Positions 1-64,000 of a DNA stretch of 64,000 bases are shown piece after piece (the stretch's first letter is position 1; the number at the start of each line of letters is the position of its first letter). The position numbers were made by a program, and so were the translations under genes. The notes beneath the pieces are model-generated. The model was given only the letters and a program-made list of their open reading frames with translations. It ran no database searches and had not been told where the DNA came from. Source of the stretch: Candidatus Hydrogenedentales bacterium (GTDB lineage Bacteria; Hydrogenedentota; Hydrogenedentia; Hydrogenedentales; SLHB01); contig JBHELB010000039.1 of the NCBI GenBank assembly GCA_041859045.1, positions 9,958-73,957 on the forward strand. Reading direction: 5' to 3'.

Positions 1-10
1 GAGCGCGGCC

Positions 11-502
11 ATGATAGCGCGTGTGATGACGATTTTGGGTTTGGTAAGCCTGTTGGCGCTGGCGGGATGCCAGTCGTCGCCGTTTTCGAGGGGTTCGTCG
101 AATTCCGATACGGTGGCTTCCGCTGACAGCACGAGCGGAACGTATGAATCTCCCGCGGTTCCCCCGTCCGGTCTGGCGCTGTCGTCCGATCAGCGTTTCG
201 CGGATGTGCCGCTGCCGGTGGGGCTCAAAGAAGACTCAGAGCGCAGTTATGTGTATGAAACGCCGTCGTTGCAGATCGGCCGGATGATCTACAAGTCGCG
301 CGCGGACATGGGCGAGTTGGCGCAGTTCTATCTCGATGAAGCGCCGACGGCTCAGTGGACGTTCAAAAATATCGCCGAAGCGGAGAACAGTTCGGAACTG
401 CTGTTCGCGAAGCCCGGCCGGACGCTGAAGGTCCTTATCGAAGACCTTGGTCCGGTGAAGGGACGTCGGCTGACCTTGCACCTGACTCCCGACCATCAAT
501 AG
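11..502 (+). CDS. hypothetical lipoprotein (signal peptide, lipobox LAGC)
   Basis: ORF with N-terminal hydrophobic segment and L-A-G-C lipobox; normal amino-acid composition. Confidence 0.6.
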   Translation: MIARVMTILGLVSLLALAGCQSSPFSRGSSNSDTVASADSTSGTYESPAVPPSGLALSSDQRFADVPLPVGLKEDSERSYVYETPSLQIGRMIYKSRADMGELAQFYLDEAPTAQWTFKNIAEAENSSELLFAKPGRTLKVLIEDLGPVKGRRLTLHLTPDHQ

Positions 503-512
503 GAGCGGGGCA

Positions 513-1016
513 GTGGCGGGACAGACCTGGCAAAGGGCGGTCGGCGCGGGCGTGGTCTGGGCCATGTGCCTGTTTGCGCTGAGCGGTTGTCAGAGCGATT
601 TGGTGACCTTGTTTCCCGTGGACGAGGGGCGGGCGGTTGTTGGCGTCCGGCCGGACGATGAACAGGTCGCAATGGTCATGGACGACGTGTGGCGGGGGAT
701 GGAGACGCGCCGGATCTATCAGGTTCTGGCGAACGTATCACGTTCCTACCGCGATGCCGAGGGGCGGGACTACAAGCGGGTCGAAGCCTACTTGAACGAC
801 GCGTTTGCCCGGTACAAGACGATACGCATTCGACGCGTGCCGCCGCGGGTGGTGGTCGAGGGCGATCTGGCCACGGTGGTGGAGAGTTTTGGCACATGGG
901 GCGACCCTATCAAGGTGGGCGTCGATCCGGTGGTGAGTATTCAGGGGCAAGTGACGGCTCGGCTCCAGCGCGAGGGCGGCCGTTGGAAAATTGTGGAGTG
1001 GAGCAACCTCCCGTAA
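513..1016 (+). CDS. hypothetical lipoprotein (lipobox LSGC), SnoaL/NTF2-like fold possible
   Basis: Signal peptide plus LSGC lipobox; 11-nt gap after the previous gene. Confidence 0.55.
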   Translation: MAGQTWQRAVGAGVVWAMCLFALSGCQSDLVTLFPVDEGRAVVGVRPDDEQVAMVMDDVWRGMETRRIYQVLANVSRSYRDAEGRDYKRVEAYLNDAFARYKTIRIRRVPPRVVVEGDLATVVESFGTWGDPIKVGVDPVVSIQGQVTARLQREGGRWKIVEWSNLP

Positions 1017-1046
1017 CGGCGTGGAAACCCCGCGCAATGACCAGGA

Positions 1047-1802
1047 ATGGCAGGTAGGATCATGACCGAAGAAAAGACCACCAAGCGCAAGTTCATGGAA
1101 GACTCCGACGAGACCAAGAAGGATTTTCGGCACGACCTGCTGGCCTTTGCTGAGCATGTGCGCGAGAATCCGGTGCTGTATCTGGTTTCAATCGGCATTA
1201 TTGCGGTGGCGGCGTTGGCCGGATTGGCTTTTCGTCTGAACGCCGATGCCCGCCAGCAAGAGGTGTCCACGGCCCTCGCAAGGGCGTTTTTCGACAATAC
1301 GGATCTTGGTCCGCGTGGCGATGCGTTGGCGAAGATCACCGGCGACGGGCCTTTGGTGGCGACGGCGCAATACCTGGCTGGCGAGAGCTATTTCAAGGCC
1401 GAGCAGTATGACAAGGCGCGCGAGTGCTTCGAGAAAGTGCGCAGTCAATTTGGTACGTCGGAATACGCCCCGGAGGCCATTGAAGGGCTGGGGTTCGTCG
1501 CAGAACAAGAAGGCAAACTGGATGAGGCGTTGGCGCTTTACCAGGAAGTGGCGCAGAAGCGGAAGGATTCCTTCGCGGGCGTGCGCCAGGGGCTTAACCT
1601 TGGTCGCGTGTATGAGCAGCAGAACAAGTTCGCGGAAGCCAGCGCCGCCTATCAGACGGTGATGACCGAGTTCCCGGGCTCGCATTCGGCGGACAAGGCG
1701 AAGGCCGCGCTGGATCGCTTGCGCGCGGCGCATCCCGAAGCGTTCCCGATGGAGCAAGCCGCAACACCGGAACCTTCGACGGCACCGCCCGCGGCAAGCT
1801 GA
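1047..1802 (+). CDS. TPR-repeat membrane-anchored protein (YbgF-like)
   Basis: N-terminal TM helix, TPR-like A/L/Y-rich repeats, Pro/Ala-rich C-terminal tail. Confidence 0.6.
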   Translation: MAGRIMTEEKTTKRKFMEDSDETKKDFRHDLLAFAEHVRENPVLYLVSIGIIAVAALAGLAFRLNADARQQEVSTALARAFFDNTDLGPRGDALAKITGDGPLVATAQYLAGESYFKAEQYDKARECFEKVRSQFGTSEYAPEAIEGLGFVAEQEGKLDEALALYQEVAQKRKDSFAGVRQGLNLGRVYEQQNKFAEASAAYQTVMTEFPGSHSADKAKAALDRLRAAHPEAFPMEQAATPEPSTAPPAAS

Positions 1803-1817
1803 CGTATTCTGAGACAA

Positions 1818-1853
1818 AGCGTATCCGTCCATCCTGGGCGGATACGCTTTTTG
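1818..1853 (+). terminator. rho-independent terminator (stem gcgtatccg/cggatacgc followed by T-run)
   Basis: Inverted repeat followed by tttttg, immediately after the TPR gene stop. Confidence 0.55.
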
Positions 1854-1897
1854 TATTTACGCGCATGGGAAACGCGGCACGCTATTTCTGAAGCGCG

Positions 1898-3433
1898 TTA
1901 GAGTTCTGTGTCGAAATGCGTGACGTTAGTGGCCTCGCGGGCGTCGGCGCGTCCGGCCGCGCGGCGTTCCACGAGCAGTTTGGACAGCGCGGGACCGTCG
2001 GTGACCTCAAGACAGAAGCGCGCCGCTCCATTTCCTTGCTGATCGTAGCGCACGTGAACTCGCGAGAGGCCGTTCGCGGAGAGTACGGGCCAGTCATCGA
2101 GTTCATAGCCGCGCCAGGTCGTGGGCACGCGGGGAATGAACTGCACGTGCTGCGCGGAAGTGTCGTCGCATCCCACCATGAGCCGCGCGGCTTTGAGCGG
2201 TTCGGCCACGCACACGAGATTAAGCGCCCCGCAGCCCTGGTCGAAGTTCGGCAGATCCTCCACCGCAGGGGACGGATAGCGTTCGTAGAAGTAGTATGGG
2301 CAGTCGCGGTCAAGTTTGTAGCCACGCGGCGGCTGGAAGGTGGCTTCGGCGAGGTAGTCGGCGGCTTTGGTGGCCATCTCCATCTTGTCGAACAACAGCA
2401 TGCTCTGAAGCGCGTATCCGTGGCCGTAGGATGGGCTCATCTGTTTGTCCAGGGGCGGTGCGTCGAATTGCGTCCAGATGCCGTAGCGCTCGAACAGTTC
2501 GCGCCGGAGCGGAACACGCGCAAGATTGTCGAAGGTGCGCCGACTCGGGCGCAGGCCGTGCCACGGGGCGTGGTCGATGGCGAATCCGAAGACATCCGCG
2601 GCCATGGCGGCGACCCCGTTGAGTCCGCCAAAACCGCGGTTGATGGGGTGATCCACAATCGCCGGGTCGGGTTTGAGCGAATCGATGTCAATGCACCACG
2701 TCCATGCGCCGTCTTCAGAGACGAGATGCTTGACGATGTTTTCCTCGATCAATCGTGCGACCCGCAGGGCTTCCGTGGCTTTGTCGGGCTGATGGGATGC
2801 CTGATGGAAGCGGGCTGCCGTGTATAGGGCGAAGACGCCGAGGTAATTTTGTACGACGTTGTAGTGCAGGCCGGGGATGCCGCAACCGCCTCCGAATTCG
2901 CCACTGCCCGGCAACAGCGGGATGTGGTCGAGCATACGGATGATATAGGTGACAGGCGATTTCTCGTTGGTAAGGAAATCGGCGATGCGCACGCGCAGGG
3001 GATGGGTATGCGGCAGACGTTCCCAAAGGAGCACGAGGCCGATGACGATCGCGTTGGTGCCATCCAGTTCGCTCCCCGCGCCGGGCTCGCCGAGCTTGAA
3101 GTATTCGGGAAACGTGAAGTACCGCGCTTCGTTCTCGCGCACCATGCGCATTAGGCAGTCCGCCGTCAGACAGGCGCGCCCGAGATATCCAAACAGCGTC
3201 AGCTCCCGCAGAAACACTCCGGTATCGCGCGACCACATCGTGTCGGTCCAGGGGCGGCCGTCCACCGACGCCGAGACAAACCCCGCATTATCGCCTTCGA
3301 AACGCGAGTAGGCGTTGCGTTCCAGTACGGCTTGGAGGGATTCGCGGATTTCCCTGGTGAATAACTCCGCTGGATAGGACCCGAAGAAGCGAATGTGGCC
3401 TGGGGCATCGGTAGGACGTGCATCGGGCGTCAT
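1898..3433 (-). CDS. hypothetical protein, possibly six-hairpin glycosidase-like
   Basis: 511-aa ORF with balanced composition (W/Y/F/D/E rich). The opposing + ORF 1916..2827 is R/G/V-rich antisense junk. Function not recognised with confidence. Confidence 0.7.
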   Translation of the reverse strand: MTPDARPTDAPGHIRFFGSYPAELFTREIRESLQAVLERNAYSRFEGDNAGFVSASVDGRPWTDTMWSRDTGVFLRELTLFGYLGRACLTADCLMRMVRENEARYFTFPEYFKLGEPGAGSELDGTNAIVIGLVLLWERLPHTHPLRVRIADFLTNEKSPVTYIIRMLDHIPLLPGSGEFGGGCGIPGLHYNVVQNYLGVFALYTAARFHQASHQPDKATEALRVARLIEENIVKHLVSEDGAWTWCIDIDSLKPDPAIVDHPINRGFGGLNGVAAMAADVFGFAIDHAPWHGLRPSRRTFDNLARVPLRRELFERYGIWTQFDAPPLDKQMSPSYGHGYALQSMLLFDKMEMATKAADYLAEATFQPPRGYKLDRDCPYYFYERYPSPAVEDLPNFDQGCGALNLVCVAEPLKAARLMVGCDDTSAQHVQFIPRVPTTWRGYELDDWPVLSANGLSRVHVRYDQQGNGAARFCLEVTDGPALSKLLVERRAAGRADAREATNVTHFDTEL

Positions 3434-3500
3434 GAAGGCCTCCTTTCCGGATACTGGCCGGAGTATAGCACAGGCCTTTTCTCGACGACCTCAGGGGCTG

Positions 3501-4754
3501 CTATTCGTGGCGGTAAATCACCGCCCCTGTCGGCAGTTTTGGAAAGAAATAGGTGGCCTTTTGCGGCATCGGATCGCCGGCTTCGGCGCACGCGCGCACT
3601 TGATCGGGATGCATCGGAGGCAGAAGGAACGCCAATTTTCCGGTGTCCGGGCCCGCGGCGGCCAAGGCCCGTTCGGCGTCGTGCTCGTAGAGGTGTTCTG
3701 CGCCTTCGGGCAGATTCATCACGCGGGCCAGCACTCCACGGTGCAGGACCGCCACATCGAGGTTTCGCCACGCTTCGCTGTGGTCGTCGCCAAGGAACTC
3801 GCGGCGGTCGCCCGGCTTGAGGGTGAGGAGAAACTGCGCGCCGCTAGTGGTCTTGAGTCCCAGCCGACAGCCTTCGCCTTGCTCGACAGCCTCGGCGAGC
3901 GGGCCGTTCACGGGCGCAACGGTGAACCACTGCGACAACGCCTCAAGCAGCGCCGCCTCGGTCAGTCCCGCCGAAGCGGTAACCACACGGTGCGGCGGAC
4001 AGATTACGAGGCCCGGGTCGTCGAACGGCACAAAGCCCATCAATACGTAATCGTAACCGTGCACGCCTTGAGTCCCGTGCTGTTCTCGCATTTGGTCGCG
4101 GTAGAAACAAGCCGTCTTGAAGCGGTGGTGTCCATCGGCGATGTAGAGCCGCTTGTCCGCGAAAAAGGCGGTTACCTCGGGCGAGCCCGGCACCTTCCAT
4201 ACGCGCGTTTCCGCGCCGTCCATCGTGGTAAACGTGTTATCCGGCGGGCGGGCGGCGGCTTGTGCGTAGAATCCGGCAAGGGTATGCGCCGGGTCTGCGT
4301 ACAGCACAAAAATGGCCCCAAAGTTCGCTTGGGTGGCTTGCATTAGTTTCAGGCGGTCTTCGACCGGGCCCGCGAACGTGCGTTCGTGACCCAGGACAAT
4401 GCTTTCGCCGGGTTCCGGAATGCGGGTAACCGCGTAGAAGCCTCGGCGAAGGCGCGGGCAGCCGTCTTTAAGCGCGAAGCGCTGCTCGATGAGGTACATG
4501 GAGTCGGCATCATCTTGGGTCATGGCCCTATCGGCGAGCCATCTCCGCAAATGGTTGCCTGCCGCGGTGTATTGGTCCACGCCGTCTCCCTCTTTGGGCA
4601 GGATGACATGGACCATGTTGTAGGGGCTTTGGTCCGCCAGGCGGAGACGCTGCTCAGGGTTGATCACATCGTAGGGCGGGGTCACGGTAAGGTCGAGAGA
4701 CCCAACCACCTCCGCATTGAAACGATAGCCCCGGAATCCCTTGACGTCGGCCAT
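3501..4754 (-). CDS. DUF1015 family protein
   Basis: Internal Met start MADVKGF (M246 of the long ORF). Conserved ADGHHR motif. Upstream 245 codons of the ORF are junk-like and overlap mcsA on the other strand. Confidence 0.65.
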   Translation of the reverse strand: MADVKGFRGYRFNAEVVGSLDLTVTPPYDVINPEQRLRLADQSPYNMVHVILPKEGDGVDQYTAAGNHLRRWLADRAMTQDDADSMYLIEQRFALKDGCPRLRRGFYAVTRIPEPGESIVLGHERTFAGPVEDRLKLMQATQANFGAIFVLYADPAHTLAGFYAQAAARPPDNTFTTMDGAETRVWKVPGSPEVTAFFADKRLYIADGHHRFKTACFYRDQMREQHGTQGVHGYDYVLMGFVPFDDPGLVICPPHRVVTASAGLTEAALLEALSQWFTVAPVNGPLAEAVEQGEGCRLGLKTTSGAQFLLTLKPGDRREFLGDDHSEAWRNLDVAVLHRGVLARVMNLPEGAEHLYEHDAERALAAAGPDTGKLAFLLPPMHPDQVRACAEAGDPMPQKATYFFPKLPTGAVIYRHE

Positions 4755-4994
4755 GATTGTGAGTGCTCCCGGCGGGTTGCCCAGTAGTTTGGGGCGAATT
4801 GTACTGAGGGATCGGAAAAGATGCAAATCCTGGGACGTTTTTTGCGCACGCAGGGGTGGATTTCCGGGAACAGAATAGGCATAAGCCGTTGTTTTGAAGA
4901 TAGTTGCATCCTTTGCCCGTCGGGGGATGTGCTTGGAACGTTCGCCGTGAGCGGTGGTATACTCTAGAAGAAGAAACGAACGGAGGGCGCGGAC

Positions 4995-5513
4995 GTGTTG
5001 TGCGAGCGGTGTCATAAACATGCAGCGACGCTGCGGTACAGCGAGGTGGTGAACGGCAAGGTTTCCGCCCGGAGTATCTGCCGGACCTGCATGGACGAAC
5101 TCGAAACCGATCAAGGGACGGGGTTCGAGGTGTCTGGTGCGCCGACCGCTCGTCGCGCCCGCGTGCTCAAGGAAGAGGCCGATGCGCAGGTGCCGCACCG
5201 GTCCTGTCCGTCGTGCGGGGTAAGTTTGCGGACGGTGGTTAAGACCAACCGCGTGGGATGCCGCGACTGCTACTCCAGTTTTGCGGAAGGTATTGCTGAA
5301 CAGCTCAGGACGTTGCACCCGGCGACGCGTCACCGGGGTAAGACGCCGAATATGAGCGATGCGCGCGACCGGTTGCGGGCGAACCTTCAGGCGAAGCGGG
5401 CGTTGCTGCGCACGGCGCTGAAGGCGGAGAACTACGAAGAGGCGGCCCATGTGCGCGACGAGATTCGCGCGTTGGAATCGGGGCTGCATGCACCCTCGAC
5501 AGGACGGAACTAG
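4995..5513 (+). CDS. mcsA: protein-arginine kinase activator McsA (zinc-finger plus UVR domain)
   Basis: CxxC pairs (CERCH...CRTC, CPSCG...CRDC) and C-terminal UVR motif EEAAHVRDEIRALE. GTG start with RBS acggaggg. Confidence 0.8.
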   Translation: MLCERCHKHAATLRYSEVVNGKVSARSICRTCMDELETDQGTGFEVSGAPTARRARVLKEEADAQVPHRSCPSCGVSLRTVVKTNRVGCRDCYSSFAEGIAEQLRTLHPATRHRGKTPNMSDARDRLRANLQAKRALLRTALKAENYEEAAHVRDEIRALESGLHAPSTGRN

Positions 5514-5515
5514 CC

Positions 5516-6586
5516 ATGTTGGAAACCATGCTTAGTAAACGTTCGTTGTGGCTTTCCGCAGAAGGGCCCGAGGCGGAATTGGTGGTGAAGTCGCGCGGGG
5601 TGCTTGTACGTAATCTGTCGGACTTCGCGTTCTCGTGGCGCTGCTCGGAGTCCGAGCGACGGACCGTGGAGGAACGGATCGTGGCTGCGCTCGAGCAGTC
5701 ACGTCTGATGCCGAACGGACGTTACGTGCCTTTGTCGCAGATCGATGGCCATGAGGTGCGTTTTTTGCTGGAGCGGAACCTGGTGCCGCGCGATTTTCCG
5801 CCGCAGGTGGGGTCGGGCGTGTACATCAGCGACGACCAGAGCCTGGCGGTGCTCGTGAACGGAGTCAATCATCTGCGGCTTCAGGTGATGCTGCCCGGAC
5901 TTCAGCTTCAGGAGGCGTGGGCGCGGTTGACTATCGCCGACGACATACTGTCGGAGGTGTTGGATTTTGCGTTCGACGAGACCTTGGGCTTTTTGTCGGC
6001 GGATCTTGGGTCGGTGGGCACGGGCCTGCGCCTGAGCGCGACGTTGCACCTGCCGGCGTTGACGTTCTCGAACGCCATCCGTGGGTTGGCCGAGGGGTTG
6101 CGCGACGAATGGCACGTGCTCGAGCCGGTTTTCGGGGAGATGGGCGCGGCGCACGGCGAGCTGTATGCGCTTGCCGGGGCGTATTGTCTGGGGCGTTCGG
6201 AAGACGAGATCGTGTTTCACGTCAAGCACCTCGCCGCCGATCTTATTACCAAGGAAAAAGCGGCTCGCGAGGCGGCGATGGCGGAGAATCCGCGCGCGGT
6301 CGAGGATCGCGTGGGACGGGCGGTCGGAATTGCGCAGGGCGCTCGACTGCTGGACCTGTCTGAGGCGTTGGAGGTGTGGTCGTCGCTGCGCATGGGCCGG
6401 GCGATGGGGTTGCTTAGCGAGCCTTCGCTGATGGTATTCAATGAGCTGTTGCCCGGGCTGCAACGCGCGCATTTGGAGCTTCAAAAGGGGCATTCGCGCG
6501 ACGAAATGAGCCTGAGTGCGGATCGGGCCGATCTGTTCCGCGCGTCGTTTGGTACGGCGGCATCGCGGGGGAATGGTCAGGAGTAA
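5516..6586 (+). CDS. mcsB: protein arginine kinase McsB (ATP:guanido phosphotransferase)
   Basis: Guanido-kinase signature regions (NHLRLQV, GTGLRLSATLHLP). 2-nt gap after mcsA. Confidence 0.85.
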   Translation: MLETMLSKRSLWLSAEGPEAELVVKSRGVLVRNLSDFAFSWRCSESERRTVEERIVAALEQSRLMPNGRYVPLSQIDGHEVRFLLERNLVPRDFPPQVGSGVYISDDQSLAVLVNGVNHLRLQVMLPGLQLQEAWARLTIADDILSEVLDFAFDETLGFLSADLGSVGTGLRLSATLHLPALTFSNAIRGLAEGLRDEWHVLEPVFGEMGAAHGELYALAGAYCLGRSEDEIVFHVKHLAADLITKEKAAREAAMAENPRAVEDRVGRAVGIAQGARLLDLSEALEVWSSLRMGRAMGLLSEPSLMVFNELLPGLQRAHLELQKGHSRDEMSLSADRADLFRASFGTAASRGNGQE

Positions 6587-6589
6587 GAA

Positions 6590-6682
6590 TGGCGGAGAGG
6601 CGGGGATTCGAACCCCGGGTACCGCGATGCGGTACAACGGCTTTCGAGGCCGCCGCCTTCAACCACTCGGCCACCTCTCCGC
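6590..6682 (-). tRNA. tRNA-Ser (anticodon CGA), long variable arm
   Basis: Reverse complement reads GCGGAGAGGTGGCCGAGTGGTTGAAGGCGGCGGCCTCGAAAGCCG...GGTTCGAATCCCCGCCTCTCCGCCA. Type II tRNA with GTTCGAATCC T-loop, CCA end and CT-CGA-AA anticodon loop. Confidence 0.85.
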
Positions 6683-6810
6683 AGCACTGGGCCCCGTGAG
6701 AATCACGTGGGGGGCGTGATACTATCAGAAGACCATGCCGGGACTCAAACATCGGGTTTTGGGTCGTCTGGAGCGGGGATACGCCGGGGAACAGAGAACG
6801 CGGAGTCAAC

Positions 6811-7602
6811 ATGCGACGTTGGGTGGTGGTGTGCCTGGGCGTAGTGGGGCTGTGTTGTATGGCTGGCTGTGCGCCGCGCGCTGGGTCCGTGCCCGAGGAA
6901 ACCGAAAACGCCGAGAGCCCCCCGGTCTTGCTTGCTCCCGCCGAGGTGACGTGGAAAGCGGTCGCGCTTCCAGCCGTGGATCCGGTCCTTTCACTTGAGC
7001 AGCAGCTTGGCGAGGTGGCCGCACGCGATGCGGCGCCGGCTGAGGAGGATGTGCCCGCACCCAACACGGATTTGGCCGGGCTGGCGGCCGAAGTGGCGGC
7101 GTTGCGACAGGATTTGGCCCGGCTGCGCGCTACGACGGAGCAGTATTTGGGGATGCGGGAGGCGGCGTTGCGCATGGAAAACGAGCGCCTGCGCCTTCAA
7201 CTCGAATCGCTGCGCGCGGGACGCAACGTCCCCGCGGATGTTCCCTTCAGCTTCACACCGCCCGTTACCGCAGCGCCTGAAGCGTCGAGTGGGCAGGCGG
7301 CATCGGCCTCGGAGTTTGCGGTTGCGACGGCGGGCGACCTGACGTTCGCGATCATCAAGCGTTGGGATTCCTCAACGCCCAACAAGAACGGCGCGACGCA
7401 TCGGTTCATTTGCTCCGTGCCTCCGGGAACGAGTGAGGAGCGGCTGTCGAAGTTGGTGGACTGGTTGGCGGCGTCGTATTCGGCGGGCGATACGGTGACG
7501 GTGGATTTATTCGACGACACCGCCGCCGCGCAACGCTATGCCGCGGATACATCCAAGGAACCGGAACGGCGGATTCTGCACGCCGAACGCCCGAAACGCT
7601 GA
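6811..7602 (+). CDS. hypothetical lipoprotein with coiled-coil segment
   Basis: Signal peptide plus CMAGC lipobox; heptad-like region LRQDLARLRATTEQY..ENERLRLQLESLR. Confidence 0.55.
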   Translation: MRRWVVVCLGVVGLCCMAGCAPRAGSVPEETENAESPPVLLAPAEVTWKAVALPAVDPVLSLEQQLGEVAARDAAPAEEDVPAPNTDLAGLAAEVAALRQDLARLRATTEQYLGMREAALRMENERLRLQLESLRAGRNVPADVPFSFTPPVTAAPEASSGQAASASEFAVATAGDLTFAIIKRWDSSTPNKNGATHRFICSVPPGTSEERLSKLVDWLAASYSAGDTVTVDLFDDTAAAQRYAADTSKEPERRILHAERPKR

Positions 7603-7611
7603 GGACGGAGG

Positions 7612-9033
7612 CTACTCTTCGTTGAGCGCGGGGGACAGGTCCGTTTCGCTTGCTTCCGATTTCCGATCCGCGTCGAAAATCGTGATGGTCCGCCATTTGC
7701 CATTTCGGAAGCGCATGAAGAGTACGCCGCTGAGCATAATGACGTAGAGGCTGGTGCCGATCCAGGCTCCGACCGCTCCGCCCTTGAACACGAAGGCGAA
7801 TAGGAGCGCCATGGGCGTCAGGACGAGGTAGGCCCCTCCGGTGAAGATGAACGCCATCCACTTTGTGTCGCCCGCGCCGCGCAAGGCTCCCGAGATCACG
7901 ATGTTGATCGCGTCGAAGGCCTGGAAAATCGCCGCCATAATCAGCAGCAGGTGACCGATGCGCAGCACTTCCGGGTCCGTGGTGAAGAAAATGCGCAGCA
8001 GTTCTTTGCCCATGAACGCCATGAACAACCCCATGATTGTCATGTAGACCATCGCGATTTTCAGCGCGGTGATGGCGCGTGCGGCGGCGCGATCGTGGTC
8101 GCCGCGGCCGATCCACTGGCCGACGATGGGCGCGATGGCGTGGTTCAGCCCCAGCGCGGGCATGAACGAGATGGTCATGAACGCGAGCGCGGCGTTATGC
8201 CCGGCGAGGGCGGCTGTGCCGAAGCTGCCGATGATGAAGCTGGTGAATATCGCCCAGTTTAGGATGTCCATGAGAAAGGTGAGCCCGTTGGGGCCGCCGA
8301 TTCGGAAGAGCTCACGAAACCGTCCGAGGTCGAAACGCCATTGGGCGCGCGTGCCATAGGTTTTGGCGAACGATGGTGTGAGCAGGATCGCGAACATCGC
8401 GATGACCTGAATCGCGAGGGCGATGGTTGTGGCGATGGCGGCGCCGTTTACGCCGAGTTTGGGACAGCCCCAATTCCCGTAAATAAGCGCGTAATTGAGG
8501 GCAACGTTAATGACGTTGCTTAGGATGGACATGATGGTGGGAATGTTTGGGCGGTTGATCGCCTGAAAGAACGCGGAGAGCGCGGCCTGGCCGGTCACAA
8601 ACACGAGTCCCGCGACGCGGATGTTGAAGTAGCCTTCTTCGAGGCGGCGGACTTCGGGGGAGTGGTTCATCAACGCGAACAAATGTTCTCCGAGCCACCA
8701 GACGGGGAGAGCGAGCACGCCGGAGACGATGGAAAGGTAGATGCCCTGCCATGCGTAGCGTCCGCAGTCGTGCAGATTGCCGCGTCCCAGGCTCTGCGAG
8801 ACGAAGGTGCTGATGCACGAGGCGATGCCGACGAACAGGGTGCAGACGGCGAAGGCCCAGATGCCGCCGGAGCCGATCGCGGCGAGGGCGTCGCTGCCCA
8901 GGCGCGCGACCATGGCTTGGTCCACGAAGCCCATGAGGGTATAGCTGAACGAGCCGACGATGATCGGCGCGGCCATAGTGCTGACCTCGCGCAGTCCGGT
9001 CCAGCGGGGCTCATCGAGTTGTCTTGGCGTCAT
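7612..9033 (-). CDS. MATE family efflux transporter
   Basis: About 12 TM helices; MATE-type motifs (PIIVGSFSYTLMGFVDQAMVARLG). Confidence 0.85.
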   Translation of the reverse strand: MTPRQLDEPRWTGLREVSTMAAPIIVGSFSYTLMGFVDQAMVARLGSDALAAIGSGGIWAFAVCTLFVGIASCISTFVSQSLGRGNLHDCGRYAWQGIYLSIVSGVLALPVWWLGEHLFALMNHSPEVRRLEEGYFNIRVAGLVFVTGQAALSAFFQAINRPNIPTIMSILSNVINVALNYALIYGNWGCPKLGVNGAAIATTIALAIQVIAMFAILLTPSFAKTYGTRAQWRFDLGRFRELFRIGGPNGLTFLMDILNWAIFTSFIIGSFGTAALAGHNAALAFMTISFMPALGLNHAIAPIVGQWIGRGDHDRAAARAITALKIAMVYMTIMGLFMAFMGKELLRIFFTTDPEVLRIGHLLLIMAAIFQAFDAINIVISGALRGAGDTKWMAFIFTGGAYLVLTPMALLFAFVFKGGAVGAWIGTSLYVIMLSGVLFMRFRNGKWRTITIFDADRKSEASETDLSPALNEE

Positions 9034-9340
9034 GATGGAAATATCCGATTGTTCTAGGCCCGGCGCAGGCGGCTGGGACTTCTGTTTTCGTTAATGATTC
9101 ACTTTAGACTATGAGGGATATGCGCATCCAGGCAGTTTCTTGACTCGCCGCGCCGGTTGGGTCAAGATGTGGCGGGTGCCTTGCCGGATATCCGGGGGCG
9201 GCGGCCAATGGCGGGCGTGTACATGCGAGACCTGTCCACGTGGCCGGGGTAGAGGCTGGTTTCATGTCGGAGGTGTTCGCGTGAGGTCTGTGCGCGGGGG
9301 CGTGTGGACACAGCGCGCGGCCTAGACGGGAGAGGAAGCG

Positions 9341-10135
9341 TTGGACCCCATCTCAATCGTCGGAATCGTGCTGGCCACTGTCGCGATCCTCGCAGGGGCC
9401 ATTCTAGAACATCTGAATCCCGCATCGCTGGTGGCGCCATCGGCGTTCTTGATTATCGCGGGCGGCACGATCGGGGCGACAATCACCTGCTATTCGCTCG
9501 AAGAAATTCTCAAACTTCCGAAGGCCACGATGCGTGCGTTTCGGAAGCCTGCGATTAGCCTCGAAGAGATTATCGATGTGTTTATCGAGTTGGCGACCGC
9601 GGCGCGGCGTGAAGGGCTGCTTATTCTCGAGAACACGCCGCTGAAGATCGATCACCCCGTACTCAAGCGCGGCATTCGGCTGATCGTGGACGCGACCGAC
9701 CCTGCGTTGGCCAAGGACATGCTTGCGACGGAAGCGGCGGTGGCGGAAGAAGAGGCCAAGAGTCAGGCCGGTATCTATCAGACGGCGGGCGGGTTTGCGC
9801 CGACGATGGGCATTATCGGTACGGTGTTGGGATTGATCACGGTGTTGGGCAACCTTGAGAACGCCGATGAGCTGGGTCCGGCCATCGCGATGGCGTTCAT
9901 CGCGACGCTGTACGGTATTGCGAGCGCGAATATTCTGTTTCTGCCGATGGGTAAGAAACTGGCGTTCAATGCGAAGGAAGATACCCGGCTTACCGAGGTG
10001 ATTATCGAGGGGATTCTCGCGATTCAGTCCGGCGACAATCCGCGGATCATTCACGAGAAGCTGTTGTCGTTCGTGAACGAAGACGACGCCGAGCGGCTGC
10101 GGGTCAAAGCGGCCGCCGCCAAGGGTGGCCGCTAG
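9341..10135 (+). CDS. motA: flagellar motor stator protein MotA
   Basis: 4-TM MotA/TolQ/ExbB family; TTG start with RBS gggagaggaag; followed by motB. Confidence 0.75.
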   Translation: MDPISIVGIVLATVAILAGAILEHLNPASLVAPSAFLIIAGGTIGATITCYSLEEILKLPKATMRAFRKPAISLEEIIDVFIELATAARREGLLILENTPLKIDHPVLKRGIRLIVDATDPALAKDMLATEAAVAEEEAKSQAGIYQTAGGFAPTMGIIGTVLGLITVLGNLENADELGPAIAMAFIATLYGIASANILFLPMGKKLAFNAKEDTRLTEVIIEGILAIQSGDNPRIIHEKLLSFVNEDDAERLRVKAAAAKGGR

Positions 10136-10147
10136 TCAGCGGCGACG

Positions 10148-10936
10148 ATGAGCGCGGGACGCAAACATAAGGGCGAAGAAGCCCACGAAAACGAGGAGCG
10201 GTGGCTGCTCACGTACGCTGACCTTATTACGCTGCTCATGGTGTTTTTCGTGGTGTTGTACGCGATGTCGCGTGTGGATTCGACCAAGTTTCAGTCGCTC
10301 ATTTTTGCGATGCGCGAGGCCTTCAACAATATGCCGACGACGCCGGTGCCGACGCAAGATCGCGGCGGTCTCGAAGCGGGTCAGGCGCGCACGTTTCCAA
10401 ATCGTCCAGGAAATCCGCCCTTGAGCGCGAATCCGGTTCAGGACAGGCTCAAGCAAAATGAAGCGGAGAAGCGCGCGGAGGAGCGAACCAAGCTGAAGGA
10501 GCGCATTGAGCAACTTGTGGCCGAACGCAACCTCAGCAAGGTGGTCAATGTCTCCGAGCGGCCTGGCAATGGGAATTTGGTGGTTCGTCTTTCCGACTCG
10601 CTGCTTTTTGAGCCGGGCAGCAGCATAGTATCAGAGAGTTCGAGACCTTTGTTGGATAGTCTGACGGACGTGCTGAGAGATACCGGAAAGTTTGTGCGCA
10701 TTGAGGGACACACGGACAACATTCCCATCAGCACCGCGCGGTATCAATCGAACTGGCAGCTTTCGACGGACCGCTCCACGAGCGTGTTGATGTACATGCA
10801 GAGACGCGGCATCGGGCCGAGTATGCTCAGCGCGAGCGGCTACGGCGAGTATCGGCCCATCGCGCCCAACGATACGCCCGAGAGCCGCGCGCAGAACCGC
10901 CGCGTCGAGTTCGTTATTCTAGAGACTCCAGACTGA
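10148..10936 (+). CDS. motB: flagellar motor protein MotB (OmpA-like C-terminal domain)
   Basis: N-terminal TM plug region LLTYADLITLLMVFFVVLYAMS; C-terminal OmpA motif NRRVEFVILE. Confidence 0.8.
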   Translation: MSAGRKHKGEEAHENEERWLLTYADLITLLMVFFVVLYAMSRVDSTKFQSLIFAMREAFNNMPTTPVPTQDRGGLEAGQARTFPNRPGNPPLSANPVQDRLKQNEAEKRAEERTKLKERIEQLVAERNLSKVVNVSERPGNGNLVVRLSDSLLFEPGSSIVSESSRPLLDSLTDVLRDTGKFVRIEGHTDNIPISTARYQSNWQLSTDRSTSVLMYMQRRGIGPSMLSASGYGEYRPIAPNDTPESRAQNRRVEFVILETPD

Positions 10937-10980
10937 CCTGTCGTTCACGTTCGTTTCGCGACCGCCCGAAAGGAACACCC

Positions 10981-12228
10981 ATGCAAACACTCAGGCTTGG
11001 CTTCATTGGCGCGGGCTTCATTGCGAAATTTCAGGCACAAGCGTTGCGGTCCGTGCGCGGTTTTGATCTGGCCGCGGTGCACGCGCTGCGCGGAGCGGAG
11101 GAACTGGCCGATTTCGCGCGGCGCAACGGCCTCGGGGAACCGCTAGTCTGCCCGAGCGTGGCGGAGTTGTGCAACCGGGTCGATGTCGTGGCCGTGTTCG
11201 CGCCCAATTACGTGCGAGTGGAACTCGTGGGGCAAGTGGCGGACGCTGTGCGCGCCGGCGCAGCGCTCAAGGGCATCATCTGCGAAAAGCCGCTGGGCCG
11301 GACCGTGGCGGAAGCACGCGAACTGGTGCGGCTCGCGGAGCAAATGGGCATTCCCACGGCGTACTTTGAGAATCAACTGCACATGAAGGCCGTGCGCGCG
11401 CCGTTGGCACAGCTCGAACAGGTGCAACGCGCGATGGGGCCGATGACGTTGGCGCGTAGCGCCGAGGAACACGCCGGTCCACACGAGGGATGGTTCTGGG
11501 ATCCCACGCGGCAGGGCGGCGGTGTGCTCAGCGACATGGGGTGTCACAGCATCGCGTGCGATTGGATGGTGTTGACGCCGCTCGGCAAACCGCTGACTTT
11601 TCTGAAGCCGGTGGCGGTGAATGCCGAGGTCGCGTTGTTGAAGTGGGGCGAGGCGGCATACCGGCGCGATCTGCTGGCGCGTATGAACGTTGATTACGCG
11701 AAGACACCGGGCGAGGATTTTGCGACGGGGATGGTCACGTTTCTGAACCCCGGGACCGGGCAGCGCGTGAAAGGACAGTTCACGAACTCGTGGATGTACG
11801 ACAAGCAGGGGCTGCGGTTGTCTATGGAAGGCCTTGGGCCAGGATACGCGTTTGAGGTGAACTCGCTGCGGTCTCCGGTGGAAATCTTCATTGGCGACCA
11901 AGCGGCGGAGGCCGCCGCCAACGCCGAGCTGGCGCTGGAGAAGGCGACGGCCTCGCGTGGACTGCTGGCGGTGGAGACGAACGAGGCCGATCTCTACGGC
12001 TATGTGGACGAGCTGATTGATGCGCGGCAAGCGTTTCTAGAGGGGCGCGATGCGCTGGCGAACTGGGCGTATGGCCTCGAGATCACCAAGTTGTGCCAGG
12101 CGGCGTATCTCTCCGCGGAGCAAGGGCGGACGATTGACCTCACCGACCCGGCGATGCAAAAGACGCTTGAGACGTATGTTTCGCTGATAGCCCAGGGGCG
12201 CGGGGCAGAGCAACTGCATGTCCGCTGA
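10981..12228 (+). CDS. Gfo/Idh/MocA family oxidoreductase
   Basis: N-terminal Rossmann motif GFIGAGFIAKFQ; typical length. Confidence 0.8.
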   Translation: MQTLRLGFIGAGFIAKFQAQALRSVRGFDLAAVHALRGAEELADFARRNGLGEPLVCPSVAELCNRVDVVAVFAPNYVRVELVGQVADAVRAGAALKGIICEKPLGRTVAEARELVRLAEQMGIPTAYFENQLHMKAVRAPLAQLEQVQRAMGPMTLARSAEEHAGPHEGWFWDPTRQGGGVLSDMGCHSIACDWMVLTPLGKPLTFLKPVAVNAEVALLKWGEAAYRRDLLARMNVDYAKTPGEDFATGMVTFLNPGTGQRVKGQFTNSWMYDKQGLRLSMEGLGPGYAFEVNSLRSPVEIFIGDQAAEAAANAELALEKATASRGLLAVETNEADLYGYVDELIDARQAFLEGRDALANWAYGLEITKLCQAAYLSAEQGRTIDLTDPAMQKTLETYVSLIAQGRGAEQLHVR

Positions 12229-12254
12229 CCGCGCGGCGATGGGAATCTAACGGC

Positions 12255-14114
12255 ATGTGTGGAATCTGCGGCATTGTCGATCCGGAGGGCGTCCCACCGT
12301 CGCGCCTTGAGGCGATGAATGCGGCGCTGGTTCACCGCGGGCCGGATGACCACGGCGCTTGGATCGGCGCGGGCGCGGGGCTTGCCATGCGGCGGTTGAG
12401 TATTATCGACCTCGCGGGCGGTCGTCAGCCGATGAGCAGCGACGACGGGCGTGTCGTCGTGGTGTTCAACGGCGAGATCTACAACTTTCGCGAGCTGCGC
12501 GCTGAACTCGAAGCGCTCGATCATTTCTTTCGCACGCAGAGCGACACCGAAGTCGTTCTGCGCGGCTACGAGGCCTGGGGCGACGGCGTGCTTACGCGGC
12601 TCAACGGCATGTTCGCCATTGCCATTTACGACCAGCGCGACGAGCGTCTTATGCTCGCGCGCGATCGTGCGGGCATCAAGCCGCTGTTTTACGCGCATGA
12701 CGGCGATACGCTGGTGTTCGCGTCGGAACTGGGCGCATTGCTGCAAGGGGGCGTCAAGCCGGGGCCGCTGAATGCGGGCGCGCTCGATGCGTATTTCACG
12801 TTTCTCTACATCCCTGCCCCGGACACCATCTATGCGAATATTCTGAAACTGTTGCCCGCGGAGAAATTGGTGTTTCGGCGCGGACGGCTCACGCGGGAGC
12901 GGTATTGGCAGCCGCGTTATCAAGCGGACTCGAGTTGGACGCTCGACAGCGCATCGGAGCGGTTTCTTGAGTTACTCGACGATTCCGTGCGGCTTCAGCG
13001 CGTGGCCGATGTGCCGCTCGGGGCGTTTCTGAGCGGCGGACTCGATTCCTCGGCGGTCGTGTCGAGCTTGTGTCGCGTGTCGGATCGGGTGAAGACGTTC
13101 ACGATCGGCTTCGACGATGCTCAGGCCGACGAATTGAAGTTTGCGCGTATTGCCGCACGGCATTTCGGCACCGAGCATACCGAGGAGATGTTGCGGCCGG
13201 ATCTCGTTTCGTTGACGCCGCGCATCGCATCGCATTTCGGCGAGCCCTTTGCCGATTCCTCGGCGCTGCCGACGTGGATCGTGTCGGAGATCGCCCGGCG
13301 ACACGTGACGGTCGCGCTGTCTGGCGACGGCGGCGACGAACTGTTTGCCGGGTACACTTGGACACGCATGGCGCTGGCCGTCAATCGGTACCGGTCGCGG
13401 GTGAACGAGGACTTGCGCAATGCCGCGCGCACGATCCTCGCGGGACTTCCGGCGTCGCCGTGGTTTAACAAAGTTCGGCGCTTCAACGACGACAGCTTTC
13501 TCGAGCCGCAGGACGTGTTCCGACGACGGCAAACGTGTTTTGACGCGGCGCAACGGTCCGCATTGTATCAGCGGCCTCTTGCGGCGGCGGTGATGGGCGA
13601 CGCGACGAATCGTTTTGCGGCGCATGCGCGGGCCGCGCGGGCGCTCAGCTTGGGCGACGGCATGCTGTACCACGATTTCATGATGTATCTTCCCGACGAC
13701 ATTCTCACCAAGGTTGACCGCATGAGCATGGCGCACTCGCTGGAGGCGCGTGTGCCGTTGCTCGATCACCGCCTGATCGAGTTCGCGGCGACGGTGCCGT
13801 TTGCGATGAAGCTTCGCGGGCGCACCAGCAAGTACATCATGAAACATGCGCTGCGTGCGCGTTTGCCGAAGGCGCTGTTGCGCCAACGGAAGCAGGGATT
13901 TGCGATTCCCATACACCGTTGGTTTCGCGAGGAACTGCGGGATCATTTTCAGGACGTCGTGCTCTCGCCCGGGGCGCATTGTGTGGAGGTCTTGCGGGCG
14001 GACGCCGTGCGCGCGATCTTTGATGCCCATATTTCACGCAGGGAGAACTACGGCCATCATCTTTGGGCGTTGTTGATGTTTGAGCACTGGTCGCGGCAGA
14101 AGCCGGCCAGATGA
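12255..14114 (+). CDS. asnB: asparagine synthase (glutamine-hydrolysing)
   Basis: MCGICGI N-terminal nucleophile; SGGLDSS PP-loop. Confidence 0.9.
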   Translation: MCGICGIVDPEGVPPSRLEAMNAALVHRGPDDHGAWIGAGAGLAMRRLSIIDLAGGRQPMSSDDGRVVVVFNGEIYNFRELRAELEALDHFFRTQSDTEVVLRGYEAWGDGVLTRLNGMFAIAIYDQRDERLMLARDRAGIKPLFYAHDGDTLVFASELGALLQGGVKPGPLNAGALDAYFTFLYIPAPDTIYANILKLLPAEKLVFRRGRLTRERYWQPRYQADSSWTLDSASERFLELLDDSVRLQRVADVPLGAFLSGGLDSSAVVSSLCRVSDRVKTFTIGFDDAQADELKFARIAARHFGTEHTEEMLRPDLVSLTPRIASHFGEPFADSSALPTWIVSEIARRHVTVALSGDGGDELFAGYTWTRMALAVNRYRSRVNEDLRNAARTILAGLPASPWFNKVRRFNDDSFLEPQDVFRRRQTCFDAAQRSALYQRPLAAAVMGDATNRFAAHARAARALSLGDGMLYHDFMMYLPDDILTKVDRMSMAHSLEARVPLLDHRLIEFAATVPFAMKLRGRTSKYIMKHALRARLPKALLRQRKQGFAIPIHRWFREELRDHFQDVVLSPGAHCVEVLRADAVRAIFDAHISRRENYGHHLWALLMFEHWSRQKPAR

Positions 14115-14171
14115 GCCGAACCCGGGCGCGTGCTACACTGTTGTGCGTCGTTACTCAGGAGGAAATGCGCG

Positions 14172-15125
14172 ATGCGTATGCGGTATTTGGGAAAGACTGG
14201 GGTGAGCGTTTCCGAGATTTGTTTGGGAACGATGACGTTTGGCAACGAAGCGGACGAAGCGACGTCGGCGGGGCTGATGGACCATGCATTCCAGGCGGGT
14301 GTGAACTTTTTTGACACGGCGAATATTTACAACGGCGGCCGCTCGGAGGAGATCGTGGGGCGGTGGCTGAAGGGACGCCGCGAGGCGATTGTGCTCGCGA
14401 CGAAGTGCCATTTCCCCACGGGCGACGGCCCGAACGAGCGTGGCAGCTCGCGCCGGAACATTCTGCTTTCGGTGGAGAAGAGTTTGGCGCGGCTCGGAAC
14501 GGACTGGATCGATCTGCTGTACCTTCACCATTGGGACTCCAACACGGCGATTGAAGAGTCGTTGGCGGCCGTGGACGCCTTGGTGCGTCAGGGGAAAGTG
14601 CTGTATGCGGCGGCATCGAATTTCGCGGCGTGGCAAGTGATGAAGGCGGCGGGTATTGCTGAGCGGCGCGGTTTCGGGCCGATTACGGCGATACAGCCCA
14701 TGTACAACTTGCTCAAACGCCAGGCGGAGGTTGAGATTTTGCCGATGGCACAGAGCGAGGGAATCGCGGTGTGTCCGTATAACCCGATGGCGGCGGGAAT
14801 GCTGACGGGCAAGTATCTGCGCGGCGAGCAGGGACGGCTCGATGTCAATCAGGTGTACAAGAAGCGCTACGGCGCGGAGCATTACCCGGAGGTGAGCCGG
14901 GACTTCGTTGTGTATGCCCAGGAACGCGGGGTGTCCCCGGCGGCGTTGGCGGTCGCGTGGGTGGCGTCGCATCCGGCTGTTACGAGCGCGATCATCGGGG
15001 CGCGTAATCTGGATCAGCTTCGCGACACCTTGGGGTGCGCCGCGATAGCGCTTACGGCGGAGGAACGTGCGGAAATCTCAGCGCTGTCGCCCGCACCGCC
15101 CTTGGCTACCGACCGCGAGGGGTGA
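14172..15125 (+). CDS. aldo/keto reductase
   Basis: Starts MRMRYLGKTGVSVSEICLGTMTFG with RBS aggagg 10 nt upstream; AKR family motifs. Confidence 0.85.
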   Translation: MRMRYLGKTGVSVSEICLGTMTFGNEADEATSAGLMDHAFQAGVNFFDTANIYNGGRSEEIVGRWLKGRREAIVLATKCHFPTGDGPNERGSSRRNILLSVEKSLARLGTDWIDLLYLHHWDSNTAIEESLAAVDALVRQGKVLYAAASNFAAWQVMKAAGIAERRGFGPITAIQPMYNLLKRQAEVEILPMAQSEGIAVCPYNPMAAGMLTGKYLRGEQGRLDVNQVYKKRYGAEHYPEVSRDFVVYAQERGVSPAALAVAWVASHPAVTSAIIGARNLDQLRDTLGCAAIALTAEERAEISALSPAPPLATDREG

Positions 15126-15180
15126 TGAGAGTGGACGGGCTGCGGCGCTTTACTAGGCGCCTGAGAGGAGGAATGGGTTC

Positions 15181-16308
15181 ATGCGTAACTACGGCGTAGT
15201 CTCTGTCGCGTTAGGGGCGGTTTTGTTTTTGTCGGCGTGTGCAACGCGCGCCTATGACCCTGCCATGCTCCGCGGCGCCAAGGCGCCGGTATGGTCGCTC
15301 AAGACTCCGCCGGGCGGGATGAGTGTGGCGCTATCCCCGGCGGGCAGCACGTTGCGGCTGGCGGGGAGTTACGGCATGGCGATCGGCGTGAGCGTGAACG
15401 CCGTGGTGAACGATCGTCACCGCAAGGCGGTGGAAGCCGCGCTGCAGGACTACGATACGACGGCGGCGCTTGAGCAGGGACTGCGAGACGAGTTGCAGCG
15501 CGTGCTGGGTGCGTCGTTGCGGCAGGGCGCGCCTTTGACGACGACGGCGGGGTTCAACACGGAGCGCGACGCCGAAGCGGCGCGGAGGATGGGACTGGCG
15601 CGGAACGGCGGCGATCTGCTGCTGGACCTGAAAGCCGCATACGGATTGTTTGGCCCGGAGGCGCTGTTAGCGGCGAAAATGGAAGGCAAACTCGTGACGT
15701 TGCCGGAGGGACAATCGCTGTGGACATCGGATTTCCTGGTTACGCGCGGCGCGTTGTACGCGAATGACGATTTGAAGGATCCGACGAAGACGATGAAGAC
15801 CGATTTCGACGAGCTGCGGCTATCGGTGGATGAGGAAGCGGTCGCGGCGTGGACTGCGAACGGCGGTGAGCAATTCAAGAGCGCTTACGGCGAACTCACG
15901 AAGGACGTGGCGGCGGCGCTATTGTGCGCGTTGGGTTTGGAGGACAGCGCACGCGGGCGGTATGTGCTGGGGGTGAACGCGATTCGGCAGAAGGAATATG
16001 AAGAGGCCGAGACGCATCTGGCGCGTGCCATCGAACTCGAGCCCGGTTTCGTGGAGGCCCAGAACGCTCGCGCGGTGAATGCGGCCCGTAGCGGCAACCG
16101 CGCCAGTGCGCTGGAGATCGCGACTGGACTCACGAAATCCGCACCTGAAGCGCCTGCGCCGTGGTTCAATGCTGCGTGGTGGTTGGCGGAGGAGGGGAAG
16201 GCTTCGGAGGCGCAAGGATACTACGACAAGGCCCTGAGTCTTGGGGCTCCGAAGAGTTCCAGCCTGGAGAAACTCATCAGCAAGGCGGAGAAAGAGCGCA
16301 CGAACTAG
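15181..16308 (+). CDS. hypothetical lipoprotein with C-terminal TPR-like region
   Basis: Signal peptide plus LSAC lipobox; C-terminal TPR-like repeats. Confidence 0.55.
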   Translation: MRNYGVVSVALGAVLFLSACATRAYDPAMLRGAKAPVWSLKTPPGGMSVALSPAGSTLRLAGSYGMAIGVSVNAVVNDRHRKAVEAALQDYDTTAALEQGLRDELQRVLGASLRQGAPLTTTAGFNTERDAEAARRMGLARNGGDLLLDLKAAYGLFGPEALLAAKMEGKLVTLPEGQSLWTSDFLVTRGALYANDDLKDPTKTMKTDFDELRLSVDEEAVAAWTANGGEQFKSAYGELTKDVAAALLCALGLEDSARGRYVLGVNAIRQKEYEEAETHLARAIELEPGFVEAQNARAVNAARSGNRASALEIATGLTKSAPEAPAPWFNAAWWLAEEGKASEAQGYYDKALSLGAPKSSSLEKLISKAEKERTN

Positions 16309-16325
16309 GGGCTACAATCACTCCG

Positions 16326-17027
16326 ATGGACAGCGGCGTACTTATCATCATGCCGGCGTACAACGAGGGGGCCCGGATTGCCGAAGTGGTCAAGGGGGTC
16401 CGCGCGGCGGCTCCGCATGCCGTGTTGGTGATCGACGACGGTTCGAGCGACGACACGGCGGAGCAGGCGCGCGGGGCGGGAGCGGTGGTGGTCTCGCTGC
16501 CGTTCAATATGGGCTATGGCGTGTCGTTGCAGACCGGCTATAAGTACGCGGCGGAGCATGGCTGCGACTATCTTGTGCAGCTCGATGCGGACGGCCAGCA
16601 CGATCCGGCGGGGATTGCGGTGCTGCTCGAGCGCGTACGCGAAGGGCGCTGCGATGTGTGTATCGGGTCGCGGTTTCTCGAGGGTCAACCGTACTCCATT
16701 CCTTTTGCACGGCGAATCGGGATGATCCTATTCCGGCGTATTGCGTCGTTTCTCATCGGCGCGACGATCACCGATCCCACAAGCGGATTCCAGGCGATGA
16801 ACCGGCGCGTCATCGAGTTTTTCTGCCGCGACCATTACCCCGTGGACTATCCCGACACTGACGTTATTGTGGCGTTGCATCATCACGGCTTTCGTGTGGC
16901 CGAGGCGCCGGTGGTCATGCATGCGAATCCCACGGGAAAATCGATCCATGCGGGATTACGGCCCGTGTATTATCTATTCAAGATGGCGCTGGCCATCCCG
17001 ATGAACCTGCTGCGCAAGGAGGGCTGA
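16326..17027 (+). CDS. family 2 glycosyltransferase (dolichyl-phosphate mannosyltransferase-like)
   Basis: Start at MDSGVLIIMPAYNEG (internal Met of ORF 16161); GT2 motifs PAYNE, DDGSSD, DAD. Confidence 0.8.
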   Translation: MDSGVLIIMPAYNEGARIAEVVKGVRAAAPHAVLVIDDGSSDDTAEQARGAGAVVVSLPFNMGYGVSLQTGYKYAAEHGCDYLVQLDADGQHDPAGIAVLLERVREGRCDVCIGSRFLEGQPYSIPFARRIGMILFRRIASFLIGATITDPTSGFQAMNRRVIEFFCRDHYPVDYPDTDVIVALHHHGFRVAEAPVVMHANPTGKSIHAGLRPVYYLFKMALAIPMNLLRKEG

Positions 17028-17030
17028 GGC

Positions 17031-17390
17031 ATGGACGTTCGCCAGAAGATACTGGCCGCGGTGTGTGGCATCGGGCTGTTGCTTGTGATTCTCGAACTGG
17101 TGCGCCGTCGCAAGTTGCGCGAGGACTACGCCTGGATGTGGTTGCTGGCGGGCGTGGTGATCGCGGTGGTCGGGCTCAACTACAACCTGCTGCTGTGGGT
17201 CACCCGGTTCATCGGCGCGGGATTTACGTCATCGACACTGTTTTTCTTTGGACTGTTCTTTCTGCTCGCGCTGTGTCTGCAATTCAGCGTGAAAATCTCC
17301 AAGCTCGAAACCCAAGTCAAGAACCTGACCCAGCGCCTCGCCTTGCAGGACTCCCGCATGCCCCGCGCGGACGACGATAAGCGCGGGTAA
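17031..17390 (+). CDS. DUF2304 family small membrane protein
   Basis: Small 3-TM protein immediately after the GT2 gene, as typical for DUF2304. Confidence 0.55.
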   Translation: MDVRQKILAAVCGIGLLLVILELVRRRKLREDYAWMWLLAGVVIAVVGLNYNLLLWVTRFIGAGFTSSTLFFFGLFFLLALCLQFSVKISKLETQVKNLTQRLALQDSRMPRADDDKRG

Positions 17391-17393
17391 CGC

Positions 17394-18224
17394 ATGTGGG
17401 TCACGGCGATACTACTGGCGTTTGCTGCGGCGGACGCCGCGCCACGTTTTGAGCCGATAGAAACGATCGCCGAGGGGTTTCGTGTGGCCGAGGGGCCGGT
17501 CTGGCGCGAAGGAGTGGGCCTGCTGTACTCCGATGTCCTGGACAATACCATTTACCGTGCGCCGCGCGAGGTCTATCGCCAGCCCAGTCAGGAGACCAAT
17601 GGACTGGCGTTCGATCGCGAGGGACGGCTCGTTGCCTGCGAACACGCCGCGCGCCGCGTGACGCGCACGGAGAACAACGGCGCACAGACAGTGATTGCGG
17701 AACAGTATCAGGGGAAACGCTTCAACAGTCCCAACGACGTGGCGATCCGTTCGGACGGACTCATTTACTTCACAGACCCACCGTATGGCGTCGCTCCTGC
17801 CGATAGGGAGCTTTCTTTTTCGGGGGTGTATGCGGTGCGGCCCGGAGAGCCTGCGCGGCTCGTGGCGCGGCGCGGGTTCACACACCCCAACGGGGTGACC
17901 CTGAGCCCGGACGAGCGTTATGCGTATGTTAGCGACTCCGAACAAGGATTTGTGCGGCGCTACCGTGTGAAAGCGGATGGCGCGTTGACGCGCGGACGCA
18001 CGTTCTGCCGCGTTCCGACGCCGGACGGGATGAAGACAGACCCTGCCGGTCGGTTGTGGATTGCGGCGCGGGACGGCGTGCGCGTGTACAGCCCAGGCGG
18101 GGCGCTGCTCACGACGCTACGCGTGCCCGGTCAGCCCACGAACTGCGTGCTTGGAGGCGCGAACGGGCGTACGCTTTACGTCACCACGTTCACCGCGGTC
18201 TACCGTGTGGAATGGACGGATTAG
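17394..18224 (+). CDS. SMP-30/gluconolactonase/LRE family protein
   Basis: Six-bladed propeller family motifs (EGPVW, NGLAFD, FNSPNDV, TDP, NGV). Confidence 0.7.
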   Translation: MWVTAILLAFAAADAAPRFEPIETIAEGFRVAEGPVWREGVGLLYSDVLDNTIYRAPREVYRQPSQETNGLAFDREGRLVACEHAARRVTRTENNGAQTVIAEQYQGKRFNSPNDVAIRSDGLIYFTDPPYGVAPADRELSFSGVYAVRPGEPARLVARRGFTHPNGVTLSPDERYAYVSDSEQGFVRRYRVKADGALTRGRTFCRVPTPDGMKTDPAGRLWIAARDGVRVYSPGGALLTTLRVPGQPTNCVLGGANGRTLYVTTFTAVYRVEWTD

Positions 18225-18835
18225 GCGTCGAGGAATCCTGCCCTGCGCCGGAGTTCGGTCATGTCGAACGCGGGGCCGGGGTCGATCTTGCGGCCGGGGG
18301 CGATGTCGCGGTGGCCGACGATCTCCGTGAGCGGGTACGCATCGCGCAACGCCTGGCAAACCGCAGCGCAGGAGTCGAATTGCGCCGCAGGAAACGCTTC
18401 CCACCAGGATTGGGAACCGCTGGGGTGCGTGGTACAGAGGAGTCCGCGTTCGCGAGGCAATTCGACGCCGGTTGACGTAATCAAATTCCCTGAGGATAGC
18501 GGCAGGCACGGCCCGTAGTTGGCGAGTTCGATGCCGATGCTAAAGTGGTTGAGGTCGGTGCGTCCTTTCCACGCGCTGCGCCCGGCGTGAAACGCACGAC
18601 GGTTGAACGGCACAAGCTGCGTGACGGCGCCGTCGCGATCGATGACCAAATGCGCGGACAAATAGTTCTCGTCCTTCGCGCACAGCCACTCGATGCTGCC
18701 TCGGGCCGAGCCGCCGCCGGTGTAGTGAATCACGATGAGGTCCGGCGCGATCTCGCCGCCGTGGTCGGGACTCGGAACAAAACGCACGTCAACTAACCGA
18801 TGCGTTTGCCGATCTACTGCTGAAAGGGTTGTCAT
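18221..18835 (-). CDS. N-acetylmuramoyl-L-alanine amidase (amidase_2, AmpD-like)
   Basis: IVIHYTGG and HAGRSAWKGRTDLNHFSIGIELANYG motifs; start at MTTLSAV. Confidence 0.7.
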   Translation of the reverse strand: MTTLSAVDRQTHRLVDVRFVPSPDHGGEIAPDLIVIHYTGGGSARGSIEWLCAKDENYLSAHLVIDRDGAVTQLVPFNRRAFHAGRSAWKGRTDLNHFSIGIELANYGPCLPLSSGNLITSTGVELPRERGLLCTTHPSGSQSWWEAFPAAQFDSCAAVCQALRDAYPLTEIVGHRDIAPGRKIDPGPAFDMTELRRRAGFLDA

Positions 18836-18910
18836 TTTCTGCTCTCCGCCGCTGCCCATCGTCTCTATACGAGAGACCGGCGCGTTGCAGCGGAGGCGTA
18901 GCGGAAGGCG

Positions 18911-19345
18911 CTACGAGATTGTGCGGGCGATGGTGCCGAGGTAATCGACGAACATGGCGAATTCCATGTTCTGACTAAACGTCTCGGCGAGTTGAAGGGC
19001 GACGAGGCTGCGGCTGTCTTCCAGGCTTCTGACGCGGATGACGCGGGCATCGCCCGTGAAGGATTCGGGGAGGAAGAGGTCCGACGGGCATGGGCCCGTC
19101 GGGAGAATCAGCGAGACAACCATGCCGGGGGTGAGACGATGTTTGGTGAGTGCCCAAATGCCAGTGGTGGAAATGTCCTGGACGATGGCCGGGCCGATGA
19201 GGTGTTGACGCGTGCCGGGGATTTCCACGGAAAGCGTCGCCTTGAGTAAGAAGCGGTGGCGCTTGGCACGGCGTCGCTCATGATTCCGCTCGAAGGGATC
19301 ATCCCATGCGGCATCGACGTCGTATCTACGCAGTGCGGTACTCAT
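18911..19345 (-). CDS. PilZ domain protein
   Basis: RRxxR and D-I-S-T-T-G c-di-GMP binding motifs. Confidence 0.7.
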   Translation of the reverse strand: MSTALRRYDVDAAWDDPFERNHERRRAKRHRFLLKATLSVEIPGTRQHLIGPAIVQDISTTGIWALTKHRLTPGMVVSLILPTGPCPSDLFLPESFTGDARVIRVRSLEDSRSLVALQLAETFSQNMEFAMFVDYLGTIARTIS

Positions 19346-19621
19346 CGTTTATGTGCCTGTGGACGGCACCCCCTGATTGTGAGGTCCCCAGGATCTCATT
19401 CATCCTTGGCATATAATACCAGACTACGCGGTATGTTTCAACAGAAATTTCTGCTTGCTCACTTTTAGTCTAATTATGGTCGTTTGGGTTTTGGTGGATG
19501 GTCCGGTTTCTGGGGGATTGTATTCCTGGATGAGCGGAGCGGCGCGTTGCGGTGACGGGGGAGAGGTGCTAGACTTTTTCGTGGCGGAGTGTCCCTGGAC
19601 TACGAAGGAAGGAGGCCTGGC

Positions 19622-20710
19622 ATGGCGGATCTCGACAAGTACCTGAAAATGATGGTCGATTTTGGGGCGTCGGACCTTCATTTTTGTACTGGGTGTAAAC
19701 CGATTTTCCGGAAGGATGGAAGCCTGACGGCGCTTCGGAACGAGGAAGTGCTGGATAGCGTGACGGCAAAACGAATGATCTATGAGATCACGCCTGCGGC
19801 GAATGAGAAGGAGTTTAATGAGGTCTGGGACTCGGATTTTGCATACGAGTTAGAGGGGGTGGGACGTTTTCGCTGCAACGCGTTCATGGACCACAAGGGG
19901 ATGGGGGCGGTGTTTCGCCTGATTCCGACCGACGTGTTGACGTGCGAGCAGCTCGGCTTGCCCGACGCGGTGAAGAAGTTTTGCACGTTGAACAAGGGGC
20001 TGGTGTTGGTGACGGGGCCGACGGGCAGCGGGAAGTCGACGACGCTGGCAGCGTTGCTGGACCAGATCAACGCGACGCGAAGCGACCACATCATCACGAT
20101 CGAGGATCCGATCGAGTTTGTGCATAAGAACAAGCGGTGTCTGGTGAATCAGCGCGAGGTGCACCGGCACACGAAGAGCTTTCGTGCGGCGCTGCGTGCG
20201 GCGCTACGTGAGGATCCGGACATCGTGCTGGTGGGCGAGATGCGCGACCTGGAGACGACGCATATTGCGATTGAGACGGCGGAAACGGGGCACCTGGTGT
20301 TTGGGACGTTGCACACGACCACGGCGATCTCGACGGTGGACCGCTTGGTGGATCAGTTCCCGCCGGAACAGCAGACCCAGATTCGCGTGATGTTGGCGTC
20401 GTCGTTGAAGGGCGTGGTGGCGCAGAATCTGTTGAAGAAAAAAGGCGGCGGGCGCGTGGGGGCGCTCGAAGTGTTGGTGGTGAATCAGGCAGTATCGGCG
20501 CTGATTCGCGACGGGAAGACGAGCCAGATCATGAGCATCATGCAGACCGCGAAGCGGGAAGGCATGACGCTGTTGAACGAAGAGTTGACGCGCTTCGTGA
20601 AAGAGGACGTGGTGGAGGCGGAAGAGGCATGGCGCAAGGCAGTGGATAAAGAAGATCTGCTGAAGCATTTTGAGTCGGCGGGGATTTCGTTCAAGGCGCC
20701 TGCGGAGTAA
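19622..20710 (+). CDS. pilT: type IV pilus twitching motility ATPase PilT
   Basis: Walker A GPTGSGKST; PilT family-wide conservation; start MADLDKYLKMM. Confidence 0.9.
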   Translation: MADLDKYLKMMVDFGASDLHFCTGCKPIFRKDGSLTALRNEEVLDSVTAKRMIYEITPAANEKEFNEVWDSDFAYELEGVGRFRCNAFMDHKGMGAVFRLIPTDVLTCEQLGLPDAVKKFCTLNKGLVLVTGPTGSGKSTTLAALLDQINATRSDHIITIEDPIEFVHKNKRCLVNQREVHRHTKSFRAALRAALREDPDIVLVGEMRDLETTHIAIETAETGHLVFGTLHTTTAISTVDRLVDQFPPEQQTQIRVMLASSLKGVVAQNLLKKKGGGRVGALEVLVVNQAVSALIRDGKTSQIMSIMQTAKREGMTLLNEELTRFVKEDVVEAEEAWRKAVDKEDLLKHFESAGISFKAPAE

Positions 20711-20763
20711 GGGGGAAGAACACGGACTGACACGGAGAGAGATAGAGAGAGACGAGGGTGATG

Positions 20764-20798
20764 CGCCCGGCACAGATGCCGGGCGCATTTGTTTTTTG
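20764..20798 (+). terminator. rho-independent terminator (9-bp stem gcgcccggc / gccgggcgc followed by T-run)
   Basis: Perfect inverted repeat with 6-nt loop followed by atttgttttttgg, 54 nt after the pilT stop. Confidence 0.8.
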
Positions 20799-20859
20799 GG
20801 TCAGCGCGCTGCAACGCGGTGGGCGGGTTGATGAATGGAGTCAACAGCGAGGTGAGGCG

Positions 20860-22110
20860 ATGGTGAACTGGCTGGGCTGGTGGAAGCGAGGCGCGGGGGC
20901 GCGTGTGGAGCAGAGGTCGCCGGGCGAACGATTTGGGACGGTGTCGTTGACGGAGGACATGAGGGGCTTGATGCGGGCGGGGGAATCCTTTGTTCGGCTT
21001 CCGAGCGAGACGCCGTTCGCGATGCTCGAAGTGTACCGGTTTTTGCGCGATGCGATTCCGGATGTTAGCGACGCGGTGTGGACGTGGAAGCGCTTGTGTC
21101 AGACCGGCTACGACGTGGAGATTTTAGAGGCGTCGTCGGAGATGGCGCGCGCTCGGGCGGAGCGCCTGCTGAAGGCCCTGGACCGGCGGGTGAATAGCGG
21201 GGACCGCGGGATGGACGGTCTGCTGGACGTGTTTTATGCGTCGCTGTTTACGTATGGCGCGGCGGCGTTGGAGATTGTGCTGTCGCCGAGCCGGGAGTCG
21301 ATTGCGGACGTGGTGCCGGTGGACGTTTGGACGGTGCGGTTCAAGCGTGAACGTGGGCAGTTGCAGCCGTATCAGGTGATCGATGGGGAAGAGATTCGGT
21401 TGCCCCGCGAGCGGTTCGTGTATGTGGGGTTGGACCGCGACGGGACAAATCCTTATGGGCGCTCGATGCTTCGCTCAATCCCGTTTGTGGTGAAGATTCA
21501 GCAGCGGCTGATCGAAGACATGGCGAAGGCGACGCACAACGCGGGGTGGGCGAAGCTGCACGTGAAGTATTCGCCGGAGTCGCGCGAGCGCGGGGAGTCG
21601 GTGGAGGCATATGGGCAGCGGATCGCGGGGAACTTTGAGGCGCTGCGCACGCGGCTGAGCGGGTTGGAGGCGGATCAGAATCTGGTGACGTACGACAACG
21701 TGGACGTGTCGTTGATCCGGGGGGATTCGCAGAGCCGGATTTTCTACGACAACCTGAAGGCGATTGAGGAGCAGGTGATCACGGGGATGCACTTGATGCC
21801 GATCCTGATGGGCCGGAATTACGGGACGACGGAAACGTATGGAACGGCGCAGTTCGAGATCGTGAATCGTCAGGTGGAGGCGGTGAACCGCAGCGTGAAG
21901 CGGATTTTGGAGCGCCTCTACAACTTCGAGCTGGCGCTGATGTGGGGCGAGGCGCGGGCGCGCGTGCGGATGCGGACGAATCGGACGGTGGATGTGCTGA
22001 AAGAGGCGACGGCGCGTGGAAAAGAGATTGCGAATGTGTTGGCGCTGCGCGACGCGGGTCTGATGGATGCGGCGGGGACTGCGGAGATGCTGGGAATTGG
22101 CGGGAACTAG
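20860..22110 (+). CDS. phage portal protein-like (HK97-family-like)
   Basis: Start MVNWLGWW after the terminator (RBS gaggtgagg). Motifs resembling portal family consensus: G..L..FYASL..G.AALEI, NPYGRSML, C-terminal IEEQVITGMHLMPILMG. Confidence 0.6.
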   Translation: MVNWLGWWKRGAGARVEQRSPGERFGTVSLTEDMRGLMRAGESFVRLPSETPFAMLEVYRFLRDAIPDVSDAVWTWKRLCQTGYDVEILEASSEMARARAERLLKALDRRVNSGDRGMDGLLDVFYASLFTYGAAALEIVLSPSRESIADVVPVDVWTVRFKRERGQLQPYQVIDGEEIRLPRERFVYVGLDRDGTNPYGRSMLRSIPFVVKIQQRLIEDMAKATHNAGWAKLHVKYSPESRERGESVEAYGQRIAGNFEALRTRLSGLEADQNLVTYDNVDVSLIRGDSQSRIFYDNLKAIEEQVITGMHLMPILMGRNYGTTETYGTAQFEIVNRQVEAVNRSVKRILERLYNFELALMWGEARARVRMRTNRTVDVLKEATARGKEIANVLALRDAGLMDAAGTAEMLGIGGN

Positions 22111-22136
22111 CGAGGAAATGCGGGGAGGACGGCGTG

Positions 22137-22826
22137 ATGGGGTTGGAACCATTTGTATTTCGTCATTGGGGCGCGGTGATGTCGCGCGAGACGCCGGAGA
22201 ACGCGGAGGCGGACGTTGCGGCGGTGAACCAGTTCGCGTTGCGTCCGTTGGCGCGGGAGGAATTCGCGGCGTTTCGACTGGACCTCTGCAATAACCAGGT
22301 GGACCGCCATTTCAGCCGGTTCCCCGAGGAAGAGCTGACGCGAATCACGGAGATGACGCCGGGACGTCCGTTGATGGAGCGGCATGACCTGCGCGGATCG
22401 TTGCCGCGGGGAACGTTTTTTCGGGCGCAGGTGCACCGGGATAGCGAACGCGTGTCGGTGCGGCCGGATGTGTATGTGCTACGCACGCGGGAGAACGAAG
22501 ATTTCATTTTGAACATCGAGGGGGGCGTGTACCGCGAGACGTCGATCGGGTTCTCATTTCAAACGCCGGAGTGCTCGGTGTGCGGGAAGGATTTGCGCAC
22601 CTGTGATCACGTGCCGGGGCGGAGTTACGGGGATGCCTTGTGTCACTACGTGATGCGCGGGGTGCTGGAGGTCATCGAAGGGTCGGTGGTGCCTGCGGGA
22701 TCGCAGGGGACGACGTTTGTGTCGCAGACGCGGGGACTTCCGCTGGCGGAGGCGCTCGACGTGGCGCGGCGGGCGTACCACGCGCCGATCGTGTTGCGGC
22801 CAGGCCGTGCGTGGTCGGAGGAGTAG
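22137..22826 (+). CDS. hypothetical protein of phage-head cluster (Cys/His motif CSVCG...CDH)
   Basis: 229 aa, RBS ggggagg. Sits where a prohead protease or scaffold is expected, but no S78/U35 or ClpP motifs recognised. Confidence 0.5.
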   Translation: MGLEPFVFRHWGAVMSRETPENAEADVAAVNQFALRPLAREEFAAFRLDLCNNQVDRHFSRFPEEELTRITEMTPGRPLMERHDLRGSLPRGTFFRAQVHRDSERVSVRPDVYVLRTRENEDFILNIEGGVYRETSIGFSFQTPECSVCGKDLRTCDHVPGRSYGDALCHYVMRGVLEVIEGSVVPAGSQGTTFVSQTRGLPLAEALDVARRAYHAPIVLRPGRAWSEE

Positions 22827-22828
22827 AG

Positions 22829-23053
22829 GTGAAAACGGCAAGAGGTACTGACGAGCGAGGACCGGAGCGGGAGACTTGCGCGTATCACTTGGCGCACGAG
22901 GCGGAGTTCCGGGCGCTCTCGCGAGGATTGGATGAAGTGAAGGGACGCGTGCACGGCATCGAGACCAAGGTGGAGCGGGGCGTGCTGTTGCTGGTGGCGA
23001 ATCTGGTGGGTGTGGTGATGACGCTGGTGCAGCAGTTGCTGCGTTCGATGTGA
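22829..23053 (+). CDS. small hypothetical protein with C-terminal hydrophobic helix
   Basis: GTG start 3 nt after the previous stop; 74 aa; C-terminal LLLVANLVGVVMTLVQQLL. Confidence 0.4.
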   Translation: MKTARGTDERGPERETCAYHLAHEAEFRALSRGLDEVKGRVHGIETKVERGVLLLVANLVGVVMTLVQQLLRSM

Positions 23054-23062
23054 GGGGAAGAC

Positions 23063-23761
23063 ATGTACGGGAGAGTCTTTATTGAAGAGCGGGCCGGGAA
23101 CCCGGACGCGCTGGGCGAAGAGTGGGACGGGCGGTTCGTCGTGCATCGTCACCGTGATGCGGAGGGGCCGCATGTCGATTTGCGTCTGGAACAGGACGGG
23201 TTTCTGGCGGGCTGGCGGATCGCCGGGGAATTCGAGAGCGGTGCATGGGCGGAAGAGAAGGCGGCGCATCCCGTGCACTGGCTGGACCGCGACGGAGACG
23301 CGGTACGTGAGGACGCTGGGGTGTATCGCTGGATCGAGCGGGGGCCGCTGCGGCGCGTGGTGTGTCTGAAGGGCGAGCACGGCGTGCGCTGGTTGCGTGT
23401 GGAGGCGCATGAGGGGCTTCCGGCGGGCGTGGCGTGCGCGGTGCGGTGCGCGTTGGACGAAGCGGAACTGGGGCCGGAGTCGGCGCTGAGCCTGGTGAAG
23501 GATGGTCTGGTGGCGCGGAAGAGGGCGACGGCGCGGTTGCTGGGGTTGGGGCGCGAGCTGGACGGCGACGCGTTTGATGTGGAGGCCTGGCGGCGTGCGT
23601 TGGCGGGGCTCTCGCTGGAGGAGGTGCAGTCGCACCTGCGCGCGTACGAGGTGCGCTTTGACGCGAAATATCCGCCGCTTCCGGTATCGCGTCCGGAACG
23701 GCTGGACGCGGGAGCGTCAGTGCGGGGGGATGCACTGGCGATCGCGCGTGAGTCGATGTAG
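23063..23761 (+). CDS. LigD-type 3-prime-phosphoesterase (PE) domain-like protein
   Basis: N-terminal FVVHRHRDAEGPHVDLRLEQDGFLAGWRI matches the LigD PE signature FVxQxHxAxxLHYDxRLE..G.L.SWA (both His, Asp and Arg conserved). Confidence 0.5.
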   Translation: MYGRVFIEERAGNPDALGEEWDGRFVVHRHRDAEGPHVDLRLEQDGFLAGWRIAGEFESGAWAEEKAAHPVHWLDRDGDAVREDAGVYRWIERGPLRRVVCLKGEHGVRWLRVEAHEGLPAGVACAVRCALDEAELGPESALSLVKDGLVARKRATARLLGLGRELDGDAFDVEAWRRALAGLSLEEVQSHLRAYEVRFDAKYPPLPVSRPERLDAGASVRGDALAIARESM

Positions 23762-23793
23762 CGGCGAAAGAACGAAGAGAAAGGGAGACGGCT

Positions 23794-24174
23794 ATGGCGT
23801 TTGGAGATTTGGGGGGCGCGGTGACGGAACTGGTGATCACGTGTCAGACGAAGGCAAGCGGTGCGGTGAGCATTGCGCGCGGAGACGCGGTGAAGCTGGC
23901 GGGTCCGTACACGGTGGACAACGCGACGAGCGCGGAAGACGTGGTTTTTGGCGAAGCGTTGGCACCGGCGACGACGAACGGGGCGGCGATCCCTGTGAAG
24001 GTGCGCGGGATTTCGGTTCTTGCGTACACGGGAGATGCGCCGGTGGTGAATGGCGTTGTGGGGGTGTTGGCGTCGGCGACGGCGGGGAAGGTGAAGGCCC
24101 CGGCGACGGGCAACGGCGTGGGCAGGAATGTGAAGGTGGACACGGCGGCGGGGTTGGTGCACGTGTTGCTGTAG
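23794..24174 (+). CDS. small Gly/Ala/Val-rich phage head protein (DUF2190-like, decoration/cement candidate)
   Basis: 126 aa, low-complexity G/A/V-rich, immediately upstream of the capsid-like gene. Confidence 0.4.
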   Translation: MAFGDLGGAVTELVITCQTKASGAVSIARGDAVKLAGPYTVDNATSAEDVVFGEALAPATTNGAAIPVKVRGISVLAYTGDAPVVNGVVGVLASATAGKVKAPATGNGVGRNVKVDTAAGLVHVLL

Positions 24175-24198
24175 ACGGTTTGGGGAGAGGAAACGACG

Positions 24199-25248
24199 AT
24201 GGGGTATCGAGACGATATGGTGAAGGAGCGAGTGGCGTTTTTGTCGCGCGGCGCGGACGGGCTGCGTCAGGTGCGCGGGCGTGAGTTGTTTGAGACGTTG
24301 CATGGGTTGGGGCTGTCGTACGGTCAGTATTTCCGTGCGATGGGAACGAACCTGCAGGACTACTGCGCGCAGGAGTTTGGCGTGGACGTGAGCCGGATCA
24401 CGGTGGACCGGTTCTTTCAGTCGGATCCGAACGCGAAGTGGCTGTTTCCGGACATGGTGCGCGAGGCGGTCATTGCGGGAATGAAGCGCAAGCCGGTGTA
24501 CCGCGATCTGATCATCCGCGACGAGCCGGTAGTGGGTACGGCGTACGACGTGCCGTACGTTCAGGAGTCGGCGGACGACGAGGAGTTGCGCGGCGTTGCG
24601 GAAGGCGCGGCGATTCCGGAGTCGGAAATTCGCTACGGCAGCCGAATTGTACGTCTGGACAAGAAAGGGCGCGGCGTGCTGGCGTCGTACGAGGCGGTGC
24701 GCCGGATGTCGGTGGACATGCTGCGCGTTCACTTGCAGCGCATGGGCGAGCGTCTGGGCCGAAACCTGGACGCGCGTTTGGCGACGGTGTTGGTGTCGGG
24801 CGATTCGTCGGGCGCGAGCACGGCGGCGGTGACGCTGAACACGGCGACGGCGAATACGTGGACGTATGCGGACATTCTGTCGGGATTCATGAAGTTGACG
24901 TTGGACCATTACTTCACGCCGACGCACATGCTGGCGAATGGGGCGCTGACGGAGACGATCCTGAAACTCGACGAGTTCAAGGACTCGGCCCTTTTCGACT
25001 TCGCGAAAACGGGGAACCTGCCGACGCCGGTGGGCGTGAAGTTGGTGCCGATGCCGGAACAGCCGGAGAACAAGCTGACGATCCTGGACGCGGGCTATGC
25101 GGTGGAGAAACTGACGGAGCAAGACCTGTTGGTGGAAAGCGACAAGCTGATCAACCAGCAGTGGGAGCGCACGTACCTGACGGTCGTGACGGACTTCGCG
25201 GTGATCTATGAGAAGGCGCGCGTGGTGGTGCAGAGCGATTGGTCGTAG
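24199..25248 (+). CDS. putative phage major capsid protein
   Basis: 349 aa, position after portal and small decoration-like gene, balanced composition. No specific family motif recognised by eye. Confidence 0.45.
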   Translation: MGYRDDMVKERVAFLSRGADGLRQVRGRELFETLHGLGLSYGQYFRAMGTNLQDYCAQEFGVDVSRITVDRFFQSDPNAKWLFPDMVREAVIAGMKRKPVYRDLIIRDEPVVGTAYDVPYVQESADDEELRGVAEGAAIPESEIRYGSRIVRLDKKGRGVLASYEAVRRMSVDMLRVHLQRMGERLGRNLDARLATVLVSGDSSGASTAAVTLNTATANTWTYADILSGFMKLTLDHYFTPTHMLANGALTETILKLDEFKDSALFDFAKTGNLPTPVGVKLVPMPEQPENKLTILDAGYAVEKLTEQDLLVESDKLINQQWERTYLTVVTDFAVIYEKARVVVQSDWS

Positions 25249-25311
25249 CGGAGGGGGCGGCGAAGGGCGCGGGCGCGAAAGCGTTCGCGCCCTTTTGCAT
25301 GGAGATGAGAC

Positions 25312-25725
25312 ATGGCGAGCGTGGCGACGGAAGAAGGGGTGCGGGCTCGGTTTCAATGGAGCGAGGAAGACGTTCCCGAATCGCTGATCACGTTGGCGAT
25401 AGAGGATGCGCATAACCGGTTGGTGCGGGCGTTGACGGCGGAATCGTGGGGTGAAACGCCCGCGTCGGGCGTGGTGTTGGGCGAGACGTTGCTGGCGGGG
25501 GCGCAGGTGTACCGCTTGCTGGCGGCGCGCGAGGCGTTTGATCGGCGGGACGTGCGCGTAGGCGGTCAGGAGAGCGTCGGGATCGGGCGCTTCGAGGCGC
25601 TGAGCCGCACGGCGACGGCGCTGGAGGACGAGGCGTGGGCGGTGCTAGAGGCCTTTACGCGTATGCATGAGGGACGGGCTCCGATGAGTGCGTCGGACAC
25701 GGTTCCGGTGCTAGGAGAGGGATAA
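25312..25725 (+). CDS. putative head-tail connector (gp6-like) protein
   Basis: 137 aa; pattern VRARFQWSEEDVPESLITLAIEDAHNRLVRALT resembles gp6-like connector consensus. Confidence 0.35.
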   Translation: MASVATEEGVRARFQWSEEDVPESLITLAIEDAHNRLVRALTAESWGETPASGVVLGETLLAGAQVYRLLAAREAFDRRDVRVGGQESVGIGRFEALSRTATALEDEAWAVLEAFTRMHEGRAPMSASDTVPVLGEG

Positions 25726-25728
25726 GCC

Positions 25729-26412
25729 GTGGCGATCACGCTGGGAACGCTGTCGTTGGACGAACGATACGTGGCGGTGAAAGAGCGATTCGAAGAGGTC
25801 GGCGGACGCGACGAACGGCGCGTCGAGTTGACGGGACTTGTTTCCGATGTGTCGACGGTTGCGGGAATTGAGGCGCGACTGGAGGAGATTCTTCGGGAAG
25901 CGTCGACAAACCGCAGTTGGACCACATTTTCCGTGCGCGCGGGACGACGGCTATGGGTGCGGCGGTTGTCCTACGAACGCGAAGTGCAGCGCGGACGGAA
26001 GACGGGGGTATTCAAGCTGGTGTTGGAGGTGCGCGATTTCTTTGAGGAGTCGGACACGGAGACCGTGGTGACGTGGGAGGCTTTTTCGGGAAGCACGCGG
26101 GAATTTGCGAGTAGTGGGACTGGGGCGACGCCGATTTCCGCGGTGATTGTTCCGGAAGTGGACGTGACGTCGTGGGCGCTTAGCGACGGGACGAACACAC
26201 TGTCGGCGCAAGGCGTGTTCGCTGCGGGTGTGGCGATACGCGTGGATGGCGTGGCGCGGAAGGTGTGGGTTGGCGAGCGCGAGATCACGGGATATGTGGA
26301 AGGCACGTTTCCTGAGGTGCGCCCGGAAGGGACGACGTTGACGTATACCGACAGTGATGAAGGCGCGCATGCGGCGGCGATCACGGTTTCGTATCGCGAT
26401 CGGTGGTGGTAG
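25729..26412 (+). CDS. hypothetical protein (phage-like cluster)
   Basis: 227 aa, 3-nt gap from previous gene. Confidence 0.5.
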   Translation: MAITLGTLSLDERYVAVKERFEEVGGRDERRVELTGLVSDVSTVAGIEARLEEILREASTNRSWTTFSVRAGRRLWVRRLSYEREVQRGRKTGVFKLVLEVRDFFEESDTETVVTWEAFSGSTREFASSGTGATPISAVIVPEVDVTSWALSDGTNTLSAQGVFAAGVAIRVDGVARKVWVGEREITGYVEGTFPEVRPEGTTLTYTDSDEGAHAAAITVSYRDRWW

Positions 26413-26415
26413 TTC

Positions 26416-28155
26416 ATGCAATACCAAATCGAAGTGCTGGAGCAGGGCGGCTTTCGCAAGGCGGTATATGACGATGTGCTGTTGCTTGAGGCGGAGCGCG
26501 GGCAGGTGGACCGGGGCGTGCGCGTGGAGGGGTTGTTGCCGCCGGGACTGGCGGAATTGGGGCCGGGAGACCGGATCCGTGTGTTGGTGGACGGCGCGTT
26601 GTTTTGCGAGGCCCCCGTGCGCCGGGTGACGCCGCAATGGGGCGATCTCAAGACGCTGATTCTCGATAAATACGTGAACGCGCACGAGCTGGTGTACGTC
26701 GAGGCGTCAACTTCGGGGCCGGAGTGGAACAATCGGGTGCAGGTGGCGCTGTTGGCGTGTCCGGTGAAGACGGCGGTGCAGCAGGTGATTGACAGGGCGT
26801 TGGGTGCGGTTCACTACGGCGTGGCGCATACGGCATTTCCAGACGGCGCACAACGCGAGTATGCGAAGTTTGAAGCGCGGAAGACTGCAGGAAACGAACT
26901 GGAGACGGGCGGCATTTCAGCGGGCCAGTGGGTGGGCGCGCCACGGTTGGACGCGAGCGAGGCGTATGCCAAGGATGGCGACACGATCGCGGGGTTGAAG
27001 GTGGACGGCGCGGCGTGGCCGGACCTGCGGCTGCTCATGATTGACGCCGAGGAGACGTCGAAGAATGGTCACGCGGTGTCGCGTCACCCCGAGGTCACGG
27101 CGATGACGGCGGAAGAGTATGCGGCGTCGGCGTATGCGTGGCGCGCGCAACGATCGAAGGAGTCGCTGCAGGCGTTGATCGACGGGCACGGAATTGATGC
27201 GGTGGAACTGAACCCACATCGGAACGCGGCGGGCGCATTCGACGATCGCGTGGATGCGTATGGGCGCTACGTGGGGCTGATCTACGGCGGCGGACTTTGT
27301 TTCAACGCGGCAATGGTCGAGCAGGGAATGGCGGAAATCTATTTGTATGAAGAGGGCCGCTATCACGAGCCGTCGATGGCGTTGAAGGATTACTACTCGT
27401 ACGTGGGGCCGTCGGAAGACACGCTGGCGGTCGTGGGCGGGGGCCCGGTGAGCATGGCGGTGGACGCAGGGCTGATGGAGGCGTTGATGGCGCTGGCGTT
27501 GATGGGGGGCGGGTGCCGTTGGGGGGTGAGGGCGGACGGGACCGTGTGGTTTTGCGAAGCGAGTACGGCCGAGCACGTGGCGTTCGAGTCGCCGTCGGAG
27601 ACGGGCGTGAGCTGGGGGATGTCCGATATAGGTCTCGTGAACGAGTTGACATTCGAAGGAGGTGAGTTGGCGTTGCCGCTAACGAAGACCTATGCGCGAG
27701 AGGCCAGTGTCAGGCGCTACGGAAGCGCGTCGGGACGACTGGTGCATTACGGTCTTAACGCGGAGCAGGACGTAGACCGCTTGGCGGCGGCGTTACTCGA
27801 TGATTTGGCGTATCCATCGTTAACGGGCGACGTCGTGTTTCATCGGGGAAAGGGAGACGTGCATCCCGGCGAATTGATCGAAATCCGTGGAGCGCCGTTT
27901 CGGCGATATCACGAGGCATTGTCTGGGGAATGGGGCGGGCGCTACGCAGGGCGACTGGTGGGGGCGGTGGCGTCGGTGACGCACCGATTCACGGGGCGTC
28001 GCGTGCGGACGACCGCGACGCTGACGAGTCCGGGGCGCGCGGTTGAGAATCCCCTGCGGTTTATTGTGCGCAGTCAACCGAGCGAAGCGGAGATGTATGC
28101 GTTTCGATTGGACGACGAGGTGGTTGGATTGGACATGAGCTATCACCTGGACTGA
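26416..28155 (+). CDS. large hypothetical protein with embedded SNase/thermonuclease-like domain
   Basis: Residues about 190-360 (AKDGDTIAGLKVDG..RLLMIDAEETSKNGH...DAYGRYVGLIYGGGLCFNAAMVEQGMAEIY) align motif-for-motif with staphylococcal nuclease (DGDT, RLLxxDxPE, DKYGRxLAY..N..LV.G.A). Confidence 0.6.
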   Translation: MQYQIEVLEQGGFRKAVYDDVLLLEAERGQVDRGVRVEGLLPPGLAELGPGDRIRVLVDGALFCEAPVRRVTPQWGDLKTLILDKYVNAHELVYVEASTSGPEWNNRVQVALLACPVKTAVQQVIDRALGAVHYGVAHTAFPDGAQREYAKFEARKTAGNELETGGISAGQWVGAPRLDASEAYAKDGDTIAGLKVDGAAWPDLRLLMIDAEETSKNGHAVSRHPEVTAMTAEEYAASAYAWRAQRSKESLQALIDGHGIDAVELNPHRNAAGAFDDRVDAYGRYVGLIYGGGLCFNAAMVEQGMAEIYLYEEGRYHEPSMALKDYYSYVGPSEDTLAVVGGGPVSMAVDAGLMEALMALALMGGGCRWGVRADGTVWFCEASTAEHVAFESPSETGVSWGMSDIGLVNELTFEGGELALPLTKTYAREASVRRYGSASGRLVHYGLNAEQDVDRLAAALLDDLAYPSLTGDVVFHRGKGDVHPGELIEIRGAPFRRYHEALSGEWGGRYAGRLVGAVASVTHRFTGRRVRTTATLTSPGRAVENPLRFIVRSQPSEAEMYAFRLDDEVVGLDMSYHLD

Positions 28156-28170
28156 CGAGAAGGAGGGGGA

Positions 28171-28686
28171 ATGCGAGGCAAGGGGTATACGAAGACGGCC
28201 TGGCAGGTGCAGGAACGGCCCGTGTCGTCGTCGAAGCTGAACACGTGGGACGATCGTATCGAGCAGGCATTGGAGCGGGCGTTCTTTTACGTGGGGCAGA
28301 CGGCGGGTGATGAGAACGGCGTGTTGCGCGGCGCGACATCATTGGATTTGAAGACGACTCAGGCGTCGCCGGCGGGACGGAGTGTGGTGGTGAATGCGGG
28401 GTGCGCGTTGATTGCGCGATGTCCGTATCGCTTGGGGTCGAGTATGGCCACGGCGGAGGTAACGCCGCCCGCGACGTATCCGCGCGTGGATTTGGTGCAG
28501 GCGCGGCTGGACTCGTGGGATGTGAGCGTTCGTACGGGGACCGAAGCGGCGTCGCCGATGGCTCCAGAGGCGGAGGCGAACTGCATTGCGTTGGCGGAAC
28601 TGCATCTGCGGCCAGGAATGGTGAGCGTCAAGGATACGGACGACGGCGTGAATGGGTACATTGTGGATGTGCGGGCGTTCTTGTAG
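28171..28686 (+). CDS. hypothetical protein (phage-like cluster)
   Basis: 171 aa ORF, co-directional. Confidence 0.45.
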   Translation: MRGKGYTKTAWQVQERPVSSSKLNTWDDRIEQALERAFFYVGQTAGDENGVLRGATSLDLKTTQASPAGRSVVVNAGCALIARCPYRLGSSMATAEVTPPATYPRVDLVQARLDSWDVSVRTGTEAASPMAPEAEANCIALAELHLRPGMVSVKDTDDGVNGYIVDVRAFL

Positions 28687-28702
28687 AAGAGGAGAAGAAG
28701 CG

Positions 28703-29074
28703 ATGGATGGTAGCGTGAGTGAATGGGGCCTGACGTTGGCGACGATGGTGTTTGGGGCGCTGTGGACGGCGTTTCGATCGAGCGACGTGTTGGGGCGCGT
28801 GCGCGATGAACGGTTCCGAAAAGCGTTGAGCGCGTTGGAGGCGGGCGTGGAGCAGACGTACCGGACGTATGTGCGGGCGCTGAAGGAGTCGCGCGCGGAC
28901 GGGAAACTGACGGACGAGGAGCGACGCCAGGCGCGGTTGCTGGCGCGGGACACCGCGATGGCGTTTGGCCGTACGCAGGGCGTCGACGTGTTGCAGACGC
29001 TTGGGCGTGAGTACATCGACGTGTGGATCGCAAAATTGGTGAATGGCCTGAAGATCGGCGCGGGTTTGGCGTAG
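28703..29074 (+). CDS. small hypothetical protein with N-terminal TM helix (last gene of cluster)
   Basis: Start MDGSVSEWGLTLATMVFGALWTAF with RBS agaggagaag. Confidence 0.4.
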   Translation: MDGSVSEWGLTLATMVFGALWTAFRSSDVLGRVRDERFRKALSALEAGVEQTYRTYVRALKESRADGKLTDEERRQARLLARDTAMAFGRTQGVDVLQTLGREYIDVWIAKLVNGLKIGAGLA

Positions 29075-29081
29075 GGAATTC

Positions 29082-29128
29082 GGGGGGGATTCTTGCCGGA
29101 GGAGAATCTCCCCCAATCCTTTTCAAAG
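29082..29128 (+). terminator. hairpin (gggggggattct / agaatctccccc) with weak T tract
   Basis: Near-perfect inverted repeat 8 nt after the last cluster gene stop, followed by aatccttttc. Confidence 0.4.
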
Positions 29129-29252
29129 AGCGCACTTTCTCGTAAATGCACCCACCTTTCCTCTCGCGAAGAGTCCCACCTGCGAGTCAATACCCTTCAG
29201 ACAAGTTCACTTCTTTGCCGCTCAGAGCAGGCGTTTTCTGTCGATCGCCGGG

Positions 29253-29281
29253 TTGACAGTGCGGCCGATTTCGCCGATAAT
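29253..29281 (+). promoter_or_regulatory. sigma70-like promoter TTGACA-17-GATAAT
   Basis: Consensus -35 hexamer with exact 17-nt spacer to GATAAT; about 180-nt leader before the OMP gene. Confidence 0.55.
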
Positions 29282-29463
29282 GCGGCCGGGGGTGGGTCTT
29301 TGTTTTCGACCCAGACAGCAGTATTCGTCACTTACCCGGGCAAAAGTGCGCGGGTGAGGTGTGTCTGTGGCGCAAAACGAAGCTCATTCCGGATGGAGTT
29401 TTCATGTTATCGGGGATAGGGGACCGGTCTCTGACAAGGGGCCAAACGCGAAGGAGAAGGCAG

Positions 29464-31041
29464 ATGCGCAAGGGGCTTTTGGTGCTGGCTGTTGCGGCGA
29501 TGATGTTCTGCACGGCCGCCTCCGCCGAGCTGCAGAATGTGCAGGTTGGCGGCGAGGTTCGCATTATGGGGAACTGGATTCCGAACTGGGCGGTCGAGCC
29601 GGGGCCGTTGGAGATTCGGATTCCGGCGACGCAGTTGTTCAACCGTCCGATCGGCGACATGGTGACGCGTGGGGCGTTCAACGGCGCGGGCATCTTGAGC
29701 CCGTATGCGTGGGGCAACACGAACGACCTGCGTCTGATCGAAGAGCGCACGCGCGTGAACTTCAAGGCGGAGTTCACGGACAACGTGAGCGCGTTCATCG
29801 AGCTCGAGAGCTATGATTTTTGGGGCGAGGATTTCCGTTCGAACTACGTGACCGGCGCGGATGCGCGCGCGGCGACGGGTGATGACGTGGAAGTGTATCA
29901 GTCGTACATCGAGACGAGCGAAATGTACGGCTATCCGGTGTCGCTGCGCATTGGCCGCCAGGAATTGGCGTTCGGTAATCAGTGGCTGGTCGGGCCGAAG
30001 GACTTCGGCCCGTTCTTCCGCGGCCGTTCGTTCGATGCGATTCGCGCGACGTACGCGACGGACCTGTTCAAGGTCGACGCGTGGATGTCGAAGCTGAACG
30101 AAGGCGGCGTGGCGGAGCAGGACGGCGACGTCGATTTCTACGGCGTGTACGGCACGTACCTGGGCCTTGAGAACATCACGATCGACGCGTACTGGATGCT
30201 GGTCCGCGATGGCCGCAGCCTGAACGACACCAATCGTCTCTGGTTCGGCGAGTGGATCGAAGACGTGTTGAACCTGGATGACTACGACGTGACGAATCTC
30301 AACACGGTGGGTCTGCGCGGCGCGGGCAAAATCGACGCGTTCGATTTCGATGCGGAAGTGGCCTATCAGTTCGGCAGCGCGGATCAGGTTGGTTTCGCGT
30401 TCAAGCCGTTCACGTACGGCGACGACGGCGCGGACTACGGCGTGTGGGGCGCGAACCTGGGCGCGGGCTACACCTTCGACATGATGTGGCAGCCGCGCCT
30501 TCACCTGGGCTACACCTACTACGGCGGCGAAGACAACCGCGACATCAATTTCTGGCAGTGGCTGAATCCGTTCGACCTGCCGGAGGCGAGCGTCAGCTTC
30601 AACCGTCTGTTCACGAACGTGATGCACGGCGGTTTCCTCGATCTGCAGGGCGACTTTTCGAACGGCCACGTGTTCGAGGCCGACGTGATGGCGCACCCGA
30701 CCGAGAAGACGATGGTCATGCTGGGGCTGACCTATTTCATGGCCGACGAGACGTTCTCGTACCCGATGTTCGTGAAGATCGGCAAGTTCCGCGTGCCGGT
30801 GGCCCCGAACCTGTCCTTCTGGGATAAGGGCGGCGACAGCGACATCGGTTGGCAGCTCGACCTGGTCGGCGCGTACAACTACAGCGAAGACCTGTCGTTC
30901 ATGCTTCACTGGAGCCACATGTTTGTGGGCGACGGCCTGAGCGACGGCAACTTCAACGCCTGGAACGGCCTACTGTTCACCGGCGGCGACGGCGAAGACG
31001 ACTCCGACTACTACTGTGTCGAGACGCGTATTCGCTTCTAG
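29464..31041 (+). CDS. outer-membrane beta-barrel protein (porin-like)
   Basis: Signal peptide MRKGLLVLAVAAMMFCTAASA; alternating aromatic/Gly-rich beta-strand pattern; terminal Phe (TRIRF); RBS aaggagaagg. Confidence 0.65.
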   Translation: MRKGLLVLAVAAMMFCTAASAELQNVQVGGEVRIMGNWIPNWAVEPGPLEIRIPATQLFNRPIGDMVTRGAFNGAGILSPYAWGNTNDLRLIEERTRVNFKAEFTDNVSAFIELESYDFWGEDFRSNYVTGADARAATGDDVEVYQSYIETSEMYGYPVSLRIGRQELAFGNQWLVGPKDFGPFFRGRSFDAIRATYATDLFKVDAWMSKLNEGGVAEQDGDVDFYGVYGTYLGLENITIDAYWMLVRDGRSLNDTNRLWFGEWIEDVLNLDDYDVTNLNTVGLRGAGKIDAFDFDAEVAYQFGSADQVGFAFKPFTYGDDGADYGVWGANLGAGYTFDMMWQPRLHLGYTYYGGEDNRDINFWQWLNPFDLPEASVSFNRLFTNVMHGGFLDLQGDFSNGHVFEADVMAHPTEKTMVMLGLTYFMADETFSYPMFVKIGKFRVPVAPNLSFWDKGGDSDIGWQLDLVGAYNYSEDLSFMLHWSHMFVGDGLSDGNFNAWNGLLFTGGDGEDDSDYYCVETRIRF

Positions 31042-31107
31042 CATCTGACAAATAACGGGGGGAATCCTCAATAGAGAGGGTTCCCCCCGCAGTTATTTGG
31101 GGTGTGG

Positions 31108-31215
31108 CTACCGCAGGATGCGGACAACGGCGACGGCGATGATCAGCGGCACGATCATAATCAGCACGCGCCAGTGTTCGGTGACGTAGAGAAAGATGTC
31201 GCGCCAGGTGATCAT
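31108..31215 (-). CDS. 35-aa hydrophobic micro-protein, translationally coupled (ATGA overlap)
   Basis: MITWRDIFLYVTEHWRVLIMIVPLIIAVAVVRILR. Its ATG overlaps the TGA of the upstream zinc-ribbon gene. Below the ORF-track threshold; coordinates +/-1. Confidence 0.3.
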   Translation of the reverse strand: MITWRDIFLYVTEHWRVLIMIVPLIIAVAVVRILR

Positions 31216-31964
31216 GGGCCGTACTTCTTTTTCTGTTGTTCACGCCACTTGGCGAGGTCGGCGGGATTCAGGCCATCGCGTTCCATGCGCATCACGCCGT
31301 CGCCACGGTCGTCTTTGTCCGGCGCGGCGAACAGAATATGCAGGCCAAGACCGATCGTGATGACCGCCACGGCGATGCCCGCGACGCAGCGGAAGCGGTC
31401 GTGATAGTATTTCTCGCGCCAGAGTCCCCATGCGCCCCAGAGCATCGCAAGAAGCGGGATGATCATCAGCACGAGCGCGGGATGAAACAGCCCCAGCGGC
31501 GGAATCGGCACGCGCGGGAGATTTGGCAGCGCCCAGACGATGCCCATCGCGAAGAAACCCACGCCCGCAGTGTACACGCAGAGCTGCCACACCGGGGGCG
31601 CGGCCCAGCCGCTTTGCACTAGGGCCTCGTCGGCGATATCCGTGGCAGGGCGATGGCGATGTGTGTGATGTTCGTGAGGCGCGGGCGGCTCGGGGGCGTT
31701 CTGCAACGCCGCGAAGGACGTTGCGGGCGCTTCTTGCTCGGGCTCGGGCTCAGTGGCGTGTCGATGCGCCTCGGTTTGGCGGCTCTTGCGCTCGTCGTAA
31801 CAGACTTTGCACAGGCGGCGTCCGCCCTTGGTGAGGTGGATGTGATTTCCACAGACCATCTTGCGGCAGCGGTCGCACCCGATGCCGCAGACGTCGCACA
31901 GCAACACCCCACACTCGACGCAAAAGCCCATCGAACTGCGGATTTGGCAGAGCGCGCATTCCAT
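31212..31964 (-). CDS. zinc-ribbon (B-box-like, 4 x CxxC) membrane protein
   Basis: N-terminal CALC...CVEC...CDVC...CDRC...CGNH...CKVC, His/Pro-rich linker, then 3-4 TM helices. Confidence 0.6.
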   Translation of the reverse strand: MECALCQIRSSMGFCVECGVLLCDVCGIGCDRCRKMVCGNHIHLTKGGRRLCKVCYDERKSRQTEAHRHATEPEPEQEAPATSFAALQNAPEPPAPHEHHTHRHRPATDIADEALVQSGWAAPPVWQLCVYTAGVGFFAMGIVWALPNLPRVPIPPLGLFHPALVLMIIPLLAMLWGAWGLWREKYYHDRFRCVAGIAVAVITIGLGLHILFAAPDKDDRGDGVMRMERDGLNPADLAKWREQQKKKYGP

Positions 31965-32124
31965 TGGAGGCCTCCCGCCACGGTTGAGGTCACTCTAGCA
32001 CAGGGCAGGCAGCGTCGCAATAGGCCGTCGGCGCGGGGCGATTCGCGGGGTTGCATTTTACCCCCCAAAAACGTCACTCTTACCTCCCGGTTTTTAGGTT
32101 CTGTGTGGTGGGAAACGGTATGCG

Positions 32125-33516
32125 ATGAAATATGTCTTTTGGGGTTGGTTGGGGGTCATGCTCGTGTTGTCGGGCGTGGCGGCGATCTGGCGGCCCGCGC
32201 CAACTGACAATCGAATCAAACTCGTCTGGGCTACAGACGACGCGCCGAACCGGCGCGAAGTCGTCGCGTTGTTCAACGCCACGAACACGAAATACCGCGT
32301 CGAGCTCGACTCGCAACAAGCGGGTGGCGGATTCGAAAAGGTCATCATCCAGTGCCTGGCGGGCGTCGGACCGGACATGTTCGACTGCTACGACCCGTTC
32401 CAGTTGGCGGCGTTTGTTCGCGCCGGGGTGGCGCGCGACTGTACTGATGACCTTGCGGCGATGGGCGTGGATATGAGCGAGGTTTGGCCCTGTGTCGAGC
32501 CGACGTTCCGGTTGGATGGGCGGGTCTACGGACACCCCGGCAACGTTTCCGCCCCGGCGATCTGGTACAACAAGCGCCTGTTCGACGAGGCGGGCGTGCC
32601 GTATCCGCGGCCGGATTGGACCTGGGATGAGTTCATGGACATCGCGCGCAAACTGACGCGGCGCGATGAGTACGGGCGGCCGGTGCAGTTTGGTTATTTG
32701 GGGCCAGCGGATCCATTGCAGTTCAAGCTGTTCGTTCACATGTGGAACGGGCACTTTTACAACGAGGCGCGGACGCGCTCCATTCTCGATAGTCCAGAGG
32801 CCGGGGCGGGCATTCAGTTCCTGCAGGACCTCGTCTACAAGCACCGTATCATGCCCACGCCATCCGACGAAGGAGCGATGGCCTCCGCGGGCGGTTGGGG
32901 GACGGCGACGATTTCGTTGCTTGCGGGCGAGAAAGGGGCGATGGCCACGGGAGGGCGGTGGTGGCTGCTGATTTTGCGCAAGCCGGAGTATCGCCATCTG
33001 CGCCTGGGGGTGGTGGAACTCCCGCGCGGGCCGTCCGGCCGTATTCTCGGCGACGGGAAATCGACGCTCATTAACAAGCATAGCAGCCAAATCGCGGGCG
33101 CGCTCGAATTTCTCGCGTTCCTGCACGGCCAAGCATACAACGACCTTATCAACCGACAAGCCGACGGCCTTGCGCCCGTGATGAAGTATTGCAGCACGGA
33201 CGCGTTCCTGCACAACCCCGAGTATCCGCAAGAGGACTATAACGACGCGTGGCGCGCGGCGGCGGCGCACGCGGATCCGAATGCGGTGAGCCCCTATATC
33301 AACGGCGCCACGGCGGACAAAACGCTGATCATGCAGTCCGACCTGGTGAAAGCGGGGAAAAAGACGGGCGAAGACGCCATGCGTTCGACGGCCATTGAAT
33401 TGAACAAAGCCATCGTACGGCAACTCCGCATCGACCCGTCGTTGAAGGAAAAGTACATGCAGGCGGTTGCCGCGGGGGCCGCGCCCGCCTGGGATCGCCC
33501 CGAGGACGCGCCATGA
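32125..33516 (+). CDS. sugar ABC transporter substrate-binding protein (family 1)
   Basis: N-terminal anchor/signal, SBP_bac_1-like length and composition; operon with two permeases. Confidence 0.75.
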   Translation: MKYVFWGWLGVMLVLSGVAAIWRPAPTDNRIKLVWATDDAPNRREVVALFNATNTKYRVELDSQQAGGGFEKVIIQCLAGVGPDMFDCYDPFQLAAFVRAGVARDCTDDLAAMGVDMSEVWPCVEPTFRLDGRVYGHPGNVSAPAIWYNKRLFDEAGVPYPRPDWTWDEFMDIARKLTRRDEYGRPVQFGYLGPADPLQFKLFVHMWNGHFYNEARTRSILDSPEAGAGIQFLQDLVYKHRIMPTPSDEGAMASAGGWGTATISLLAGEKGAMATGGRWWLLILRKPEYRHLRLGVVELPRGPSGRILGDGKSTLINKHSSQIAGALEFLAFLHGQAYNDLINRQADGLAPVMKYCSTDAFLHNPEYPQEDYNDAWRAAAAHADPNAVSPYINGATADKTLIMQSDLVKAGKKTGEDAMRSTAIELNKAIVRQLRIDPSLKEKYMQAVAAGAAPAWDRPEDAP

Positions 33517-34472
33517 GACCGAACGTTCGCATTACGTTGGTTGCGCTGGCCTTTTTGTTGCCGAACTTTCTCGGGTTCGCGGTGTTCACGCTTGTGCCGG
33601 TGGTCTTTTCGCTGGGCGCGTCGTTCACCAACTGGAACCTGATGCGCACCGTGCCGTTGCGCTTCGTCGGTCTTGAGAATTACCTCGATCTCATCGCGGA
33701 ACCCCGGTTCTGGCTGTACTTCGTCAACACGATCTACCTCATGCTCGGCATGCCGGTGGCCATTGCGGGCTCGCTGCTGCTTGCCGTCATGCTCAGCACG
33801 AAAATCCGCGGGCTCACCGTCTACCGCACGTTGTTCTACCTGCCGTCGTTCACCGCGGGCATCGCCGTGTTCGTGTTGTGGAAACAGCTCTACAACCCAG
33901 AGTTTGGCCCGATTAACACAACGCTGCGCTGGGTGTTCGACATGATCCATCTGGACGCCCTCAAGCCGCCGATGTGGTTGCTGTCCACGGCGAATCTGCT
34001 GGGGCTCGGGGTCGAGCAGGTTGAGTTGACGTTTAGCGAGTTTGGCCTGGGCGCACGCGACGCGATCATCATCATGGGCATCTGGCTGGCGGTGGGCGGC
34101 GGCAACATGCTGTTGTACCTCGCGGGCATCTCGAACATTCCCGAAGAACTGTACGAAGCGGCCGATATCGACGGCGCGAACGCCTGGAAGAAGTTTTGGC
34201 ACGTGACCTGGCCACAGCTTGCCCCGACGACGTTCTTCATCGTGATCATGAGTTTCATCGGCGGGCTGCAGGGCGGGTTCGAACAAGCCCGCGTGATGAC
34301 CAACGGCGGCCCGGCAGGCACCACCACCACCCTGGCCTTCTACATCTACTCAAAAGCGTTCCTTGAGTTTCAAATCGGGTACGCCTCGGCCATTGCGTGG
34401 GTCTTGTTCGCGCTGATCTTCGCGCTCACCGCCGTGAATTGGAGGTATGGCAGCCGCTATGTCAACTACTGA
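33513..34472 (+). CDS. sugar ABC transporter permease (MalF/UgpA-like)
   Basis: 6 TM helices; EAA-like motif region EAADIDGANAWKKFWHVTWP. Confidence 0.85.
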   Translation: MRPNVRITLVALAFLLPNFLGFAVFTLVPVVFSLGASFTNWNLMRTVPLRFVGLENYLDLIAEPRFWLYFVNTIYLMLGMPVAIAGSLLLAVMLSTKIRGLTVYRTLFYLPSFTAGIAVFVLWKQLYNPEFGPINTTLRWVFDMIHLDALKPPMWLLSTANLLGLGVEQVELTFSEFGLGARDAIIIMGIWLAVGGGNMLLYLAGISNIPEELYEAADIDGANAWKKFWHVTWPQLAPTTFFIVIMSFIGGLQGGFEQARVMTNGGPAGTTTTLAFYIYSKAFLEFQIGYASAIAWVLFALIFALTAVNWRYGSRYVNY

Positions 34473-35403
34473 GCGCCCCACGCCCGCTTCCCCCACGACA
34501 GCGCGCCGTTGGTTTGCCCGCAACGGCCGTTTCGGCGTGTATCACGTCTTCCTGGTAATTATCGCGTGTACGATGCTTATCCCGTTCCTGTGGATGGTGA
34601 CCGCCAGCAGCAAACCGCTGAGCGAGGTCGAGCGCATGAGCCCCATCCCCCGCGAGTCGACGGTCCAAAACTACCTCGACCAGAGCGGCGCGGGCGCATT
34701 CTCGTTGCTCGAATATTACGTGCACAATGCGAAGCGCAATTTCGAGGCGGTATGGAATTCGCGGGACATTACCTTCAAGAAGTACTTCTTCAACAGCCTG
34801 TTTGTGGCGGGTTGGGTCACGCTGCTGACCTGTCTCACCAGTTCCATGGCCGCGTACGCCTTTGCGCGGCTCCAGTGGCCGGGCCGCGATGCGGTGTTTA
34901 AGCTCTATTTGGCGACGATGATGATCCCCGGCGTCGTCACGATGATTCCCAACTATACGCTCGTCGTGAAGCTGCATTTGCTCGACACCTACGCCGCGCT
35001 CATCGTGCCCGCCGCGTTCAGCGCCTTTGGCACGTTCCTGTTGCGCCAATTTATGCTCGGCATCCCGCCGTCCATGGACGAAGCCGCCACCATCGACGGC
35101 GCGTCGCATTGGCGGATTTTCTGGGACATCATCCTGCCGCTCTCCCAGCCCGGCCTGGTTACGCTGGCCATGTTCACGTTCCTGGGCCAGTACGGCAGCT
35201 TCTTCTGGCCGCTCGTTTGCATCAAGAGCCAGCACCTCCAGACCCTCCCGGTGGGCATGCTCTACTTCGACACCCTCTACGCCCGCGAGACCAACCTCAT
35301 CATGGCCGCGTCGGTCATCAACATCGTCCCCTTGGTCATCCTGTTCGTCGTACTCCAGAAGCAGATCGTCCGGGGCATCCAACTGGGCGGCGTCAAAGGG
35401 TAA
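34447..35403 (+). CDS. sugar ABC transporter permease (MalG/UgpE-like)
   Basis: EAA motif DEAATIDGASHWRIFWDIILP; start may be 34459 instead. Confidence 0.85.
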   Translation: MAAAMSTTERPTPASPTTARRWFARNGRFGVYHVFLVIIACTMLIPFLWMVTASSKPLSEVERMSPIPRESTVQNYLDQSGAGAFSLLEYYVHNAKRNFEAVWNSRDITFKKYFFNSLFVAGWVTLLTCLTSSMAAYAFARLQWPGRDAVFKLYLATMMIPGVVTMIPNYTLVVKLHLLDTYAALIVPAAFSAFGTFLLRQFMLGIPPSMDEAATIDGASHWRIFWDIILPLSQPGLVTLAMFTFLGQYGSFFWPLVCIKSQHLQTLPVGMLYFDTLYARETNLIMAASVINIVPLVILFVVLQKQIVRGIQLGGVKG

Positions 35404-35502
35404 TTCGTCCCCAATACTCTGTTCCTAAGTTCAGGTATGGCATGCTTTTACCTTCCGCAATCCCCATCATATGGTATGGGTAATCTGTTTACATACAATA
35501 TA

Positions 35503-35531
35503 TTGACGTTTGGGGCCCTCTGTGCTAGACT
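35503..35531 (+). promoter_or_regulatory. candidate promoter TTGACG-17-TAGACT with overlapping palindrome CAATATATTG (35496-35505)
   Basis: Hexamers with 17-nt spacer in an AT-rich island; 10-bp perfect palindrome overlaps the -35. Confidence 0.35.
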
Positions 35532-35608
35532 GCGCTTTGCGAAGGAGAACCCCCTCGAGGGGAGCGACCGGAGCCTCTGACCATTCCGCCGCGCGCGGCA
35601 ATGGCCTG

Positions 35609-35638
35609 TTGGACATCGGCCCCATCCGGGTCTATAAT
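35609..35638 (+). promoter_or_regulatory. sigma70-like promoter TTGGAC-18-TATAAT upstream of thyX
   Basis: Perfect -10 TATAAT, 68 nt upstream of the thyX ATG. Confidence 0.55.
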
Positions 35639-35706
35639 CGACCCTCTGCGAGTTCTCCCAGTCTTTGGTCCCGGCGCTGACGTATCTACGAAGGAATTTG
35701 TTACAC

Positions 35707-36489
35707 ATGGAATGGGTGAAGCCGAGCGTCTTTCTCGTGGGCGAGACACGCGTTGTGGACGAGGGTCTTCATGCGTACTTAGAGCACCTGGGCGTTCCAA
35801 ATTGGACCAGCGACGCCCCCAGCGACCCCGAGCGGTTGACGGAAGTCTTTGGCCGTCTGTGCTACCGGAGCTTTGAGCCGGGGTTGAACCCGAACGTGAC
35901 CCGGGTGCGCCAGGGGAACCAGCCGTACCTGAGCAACGTGGTGAAGGTGGGGCATGGCAGCGTGCTCGAACATGCCGTGTTGAACTTCATATTTGCGGAC
36001 GTAAGCCGGGTGTTTACGCACGAACTGGTGCGCCACCGGGCGGGCACGGCGATCTCGCAGGAGTCGCTGCGTTTTGTGCGGCTGGACCGGCTGTCGGCGT
36101 ATATGCCGATGCATATCCAGGAAAGCGAAGAGGGGATGGCGGTGTTCACCAAGACCCTCGAGCAGTTGGAAGAGGTGCAGAAGAGCCTGGCGCGGGTGTT
36201 TGAGGTCGAGACGGAAGAGGCGTTTTCGCGCAAGAAGAAGCTGACCTCGGCGTTCCGCCGGGTGGCGCCGGAAGGCGTGGCGACGACGGTGGGGTGGTCG
36301 TGCAATTTCCGCGCGCTGCGCCATGTGATCGAAATGCGCACCGCGCCGGACGCGGAAGAGGAAATTCGCCTGGTGTTTGGCCAGGTTTATGAACAAGTGC
36401 ACCGGCGGTATCCGAACCTCCTGGGCGACTATGAAGTCGTTGAGGCGGACGGATTGCCGTGGGTGAAGACCACGAACAAAAAAGTATAA
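35707..36489 (+). CDS. thyX: FAD-dependent thymidylate synthase ThyX
   Basis: ThyX signature RHRxxxxxxS (VRHRAGTAISQES); start MEWVKPSVFLVGETR. Confidence 0.8.
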   Translation: MEWVKPSVFLVGETRVVDEGLHAYLEHLGVPNWTSDAPSDPERLTEVFGRLCYRSFEPGLNPNVTRVRQGNQPYLSNVVKVGHGSVLEHAVLNFIFADVSRVFTHELVRHRAGTAISQESLRFVRLDRLSAYMPMHIQESEEGMAVFTKTLEQLEEVQKSLARVFEVETEEAFSRKKKLTSAFRRVAPEGVATTVGWSCNFRALRHVIEMRTAPDAEEEIRLVFGQVYEQVHRRYPNLLGDYEVVEADGLPWVKTTNKKV

Positions 36490-36533
36490 GAAGACTGTTT
36501 GTCCCAGTCGTCACGTCTTGGGAGGGACTGACC

Positions 36534-38609
36534 ATGTTATTCACCGTGACCGAGCGTTTCTATCTTTCCGAGCGTTTTTTGGAGCGTTTCAGCGGGCAGC
36601 AGCCGAAGTGGGGGCCGCTGGGGTATGTGACGTTCAAGCGCACGTATGCCCGCGTGGTGGACGGCGAGACCAAGCGCACCGAGGAGTACTGGGAGACGCT
36701 GAAGCGTGTGGTGGAGGGCTGCTACACGATCCAGCTCAACCATTGCCGCAATTTGAAGCTGCCGTGGAATCCGCAGAAGGCGCAGCGCTCGGCGCAGGAA
36801 ATGTACCGGTTGATGTGGGAGTTCAAGTTCCTTCCGCCGGGGCGCGGCTTGTGGATGATGGGAACGGACTATATTTACGAGCGGGGCTCGGGCGCGCTGA
36901 ATAACTGCGCGTTCGTGTCGACGGCGGAAATCGACTTCAGCTTTTCCGAGCCGTTCTGTTTCTTGATGGACCTCTCCATGCTCGGCGTGGGCGTGGCGTT
37001 TGACACGAAAGGCGCGGGCCAAGTCGAGGTGCAGACCCCGCAGGTCGGCGCTTCCACGTACGTCGTCGACGACTCGAAGGAAGGCTGGGTGGATCTCGTG
37101 CGCTGCCTGCTGGAGGCCTATGTGGGCCACGGCAAGCGCCCGGCGCATATCGATTACTCGCGCGTCCGCCCGATGGGCGCGCCGATCCGCACCTTTGGCG
37201 GCATCGCGCCGGGTCCCGGCCCGTTGATGGAATGCGTGGAGAACATCGACAAGGTTTTGAAGCCGCGCATCGGCGAACGGATCACGTCCACGGATATCAC
37301 CGATCTCATGAACGTGCTCGGCAAGTGTGTGGTGTCGGGCGGCGTGCGGCGCACGGCCGAGCTGGCGCTGGGCAGCCCGGAAGACGCCGACTACCTCAAG
37401 CTCAAAGACCCGGATTTGCACGGCGAGCAGTTGATGGCGTGGCGCTGGGCTTCGAACAACAGCGTCGAGGCGCGCGTGGGAATGGACTACACCCAGGTGG
37501 GCCAGCAGACCGCGAAAAACGGCGAGCCGGGGTATTTCTGGCTGGAGAATGCGCGCGCGTATGGGCGTCTGAAAGACGGGCCGACCTGGGTGGACGCGAA
37601 GGTCGCGGGCACGAATCCTTGCGCGGAGCAGAGCCTCGAGTCGTATGAGATCTGCAACCTCGTCGAAACGTTCCCGTCACTGCATGAAAGCTACGAGGAG
37701 TACGAGCGGACGCTGAAGTTCGCGTATCTCTACGCGAAGACCGTCACGCTGATCCCCACACACATCGAACGCACGAACGCAATCATGTTGCGCAACCGGC
37801 GCATCGGACTGTCGCAATCGGGCATCATCGAATCGTTTGAACGCCACGGCCGGCGCACGCATCTGGAATGGTGCGACCGCGGCTATGCATACATCGCCAA
37901 GCTCGACCGCATCTACGCGCAGTGGCTGTGCATTCCCGAGAGCATTAAGAAGACCAGCATCAAGCCGAGCGGCACGGTGTCGCTGCTGCCCGGCGTCACG
38001 CCCGGCATTCACTATCCGCACGCGGAGTTCTACTACCGCACAATCCGCCTTGACCGCACGAGCCCGTTGGTTGAGCCGATTCGCCGCGCAGGTTACCGGA
38101 TCGAGGAATCGGTCTATGGCGACAACACGTACGTGGTGTACTTTCCTGTCAAGCAGAAGCACTTCCAACGCTCCAAGCACGACGTGTCAGTCTGGGAGCA
38201 GGTCGAGAACGTGGCGCAGATGCAACACTACTGGGCGGACAATCAAGTCAGCGCGACCGTAACGTTCAAGGCCGAGGAGGCGCACGAACTGCCGTTCATT
38301 CTTGAGCTGTACGAGCCGAAGCTGAAGTCGATCAGCTTCCTGCCGCTCAAGGACCACAATTACGCGCAGGCGCCGTATCAGGAGATCACCGAGGAGATGT
38401 ACAACAACGCCTCGGTGCGCCTGAAGCCGCTGAACTTCGAGAACCTGAATACGGATGAGGCGCTGGACCTCTACTGCGACGGCGACAAGTGCGAGATGCC
38501 CGTGCAGGAGGTTGAGGTGGTTGTTCCGCAGGAAGAGTTCTCGTTCGAGTTCGACAAGTCGAACGGCAAAGAACACTCCGCGGAAGAGGAGACGGCGGTT
38601 CCGAAATAG
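36534..38609 (+). CDS. nrdJ: adenosylcobalamin-dependent (class II) ribonucleotide reductase-like
   Basis: Active-site motif TNPCAEQ (NPCGE family, thiyl Cys plus Glu); C-terminal Cys pair CDGDKC; about 690 aa monomeric size; no ATP-cone. Confidence 0.55.
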   Translation: MLFTVTERFYLSERFLERFSGQQPKWGPLGYVTFKRTYARVVDGETKRTEEYWETLKRVVEGCYTIQLNHCRNLKLPWNPQKAQRSAQEMYRLMWEFKFLPPGRGLWMMGTDYIYERGSGALNNCAFVSTAEIDFSFSEPFCFLMDLSMLGVGVAFDTKGAGQVEVQTPQVGASTYVVDDSKEGWVDLVRCLLEAYVGHGKRPAHIDYSRVRPMGAPIRTFGGIAPGPGPLMECVENIDKVLKPRIGERITSTDITDLMNVLGKCVVSGGVRRTAELALGSPEDADYLKLKDPDLHGEQLMAWRWASNNSVEARVGMDYTQVGQQTAKNGEPGYFWLENARAYGRLKDGPTWVDAKVAGTNPCAEQSLESYEICNLVETFPSLHESYEEYERTLKFAYLYAKTVTLIPTHIERTNAIMLRNRRIGLSQSGIIESFERHGRRTHLEWCDRGYAYIAKLDRIYAQWLCIPESIKKTSIKPSGTVSLLPGVTPGIHYPHAEFYYRTIRLDRTSPLVEPIRRAGYRIEESVYGDNTYVVYFPVKQKHFQRSKHDVSVWEQVENVAQMQHYWADNQVSATVTFKAEEAHELPFILELYEPKLKSISFLPLKDHNYAQAPYQEITEEMYNNASVRLKPLNFENLNTDEALDLYCDGDKCEMPVQEVEVVVPQEEFSFEFDKSNGKEHSAEEETAVPK

Positions 38610-38628
38610 GCGCATCAGGAAGGACACC

Positions 38629-38856
38629 ATGCTCTCGAAAAAAACGAACTATCGTCTAGTCGTGTGCTTTGTTCTTGTCCAGGCTGTTGCGGTATGCGTG
38701 GTCCTCGGGCTGTTTCTTGTGGACTTCGCGGCGAGCTTCGCGCTGACAAAAGAGCGGCCTTCAGTTGAAGGGATGCTCCTGATCCTGGTGAACCTCAACG
38801 TCCTCTTGCTTCTCTTGCTGAACATCAAGCAGCACCCACCGAAGGACGGCGAATAG
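38629..38856 (+). CDS. small 2-TM hypothetical membrane protein
   Basis: 76 aa, RBS aggaagga, 20 nt after the RNR stop. Confidence 0.35.
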   Translation: MLSKKTNYRLVVCFVLVQAVAVCVVLGLFLVDFAASFALTKERPSVEGMLLILVNLNVLLLLLLNIKQHPPKDGE

Positions 38857-39079
38857 CGCCCCAGAACGTTACCCACAGGCCTTGCGAGCAGAAAGGTTCG
38901 TGCGCGTAACCCGGGTCTTGAGGCTCGATTCGTGCGCGATCATGCTGTTGACACGGCGGAAGTGCTGGCAGTCCCCGCTTTTCCTACAGGACTTGCTTTC
39001 AATCGCCCCTTGATGCGATGACATGCCACGGCGCAAAAACCGCGACCTGGAGTAAGAACCTTCGCCTCAGGCGCTTCTG

Positions 39080-40357
39080 CTATTTTGTGGGCGGTTTGCT
39101 GCCGTCTTTTCCGCGCAACGGCTCGGCCGCACCGCGAATTTCGAGGCGAATCTTTGCGAGGTGATTCGGGCCGCCGTCGAGGACGATGATACGGTACGGG
39201 CCGTGCGTGAGGACCTCGCCCTGCGCCGGGATGCGGCCCGTCGCATGCATGACCCAGCCGCCGACGGTTTCCACTTCGTCGTCTTCAATGCGCACGCCCA
39301 TCGCCTCGCAGGCATCTTCGAGTGGCATGCGCGCGTCGATAATGAAGGCGTTGGGCGCGGCCTGCCGGATTTGACTTTCCTCGCGGTCGTGTTCGTCCTG
39401 AATGTCGCCGAAGATTTGCTCAAGAATGTCCTCAATCGTGACCAGGCCGTCCGTGCCGCCGTATTCATCCGTAACGATCGCGATGTGCTGTTTGGCGGTC
39501 TTGAGGGTCTTGAGCAGATCGTCGAGTTTGATCGTATCCGGCACGTGAAGCACTTCACGCACGAAACGCGTGATGCTGGGATTCTCGGGTTGATCGTCGA
39601 GCAACACATCATAGGCGTTGATCGTGCCGATGATGGTGTCGATGCTGTCGCGGTAGATGGCGATGCGGGTGCGCCCGGTCTGCACAAACAGGTCGAACAG
39701 TTCCTGGCGCGTGGCGGTTTCAGGCAATGCCTCAATGTCGATGCGCGGAACCATGATCTCGTTGGCCTGGGTGTGTTGCAGATCGATGATCGAGTGGATC
39801 ATGCGCTGCTCTTCGCGTTCGATCGTGCCGTGCTCCGCGCTTTCGTCAACGAGGATGCGGACGTCGTCGAGCGAAGTCATGAAAGGGCTGATGTGGTGTT
39901 GTTCGCGCCCCACCGCGCGCATGAGCAAGCGGATCAGCGCGGTTGTAGGCGCAGTAATGGGAATCAGCACCCACTGAAACACTTGAATGATAGGAAACAG
40001 CGCCAGCGACAGGCGGCTCGGGTGTTTGCGGAAGAAGCTCTTGGGCATGATCTCGGAAAAGACCAGATAGACCGGCGTCGCAATGAGGGTCGCGAGCAGG
40101 GGCGAGTCGAGTACGTCGACCAGCGCGGTCGTGCCGAGCACGAGCAGGATATTGTTCGCGATGAGCAACATCGTGAGCAGCGCGTCGGGTCGGTACATGC
40201 AGCGCAGCAGGCGCGCGGCCCGGGGCAGGTGCTCCTCTTCGGCGAGGTAGCGAATGCGGATCGGGTTCGCGGAGACAAACCCAATCTCGTACCCGGCGAA
40301 CAGCGCCTGGAGCACGATCGTGATGAGGAAGACGAAGAGCGCAATCTCCGGGCTCAT
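39080..40357 (-). CDS. CNNM/DUF21-CBS-CorC_HlyC family (hemolysin/magnesium-cobalt efflux-like) protein
   Basis: DUF21 TM domain, CBS pair, C-terminal CorC_HlyC; start MSPEIALFVF. Confidence 0.8.
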   Translation of the reverse strand: MSPEIALFVFLITIVLQALFAGYEIGFVSANPIRIRYLAEEEHLPRAARLLRCMYRPDALLTMLLIANNILLVLGTTALVDVLDSPLLATLIATPVYLVFSEIMPKSFFRKHPSRLSLALFPIIQVFQWVLIPITAPTTALIRLLMRAVGREQHHISPFMTSLDDVRILVDESAEHGTIEREEQRMIHSIIDLQHTQANEIMVPRIDIEALPETATRQELFDLFVQTGRTRIAIYRDSIDTIIGTINAYDVLLDDQPENPSITRFVREVLHVPDTIKLDDLLKTLKTAKQHIAIVTDEYGGTDGLVTIEDILEQIFGDIQDEHDREESQIRQAAPNAFIIDARMPLEDACEAMGVRIEDDEVETVGGWVMHATGRIPAQGEVLTHGPYRIIVLDGGPNHLAKIRLEIRGAAEPLRGKDGSKPPTK

Positions 40358-41700
40358 GCCGTCTCCTCCCCGTTCGCGGCGGCGGCCTCGGGCATGCGCT
40401 CGATGCGCACGCGCGACGCGCGTTTCCCTTCGCACTCCTCGACGACGTAGCGCAGCCCCGCATGCTCAACGGTATCGCCGGTCTCCGGAACTTTCTCAAG
40501 CAGATGCATGACCAAGCCCGCGACCGTCGTGTGTTCCTCGTCTTCGAACTCCACATTCAGCAATTCGGCGAGTTCGTCGATGGAAAACGAACCCGGCACG
40601 ACGTATTCGGTCTCGGAGACTTTCTCGTACTCCGGCGTTTCGATTTCGTCCTCGTCGAGAATGTCGCCGACCACTTCTTGCAGGGCATCGTGCAGCGTGG
40701 CCAGTCCGCTGGTGCCGCCGTACTCGTCGACGACAATCGCCATGTGCGCGCGGTGGCGCTGAGTCTCCTTCACGAACTGGCGCACGGTCATGGTTTCCGG
40801 CACGAAATGCACGGGCCGCAGCAGAGGACGGATCGGGCGGCTGAGTTCGCCCTTCGCGATTGCGGGAAGAAGATCCTTCGCCACGAGAATGCCCGCGATA
40901 CTGTCGAGATCGTCGCGAAACACCGGCAAGCGGGAGTATTCATGCTGCCGCAACACGTCGAGGGCATCCTGGGTTGTCGCGGCTTCCGGCAGCGCGACGA
41001 CGTCGGGCCGGGGCACGATGATGGTGCGGACTTGGGCGTCGCTGAACTCCAGCACGCCCTCGATCATCTCGCGTTTTTCTTCCTCGATAACCCCCTGCGC
41101 CTCTTCACTCGCGAGGACGGACTTGAGCTCCTCGTCGGTAATGAAGGGCGCCGCGCGAAGTTCGTGCAGGTGCAGCAGGCGGAACAAGAGGTCGGTGAAC
41201 GAGAGCAGTATTTTGCAGAAGGGTTTGAGGAGGTAGTCGGTCGCCCAAAGCGGGACCGCGACGGCACGGGCAAATCCTTCCGCCATGCGCACGGCGACGA
41301 TCTTGGGCATGATCTCCCCGAAGAACACCAGTGCGAACGTGACCGCAAGCACGGCCAACCCATAGGCCTCGGCCTCTGAAAGCGGCGTCGCGGAGAAAAA
41401 ATCCTCGAGGTGCGCGCCGAGCACCGCGCCCAGGGTCACATTGACCATGAGGTTCATCACGAGAATGGTCGTGATAAGGTGGCCGGGGTTGGCCATCAAC
41501 TGCGTGATGATGCGCGCGGGAAGCGCTTCCTCTTCGCTGAGCGCGCGCAGCCGCAGTTTGTGAATCGAAAAAAACGCCGTTTCCGCGCCGGAGGTAAACG
41601 CCGACAATCCGAGCAGCAGCAGAATCGCGAGCACGCGTCCCGGCGGCATATGCACGTTCCACAGGGCGAACCACTCCGCGGCAGTAACTGGATAGTCCAT
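40354..41700 (-). CDS. CNNM/DUF21-CBS-CorC_HlyC family protein (paralog)
   Basis: Same architecture as the downstream paralog; start MDYPVTAAEW; 4-nt overlap with downstream gene. Confidence 0.8.
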   Translation of the reverse strand: MDYPVTAAEWFALWNVHMPPGRVLAILLLLGLSAFTSGAETAFFSIHKLRLRALSEEEALPARIITQLMANPGHLITTILVMNLMVNVTLGAVLGAHLEDFFSATPLSEAEAYGLAVLAVTFALVFFGEIMPKIVAVRMAEGFARAVAVPLWATDYLLKPFCKILLSFTDLLFRLLHLHELRAAPFITDEELKSVLASEEAQGVIEEEKREMIEGVLEFSDAQVRTIIVPRPDVVALPEAATTQDALDVLRQHEYSRLPVFRDDLDSIAGILVAKDLLPAIAKGELSRPIRPLLRPVHFVPETMTVRQFVKETQRHRAHMAIVVDEYGGTSGLATLHDALQEVVGDILDEDEIETPEYEKVSETEYVVPGSFSIDELAELLNVEFEDEEHTTVAGLVMHLLEKVPETGDTVEHAGLRYVVEECEGKRASRVRIERMPEAAAANGEETA

Positions 41701-41828
41701 TGAGACAGCCGACGACGCGTCCCCATTCGAAGCGGCGATAGCCACGACGCAGCAGGTGGCGGCGATGCCCGTGATCAAGGCGACGCCGCGGCGGCGAATT
41801 CCCCCGATTTCGCTCCGCAAAACGACTA

Positions 41829-42311
41829 CTACCTCCTCTTCGCCGCGGGGCGGCTCAGTTTAGGCCAGGCCTCTTCGATGGAAATACCGAGATATTGAGC
41901 TTGTTTTTCGGCCATTTGCTTGCAGGCGCGTTCGGTCTTGTGCGTATATCCAAGCAAATGCAACATACCATGACAAAACAGCAGCCGCACTTCGTCGCGC
42001 ATGGCCTGGGCGTCTTCGCGGGCGTCGCGCGCGACGGTGTCCAGGGAAATAACGATATCGCCGAGAACTCGCGGCTGCGCGACTGCGCCGCTGGCTTGCG
42101 CAAACGACAGCACGTCGGTTGGTCGGTCTTGCTTGCGGTAGTCGCGATTCAATTCGCGAATAAACGGATCGCTGCAGTAGAGGAGACTGACTTCGCAGGG
42201 AACGGTCATTCCCTCTCCTTCGCAAATCTGCTGGGCGAGCCGGGCCAGCACGTCGCGACGGCACGGGGTGCGCCACGGGGACTCGTTACGAACCTCGAGA
42301 TGAACGGTCAT
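41829..42311 (-). CDS. ybeY: rRNA maturation RNase YbeY
   Basis: HxxxH...LLGYxH zinc motif (LLFCHGMLHLLGYTH). Confidence 0.9.
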   Translation of the reverse strand: MTVHLEVRNESPWRTPCRRDVLARLAQQICEGEGMTVPCEVSLLYCSDPFIRELNRDYRKQDRPTDVLSFAQASGAVAQPRVLGDIVISLDTVARDAREDAQAMRDEVRLLFCHGMLHLLGYTHKTERACKQMAEKQAQYLGISIEEAWPKLSRPAAKRR

Positions 42312-44827
42312 AGGTCACCTCCTATCGGCGGGGCGGCAATGCTCGCCTGTTTCTTTCGCACGTCGTCGGGATACGCGATGCGCGTGTGCTGACTCGTCAG
42401 AATGCGGCGCGTCACCACGCGCGCGATCGTATCGAGATCGCGAAGCGTCAATTCGCACTCGTCGAACTGACGATCCAACAGGCGCGCGGAGACGAGTTTG
42501 TCCACCACCTCGCGGATGCGCTCTTCGTTCGGATTCTTGATCGAGCGTACCGAGGATTCCGCCGCATCGCAAATCATGAGAATGGCGGTCTCCGGGGTCT
42601 GCGGCTTGGGGCCAGGATAACGGAAGTCGGCTTCGTCGATATCGCCGTGTTTCTGCTGCGCGAGCGCTTGTTGATGAAAGAAACTGATCATGGACGTGCC
42701 GTGGTGCTCGAGGATGCCGTCGACAATCGGCTTGGGCAGATGAAAATCGCGCGCCATCTCCGCGCCTTCGATGACATGCGACGCGATCGCGCGCGCGCTG
42801 AGGCGCGGCGACAATTCGTCGTGGACGTTTACGCCGGTCTGGTTCTCGCTGAAGTACTCCGGTCGCCGCAGCTTGCCGATGTCGTGGTAATACGCGCAGA
42901 CCCGTGCGAGCAGGCCGTTCGCGCCGATGGCGTCGGCGGCGGCTTCCGCCAACTGGCCCAGCATGAGGCTGTGGGCGTAGGTCGCGGGCACTTCAATGGC
43001 GAGACGGCTGAGCAGCTCGTTGTTGAGGTCGGAGTACTCGAGCAGTTGGATGTCGGTCACGATGCCCGTGAGGCGTTCGAGCGGCGAGAGCAGCCCCGGC
43101 ACCAGAAAGAGGCACGCCAGCGCGTTCAAGGCGATGAGCCAGAGGCGCTGGATGAGCAGGTCGCCTGAGGGAGCGCCGCCGGTAAGCGTGGCAGCGAGGA
43201 TCACGACGAGTCCCGTGGCGGCGGCGGCGAGGGCCGCGCCGGTCATGTCGCTGCGCCGACGGACTTTGGAGATGGTCAGGGCACCGGCGAACGCCATCGC
43301 GCCGAGCGTGATGAGGACGCCCCAGTTGTATTGGTATTGAACGGAGACCAACAAGGCCATGAGCATACTGGCCACAAGGGCCACACGCACATTGAGCAGG
43401 ATCGCCAACAGGATGGCTCCCGCGGCGACAGGCACGGCGTAGCCGGTGGGGTCGAAGTAGGAGATGACGCGGCTGAGAATGAGCATTCCGCAGATGATGA
43501 GCAATGACAGGTGCACACGGCGGCGCGAAGGCATGCTGCGGCGTCGGCTCACCAACGGCACGACGCGCGCGAGGCAGATCAGGGCCATCGCCGTGAAAAC
43601 GGCGTACGCCGTAAGCTGCGCCGCAAAGCCCGCGACTTTGCCCTGGCCCGATTGCCGCAGGCGCTGGTGCGTTTCGTAGGCGAGAATGGACTGTTGAGTC
43701 CACGGCCGACCCATTTCCTGGATCGGTTGGTATCGCTCGTACTTGCGCAACACGGACTTCTCTTTGGCGCGGGCATTTTCGCGCTGACGCTCCGTTTCTT
43801 CAGGGTAGAACGCAAGCGTGGGGGAGATATCCAACTGTGCGAGTTGATACGCGGCGTCTTGGAGCTCCTGGGTCGAGGCCGCCACCGCTTCGCCGGTGGC
43901 GAGGGTCTGGCGGATGGCCTCGTCGAGCTGAGTGCGGAGCATGCGGCGGGCGGCCGCAAGCACGGGCAGCGCCGCGGTACTGGTGATTTCCTCGCGTAGC
44001 GCCTGGCCCTGGACCGGGGCGTCGCGCAGGATCACAATCGCGGCGGGCGAGGGTTGATCCGCCGAGGCTTGCTCCGGCGAAGGCAGCACGCCGTAATTGA
44101 GAACGTGCCGCAGGGCCGTCTCGGATGCGGCGAGAAGACGATCAAAATAACGGTATTCGAAGAGCGGCCCTTGAGGGTCGGTGAGAGTCGTGGTTTTCTG
44201 CGGGGCGGTGTCCTGCGGAGAAGCGGCGGACGCGAATTCGCGTTTGGGAAGCGACTCCAGGCGTGGGGTCACCCAAAGCGCCAAAGAGGCCGGGTTCTCG
44301 ATGCCTTCGAACTGTGGGTCTTGCGCGAGCGTGCGAACGTAATTCGTCACCGCGTCGTTTACGAGCACATCCGGAGATTGCGCCGAGGTGGAATCGCGCA
44401 GCGCCTGACGCACAACGCGCTCCAAATCGCCGCGCCGCGCCTGCAACGCCTGCACGCGTTGGCGGAACGCCGCCAGTTGTTCGTCAACGCGTCCAGGATT
44501 GACGCGATAGACATCGGGCACCTTCGCCGCCGCTTCGTCTCGAACTTTGGCGGTGGCGTCGAGGTCTTCCACCTCGAAGGGGAACTGCGCCTGAATGGTT
44601 TCCTTGGCGAGCTCGTTGTAATTGATCTTTGCTTTTTGGTCGAGGCGCCCTTGCGACGGAGAGAGGGCGAGCGTGGCCAGGATGACCACGAAGGCCGCGC
44701 CGTACACCGCCCAATCGCCCAGGGCCCGCTGCGGGTTCCCGGGCGCGGGTTCTGTCGCCCCGCGATAGAAGCCTTTTCCCATGCGGCCTTTTCGGCGGCC
44801 GAACCGGGGCCAAGAGAAAGACATCAC
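42308..44827 (-). CDS. 7TM-receptor with intracellular HD hydrolase domain (PgpH/YqfF-like HDIG)
   Basis: Large extracellular region, 7 TM helices, C-terminal HD motif (HSLMLGQLAEAAA...YYHDIGK); phoH-ybeY neighbourhood. Confidence 0.75.
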   Translation of the reverse strand: MMSFSWPRFGRRKGRMGKGFYRGATEPAPGNPQRALGDWAVYGAAFVVILATLALSPSQGRLDQKAKINYNELAKETIQAQFPFEVEDLDATAKVRDEAAAKVPDVYRVNPGRVDEQLAAFRQRVQALQARRGDLERVVRQALRDSTSAQSPDVLVNDAVTNYVRTLAQDPQFEGIENPASLALWVTPRLESLPKREFASAASPQDTAPQKTTTLTDPQGPLFEYRYFDRLLAASETALRHVLNYGVLPSPEQASADQPSPAAIVILRDAPVQGQALREEITSTAALPVLAAARRMLRTQLDEAIRQTLATGEAVAASTQELQDAAYQLAQLDISPTLAFYPEETERQRENARAKEKSVLRKYERYQPIQEMGRPWTQQSILAYETHQRLRQSGQGKVAGFAAQLTAYAVFTAMALICLARVVPLVSRRRSMPSRRRVHLSLLIICGMLILSRVISYFDPTGYAVPVAAGAILLAILLNVRVALVASMLMALLVSVQYQYNWGVLITLGAMAFAGALTISKVRRRSDMTGAALAAAATGLVVILAATLTGGAPSGDLLIQRLWLIALNALACLFLVPGLLSPLERLTGIVTDIQLLEYSDLNNELLSRLAIEVPATYAHSLMLGQLAEAAADAIGANGLLARVCAYYHDIGKLRRPEYFSENQTGVNVHDELSPRLSARAIASHVIEGAEMARDFHLPKPIVDGILEHHGTSMISFFHQQALAQQKHGDIDEADFRYPGPKPQTPETAILMICDAAESSVRSIKNPNEERIREVVDKLVSARLLDRQFDECELTLRDLDTIARVVTRRILTSQHTRIAYPDDVRKKQASIAAPPIGGDL

Positions 44828-45711
44828 CGCGCGCCGCCTGTTTCGCCGCGGGCGGCCTCTTCGCTTTCGGCCGCTTCATACGCCGCCACGATGCGCTCGA
44901 CGAGCGGGTGACGGACGACATCGGAGCGGGTGAGATGAACGACCGCGATGCCTTCGGTATTACGCAGGATGCGCTGGACTTCGACGAGTCCGGAACGCGT
45001 GCCGCGCGGCAGGTCGATTTGCGTGACATCGCCGGTGATGACGGCTTTCGAGCCCTCGCCCAGGCGGGTCAGGAACATTTTCATCTGTTCCATGGTGGTG
45101 TTCTGCGCTTCATCGAGAATGGCGAACACATTGGAGAGGGTTCGCCCGCGCATGAACGCCAGCGGCGCGACCTCGATCATTTCGCGCTCGACCAATCGCC
45201 GCGCGCGGTCGACGTCCACCATCGCGTAGAGCGCGTCATAGAGCGGGCGCAGGTAGGGGTTGACCTTCTGCACCAGATCGCCGGGCAAGAACCCCAGGCT
45301 TTCGCCCGCCTCGACCGCCGGCCGTGTGAGAACAAGTCGGTCCACTTCCTTATTCAGCAGGGCCGAAACCGCCGCCGCCATGGCCAGGAAGGTCTTTCCG
45401 GTTCCCGCGGGGCCAATCACGATGGTCACCGCGTGGCGCTGCATCATATCGAGATAGGCGTGCTGACCGCGCGTGCGCGGCTTGATGGAGATGTCGCGGC
45501 GCAACGCCTGCGGCGTCTCGCCCAGCACGGCCCCCATGTCGCTCAGACGATTCTGGTCCGCCTCGCGCAAGGCAAAGGTGACATCCGCAAGGGTGGGCGT
45601 GTGTCCGCGCCGAACGGCTTCGAGCAATTGATCAAGCAAACGGCCCACACGCGCAGTGACGGCGTCGTCGCCGATCACGACTACTTTCGCTCCACGATCG
45701 ACGATGCGCAC
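44824..45711 (-). CDS. phoH: PhoH family ATPase
   Basis: Walker A GPAGTGKT; PhoH family conservation. Confidence 0.9.
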
Positions 45712-45844
45712 AGGGGCGGTTTCTTGAATCCGCCGGCGCAGTTCGCCGTTCCGTCCCAGTAACTTGACGGCTTCTTCTTGGCTATTCAGGAGAATCTCGT
45801 GTGTCAGGGTCGCGTCGCGCTCCTCTGTAATCGTCCTTTGGGGG

Positions 45845-46132
45845 TCATTGCGGGGGCAGGTCCACGCGGTAGACCTTTTCCCCCTCGCGGACGAGGTTCT
45901 TATTTTGGCGGATGGACTGCTCGACCTCCACGGGGTCGGTCTTGAGGCGTTGGACGTCCTCTTTCAATTTGTCGCGCTCCGCGCGCAGGGCGTCGTGTTC
46001 GCGCTCGATGGCCTGAGTTTCCTTTTGGCTGTCGAGGTAGTCCCGCCAACAAGCGGCAAGGTCGCGATGGTAGGCGTACCCTGCGGTACCCGCCACCACC
46101 GCGACCAACGCTATCCAATACTTGAGATTCAT
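45845..46132 (-). CDS. ftsB: septum formation initiator FtsB/DivIC-like
   Basis: N-terminal TM plus coiled coil, directly downstream of eno. Confidence 0.6.
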   Translation of the reverse strand: MNLKYWIALVAVVAGTAGYAYHRDLAACWRDYLDSQKETQAIEREHDALRAERDKLKEDVQRLKTDPVEVEQSIRQNKNLVREGEKVYRVDLPPQ

Positions 46133-46153
46133 AGCCTCCGTGGGAAGGCGCGC

Positions 46154-47470
<1,317 letters not shown>

Positions 47471-47538
47471 CTATCTCCTTCCTGCTACCAGTCTACTCCA
47501 CCTTGCGGCGGCACACAAACGCCAAATCGGCTATATCG

Positions 47539-48354
47539 CTACCCTTTCCAGGGGAACAGCGCATCGCGCAACCCGCGATTTAGGTAATCGTCATGCACAT
47601 TCTCGTATTCATACCGTTTCCGCCGGGCCTCGACGGTTTCCCGGAGTCCCTGAGCGGCGTCCGCCGCGGCGTACTTCCGCGCCAGCATCTCGTAGGCGCT
47701 CGAAACCAGCGCCACAAGCCAGCCCGGCAGTATGAACGGCGCCAACGGCAACGCCAGCACCGAAATCGCCACAAAAAACAGAGTCATCAGCGCCAGACCG
47801 ATGCTGAATCCCGGGTTATCGAGCACCAGCATCGCCGCCAGCCTAAGCGTCGTCAATGGGCGCTCGTTCTTCTGTACCAACGCAGGAAACGCATAGAGCG
47901 CCGTCAACGCACCAAACGCCAATATCCACAACGCCAATCCGCTCAGCGCATAGCCGAGCCAGCTCAGCGAGGGGCCCAATCGCTGGGAGTAAAAAAACAC
48001 GCTGCTTGCCAGGCAGATTGTCGCGATCGTGTAAATGGCGCCCAATGCCGCCGCACACCCCGCGTAGCGCCGTATTCCCTCGAAAAAAGTCCCCAGTTGG
48101 CCATCGCGCGTGTCGATGAGCTGCTTTGCCAACGCGGCCATCCCGGCGGTCATCACCGGAACCAGCACCGCGACACTGAGCAACGCGAACGGCGCAGCCA
48201 AGAGCAACATCCCCGGTCCGCCGCTCACCAACAGCGATATTCCCAGCAGCAGCGGCGTCAACGCCACCACCGACCACAAGAACGACGCAACGATAAGCTT
48301 CCCGAGGTGGTCGTAGGTCACCCAGAAGGCCATTTTCATGGCCCGCCCGAGCAC
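47539..48354 (-). CDS. DUF624-like multi-pass membrane protein
   Basis: 6 TM helices; start possibly at MKMAFW (48336). Confidence 0.45.
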   Translation of the reverse strand: MLGRAMKMAFWVTYDHLGKLIVASFLWSVVALTPLLLGISLLVSGGPGMLLLAAPFALLSVAVLVPVMTAGMAALAKQLIDTRDGQLGTFFEGIRRYAGCAAALGAIYTIATICLASSVFFYSQRLGPSLSWLGYALSGLALWILAFGALTALYAFPALVQKNERPLTTLRLAAMLVLDNPGFSIGLALMTLFFVAISVLALPLAPFILPGWLVALVSSAYEMLARKYAAADAAQGLRETVEARRKRYEYENVHDDYLNRGLRDALFPWKG

Positions 48355-48396
48355 TAGGGTTCCCTCCCGTCAACCTCGTGCGTTGAATACATTCGT

Positions 48397-49395
48397 CTAC
48401 AGAAACTTCTGAACGCGGCTACGCTTGCGCTGTTCGTTCAACCATTTGGCGAACTTCGCGCTCGCGGCCGTCTCACGCAGCTTGGGCTCGATGTCCTTGC
48501 GGACATCATCCAGCGTCGCCTGACCCGCCGCCTCGCGCTTCTCAGCCTTGAGCAAGCTGAAGCCGGTATCCGTCTCGACAACGCCACTCACCCCGCCTTC
48601 AGGCAGCGCCCACAGGGCATCGTCCAGCGCATCCACCAAGTCGCCCTTCGCAACCCACCCGATCACGCCGCCTTCCTTCGCGCCGGGCGCCTCGGAATGG
48701 GCAATGGCAAGGTCGCCAAAACTCGCGCCGGCCTTGAGCTCTTCGGCCAGCTTCTCCACCCGCGCCCGCACCACCGCGCGCTTGGCCGCGTCGGCCGGAG
48801 CGGACAGAAAAATCTGCCGTGCGCGGATGCGTTCAGGACGGGAAAACTCGGATGCGTGGTCCTGGAAATACTGCGCGACGTCGGACTCGGTCACTTCGAC
48901 TTCCGCCTCGAACTGTCTGCGCTTCTCGTTGGCCATCCGGCTTGCGAGAATCATTTTCTTCAAGTTTTCGCGGTACTCGCTCAACGTCAGTCCTGCGGCC
49001 TCGACTTCCTTCTGGAAGGCTTCGGCGGTCGGATACTGCGCGCGTTCCGCCTGGACGCGGCGCTCGATGTCTTCGTCATTGACCTTAATGCCCGCGATCA
49101 GCGCTTCGCGCAGGAGAATCTTGGCGTCAATCGCCTGATCCACCGCGTCGTTCATGAGCTTTTCCGCCGCGGCGTCGAAAGCCGCCTCGCTGCTCGCGCT
49201 GCGCTGAAGCCCGTTCAACGCCGGACGGATCTCAGCGATAATCTCGCTCTGGAGAATGGGTTCCTTGTCCACCACCGCCACGATTCGGTCCAGTGTCTCG
49301 GCCTGAACGGATGGCATCCCTGTCCAAATCACAAACGCCATTACCGCCGCACTAACGACGGCCGCCACTTGGCCCAAGTTCATCTTTTTGGTCAT
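48397..49395 (-). CDS. SurA/PrsA-like peptidyl-prolyl cis-trans isomerase (parvulin domain)
   Basis: Signal peptide, SurA N-domain-like region, one PpiC parvulin domain (GGVIGWVAKGDLVDALDDALWALPEGGVSGVVETDTGFSLL). Confidence 0.7.
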   Translation of the reverse strand: MTKKMNLGQVAAVVSAAVMAFVIWTGMPSVQAETLDRIVAVVDKEPILQSEIIAEIRPALNGLQRSASSEAAFDAAAEKLMNDAVDQAIDAKILLREALIAGIKVNDEDIERRVQAERAQYPTAEAFQKEVEAAGLTLSEYRENLKKMILASRMANEKRRQFEAEVEVTESDVAQYFQDHASEFSRPERIRARQIFLSAPADAAKRAVVRARVEKLAEELKAGASFGDLAIAHSEAPGAKEGGVIGWVAKGDLVDALDDALWALPEGGVSGVVETDTGFSLLKAEKREAAGQATLDDVRKDIEPKLRETAASAKFAKWLNEQRKRSRVQKFL

Positions 49396-49607
49396 CGGCT
49401 TGCTTCCCCCGTGTACACTGATCGCAGGCTCCACGTCTTGAAAACCCGCCCTACATTCAAGCCAAAAGCATACCACAGGTGCGGCTCACACTCAATCGAG
49501 GGGTTGCCGTTCCCTGGCGATTCTTGCTAGACTTTCACCTCTTGGCGGCGGCGTGTGCCCCGCCGGCATATTTTGGCGGAAGTACTCCACCTCAAAGGAG
49601 GTCTCTC

Positions 49608-50762
49608 ATGGCGATTGCTCCCCATGGCGGTACGTTGGTTAACCGGTTTCTCAAGGGCGCGGAACTCGAGGCGGCGAAGAAAAAAGCGGCCGGACTGCCG
49701 AAAATCACGGTGGACGCCTATGCCGCGTTCGATATCGATTGTATCGCCAAGGGCATCTTTAGTCCTTTGACGGGGTTCATGGGCGAAGCCGAGGTGCGCT
49801 CCGTGCTCGATACGATGCACCTGCGCCCGGGCATTCCGTGGACGATCCCGATTCTGTTGTCGGTCACCCCGAAAGAAGCCGACACGCTCGAGATCGGCGG
49901 CGGCGTGGCCATCGAAAATGACTTGGGCGAGATCGTCGCCATCCTTGACCTGCGCGAGAAGTTCACGGTCGATCACCGCGAAATCGCGGAAAAAACCTAC
50001 CGCACCCTCGACGAATCGCACCCGGGCGTGAAATACACGCTGTCGCTGGGCGACGTCTTCCTGGCGGGCGATCTCGACGTGTTGGCCGAGCGCACCATCG
50101 AGTTCCAGGATCACAACCTGTCGCCCAAGGAGACCCGTGCGGCGTTCGAGCATCACGGCTGGAAACGGATCGTCGCGTTCCAGACCCGCAACCCCATCCA
50201 CCGCGCGCATGAGTACATCACGAAATGCGCCCTCGAGATCTGCGACGGTCTGCTGATCCATCCGCTGATGGGCACGACCAAGAGCGACGATATCCCCGGC
50301 GACGTGCGCATGCGCTGCTACCAGGTCTTGATCGACGACTACTATCCCCGGGAGCACACGATGCTCTCGCTGATGCCCGTGAACATGCGCTATGCGGGAC
50401 CGAAAGAAGCGATTCTGCACGCAATCGTCCGCCGCAACTACGGCTGCACGCACTTCATCGTCGGTCGCGACCACGCGGGGGTGGGCAACTTCTACGGCAC
50501 GTACGATGCCCATTACATCTTCGATGAGTTCGACCCCGCGGAACTGGGCATTACGCCGTTGTTCTTCGATCACAGTTTCTGGTCCAAACGCACAAACAGC
50601 ATGGCCACGAAGAAGACCTGCCCCGGCACGGACGCGGACCACGTCATCCTGAGCGGCACGAAGGTGCGCGAGATGCTCAAGCGCGGCGAGATTCCGCCCG
50701 AGGAGTTCACGCGTCCCGAGGTCGCCAAGATCCTCATCGAGTGGGCGCAGAGCGTCGAATAA
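49608..50762 (+). CDS. sat: sulfate adenylyltransferase (ATP sulfurylase)
   Basis: QTRNPIHRAHE and GRDHAG motifs; RBS aaggagg. Confidence 0.9.
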   Translation: MAIAPHGGTLVNRFLKGAELEAAKKKAAGLPKITVDAYAAFDIDCIAKGIFSPLTGFMGEAEVRSVLDTMHLRPGIPWTIPILLSVTPKEADTLEIGGGVAIENDLGEIVAILDLREKFTVDHREIAEKTYRTLDESHPGVKYTLSLGDVFLAGDLDVLAERTIEFQDHNLSPKETRAAFEHHGWKRIVAFQTRNPIHRAHEYITKCALEICDGLLIHPLMGTTKSDDIPGDVRMRCYQVLIDDYYPREHTMLSLMPVNMRYAGPKEAILHAIVRRNYGCTHFIVGRDHAGVGNFYGTYDAHYIFDEFDPAELGITPLFFDHSFWSKRTNSMATKKTCPGTDADHVILSGTKVREMLKRGEIPPEEFTRPEVAKILIEWAQSVE

Positions 50763-50800
50763 ACCATCCCTCATCCTGGGCGTCCTCCGGGGCGCCCAGG

Positions 50801-52144
50801 ATGCTCGTCATCGGCCTAGATGGCGCGGCGCCGCAGTGGGTGTTTGGGCCAGAGGCATTCCACTTGCCCCATCTTCAACGCCTGTGCGCAAGCGGACGCG
50901 GGGGTGTGTTGCGCAGTTGCGATCCCCCCATCACGATTCCTGCCTGGGCCTGCATGACCTCCGGGCGCGACCCTGGCGCGCTTGGACTCTACGGCTTTCA
51001 CAACCGCCCGGACCATTCCTACGCCCCACTTCGTCTGCCTAACGGTGCAGATCTGCATGCGCCGCGTCTCTGGGATTGGGCATCGCAGGCCGGACGGCGC
51101 GCGATCGTGCTAGGCATGCCCCTGACCGCGCCCGCGCGCCCGGTGAATGGGTGCCTCCTGGGCGATCCTTTTGCAGCGCAGGACGGCGACTATCGGTGCT
51201 ATCCGCCGGGAATTCAGGCGGAGCTCGAGAAGGAACTCGGCGAACCGCTGCAAACGGATGTCGAGGGCTATCGCACCTTGGACAAACCGCGCCTGCTCGA
51301 ACGACTGCGGAGGTATCTCGACAATCGCTATGCGTTTGCGCGGCATTTGCTTACGACGCGGGCCTGGGACCTTTTTTTCATGGTGGACCTGACGCTGGAT
51401 CGGCTCCACCACGGGTTCTGGGGCGATGTGTCCACGCTTGAATCCGTCTACCGCGCCTTGGACGAGCATGTCGGGCGTCTCGTCGCGCTCGCGCCGCGGG
51501 CAAACGTCCTTATCGTGTCGGACCACGGCGCGCGGACCTGCCACGGCGTGCTGCATCTCAATGAGTGGCTGCGCCGGGAGGGGTGGCTGGTGCTGCGCGA
51601 CGAACCGCGAGCCGCGATACGTCTTGAGGACGCCGCCGTGGACTGGACGCGCACTCGGGCCTGGGCGAGCGGCGGCTACGCGGCGCGGGTCTGGCTGAAT
51701 GTGGCCGGACGTGAACCGGAAGGCGTGGTGTCGCGAGAACGTTTCGAGTCCACACGAAACGAGTTGGCCTCGAGTATCGAGGCGATGCTCGGTCCCAGCG
51801 GCATGCATTTGGGCAATACGGTGTTGCGCCCGGACGATTTGTATACGGAGTCTCATGGAACGCCGCCGGACCTGTTGGTTTATCCCGGTGGCCTCGATTA
51901 CCGGGCGTCTGGCTTGGTCGGTACGCCATCGCTTTTCGACCGCGCCAACGACACCGGGCCGGATGCGGCCAATCACGACCAGGACGGAATCTTTATCCTG
52001 AGCGGGACGGGAATCGACGCGGAGAAACAGATGGATACACTCGGAATTCTTGATATTGCGCCGATTGTGCTGCGCCTGATGGGGCTGGAAACCCCACCTC
52101 CACTCTCTCCGAGTATATTTTTCGCAGGAAATACAGGAAGCTAA
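50801..52144 (+). CDS. alkaline phosphatase / nucleotide pyrophosphatase family protein
   Basis: Type I phosphodiesterase motifs (MLVIGLDGA, VSDHG). Confidence 0.65.
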   Translation: MLVIGLDGAAPQWVFGPEAFHLPHLQRLCASGRGGVLRSCDPPITIPAWACMTSGRDPGALGLYGFHNRPDHSYAPLRLPNGADLHAPRLWDWASQAGRRAIVLGMPLTAPARPVNGCLLGDPFAAQDGDYRCYPPGIQAELEKELGEPLQTDVEGYRTLDKPRLLERLRRYLDNRYAFARHLLTTRAWDLFFMVDLTLDRLHHGFWGDVSTLESVYRALDEHVGRLVALAPRANVLIVSDHGARTCHGVLHLNEWLRREGWLVLRDEPRAAIRLEDAAVDWTRTRAWASGGYAARVWLNVAGREPEGVVSRERFESTRNELASSIEAMLGPSGMHLGNTVLRPDDLYTESHGTPPDLLVYPGGLDYRASGLVGTPSLFDRANDTGPDAANHDQDGIFILSGTGIDAEKQMDTLGILDIAPIVLRLMGLETPPPLSPSIFFAGNTGS

Positions 52145-52207
52145 ACCAGTGTTTCTTGTAAACATCAAGTGTAACTGAACGCGAAAATCACCCTAAGGAG
52201 AACTTCG

Positions 52208-52831
52208 ATGACCAAGTGGATGTTCGGAAGCATGCTGATGTTGGCGGTCGCGGTAACGGGAAGCGCGTGGGCGGCGACGGCCGCTCCATACCCCCTGACC
52301 ACCTGCCCGGTCACGGGCGGCCCGCTGGGGTCGATGGGCGATCCCATCACGAAAGTCATTGATGGCCGCGAAGTGCGTTTCTGTTGTGGGGGGTGCCCCG
52401 CGAAGTTCGAAGCAAAAAGGGCGGACTACTTCAAGAAAATGGACGAAGAAATCGTCAAGCAGCAAAAACCGCTGTATCCTGTCCAGACCTGCGTGGTGAG
52501 CGGCGACAAGCTCGGCGGTCACGGCGAGCCGATTGCCTATGTGCGCGATAACCGCCTGTTTTTGCTCTGCTGCGATGGGTGCAAGAAGGAAATCGATCAG
52601 GATACCGCCAAGTATTCCGCCGAGCTGGACAAGGCCGCGGCGGAGCAGCAGAAGAAGACGTATCCGATTGATACCTGTGTGGTTTCGGACAAGAAGTTCG
52701 CGGCGCAGGGCGCGGCCGCCAGTGTGGTTTTTGGTGGGCGGCTCGTACAATTCTGTTCGCAGGAGTGCGTGAGAGAATTCGAGAAAAACCCGTCGAAGTA
52801 CCTGAAAAAACTTGACGCTGCCAAGAAATAG
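52208..52831 (+). CDS. periplasmic protein with three YHS/TRASH-like metal-binding repeats
   Basis: Signal peptide; three repeats of TC.V(S/T)G..L....I.....R...CC.GC...F. Confidence 0.6.
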   Translation: MTKWMFGSMLMLAVAVTGSAWAATAAPYPLTTCPVTGGPLGSMGDPITKVIDGREVRFCCGGCPAKFEAKRADYFKKMDEEIVKQQKPLYPVQTCVVSGDKLGGHGEPIAYVRDNRLFLLCCDGCKKEIDQDTAKYSAELDKAAAEQQKKTYPIDTCVVSDKKFAAQGAAASVVFGGRLVQFCSQECVREFEKNPSKYLKKLDAAKK

Positions 52832-52860
52832 AGTTTCACACCATCCGTTTCCCTCGAGGT

Positions 52861-52890
52861 CGCATGAGGCGCGTTCGCGCGCCTCATGCG
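52861..52890 (+). terminator. 13-bp perfect stem hairpin with TTCG loop (no U tract)
   Basis: cgcatgaggcgcg ttcg cgcgcctcatgcg, 30 nt after the YHS gene stop. Confidence 0.4.
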
Positions 52891-52986
52891 ATACGTGCTA
52901 TGCTGTCCTTGGCAAGGATAGGACGGGGGGAAACAGGCGATTCGAGGGTGGACGCACGCACACGCGCTACCTGATAGATCGCCGGA

Positions 52987-55900
52987 GTGGGACTTGGCAT
53001 GTCTGTTTCGGACCCCCGAGAGGCCGAAACGTCGCGCACCTCATGGCAAGGGCTTCTCAAGAGCCTCCATTCCCTTACGAGGGTGGCGTGCCGGCTTGTG
53101 ACGGCGGACGGTTCTGTGCTCGCTTCGGCGGGATGGAAACCGGCGCTGTGCCGTCGGTTTCCGGTGAAGAGCCATAACGGCACCTCGTGCGCCTGCGAGA
53201 AGAACTTCGCCAGTGCGCGTCGACGGTGTGCGCATGGCCTGTTGCGTCGTGAGTTCTTGACCCAGTCTCGCACGGGAGAAACGCTCCGGCTTCAGTTCGG
53301 GAATGTCCTGACTGCGCCCCCCACAGCCAAAACGCTTCGCGAGACCGCCAAGCGTCATGGATTCGACGAAACCGCCTACCTCGAGACCATGAGGTCGGTG
53401 CCTGTCGTCGAAGCGACGCAACTCAAAGCGGCTGTCCATCTGGCTCAGCAACTCGTTGAATCCATTTCGGCGGGCGCAGCGACCAAAAATGGGAACGGCC
53501 TTCCCTCGCTCAATGGCGCGCTTTCTCCCGCCATGCACACACAGTCCGCGGAAACCGCGCTTGAGCGACGCCTGATCATTGAGCACCTTATCTCCGACAT
53601 CTCTTCCACGCTGCTGCGTACGGCGCCGGATGTGCTCGATGAGCAAATAGAAGCCGTGCTAGAACGCGTGCGGAATGTTTTCGAGGCCGATGCCGCGCAT
53701 TTTTTTGAGATAGATACGACCAACGGCAAGGTTCTGTCCATTTATGAGGCGCGCGGCGGCGATGCGATCGAAAGCGTGCAATTTCTGAAGAGCGAGGAGT
53801 CGAGCCCTTTCACCTACTCCAAGGGCGTTTTCGGTCGAGGAGAAAGTCTCGTCGTAACCGACCGCTCCGACTTGCCCCCGGAGGCGCAGGCCGAGCGGGA
53901 GCTATGGGAAAGAGCGAACGTCGTGGCCGCGCTGGTGACGCCCGTGGCAACCGTGCGCGGCATGAAGGGCATCTTTTCGCTGGCGTGCGCACGCGCGCAT
54001 GCTTGGCTCGCGGACGACTCGGCGGTGCTACGCCTGATCGGCGATCTGCTGCTCTATGCGCTGCAACACAGGCACGATGCGGAGGAGGCGAAGCGTGCGC
54101 ATCAGCGTCTTCGTCTTGCGGCGCTCTCGGCGGATTTCGGAATTTACGACTACGACGCCACGACGGAGACGTTTACGCTCGATCCGATGACCATGACGCT
54201 GTTCGGGTTCGCGCCCGGCGAATTCGATGGCACTTGGCAATCGCTCTCCACGCGCCTCACCTCGGAAGTGGCCCGCGCCATGCGCGCCGCGTTGGATGCG
54301 GTCGTTGCGGGAGAAGGCGGCATCGACGGTTTCGAGTTCCCCGTTCTTCTCCCCGACAACACGGAACGCTGGATTTTGGCGTATGGCGCGCGGATGGCCG
54401 ATCTCGACGGGCCGCGAGAGAAGATCGTGGGTGTAACGCTGGACATCACATACCGCAAGCGCCTCGAGCAGTCAACGCTTCACCGCGAGGAACTGTATCG
54501 CCTTCTGACGGAAGGTTCGCGCGACATGATCTCGCAGCACACGGCGGACACGCGCATTCTATACGTGTCGCCCGCGTGCCGCCGCTTGCTTGGCTATGAG
54601 CCGGAGGAACTGGTCGGCGTGCAGGGAAGCTCGCTGGTGATCAACGAGGATTTCCCCAAGGTATTGGCGAAGGTGCGCAGTCGTTTCGGCTCGGGTCACA
54701 ACACGTATTCGGCCGAAATGCGAATGGTGCGCAAAGACGGCAGCGTGGTCTGGGTTGAAACGCTGGGCCGCTTGCGGCGTGACGAGAGCGGACGACTTGT
54801 CGAGATCGTCTGCAGCACGCGCGATATTTCCGCGCGCAAGCATACGGAAGCCGCGTTGCGCGAAAGCGAGCTTCGGTACCGCTTGCTGGCGCAACACGCG
54901 ATTGACGTGATCTGGACGTGCGATTTGAATCTGCATTTCACGTACATGAGCCCTTCGGTCGTGCGTCTGCTTGGGTATACTCCGGAGGAGGCGCTCGCCA
55001 CTGCGCCGCAGGGCACGCTGACGCCGAGGTCCATTGCATTAGTAAGCAAGGCGCTGGCGGAAGAACTGCGCATTGAGGCGATACGTCCTGGACAAAGCCG
55101 TCCGCGAACCCTCGAAATCGAACAGATCCGAAAGGACGGGACCATTGTATGGACCGAAGCCACGGCTTCGTTCATGCGCGACGAGCAAGGAAAGATATCG
55201 GGGATCGTCGGGGTCACGCGCGACATTACGGAGCGGCGCGAGGCGGAGAAGGCGCTGCGGGCAAGTGAAGAGCGCATGCGTCTTGTACTCGAGGCAACGT
55301 CGCACGGCGTGTGGGACGCCAACATCGAGACGGGCGACATTTACTACAGCGGCAGTTGCGTGCGGATGCTTGGCTATGCCCCGCAGGAAATGCCGCACGA
55401 CCCCAAGCACTGGTGGGAGTTGCTTCATTCCGACGATCGCGCGCGCGTCGAGCAGGCCCTTTCCCAAGTGATCGACGGCGCGTTGCAGGCGTTCGCCATT
55501 GAATTTCGTTTGCGCAATGCGGAAGGGGCGTGGCAGTGGGTTCTCAGCCGTGGGCGAGTCGTGTCGTTCGGGGAAAACGGCAAGCCGGTGCGCGTTGTGG
55601 GAACGCACACCGATATCTCCGATCGCCGACGCGCGGAAGAGGCCTTGCGGGAGGCCCACGATCAACTCGAGGCCCGTGTGCAACAACGCACGGCGGAGTT
55701 GGCGCGGTCCAATGCGGTGCTTTGGACCGAGATCGCCGAGCGCCGTAGGGCGGAGGCCGCCTTGCGGGAAAGCGAATCGAAGAATCGCGCGTTGCTGAAG
55801 GCCATTCCCGACTTCATCCTGCAAGTGGCCGACGATGGCACGGTGCTCGATTACCAGGGGCCGTCGGAGCCGGGCGGCTTCGCGACTTCAACGGCGATCG

Positions 55901-56763
55901 GGCATGACCTCGCGGGCATTTTGGGCGAGGCGCACACGCGCGCGTTTATGAACACCGCGCATCGCGTGCTTAGCGCGGGCGGGATCGAGGTGCTCAATTT
56001 CCAGCAGGACCGCGCGGGCGAACAGCGAGACTACGAAGCCCGCCTCGTGGTCAGCGGCGCGGCGCGTGTGATGGCGATTATCCGCGATGTGACCGAGCAG
56101 CGAAGACTGGAAAAGCAGATCCTCGCGATCAGCGCGCGCGAAGAGCGGCGTATCGGGCAGGACCTTCATGATGGCTTGGGCCAACACCTGACGGGCGTCG
56201 CGTTCTTGGCCAAAGTGCTGGAGCGGAAACTCAGCGGCCGGGAAGTTCCGGAACATGAAGAAGCCGCGCAGATCGCCCGGTTGGTCAGCGATGCCGTTAG
56301 CCACACCCGCGCGCTCGCACGAGGGCTTCACCCGCTTGGCCTCGATGCGCACGGCCTTATGGAAGGATTGGAGACGTTGGCGAGTACGACCAGTCGGCTG
56401 TTCGAGATCGAGTGCCGGTTCCATTGCCCCGTCGCCGTGCTTATCGAAGACGAAAATACTTCCACGCATGTCTTTCGTATCGCGCAGGAAGCGGTGCACA
56501 ATGCCGTGCGGCATGGACGCGCCCATCTCATCGACATTCACCTAACGCGCGAGGACGATCTGTGCCGCCTCGAGGTTGTCGATAACGGCGTGGGATTCAC
56601 CCCCGAAACGAAGGGAAAGGGAATGGGCTTGCACATTATGGATTACCGTGCCAAAATGCTCGGGGGGGGCGTTGAAGTTACATCGAAGCCGCATGAAGCG
56701 AGGACAAGCATTGTGTGTGTGTTCCCTCACTTCGGACGTGAGACGGAAAGGAGAGCCCCTTAA
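52987..56763 (+). CDS. multi-PAS sensor histidine kinase (HisKA_3/HATPase, NarL-type)
   Basis: Cys-rich PocR-like N-terminus, GAF-like region, at least 4 PAS/PAC segments, coiled coil, HisKA_3 box EERRIGQDLHDGLGQHL, HATPase_c. ATG at 52999 is an alternative start. Confidence 0.85.
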   Translation: MGLGMSVSDPREAETSRTSWQGLLKSLHSLTRVACRLVTADGSVLASAGWKPALCRRFPVKSHNGTSCACEKNFASARRRCAHGLLRREFLTQSRTGETLRLQFGNVLTAPPTAKTLRETAKRHGFDETAYLETMRSVPVVEATQLKAAVHLAQQLVESISAGAATKNGNGLPSLNGALSPAMHTQSAETALERRLIIEHLISDISSTLLRTAPDVLDEQIEAVLERVRNVFEADAAHFFEIDTTNGKVLSIYEARGGDAIESVQFLKSEESSPFTYSKGVFGRGESLVVTDRSDLPPEAQAERELWERANVVAALVTPVATVRGMKGIFSLACARAHAWLADDSAVLRLIGDLLLYALQHRHDAEEAKRAHQRLRLAALSADFGIYDYDATTETFTLDPMTMTLFGFAPGEFDGTWQSLSTRLTSEVARAMRAALDAVVAGEGGIDGFEFPVLLPDNTERWILAYGARMADLDGPREKIVGVTLDITYRKRLEQSTLHREELYRLLTEGSRDMISQHTADTRILYVSPACRRLLGYEPEELVGVQGSSLVINEDFPKVLAKVRSRFGSGHNTYSAEMRMVRKDGSVVWVETLGRLRRDESGRLVEIVCSTRDISARKHTEAALRESELRYRLLAQHAIDVIWTCDLNLHFTYMSPSVVRLLGYTPEEALATAPQGTLTPRSIALVSKALAEELRIEAIRPGQSRPRTLEIEQIRKDGTIVWTEATASFMRDEQGKISGIVGVTRDITERREAEKALRASEERMRLVLEATSHGVWDANIETGDIYYSGSCVRMLGYAPQEMPHDPKHWWELLHSDDRARVEQALSQVIDGALQAFAIEFRLRNAEGAWQWVLSRGRVVSFGENGKPVRVVGTHTDISDRRRAEEALREAHDQLEARVQQRTAELARSNAVLWTEIAERRRAEAALRESESKNRALLKAIPDFILQVADDGTVLDYQGPSEPGGFATSTAIGHDLAGILGEAHTRAFMNTAHRVLSAGGIEVLNFQQDRAGEQRDYEARLVVSGAARVMAIIRDVTEQRRLEKQILAISAREERRIGQDLHDGLGQHLTGVAFLAKVLERKLSGREVPEHEEAAQIARLVSDAVSHTRALARGLHPLGLDAHGLMEGLETLASTTSRLFEIECRFHCPVAVLIEDENTSTHVFRIAQEAVHNAVRHGRAHLIDIHLTREDDLCRLEVVDNGVGFTPETKGKGMGLHIMDYRAKMLGGGVEVTSKPHEARTSIVCVFPHFGRETERRAP

Positions 56764-56765
56764 CC

Positions 56766-57458
56766 ATGAATGACGCGCCCACCACAGGCCAAGCCCGTAT
56801 TCTTATTGTGGACGATCATCCCATCGTGCGGCGCGGCTTGGCTCAGCTTATCGACCATGAGCCCGATCTGCATGTCGCCTATGAGGCGGAGAACGCCCAG
56901 GAAGCCTTTGAGATTCTCGAATCCGCCGAGGACAACCTGCCGGAGATCGCGGTGGTGGATATCTCGCTGCCTGGCATGACGGGCATCGACCTGATCAAGC
57001 ACCTGCGCACCCGTTATCCCTCGGTGCGCATTCTGGCGCTTTCCATGCTCGATGAAAATTTGTACGCCGAGCGCGCGCTGCGTTCGGGCGCCAATGGCTA
57101 CATCATGAAGCAGGAAGCGACGGAGCGCGTGATCACCGCGTTGCGGCGTGTCCTCCGCGGCGAGGTTTACCTCAGCGACGAAATGTCGTCGAAGATGATT
57201 CAGCAATTGGTCAGCGCCCGCGCGGAAGGGGGCGCGACCTCATTGTCGCGATTGTCCGACCGTGAGATCGAAGTTTTCCGTCGCATCGGCCAAGGACGCA
57301 GCACGCGACAGATCGCGGAGGCGCTGCATCTCAGCGTGAAGACGATCGAGACCTACCGCGAGAACATCAAGCACAAGCTCAAACTGAAGAATGCGTCGGA
57401 GCTCGTGCAACACGCGGTCCAATGGGTGCAGATGGAAGAGGGCGCCGTGCCGCACTAG
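56766..57458 (+). CDS. NarL/LuxR family response regulator
   Basis: REC domain (ILIVDDHP...D) plus C-terminal LuxR HTH (LSDREIEVFRRIGQGRSTRQIAEALHLSVKTIETY). Confidence 0.9.
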   Translation: MNDAPTTGQARILIVDDHPIVRRGLAQLIDHEPDLHVAYEAENAQEAFEILESAEDNLPEIAVVDISLPGMTGIDLIKHLRTRYPSVRILALSMLDENLYAERALRSGANGYIMKQEATERVITALRRVLRGEVYLSDEMSSKMIQQLVSARAEGGATSLSRLSDREIEVFRRIGQGRSTRQIAEALHLSVKTIETYRENIKHKLKLKNASELVQHAVQWVQMEEGAVPH

Positions 57459-57576
57459 AGCAGTTTAAGCAAAGCCGTAGCCACTTGGCGCTACGCATTT
57501 CAAAAAACGGCGCGGGGTAGACCTCGGAAAACGGCCACGCCATTTTTTAAAATGCTTTAGGCGCGGATGTCTCGTC

Positions 57577-58497
57577 CTACGGAAGCAGGCCGCCCCGGCC
57601 CAGCACATAGCCCAAGGCAAGCCCGAGCGCGGCGGCAACGGCGCTCACCGCCGCCCAAATGATGTGGATGCTTCGACGTTTCCACATGCCGTGAAGGCTC
57701 GATCGAAACGACGCGCCCAATGTGGGCTCGAGACGCGCCACGACGACGGTGATGTTGTCTTTCCCCCCGTTCTCGTTGGCCAAATCGACCAAGCGCCGCG
57801 CAATCTCCGCGGGACCGCCGCTTTGCTTAAAGATTTCGGCGATTTCGGAATCCTTCACCATGTTCACCAAGCCGTCCGTGCACAGCAGCAACATGTCGCC
57901 GGGCGCCGTGTGCCAGAGATAGGTGTCGACTTCGGTCTGTTCGTGGGTGCCGATACAGCGCGTCACCAGATTACGACGCAGATCCGATTCCGCCTCGGAC
58001 TTGCTCATCATGCCGAGTTTTACTTGCTCATCCACCCACGAGTGATCTTCCGTGCGGTCGATGATTTCCCCTTCGCGCAGGTGATAACAGCGAGAATCGC
58101 CAATGTTCGCGATGTAGGCCCGGCGCGGTTGAACCAGCGCCGTCAATAGGGTCGTGCCCATAGGGCGTGCGGCTTTCACAAGTTCTTTGTTCGTCTGAAA
58201 GATGCTCGTGTTCGCCTTAATCATCTGGTCACGCAGTAAGGCAAGCGTCGCTTGGCCTTCTTCATTTCCTTCCGTTGGGGGAGGCGGCTGTTTCAGAATG
58301 TCTTTCACAATGGACACCGCCAGCTTACTGGCGATTTCGCCACCGACATGGCCCCCGAGCCCATCGGCTACGCACAACAGCGCCCCTTCGTCAAACAACG
58401 TCAACCCCGGCGTTCCCTCGCGAAACACGCCGAAGTAGTCTTCGTTGTTCTTTTTGCGGCGGCCAATATCTGTCTGCGCGGCAATGTCGATGCGCAT
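57577..58497 (-). CDS. PP2C-family Ser/Thr phosphatase with C-terminal TM anchor
   Basis: PP2C motifs (GRRKKNNEDYF, ADGLGGH, TDGL, GKDNITVVV). Confidence 0.85.
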   Translation of the reverse strand: MRIDIAAQTDIGRRKKNNEDYFGVFREGTPGLTLFDEGALLCVADGLGGHVGGEIASKLAVSIVKDILKQPPPPTEGNEEGQATLALLRDQMIKANTSIFQTNKELVKAARPMGTTLLTALVQPRRAYIANIGDSRCYHLREGEIIDRTEDHSWVDEQVKLGMMSKSEAESDLRRNLVTRCIGTHEQTEVDTYLWHTAPGDMLLLCTDGLVNMVKDSEIAEIFKQSGGPAEIARRLVDLANENGGKDNITVVVARLEPTLGASFRSSLHGMWKRRSIHIIWAAVSAVAAALGLALGYVLGRGGLLP

Positions 58498-58744
58498 GGA
58501 GCCTTCCTATTCGCCTGGAGCATTCTCACCAGGGATACCTACGCCGACGACCATAGGTATAAAACCTAAAGCGCCTAGCCCTTCCCCGGGAATCATACTG
58601 GCGAAACGCCCGCGCCATTGCAACCCTGCGGAACGAAAAGAGATGGAGCGTTTCCGGAAAAGGAGATGACCGCTTTCGAAAAGCGCCTAGCGTGTTGTTA
58701 TACTCTTCCCGCGCGTCCAAACGATTCAACCATGCGAGGGAGCC

Positions 58745-59809
58745 ATGTCAAGCCGGTCATTGTTTCAATCCATCATGAAGTACGAAAGTTTTGACCGCAT
58801 GCCGGTCGTCCATTGGGACGGTTGGCCGGAGACGATTGTGCGTTGGCATAAGGAGGGTCTTCCGGCCGACGCGAACGCCTGCGAGTTCTTTAAGGCCGAT
58901 CCGTTGCCTCCTGGCGTGCCGGTGAACGTTCACCTCTACCCGCTGTTCGAGGAGCAGGTTTTGGAGGAGACCTCCGAGTACCGGCTCATCCGTCAGCCGG
59001 ATGGCGTGGTCGCTCAGCATTTCCTCGGGCGCTCATCCATTCCGCACTTCGTCGATTTCACGATGAAGGATCGCGAGGGCTGGCCCGAGTACCAGAAGCG
59101 CTTGCAGCCCGATCCCGCGCGTGTTCCGGCGGATCTCGACGACATCATCGCGCGGCTCGAGGCGAGCGGCCAGCCGCTGTGCGTGCCGACCGGAAGTCTC
59201 GTGGGCTGGATTCGGGATTGGATGGGCGTTGAGAATTTCTGCATGCAGTGCTGCATCGACCCCGATCTCATTGCGGAAATCGTCGATACGATGGCGACGC
59301 TCACCTGCTGGGGATTGGAGCAGGTACTGCCCAAGGTGCGCGTCGATTTCGGTTGGGGATGGGAGGACATCTGCTTCAAGAGTGGTCCCCTTGTGAGTCC
59401 TGTGCTGTTCGAGCGGATCATGGTTCCCGCCTACCGCCGTATCGCCGACACGCTGAAAAAATACGGCTGCGATCTGTACGCGGTGGATTGCGACGGGCTC
59501 ATCGACCAACTGTTGCCGCACTGGCTCGACGCGGGCGTAAATGTAATGTTTCCGCTCGAGATCGGTTCATGGAAGGCCGATCCGATGTCATATCGGAAGA
59601 AATACGGAAAGGACCTGCGCATTTTCGGCGGGATCGACAAGCTGGCGATCGAGCGTGGCCGCGATGCCATCGACGAGGAAATTGAGCGCCGCAAACCGCT
59701 CATGGCGGACGGCGGGTTTATCCCGATGCCTGACCATCTCATTACGCCGGATACCGCGCTCGACGACTACCGGTACTACCTGGATCGGATGCGGGAACTG
59801 CGGTTTTAG
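58745..59809 (+). CDS. uroporphyrinogen decarboxylase (URO-D) family protein (MtaA/CmuA-like)
   Basis: URO-D fold family size and conserved patches. Confidence 0.6.
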   Translation: MSSRSLFQSIMKYESFDRMPVVHWDGWPETIVRWHKEGLPADANACEFFKADPLPPGVPVNVHLYPLFEEQVLEETSEYRLIRQPDGVVAQHFLGRSSIPHFVDFTMKDREGWPEYQKRLQPDPARVPADLDDIIARLEASGQPLCVPTGSLVGWIRDWMGVENFCMQCCIDPDLIAEIVDTMATLTCWGLEQVLPKVRVDFGWGWEDICFKSGPLVSPVLFERIMVPAYRRIADTLKKYGCDLYAVDCDGLIDQLLPHWLDAGVNVMFPLEIGSWKADPMSYRKKYGKDLRIFGGIDKLAIERGRDAIDEEIERRKPLMADGGFIPMPDHLITPDTALDDYRYYLDRMRELRF

Positions 59810-59858
59810 GGACCAAGGGTATTTGGAAGGCGCGGATTTCTTCACGGAGAAGGGGCGT

Positions 59859-61190
59859 ATGCGGACGGGACGGCGGCAGTATGGTTCTTGGTATTGTGCA
59901 CTGGCGTGCGTGTTGTGCGCGTCGGCGCAGGCGGCGCTGTTTACGCAGCCGTCGATACGTGTGCCGGTCGGCCCCAATCCCTCCTCCGTTGTTGCGCTCG
60001 ACCTGAACGGCGACGCCCTTCCTGAGATCGTCACCGCCGATACCGGCCGCTTGGTCTCGCCGGATGAACAACGCCCGGCCAACGACGAAGTCTCGTTGCT
60101 TATTGCGCGCGGCCCGCTTGAGTATCACAAGGAAGTCCCCTTGCGCACGGGCTTTGGGCCGTTGTGCGTGATCGCGGCGAACTTTGACGCGCAGAAGGCC
60201 CCCGACCTGCTCGTCGCGAATTTCCACGCCGCGCGCGAGCGTCACCTCAGTCTCTTCCGTAACCTCGGCGAAAATCGCTTCGAGACCGCCGGCTATTTTG
60301 TCGTACCAGAGACCGCGATCACGTACAAACGCGCGCTGGACGGCGATGGGCGGCCGGTATTCACCAAGCCCGCGCTGACGTCGGTGATCGCGGCGGACTT
60401 CAATCACGACACGTTCCGCGATGCCATCGCCACGGGTTGGGCCAGCGACGTGTTGGTCTACTTCCCCGGCGCTACGGAGGGCTATTTCGGCGCGCCGCAG
60501 TTGATCTCGGCCGATGGCGGGCCGCGCGATCTTCAGGCCGCGGATTTCGATAAGGATGGCGAACTCGATCTCGCGGTGACCTTCTACGCGGCGGGCGAGA
60601 TCGGTTTGTTTCGCGGCGACGGCAAGGGCGGATTCGCTCCGGCGGCGCGTTTTCCCGCCCGCGGTCCTTTGCCTCATTCCCTGCGCATCGCCGACATGAA
60701 CAATGATTCGCGCCCGGACCTTGTCGTGTCTCATTGCCACGCCACCGACGCGGTGGTGATTTACTACGGCGATGGCGGTTTCGAGTTCTCCGTCGCGCAG
60801 GAGATTTCGCTCGGCAAGGACCACGCGGCATTGGAACAGGAAATCCGCGGAATCGCGGTCGAGGACTTGAATTTCGACGGCGCACCGGACATCGTCGCGG
60901 CGTGTTCGCTGTCGCAGCAGGTTAAGGTGATCCTGAACTACGCTTCACAAGGCGTGCGCCCACGAAATTTCAGCATCGAGACGTACACTTTTTCGTCCGG
61001 ACGTCCGAATGCCGTGGCCTTGGCGGATCTCAACCAGGATGGCGCAAAGGACATCGTTGTCGCGCTTCACCGGGCCAATGCGGTCGAGTTTCTCCTGAAT
61101 ACCGCCCGGCCCCCCAAGCCCGAGCCGCCGCCAAAACCGGTCCCCCCTTCAAAGCCCGCGAAGAAAAAAGCGGGGGCGGATTCGCGTTAG
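59859..61190 (+). CDS. secreted FG-GAP/VCBS repeat beta-propeller protein with Pro/Lys-rich C-terminal tail
   Basis: Signal peptide; repeated D.N.DG..D...(A/T) FG-GAP motifs; C-terminal PPKPEPPPKPVPPSKPAKKK. Confidence 0.6.
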   Translation: MRTGRRQYGSWYCALACVLCASAQAALFTQPSIRVPVGPNPSSVVALDLNGDALPEIVTADTGRLVSPDEQRPANDEVSLLIARGPLEYHKEVPLRTGFGPLCVIAANFDAQKAPDLLVANFHAARERHLSLFRNLGENRFETAGYFVVPETAITYKRALDGDGRPVFTKPALTSVIAADFNHDTFRDAIATGWASDVLVYFPGATEGYFGAPQLISADGGPRDLQAADFDKDGELDLAVTFYAAGEIGLFRGDGKGGFAPAARFPARGPLPHSLRIADMNNDSRPDLVVSHCHATDAVVIYYGDGGFEFSVAQEISLGKDHAALEQEIRGIAVEDLNFDGAPDIVAACSLSQQVKVILNYASQGVRPRNFSIETYTFSSGRPNAVALADLNQDGAKDIVVALHRANAVEFLLNTARPPKPEPPPKPVPPSKPAKKKAGADSR

Positions 61191-63391
61191 TGCGAGAGTG
61201 TTTTTCGTGTGCGACGAGACGGCACGAGGGCTTTGGCGCGTCGGATGAGCGCGGCGCTGTCCGCGGCGGAAAGTGGACGTAACCCGAAGCGAACCGCTTC
61301 ATAGTCGTTCAGAAACGCGGCGACTTCTTCCGCGGCGGGCCAGTGCCAGGCATGAACTTGCGCGAGCACCTCTCCGGCGGTCTTGCCGCTGGGCTCGAGT
61401 CCCGCGCGGCGGGCATGCCCCAGGAAGACACGATACGCATGCGCAGCGCGCGCTTGGTCCGCCGATAGGCGCGCCCCGATTCCCAAGCGCCGCTGTCTGC
61501 GCCAACGCCGCCAGGTTAACCCACCCGCTACCGCGAGTAGTCCGCCGAGCGTTACGAACACCGTCACCGGCGCGCCCTGGCGCGCACCCTCGACCGCGCC
61601 CGTTGCCACTTCTGCGCGCGGCCGGTCCTGCAACGCGCCGGGCATGCCGAGCCAGCCCATCGCGGTATTCTGAAGTCGGCTCCACGTCGTTATGCCTTGG
61701 TAACCCACCACGTTGCGGAACCACAGCATGCGCGCGCGGTGAACTTGCCTCATCGCGGCGCGGAACATCGCATTTCCGGTGGATTCAAGTTCGCCGAGGG
61801 GCGAGGGGTCGAACCGCACCCAGCCTTGATCGACGAAGTACACCTCAACCCAGAGGTGCGCCATGCTCCGCCGCACCAGGTACGCACGATCCGCGTCGCT
61901 CCATTCGCCGCCGCGGTAGCCTTGCACGACACGCGATGGAATGCCAATGCTTCGAAGCATCAGCGCCATCGCGCTCGCATAGAGTTCGCAATGGCCAACT
62001 CGGGCATCGTGGATAAACGCATCCACCGCGTAACGTCCGGGAAGGGCCGGTACGCTCAGCGAATAGAGAAATCCCGGTCCTTCGAGATACTGCTGCACCG
62101 CCAGCGCTTTGTCGTACGCCGTTGGCGCGTTGCGCGTGAGGTCTTGCGCCAACGTGCGGGTGCGCGGCTCCACTTCGGCGTTGGTGAGCAGAAAATAGTC
62201 GCGCTTTCCCATCACTGCGCGATAGGTTTCGGGGCAATTCCGCAAGACTTCGGGCGTGGGCTGGCGCGTGTCCGACCACGCCGTGCAATAGAACGAGGCG
62301 TGGCGTCCGCCGATACGCACCACCGAAAAATCGCTGTCGCGGTTCCATGCCAACGCCGTGCTGGCGTCCGCGACTTGCCGCACCGTGGCGAGGATCGGGA
62401 CGCCTTCGGCGCCGGGATCCTCAAGAAACAAGTGCTGCCGTACGAGAACGCGGTCGTCGAAACCGGCGCTTGCGGCAAACAAGGTCCCGCCGTCCGCCCC
62501 GAAGCGGACGCGTGCGCGCTGATCGTCGAAATTGTGCGAAACGGATATTGCGGTCCAGGTGTCGGACGTGAAGTAATTGAGCGGATGGATCCGCCAATAT
62601 AGCTCGTCTGGATAGGCCCCCTCGGGAAGATCGGGAAACTCCGCACGCAGTACAATCGTCTCGTCCTTGGCAATGTCGGTCGCCGCGCCGCCAAGACTCA
62701 CCTCCGACGGGGTCCCGGTGGCGGCGGTGATTACGTTCGAGCGTCCCAAAGCGCCCGCCTCGATGCGCGGCAACAACACGAATACCGCAATCGTCAGCGC
62801 CAAGGCGGTAAGGCCCATGGTCCAACCGATCCGCCCCAAGCGTTGGCCGCGCAGGCGATCGGGCCAGACCCGGCGGACGTCGACGCCCAGTTCGAGGTTC
62901 TTGCGCGTTTCGTGTGTGGCGAGCCCCACCAGGGCGCCATACATTTCGAGCAAGACCAAGGCGGGCAGCGCCGTCAGACCAAATAGCAGCAGCGCGGGAC
63001 CGATACCCGCCTCGGGCAACAACGAACACGCGCCGAGCACCATGAAAAACGCCATGAGAAAAATCTGGGCGTAATCGCGCGGGGTTTTCTGATGCCACAT
63101 TTTATAGGTCTGCACGTAGACCACCACGAGCAACACGGTGTCGATCAGACGGAATACCGACCAGAAGTAAAACAGCGAGAGGATAAACAGCGCGGATATG
63201 ATATTCGTCACTTGGCGATACGCGCGGTATCGCGCGTCGAGACGAAGCGCCAGCGACTCGGCCGCCAACACCGCCAACGGCCACAGCAGAAGCCGGGCGC
63301 CATACTCGGGAACGCTCGACAACGCCGCATAGCCGGAGACGATCAATAGCCCTGTCGCGATCTGGAGGTAGCGCGGGATGGCTTTATGCAT
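61187..63391 (-). CDS. transglutaminase-domain membrane protein (TgpA-like: DUF3488 + TGase core + DUF4129)
   Basis: N-terminal multi-TM region, Cys-His-Asp transglutaminase core (GHCELYA...HLWVEVYFVDQGWVRFDPS). Start MHKAIPRY (M142 of the long ORF). Confidence 0.75.
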   Translation of the reverse strand: MHKAIPRYLQIATGLLIVSGYAALSSVPEYGARLLLWPLAVLAAESLALRLDARYRAYRQVTNIISALFILSLFYFWSVFRLIDTVLLVVVYVQTYKMWHQKTPRDYAQIFLMAFFMVLGACSLLPEAGIGPALLLFGLTALPALVLLEMYGALVGLATHETRKNLELGVDVRRVWPDRLRGQRLGRIGWTMGLTALALTIAVFVLLPRIEAGALGRSNVITAATGTPSEVSLGGAATDIAKDETIVLRAEFPDLPEGAYPDELYWRIHPLNYFTSDTWTAISVSHNFDDQRARVRFGADGGTLFAASAGFDDRVLVRQHLFLEDPGAEGVPILATVRQVADASTALAWNRDSDFSVVRIGGRHASFYCTAWSDTRQPTPEVLRNCPETYRAVMGKRDYFLLTNAEVEPRTRTLAQDLTRNAPTAYDKALAVQQYLEGPGFLYSLSVPALPGRYAVDAFIHDARVGHCELYASAMALMLRSIGIPSRVVQGYRGGEWSDADRAYLVRRSMAHLWVEVYFVDQGWVRFDPSPLGELESTGNAMFRAAMRQVHRARMLWFRNVVGYQGITTWSRLQNTAMGWLGMPGALQDRPRAEVATGAVEGARQGAPVTVFVTLGGLLAVAGGLTWRRWRRQRRLGIGARLSADQARAAHAYRVFLGHARRAGLEPSGKTAGEVLAQVHAWHWPAAEEVAAFLNDYEAVRFGLRPLSAADSAALIRRAKALVPSRRTRKTLSH

Positions 63392-63989
63392 ACACCACCT
63401 CCCGCGGATCGAGCACGCGCAGCCCAGGACCCACGACGCGCCCCCAAAGCCCGGGGTCCGGCGAGAGGCACACGAGCGCCGCGCCGCGCGGTAATGCGGC
63501 CGCCGCGCGCGCGAACGGATCGGGGGCATCCTCGGCCACCGGCTCGACGCGCGCGAGCAAGTCCAGAATACGCGCCGCGTGCGAACGGCCCTCGCCTTCG
63601 GGCACGTCTCGGTCACCCACGGACATCGCCACCGCGTATTGCCGGTTGAGCAGGGTGACCGCCAACGAAGCAAGCACTTCGACGGTATCCTCAAATCGTT
63701 CGTCGAAGTCCTCGAGCCTTGGACATTGCCGGGCGTCGAGCACGAATACAAGCCGCCGCGCCACGCTTCGTTCGAGTTCGCGCACCAACGGTTTGCCCAC
63801 GCGCGCACTCGCACGCCAAGAGATCAGCCGTGGATCGTCGCCCGGCACATATTCGCGCAGGGAGAAGAATTCATCGCCGTCGCGCAGGGCTGTGCGCGAG
63901 CGCGCGCCGGTGCGCGTGCTCTGTTCGAGCGACGCGGTGCGCAGCGGGCGCACGCGTGGATACACCACCACCTCGGCATTGTCTTGCAT
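63384..63989 (-). CDS. DUF58 family protein (MoxR-associated, vWA-like); N-terminus probably beyond window end
   Basis: DUF58 motif FFSLREYVPGDDPRLISWRASAR; overlaps the TGase gene start by 8 nt. Confidence 0.6.
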   Translation of the reverse strand: MQDNAEVVVYPRVRPLRTASLEQSTRTGARSRTALRDGDEFFSLREYVPGDDPRLISWRASARVGKPLVRELERSVARRLVFVLDARQCPRLEDFDERFEDTVEVLASLAVTLLNRQYAVAMSVGDRDVPEGEGRSHAARILDLLARVEPVAEDAPDPFARAAAALPRGAALVCLSPDPGLWGRVVGPGLRVLDPREVVYA

Positions 63990-64000
63990 AAGGCGGCGAC

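Follow-up and report, generated by a model that had tools for sequence, protein, structure and literature searches.

Why should a phage-like structural gene cluster encode a nuclease inside one of its virion proteins? This question is raised by a gene at 26416..28155 (+) in a 64,000-nucleotide stretch of a Candidatus Hydrogenedentales genome (the window hereafter, i.e., the whole stretch analysed). The open reading frame starts with ATG, and its translation is exactly as described in an earlier, sequence-only reading of the window. That reading took the 579-aa product for a phage-cluster protein with a staphylococcal nuclease (SNase) domain embedded between two regions of unknown function. The explanation favoured here, on balance, is that the protein is the nuclease-bearing tail-tip hub of a domesticated, GTA-like particle.

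The SNase domain is found by both sequence and structure comparison. Pfam PF00565 (SNase) matches residues 204-314 with E = 4.9e-7 and 30.6 bits, above the gathering score of 21. When the protein is aligned with PDB sequences by phmmer, its motifs DGDT (residues 187-190), RLLMIDAEE (205-213), and DAYGRY (280-285) correspond to SNase residues 19-22, 35-43, and 83-88, respectively. The AF2 model, a single-chain (monomer) prediction with pLDDT 87.9 and pTM 0.87, is that of a tail-tip hub of gp27/Mu gp44/Tal type with an inserted SNase module, and this module matches the fold of SNase 1SNC. Foldseek retrieves the SNase entries 1snc, 1ii3, and 2f0w (E ~7e-6, 21-25% identity), with TM scores of 0.61-0.68 normalised to the SNase chain. 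The three motifs quoted in the sequence-only reading are thus present beyond chance, and the domain that it proposed is borne out by profile search and structure prediction. Its domain limits (residues ~190-360) are slightly off. As delimited by PF00565, the PDB alignment, and a gap in close relatives (see below), the module covers residues ~137-342 (26824..27441, +), within which the SNase core occupies residues ~172-330.

The regions on both sides of the nuclease, which had been left without a function, are two halves of a baseplate hub. More than 40 hub structures are matched by Foldseek with probability 1.0 and E from 4.5e-12 to 1e-6, among them 7b5h_AJ (4.5e-12), 3d37, 1wru, 3cdd, and T5 pb3. 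They span CIS, Mu gp44, T4 gp27, VgrG, T5 pb3, and Tal, and the alignments bridge both flanks of the nuclease. Hub folds of VgrG/eCIS type (7b5h, 7aef, 4mtk, and 8gra) rank among the top matches. TM scores are at most 0.62 when normalised to hubs of ~320 aa and ~0.36 when normalised to the query, the latter being low because of the SNase insert. Matches in BFVD are tail hub proteins as well. Note that none of the Pfam and PHROG hub families (Phage_GPD, Prophage_tail, Sipho_tail, and similar) matches the 579-aa protein. A profile built from its family reaches the C-terminal region of ~360-aa hub proteins (E 1e-10 to 1e-4); one of these has a sub-threshold Prophage_tail match and another a sub-threshold YQBQ-like match.

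The hub-SNase protein and these ~360-aa hubs are offset by ~210 aa. In the close relatives P0144 and P0176, residues ~137-342 are missing as a clean gap, and since exactly this segment is absent there, it represents an insertion. P0144 is encoded in the same kind of cluster, next to a capsid protein 71% identical to that of the window. The hub N-terminal part (residues 1-136; 26416..26823, +) aligns with the N-termini of P0144 and P0176 and consists of a beta-barrel domain and a helix in the AF2 secondary structure. The C-terminal part (residues 343-579; 27442..28152, +), delimited by alignment and by the profile match in the ~360-aa hubs, is closed by the family signature ...LD..YHLD. Both flanks belong to a single known fold, one half each, so that the SNase was inserted into this fold and does not reflect a fusion of two unknown domains; with this refinement, the idea of a nuclease embedded in a virion structural protein stands. 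Another insert is found at a comparable hub position in P0189, where it is a ConA-like lectin, and lectin inserts also occur in BFVD hubs. Judged from the structural model, the 579-aa protein is very likely a baseplate hub of gp27/Mu gp44/VgrG/Tal type into which an SNase module has been inserted. The insertion site and the analogy with the lectins suggest that the SNase would be exposed in the assembled trimer. The protein had been expected at a neck or similar virion-associated position; it is virion-associated, but it belongs to the tail tip, its gene directly following a Dit-like gene.

The full SNase catalytic set is kept in the module, as read from the PDB alignment and from conservation. 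The equivalents of SNase D21, R35, D40, E43, and R87 are D189 (codon 26980-26982), R205 (27028-27030), D210 (27043-27045), E213 (27052-27054), and R284 (27265-27267), all on the + strand. Of these predicted catalytic residues, D189 and D210 would be Ca2+ ligands and E213 the general base, acting with R205, R284, and the nucleotide-binding tyrosines. Among 65 hub-SNase homologues at ~50% identity, D187, G188, D189, T190, R205, D210, E212, E213, D280, G283, and Y285 are invariant. R284 is retained in 64 of the 65, position 282 has either Y or F, and conservation of Y309 is 91%. The Asp, Glu, and Arg on which the sequence-only reading staked its case therefore align with those of SNase and are invariant or nearly so. 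The position of SNase T41 is occupied by A, C, S, or T in the homologues, which is tolerable because the T41 ligand is a backbone carbonyl.

At least 288 homologues of the hub-SNase protein exist, nearly all of them 578-583 aa long. The insert is the slowest-evolving part of the protein: column identity is 0.81-0.83 in the insert and 0.60-0.67 in the C-terminal scaffold, and median dN is 0.28 in the insert versus 0.49 in the scaffold. Two side lineages, P0126 and P0147, have kept the domain with degenerate motifs (DGRT; VGAES / IGIAPE). Since they have lost the equivalents of D21, D40, and R35, catalysis must be dispensable somewhere in the family. In the window's protein, the residues conserved suggest that the inserted module is probably a catalytically active nuclease.

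The hub gene belongs to a structural cluster of ~8.3 kb, which runs from a portal gene to a holin-like gene in the order portal, probable protease, 232-aa protein, 126-aa protein, capsid, 137-aa protein, Dit-like protein, hub-SNase, 171-aa protein, and holin-like protein (all + strand). The portal protein (20758..22110) matches PF06074 Portal_Mu (2.1e-9) and phrog_3753 (1.2e-47) and is ~70% identical across loci; its true start is probably at ~20.85 kb, because homologues have 415-422 aa. The following protein (21942..22826), a probable prohead protease, matches phrog_16951 (1.5e-35), and its start is probably near 22137 because homologues have 229 aa. A further match is to the region that follows the portal in phage contig L081. 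In the distant phage contig L082, a maturation protease gene occupies the position of this gene, and the homologue in L078 has a weak phrog_80 match. The conserved 232-aa protein (23063..23761), syntenic in 51 loci, has no Pfam or PHROG family match; a scaffold role is possible. The 126-aa virion structural protein (23794..24174; phrog_4588, 9.3e-7) is ~70% identical across loci. The HK97-fold major capsid protein (349 aa; 24199..25248) matches PF25209 (4.5e-15) and phrog_3922 (2.2e-51), and its homologues are 73-86% identical and 348-349 aa long. Directly 3' of the capsid gene lies a terminator-like hairpin (25271..25292, +), a consensus match with a 9-bp stem followed by a T-run.

The capsid gene is followed by the gene of a conserved 137-aa protein (25312..25725). 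This protein is syntenic in 67 loci and has no Pfam or PHROG family match; by its position and size, it is possibly a head-tail adaptor. The Dit-like distal tail protein (227 aa; 25729..26412) matches PF22768 SPP1_Dit with 25.8 bits (cut-off 25) and phrog_33 (Dit). Its stop codon is separated from the hub start codon by 3 nt, and the pairing of the two genes is syntenic in 71 of 75 loci. Downstream of the hub is the 171-aa protein (28171..28686), which has an N-terminal helix and a beta domain (AF2 pLDDT 84) and is syntenic in 66 loci. Its weak Foldseek matches (E 3e-3 to 6e-2) are to phi812 baseplate, SPP1 gp22, HFTV1 fibre, Mtd, and TssK, and its weak PHROG matches are to virion structural proteins; going by its model, its likely role is that of a short fibre or a receptor-binding 'shoulder' protein. 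The last gene encodes a small holin-like protein (28652..29074), which has ~123 aa when counted from the Met at 28703 and whose N-terminal helix is hydrophobic, as seen in the sequence itself. It is syntenic in 46 loci, and its L002 homologue has a weak match to phrog_13712 (holin; E = 0.0078). The 3' end of the cluster is marked by a terminator-like hairpin with a 13-bp stem (29082..29114, +).

Several genes outside this core were considered as further parts of the element and rejected. A T2SSE/PilT-like ATPase encoded directly upstream of the cluster (19589-20710) was a candidate for a substitute packaging motor. Synteny of its gene extends to only 2 of 75 loci, where it lies 8 kb downstream, and in the window a strong terminator-like hairpin (20760..20789, +; 13-bp stem with 9 GC pairs, then a T-run) sets it apart from the portal gene and the remaining cluster. 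An Amidase_2 gene (18221-18859, -), considered as an endolysin, is not syntenic in any other locus. In many loci, a variable ~547-aa gene exists between the genes of the 229-aa and 232-aa proteins; as a divergent terminase it was dismissed, having no Pfam or PHROG match. Shared right-flank genes of ~605 and ~550 aa (L004, L017, and L032), considered as hidden genes of the element, are host genes, since they encode a PMT_2 glycosyltransferase, a Wzx-type flippase, and GT2 enzymes.

Genes for a terminase, a tail tube, or a tape measure are found neither in the cluster nor within the flanks of up to 10 kb read in annotated loci. The same flanks lack integrase genes or att sites, a repressor, and replication genes, and the cluster itself has no sheath, tube, baseplate wedge, or immunity-like genes. 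Ten terminase-sized open reading frames elsewhere in the window are all housekeeping genes or have no match. In phage contig L082, one distant contig analysed, TerL is directly upstream of the portal, where the present cluster has host DNA. A terminase could be encoded elsewhere in the genome.

The collinear cluster is found in 72 species-level genomes, nearly all from Hydrogenedentota, an uncultured phylum. Each locus-bearing genome has one copy, and these genomes include chromosomes of 5.1 and 7.9 Mb. The cluster is flanked by housekeeping genes. In 63 locus pairs, the two loci have same-side flanks in common, and hub identity follows flank identity (r = 0.86). The GC content of the cluster follows that of the host (r = 0.87), and omega in unsaturated pairs is 0.08-0.18, indicating purifying selection. 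In two loci (L017 and L018), the upstream portal half is missing. Some loci carry the labels Nitrospirales, Bathyarchaeia, or Rhodothermaeota. As evidence of horizontal spread, such labels were considered and set aside: several of these loci share host flanks with Hydrogenedentota-labelled loci, which suggests that their labels, at least, are artefacts of binning or naming. For other loci with labels outside Hydrogenedentota, no shared flank was found.

We are confident, from these observations, that the cluster is a vertically inherited, selected, non-prophage element. Because it is fixed and vertically inherited in Hydrogenedentota chromosomes, it is best described as a domesticated GTA-like element and not as a prophage. 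The sequence-only reading had placed the gene in a phage cluster and, as a check, proposed to look for homologues in other phage head or neck modules. The cluster is a terminase-less structural module of chromosomes, not a phage or an intact prophage, and no hub relative is found among GenBank phages (tblastn) or in IMG/VR. For the capsid protein, the only matches in such collections are at ~30% and belong to uncultured gut phage contigs.

How might a nuclease at such a tail tip be used? In the proposed mechanism, the 579-aa protein would form a trimeric tail-tip hub (gp27/Mu gp44/Tal type) of a phage-derived particle, in which a ~206-aa SNase-fold module is inserted between the hub N-terminal barrel and the remaining hub. 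The structural cluster of this particle would be fixed in Hydrogenedentota chromosomes and passed on vertically. Each assembled tail tip would then display three copies of a Ca2+-dependent nuclease. SNase chemistry requires high Ca2+ concentrations; the enzyme would therefore be silent in the cytoplasm of the producer, with no immunity protein needed, and would be switched on outside the cell or in the periplasm of the target. There it may cut the nucleic acid that it encounters, much as tail depolymerases act on capsule; the likeliest candidate is DNA or RNA lying outside the target cell, in its surrounding matrix. This choice of substrate, nucleic acid that is extracellular or in the matrix, is a tentative proposal, by analogy, with somewhat less than an even chance of being right.

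Other roles of the module have to be weighed. The SNase fold may be a non-catalytic adhesin or structural decoration, which would tether the tip to nucleic acid or a phosphate-rich surface polymer without cutting. The OB-fold is a common binding module, the lectins of P0189 and the BFVD hubs sit at a comparable insertion position, and P0126 and P0147 keep the domain despite their degenerate catalytic motifs. However, the catalytic and Ca2+-binding residues vary little or not at all across 65 sequences that otherwise have only ~50% identity, no part of the protein is more constrained than the insert, and binding alone would not call for E213, R205, and R284 at once; this role is unlikely. A toxic effector is a slightly less probable role. 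The particle would be a killer device, similar to an evolved VgrG, whose hub enters the envelope of a competitor, where the nuclease degrades the target nucleic acid. It is reported that VgrG and CIS spikes, whose hub fold is homologous, carry nuclease effectors, and from SNase biochemistry the Ca2+ dependence would shield the producer without an immunity gene. Yet the SNase is internal and not a releasable C-terminal extension, Ca2+ in the cytoplasm of a target cell would be too low for classical SNase, sheath, tube, and immunity-like genes are absent from the cluster, and a pure toxin-delivery device needs neither capsid nor portal.

Action on the particle's own cargo, or help in DNA uptake, would suit a GTA-like element without a terminase nuclease. 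The enzyme could trim or nick DNA in the recipient periplasm for import by competence, or fragment producer DNA for terminase-less packaging. DNA uptake from RcGTA depends on competence (Com) proteins, and periplasmic Ca2+ is sufficient for SNase. But a peripheral hub insert is poorly placed for DNA in the central channel, a non-specific nuclease beside ejected cargo would be self-defeating, and in the producer cytoplasm, where packaging takes place, the nuclease would be inactive. We consider a cargo-related role improbable. That the locus is what remains of an ordinary prophage, cryptic or decaying, with a nuclease moron fused into a tail gene and no current function, is strongly disfavoured and hardly credible. 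The cluster is incomplete, lacking terminase, tube, and tape measure, and at some loci also the portal half. Decay is nevertheless contradicted by omega of ~0.1, by the lack of frameshifts and the nearly constant lengths among at least 288 homologues, by capsid proteins 73-86% identical, by GC content ameliorated to the host, and by orthologous chromosomal positions across deep divergence.

The nuclease-bearing tail-tip hub has partial counterparts in several known systems. The overall fold is common to the hub or Tal proteins T4 gp27, Mu gp44, SPP1 gp21, and T5 pb3, and so are the gene position right after Dit and the principle that the hub bears an enzymatic or binding module against the target envelope. 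Tail-tip hubs are known with peptidoglycan hydrolases or lectins, and T6SS spikes with nuclease toxins. While known Tal modules are C-terminal peptidoglycan hydrolases, the hub-SNase module is an internal nuclease (residues ~137-342), and the protein differs from known hubs also by the absence of a Pfam hub-family match and of a tube or tape measure alongside. Evolved VgrG, PAAR, and eCIS spikes have a homologous hub fold and, according to the literature, nucleases attached to a phage-tail-like tip. Unlike them, the hub-SNase cluster has a capsid and a portal and lacks sheath, tube, baseplate wedge, and immunity genes. The nuclease module here is internal and of SNase type, in place of a C-terminal HNH, VRR-Nuc, or Tox-type toxin.

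GTAs (the RcGTA type of Alphaproteobacteria, BaGTA, VSH-1, and Dd1) are similar in having a structural cluster without replication, lysogeny, or regulatory genes. A holin-like gene, fixation among host genes of the chromosome, vertical inheritance across a clade, and purifying selection are further likenesses. In contrast to GTAs, the Hydrogenedentota cluster belongs to a different phylum, and genes for terminase, tail tube, or tape measure occur neither within it nor in its flanks of up to 10 kb. The hub region of RcGTA is known to bear a peptidase, not a nuclease. Finally, Nuc and YncB (staphylococcal nuclease/thermonuclease) have the same fold, Ca2+ ligands, and catalytic Arg/Glu/Arg as the insert, and P0171 is a stand-alone SNase relative with the motifs of the insert's sub-family. 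Unlike these enzymes, which are secreted and stand alone, the insert forms part of a virion protein; it is extended by ~35 aa at its N-terminus, and its helical segment linking E43 to D83 (in SNase numbering) is longer.

Literature searches on thermonuclease with baseplate hub or tail protein, and on Hydrogenedentes or Hydrogenedentota with GTA, capsid, or prophage, returned nothing relevant; no report of a conserved SNase built into the tail hub of a virion is found in the literature searched. Provided that it is both active and exposed, the SNase would be the first nuclease of its kind to be borne by a virion: an enzyme of the tail tip directed against nucleic acid. The isolated SNase domain is small and biochemically an easy target. 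The cluster, fixed at orthologous sites, strongly conserved, and missing its packaging motor, is for these reasons a candidate new GTA-like system, and virus domestication seems to have a new example here, in a phylum without cultured members. The cluster is also a test case for what can be done with capsid, portal, and tail tip where neither a terminase nor a tail tube is encoded locally. The broadest reading, to which we give a little under even chances, is that Hydrogenedentota carry a new phylum-wide, vertically inherited particle system of capsid, portal, and a minimal Dit-hub-fibre tip armed with an active nuclease, with terminase, tube, and tape measure absent from the locus. If true, the system would stand for a lineage of domesticated virus-like particles not described before, either a GTA or functionally different, and its hub would be the first tail hub with a nuclease as an envelope- or matrix-facing enzyme.

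The open reading frame at 26416-28155 (+) is present as described by the sequence-only reading, and its translation is the quoted 579-aa protein, here called hub-SNase. Its start codon lies 3 nt downstream of the stop of the preceding gene. The claimed SNase resemblance is real, as seen in both a Pfam match and a motif alignment to PDB sequences. In the Pfam search, residues 204-314 match PF00565 with 30.6 bits (E = 4.9e-7; gathering score, 21), and the PHROGs match is an endonuclease family. By phmmer against PDB sequences, AKDGDT, RLLMIDAEE, and DAYGRY...NAAMVEQGMAEIYLY align to SNase residues 16-43 and 81-126. Alignment of the catalytic Asp, Glu, and Arg had been set beforehand as the test that could refute the assignment, and D189, R205, D210, E213, and R284 all align (D21, R35, D40, E43, and R87 in SNase numbering). 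Y282 is equivalent to Y85, and Y309/Y311 to Y113/Y115.

The AlphaFold2 model of hub-SNase, made with 65 homologues as input, is confident (pLDDT 87.9, pTM 0.87). The top 43 Foldseek matches of this model in the PDB are baseplate hub or spike-base proteins (E = 4.5e-12 to 1e-6). They include the Anabaena and Algoriphagus CIS hubs, diffocin, the Neisseria and MuSo2 43-kDa tail proteins, Mu gp44, T4 gp27, VgrG, T5 pb3, Tal of phage NF5, and phage 80alpha. These alignments cover ~555-580 query columns against targets of ~320 aa, and SNase structures appear as a separate local match ranked after the hubs. The viral structure library BFVD agrees, with matches named '43 kDa tail protein', 'phage protein D', 'Mu gpP', and 'minor tail protein'. 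The two flanks, regarded earlier as separate regions of unknown function, are therefore the halves of a single hub fold, into which the SNase domain is inserted in the predicted structure. By fold and synteny, hub-SNase belongs with the named hub families; it does not match their sequence profiles.

In a search of 1.84 billion representative sequences, the family profile also matches hub proteins of ~360 aa, where query positions 350-500 correspond to residues ~141-293, an offset of ~210 aa. P0144 (368 aa, E = 7.6e-68) and P0176 (364 aa) have the same N-terminal domain as hub-SNase and, at the C terminus, its '...LD..HLD' signature, with a clean gap at hub-SNase residues ~135-343. The P0144 locus keeps the gene order of the cluster (capsid, 132 aa, 226 aa, hub), and its capsid protein is 71% identical to that of the window. 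These sequence comparisons show the insert (residues ~137-342) to be specific to a lineage inside one element family. A different hub, P0189 (622 aa), carries a concanavalin-A-like lectin (Laminin_G_3) at a comparable position, and such lectins are also found in the BFVD hubs A0A6J5PKH9 and A0A6J5NN73, hubs of this type being among the top structural matches. By analogy, this points to an exposed hot-spot in hub proteins generally, into which modules acting on the target surface are inserted.

Across 65 sequences that are only ~50% identical overall, D187, G188, D189, T190, R205, D210, E212, E213, D280, G283, and Y285 never vary. R284 is retained in all but one (64/65), position 282 holds either Y or F, and conservation of Y309 is 91%. 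Within the hub, the insert is the most strongly conserved part, with column identity of 0.81-0.83 versus 0.60-0.67 in the C-terminal scaffold and median pairwise dN of 0.28 versus 0.49 in the scaffold. Omega is 0.08-0.18 in both parts (unsaturated pairs, dS 0.2-0.6). The catalytic residues are thus intact and constrained, and this pattern is what an enzyme under selection, here a predicted nuclease, would look like. The cluster could instead be a functionless remnant, which the selection data make very unlikely. The insert could also be a non-catalytic adhesin. Two side lineages, P0126 (554 aa) and P0147 (612 aa, L077:2280-4118), are counter-examples, retaining an SNase-fold insert with the catalytic motifs replaced by DGRT and VGAES / IGIAPE, so that catalysis can be lost while the domain is kept. 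The P0147 locus has an fn3 domain on its Dit-like protein and a shuffled gene order.

The cluster begins with a portal ORF (20758-22110), followed by a phrog_16951 protein (probably the prohead protease), a conserved 232-aa protein, a 126-aa virion protein, an HK97-fold capsid protein, a 137-aa protein, a Dit-like protein, hub-SNase, a 171-aa protein, and finally a small holin-like protein with a hydrophobic N-terminal helix (28652-29074). Hub-SNase is therefore in a tail-tip gene context. The model of the 171-aa protein (pLDDT 84) has a weak likeness to receptor-binding or baseplate 'shoulder' domains. Terminator-like hairpins at 20760-20789 and 29082-29114 bracket the cluster, and another directly follows the capsid gene. 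GC skew is ~0.29 across the cluster (seen over 20000-30000), compared with ~0.05-0.15 in the chromosome on either side; in GC content and GC3 the cluster is host-like. GC3 is also host-like in a 511-aa ORF at 1898-3433 (-), which has no Pfam or PHROG match.

Terminase, tail tube, tape measure, sheath, integrase, repressor, and replication genes are found neither in the cluster, nor among the window's ORFs of terminase size that were tested, nor in up to 10 kb of flank at the other annotated loci. One phage contig of distant relationship, L082 (capsid ~28% identical), has TerL directly upstream of its portal gene. In the cluster described here, unrelated host genes fill this slot: PilT in the window, NrdD or ABC-F at other loci. 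The PilT/T2SSE-type ATPase (19589-20710) and the PilZ-domain gene (18911-19345, -) directly upstream of the portal are rejected as element genes because they are not syntenic elsewhere and the hairpin at 20760-20789 intervenes. The sequence-only reading was right to see an SNase domain embedded in a phage-cluster protein, and its interpretation is supported in sharpened form: the nuclease is an insertion in one hub, and the cluster is not a prophage.

At least 288 hub homologues exist, nearly all of 578-583 aa and ~50% identical, and their named sources are mostly Candidatus Hydrogenedentes (contigs up to 787 kb). A scan with a single genome for each GTDB species yields 72 loci, some of them on complete chromosomes (5.1 Mb and 7.9 Mb), with a single copy in each of the 72 locus-bearing species-level Hydrogenedentota genomes. 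Gene order is identical to that of the window wherever the contig is long enough. Identity across loci is ~70% for the portal, ~75% for the capsid (homologues of 348-349 aa, 73-86% identical), and ~50% for the hub. Cluster GC follows flank GC (r = 0.87, n = 37; range 0.53-0.68). Homologous host genes lie on the same side of the cluster in 63 locus pairs (39/59 loci), and one deep group has a common host polysaccharide-biosynthesis locus as its right flank. Hub and flank identity are correlated (r = 0.86), and the hub is never less conserved than the flank. The hub and close capsid-protein relatives are not found in IMG/VR or GenBank phages. Synteny, flanks, GC tracking, conservation, and this absence together indicate an element that is fixed in the chromosome, passed on vertically, and under selection. 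Gene transfer agents bear this same signature of domestication.

Many cluster-bearing MAG records are labelled Nitrospirales/Nitrospiraceae, Bathyarchaeia, or Rhodothermaeota (L007, L009, L019, L025, L027, L039-L041, L045, L051, L057, L060, L063, and others; L016; L037). Since several of these loci have host flanks in common with Hydrogenedentota-labelled loci (60-89% aa identity), their labels are probably taxonomy or binning artefacts. The cluster tends to adjoin envelope-polysaccharide biosynthesis genes, namely a MatE/Wzx-like flippase, GFO_IDH oxidoreductase, asparagine synthase, and DUF2304 in the window (7612-17390) and PMT_2, Wzx, and GT2 genes in the right flanks of L004, L017, and L032. 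In L017:1-7270 and L018:1-7376, the region upstream of the 126-aa gene lacks the portal, 229-aa, and 232-aa genes and contains unrelated ones, encoding radical SAM, a GH67-like protein, and three unknown proteins (344, 516, and 801 aa); a split or partial replacement of the cluster is possible there. Many genomes have a variable insertion of ~1.6-2 kb between the 229-aa and 232-aa genes, absent from the window, whose ~547-aa product has no Pfam or PHROG match (e.g., L002:4899-6542; also L006, L013, L019, L031, L044, L053, L054). A sister arrangement (L078:305-4321) combines a 138-aa gene and a 228-aa SPP1_Dit gene with genes for a phrog_16951 protein, a 171-aa-protein homologue, and a hub of 359 aa that lacks SNase; host GAF and LexA genes come directly after.

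A hub trimer beneath the Dit-like ring would carry three nuclease modules, displayed at the tail tip. High Ca2+ concentrations are a requirement of classical SNase. The predicted nuclease would thus be silent in the producer cytoplasm and active extracellularly or in a periplasm, which would explain why no immunity gene is present. The insert may alternatively be a toxin-like effector, or the nuclease may process delivered DNA. By analogy with tail depolymerases and the lectin inserts at the same site, the likeliest substrate of the displayed nuclease would be extracellular nucleic acid in the matrix surrounding target cells.

Hub-SNase resembles Tal and evolved VgrG in being a hub with a built-in enzyme, but its enzyme is of another class and the module lies internally. 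The cluster is like gene transfer agents in genomic behaviour; it differs in that no terminase was found locally. No description of either is found in the searchable literature. Hub-SNase is classified as an enzyme-bearing tail hub, a predicted nuclease, within a domesticated phage-derived cluster, and the whole cluster (20758-29114), found at orthologous chromosomal sites, is a candidate for a new domesticated phage-derived (GTA-like) element.
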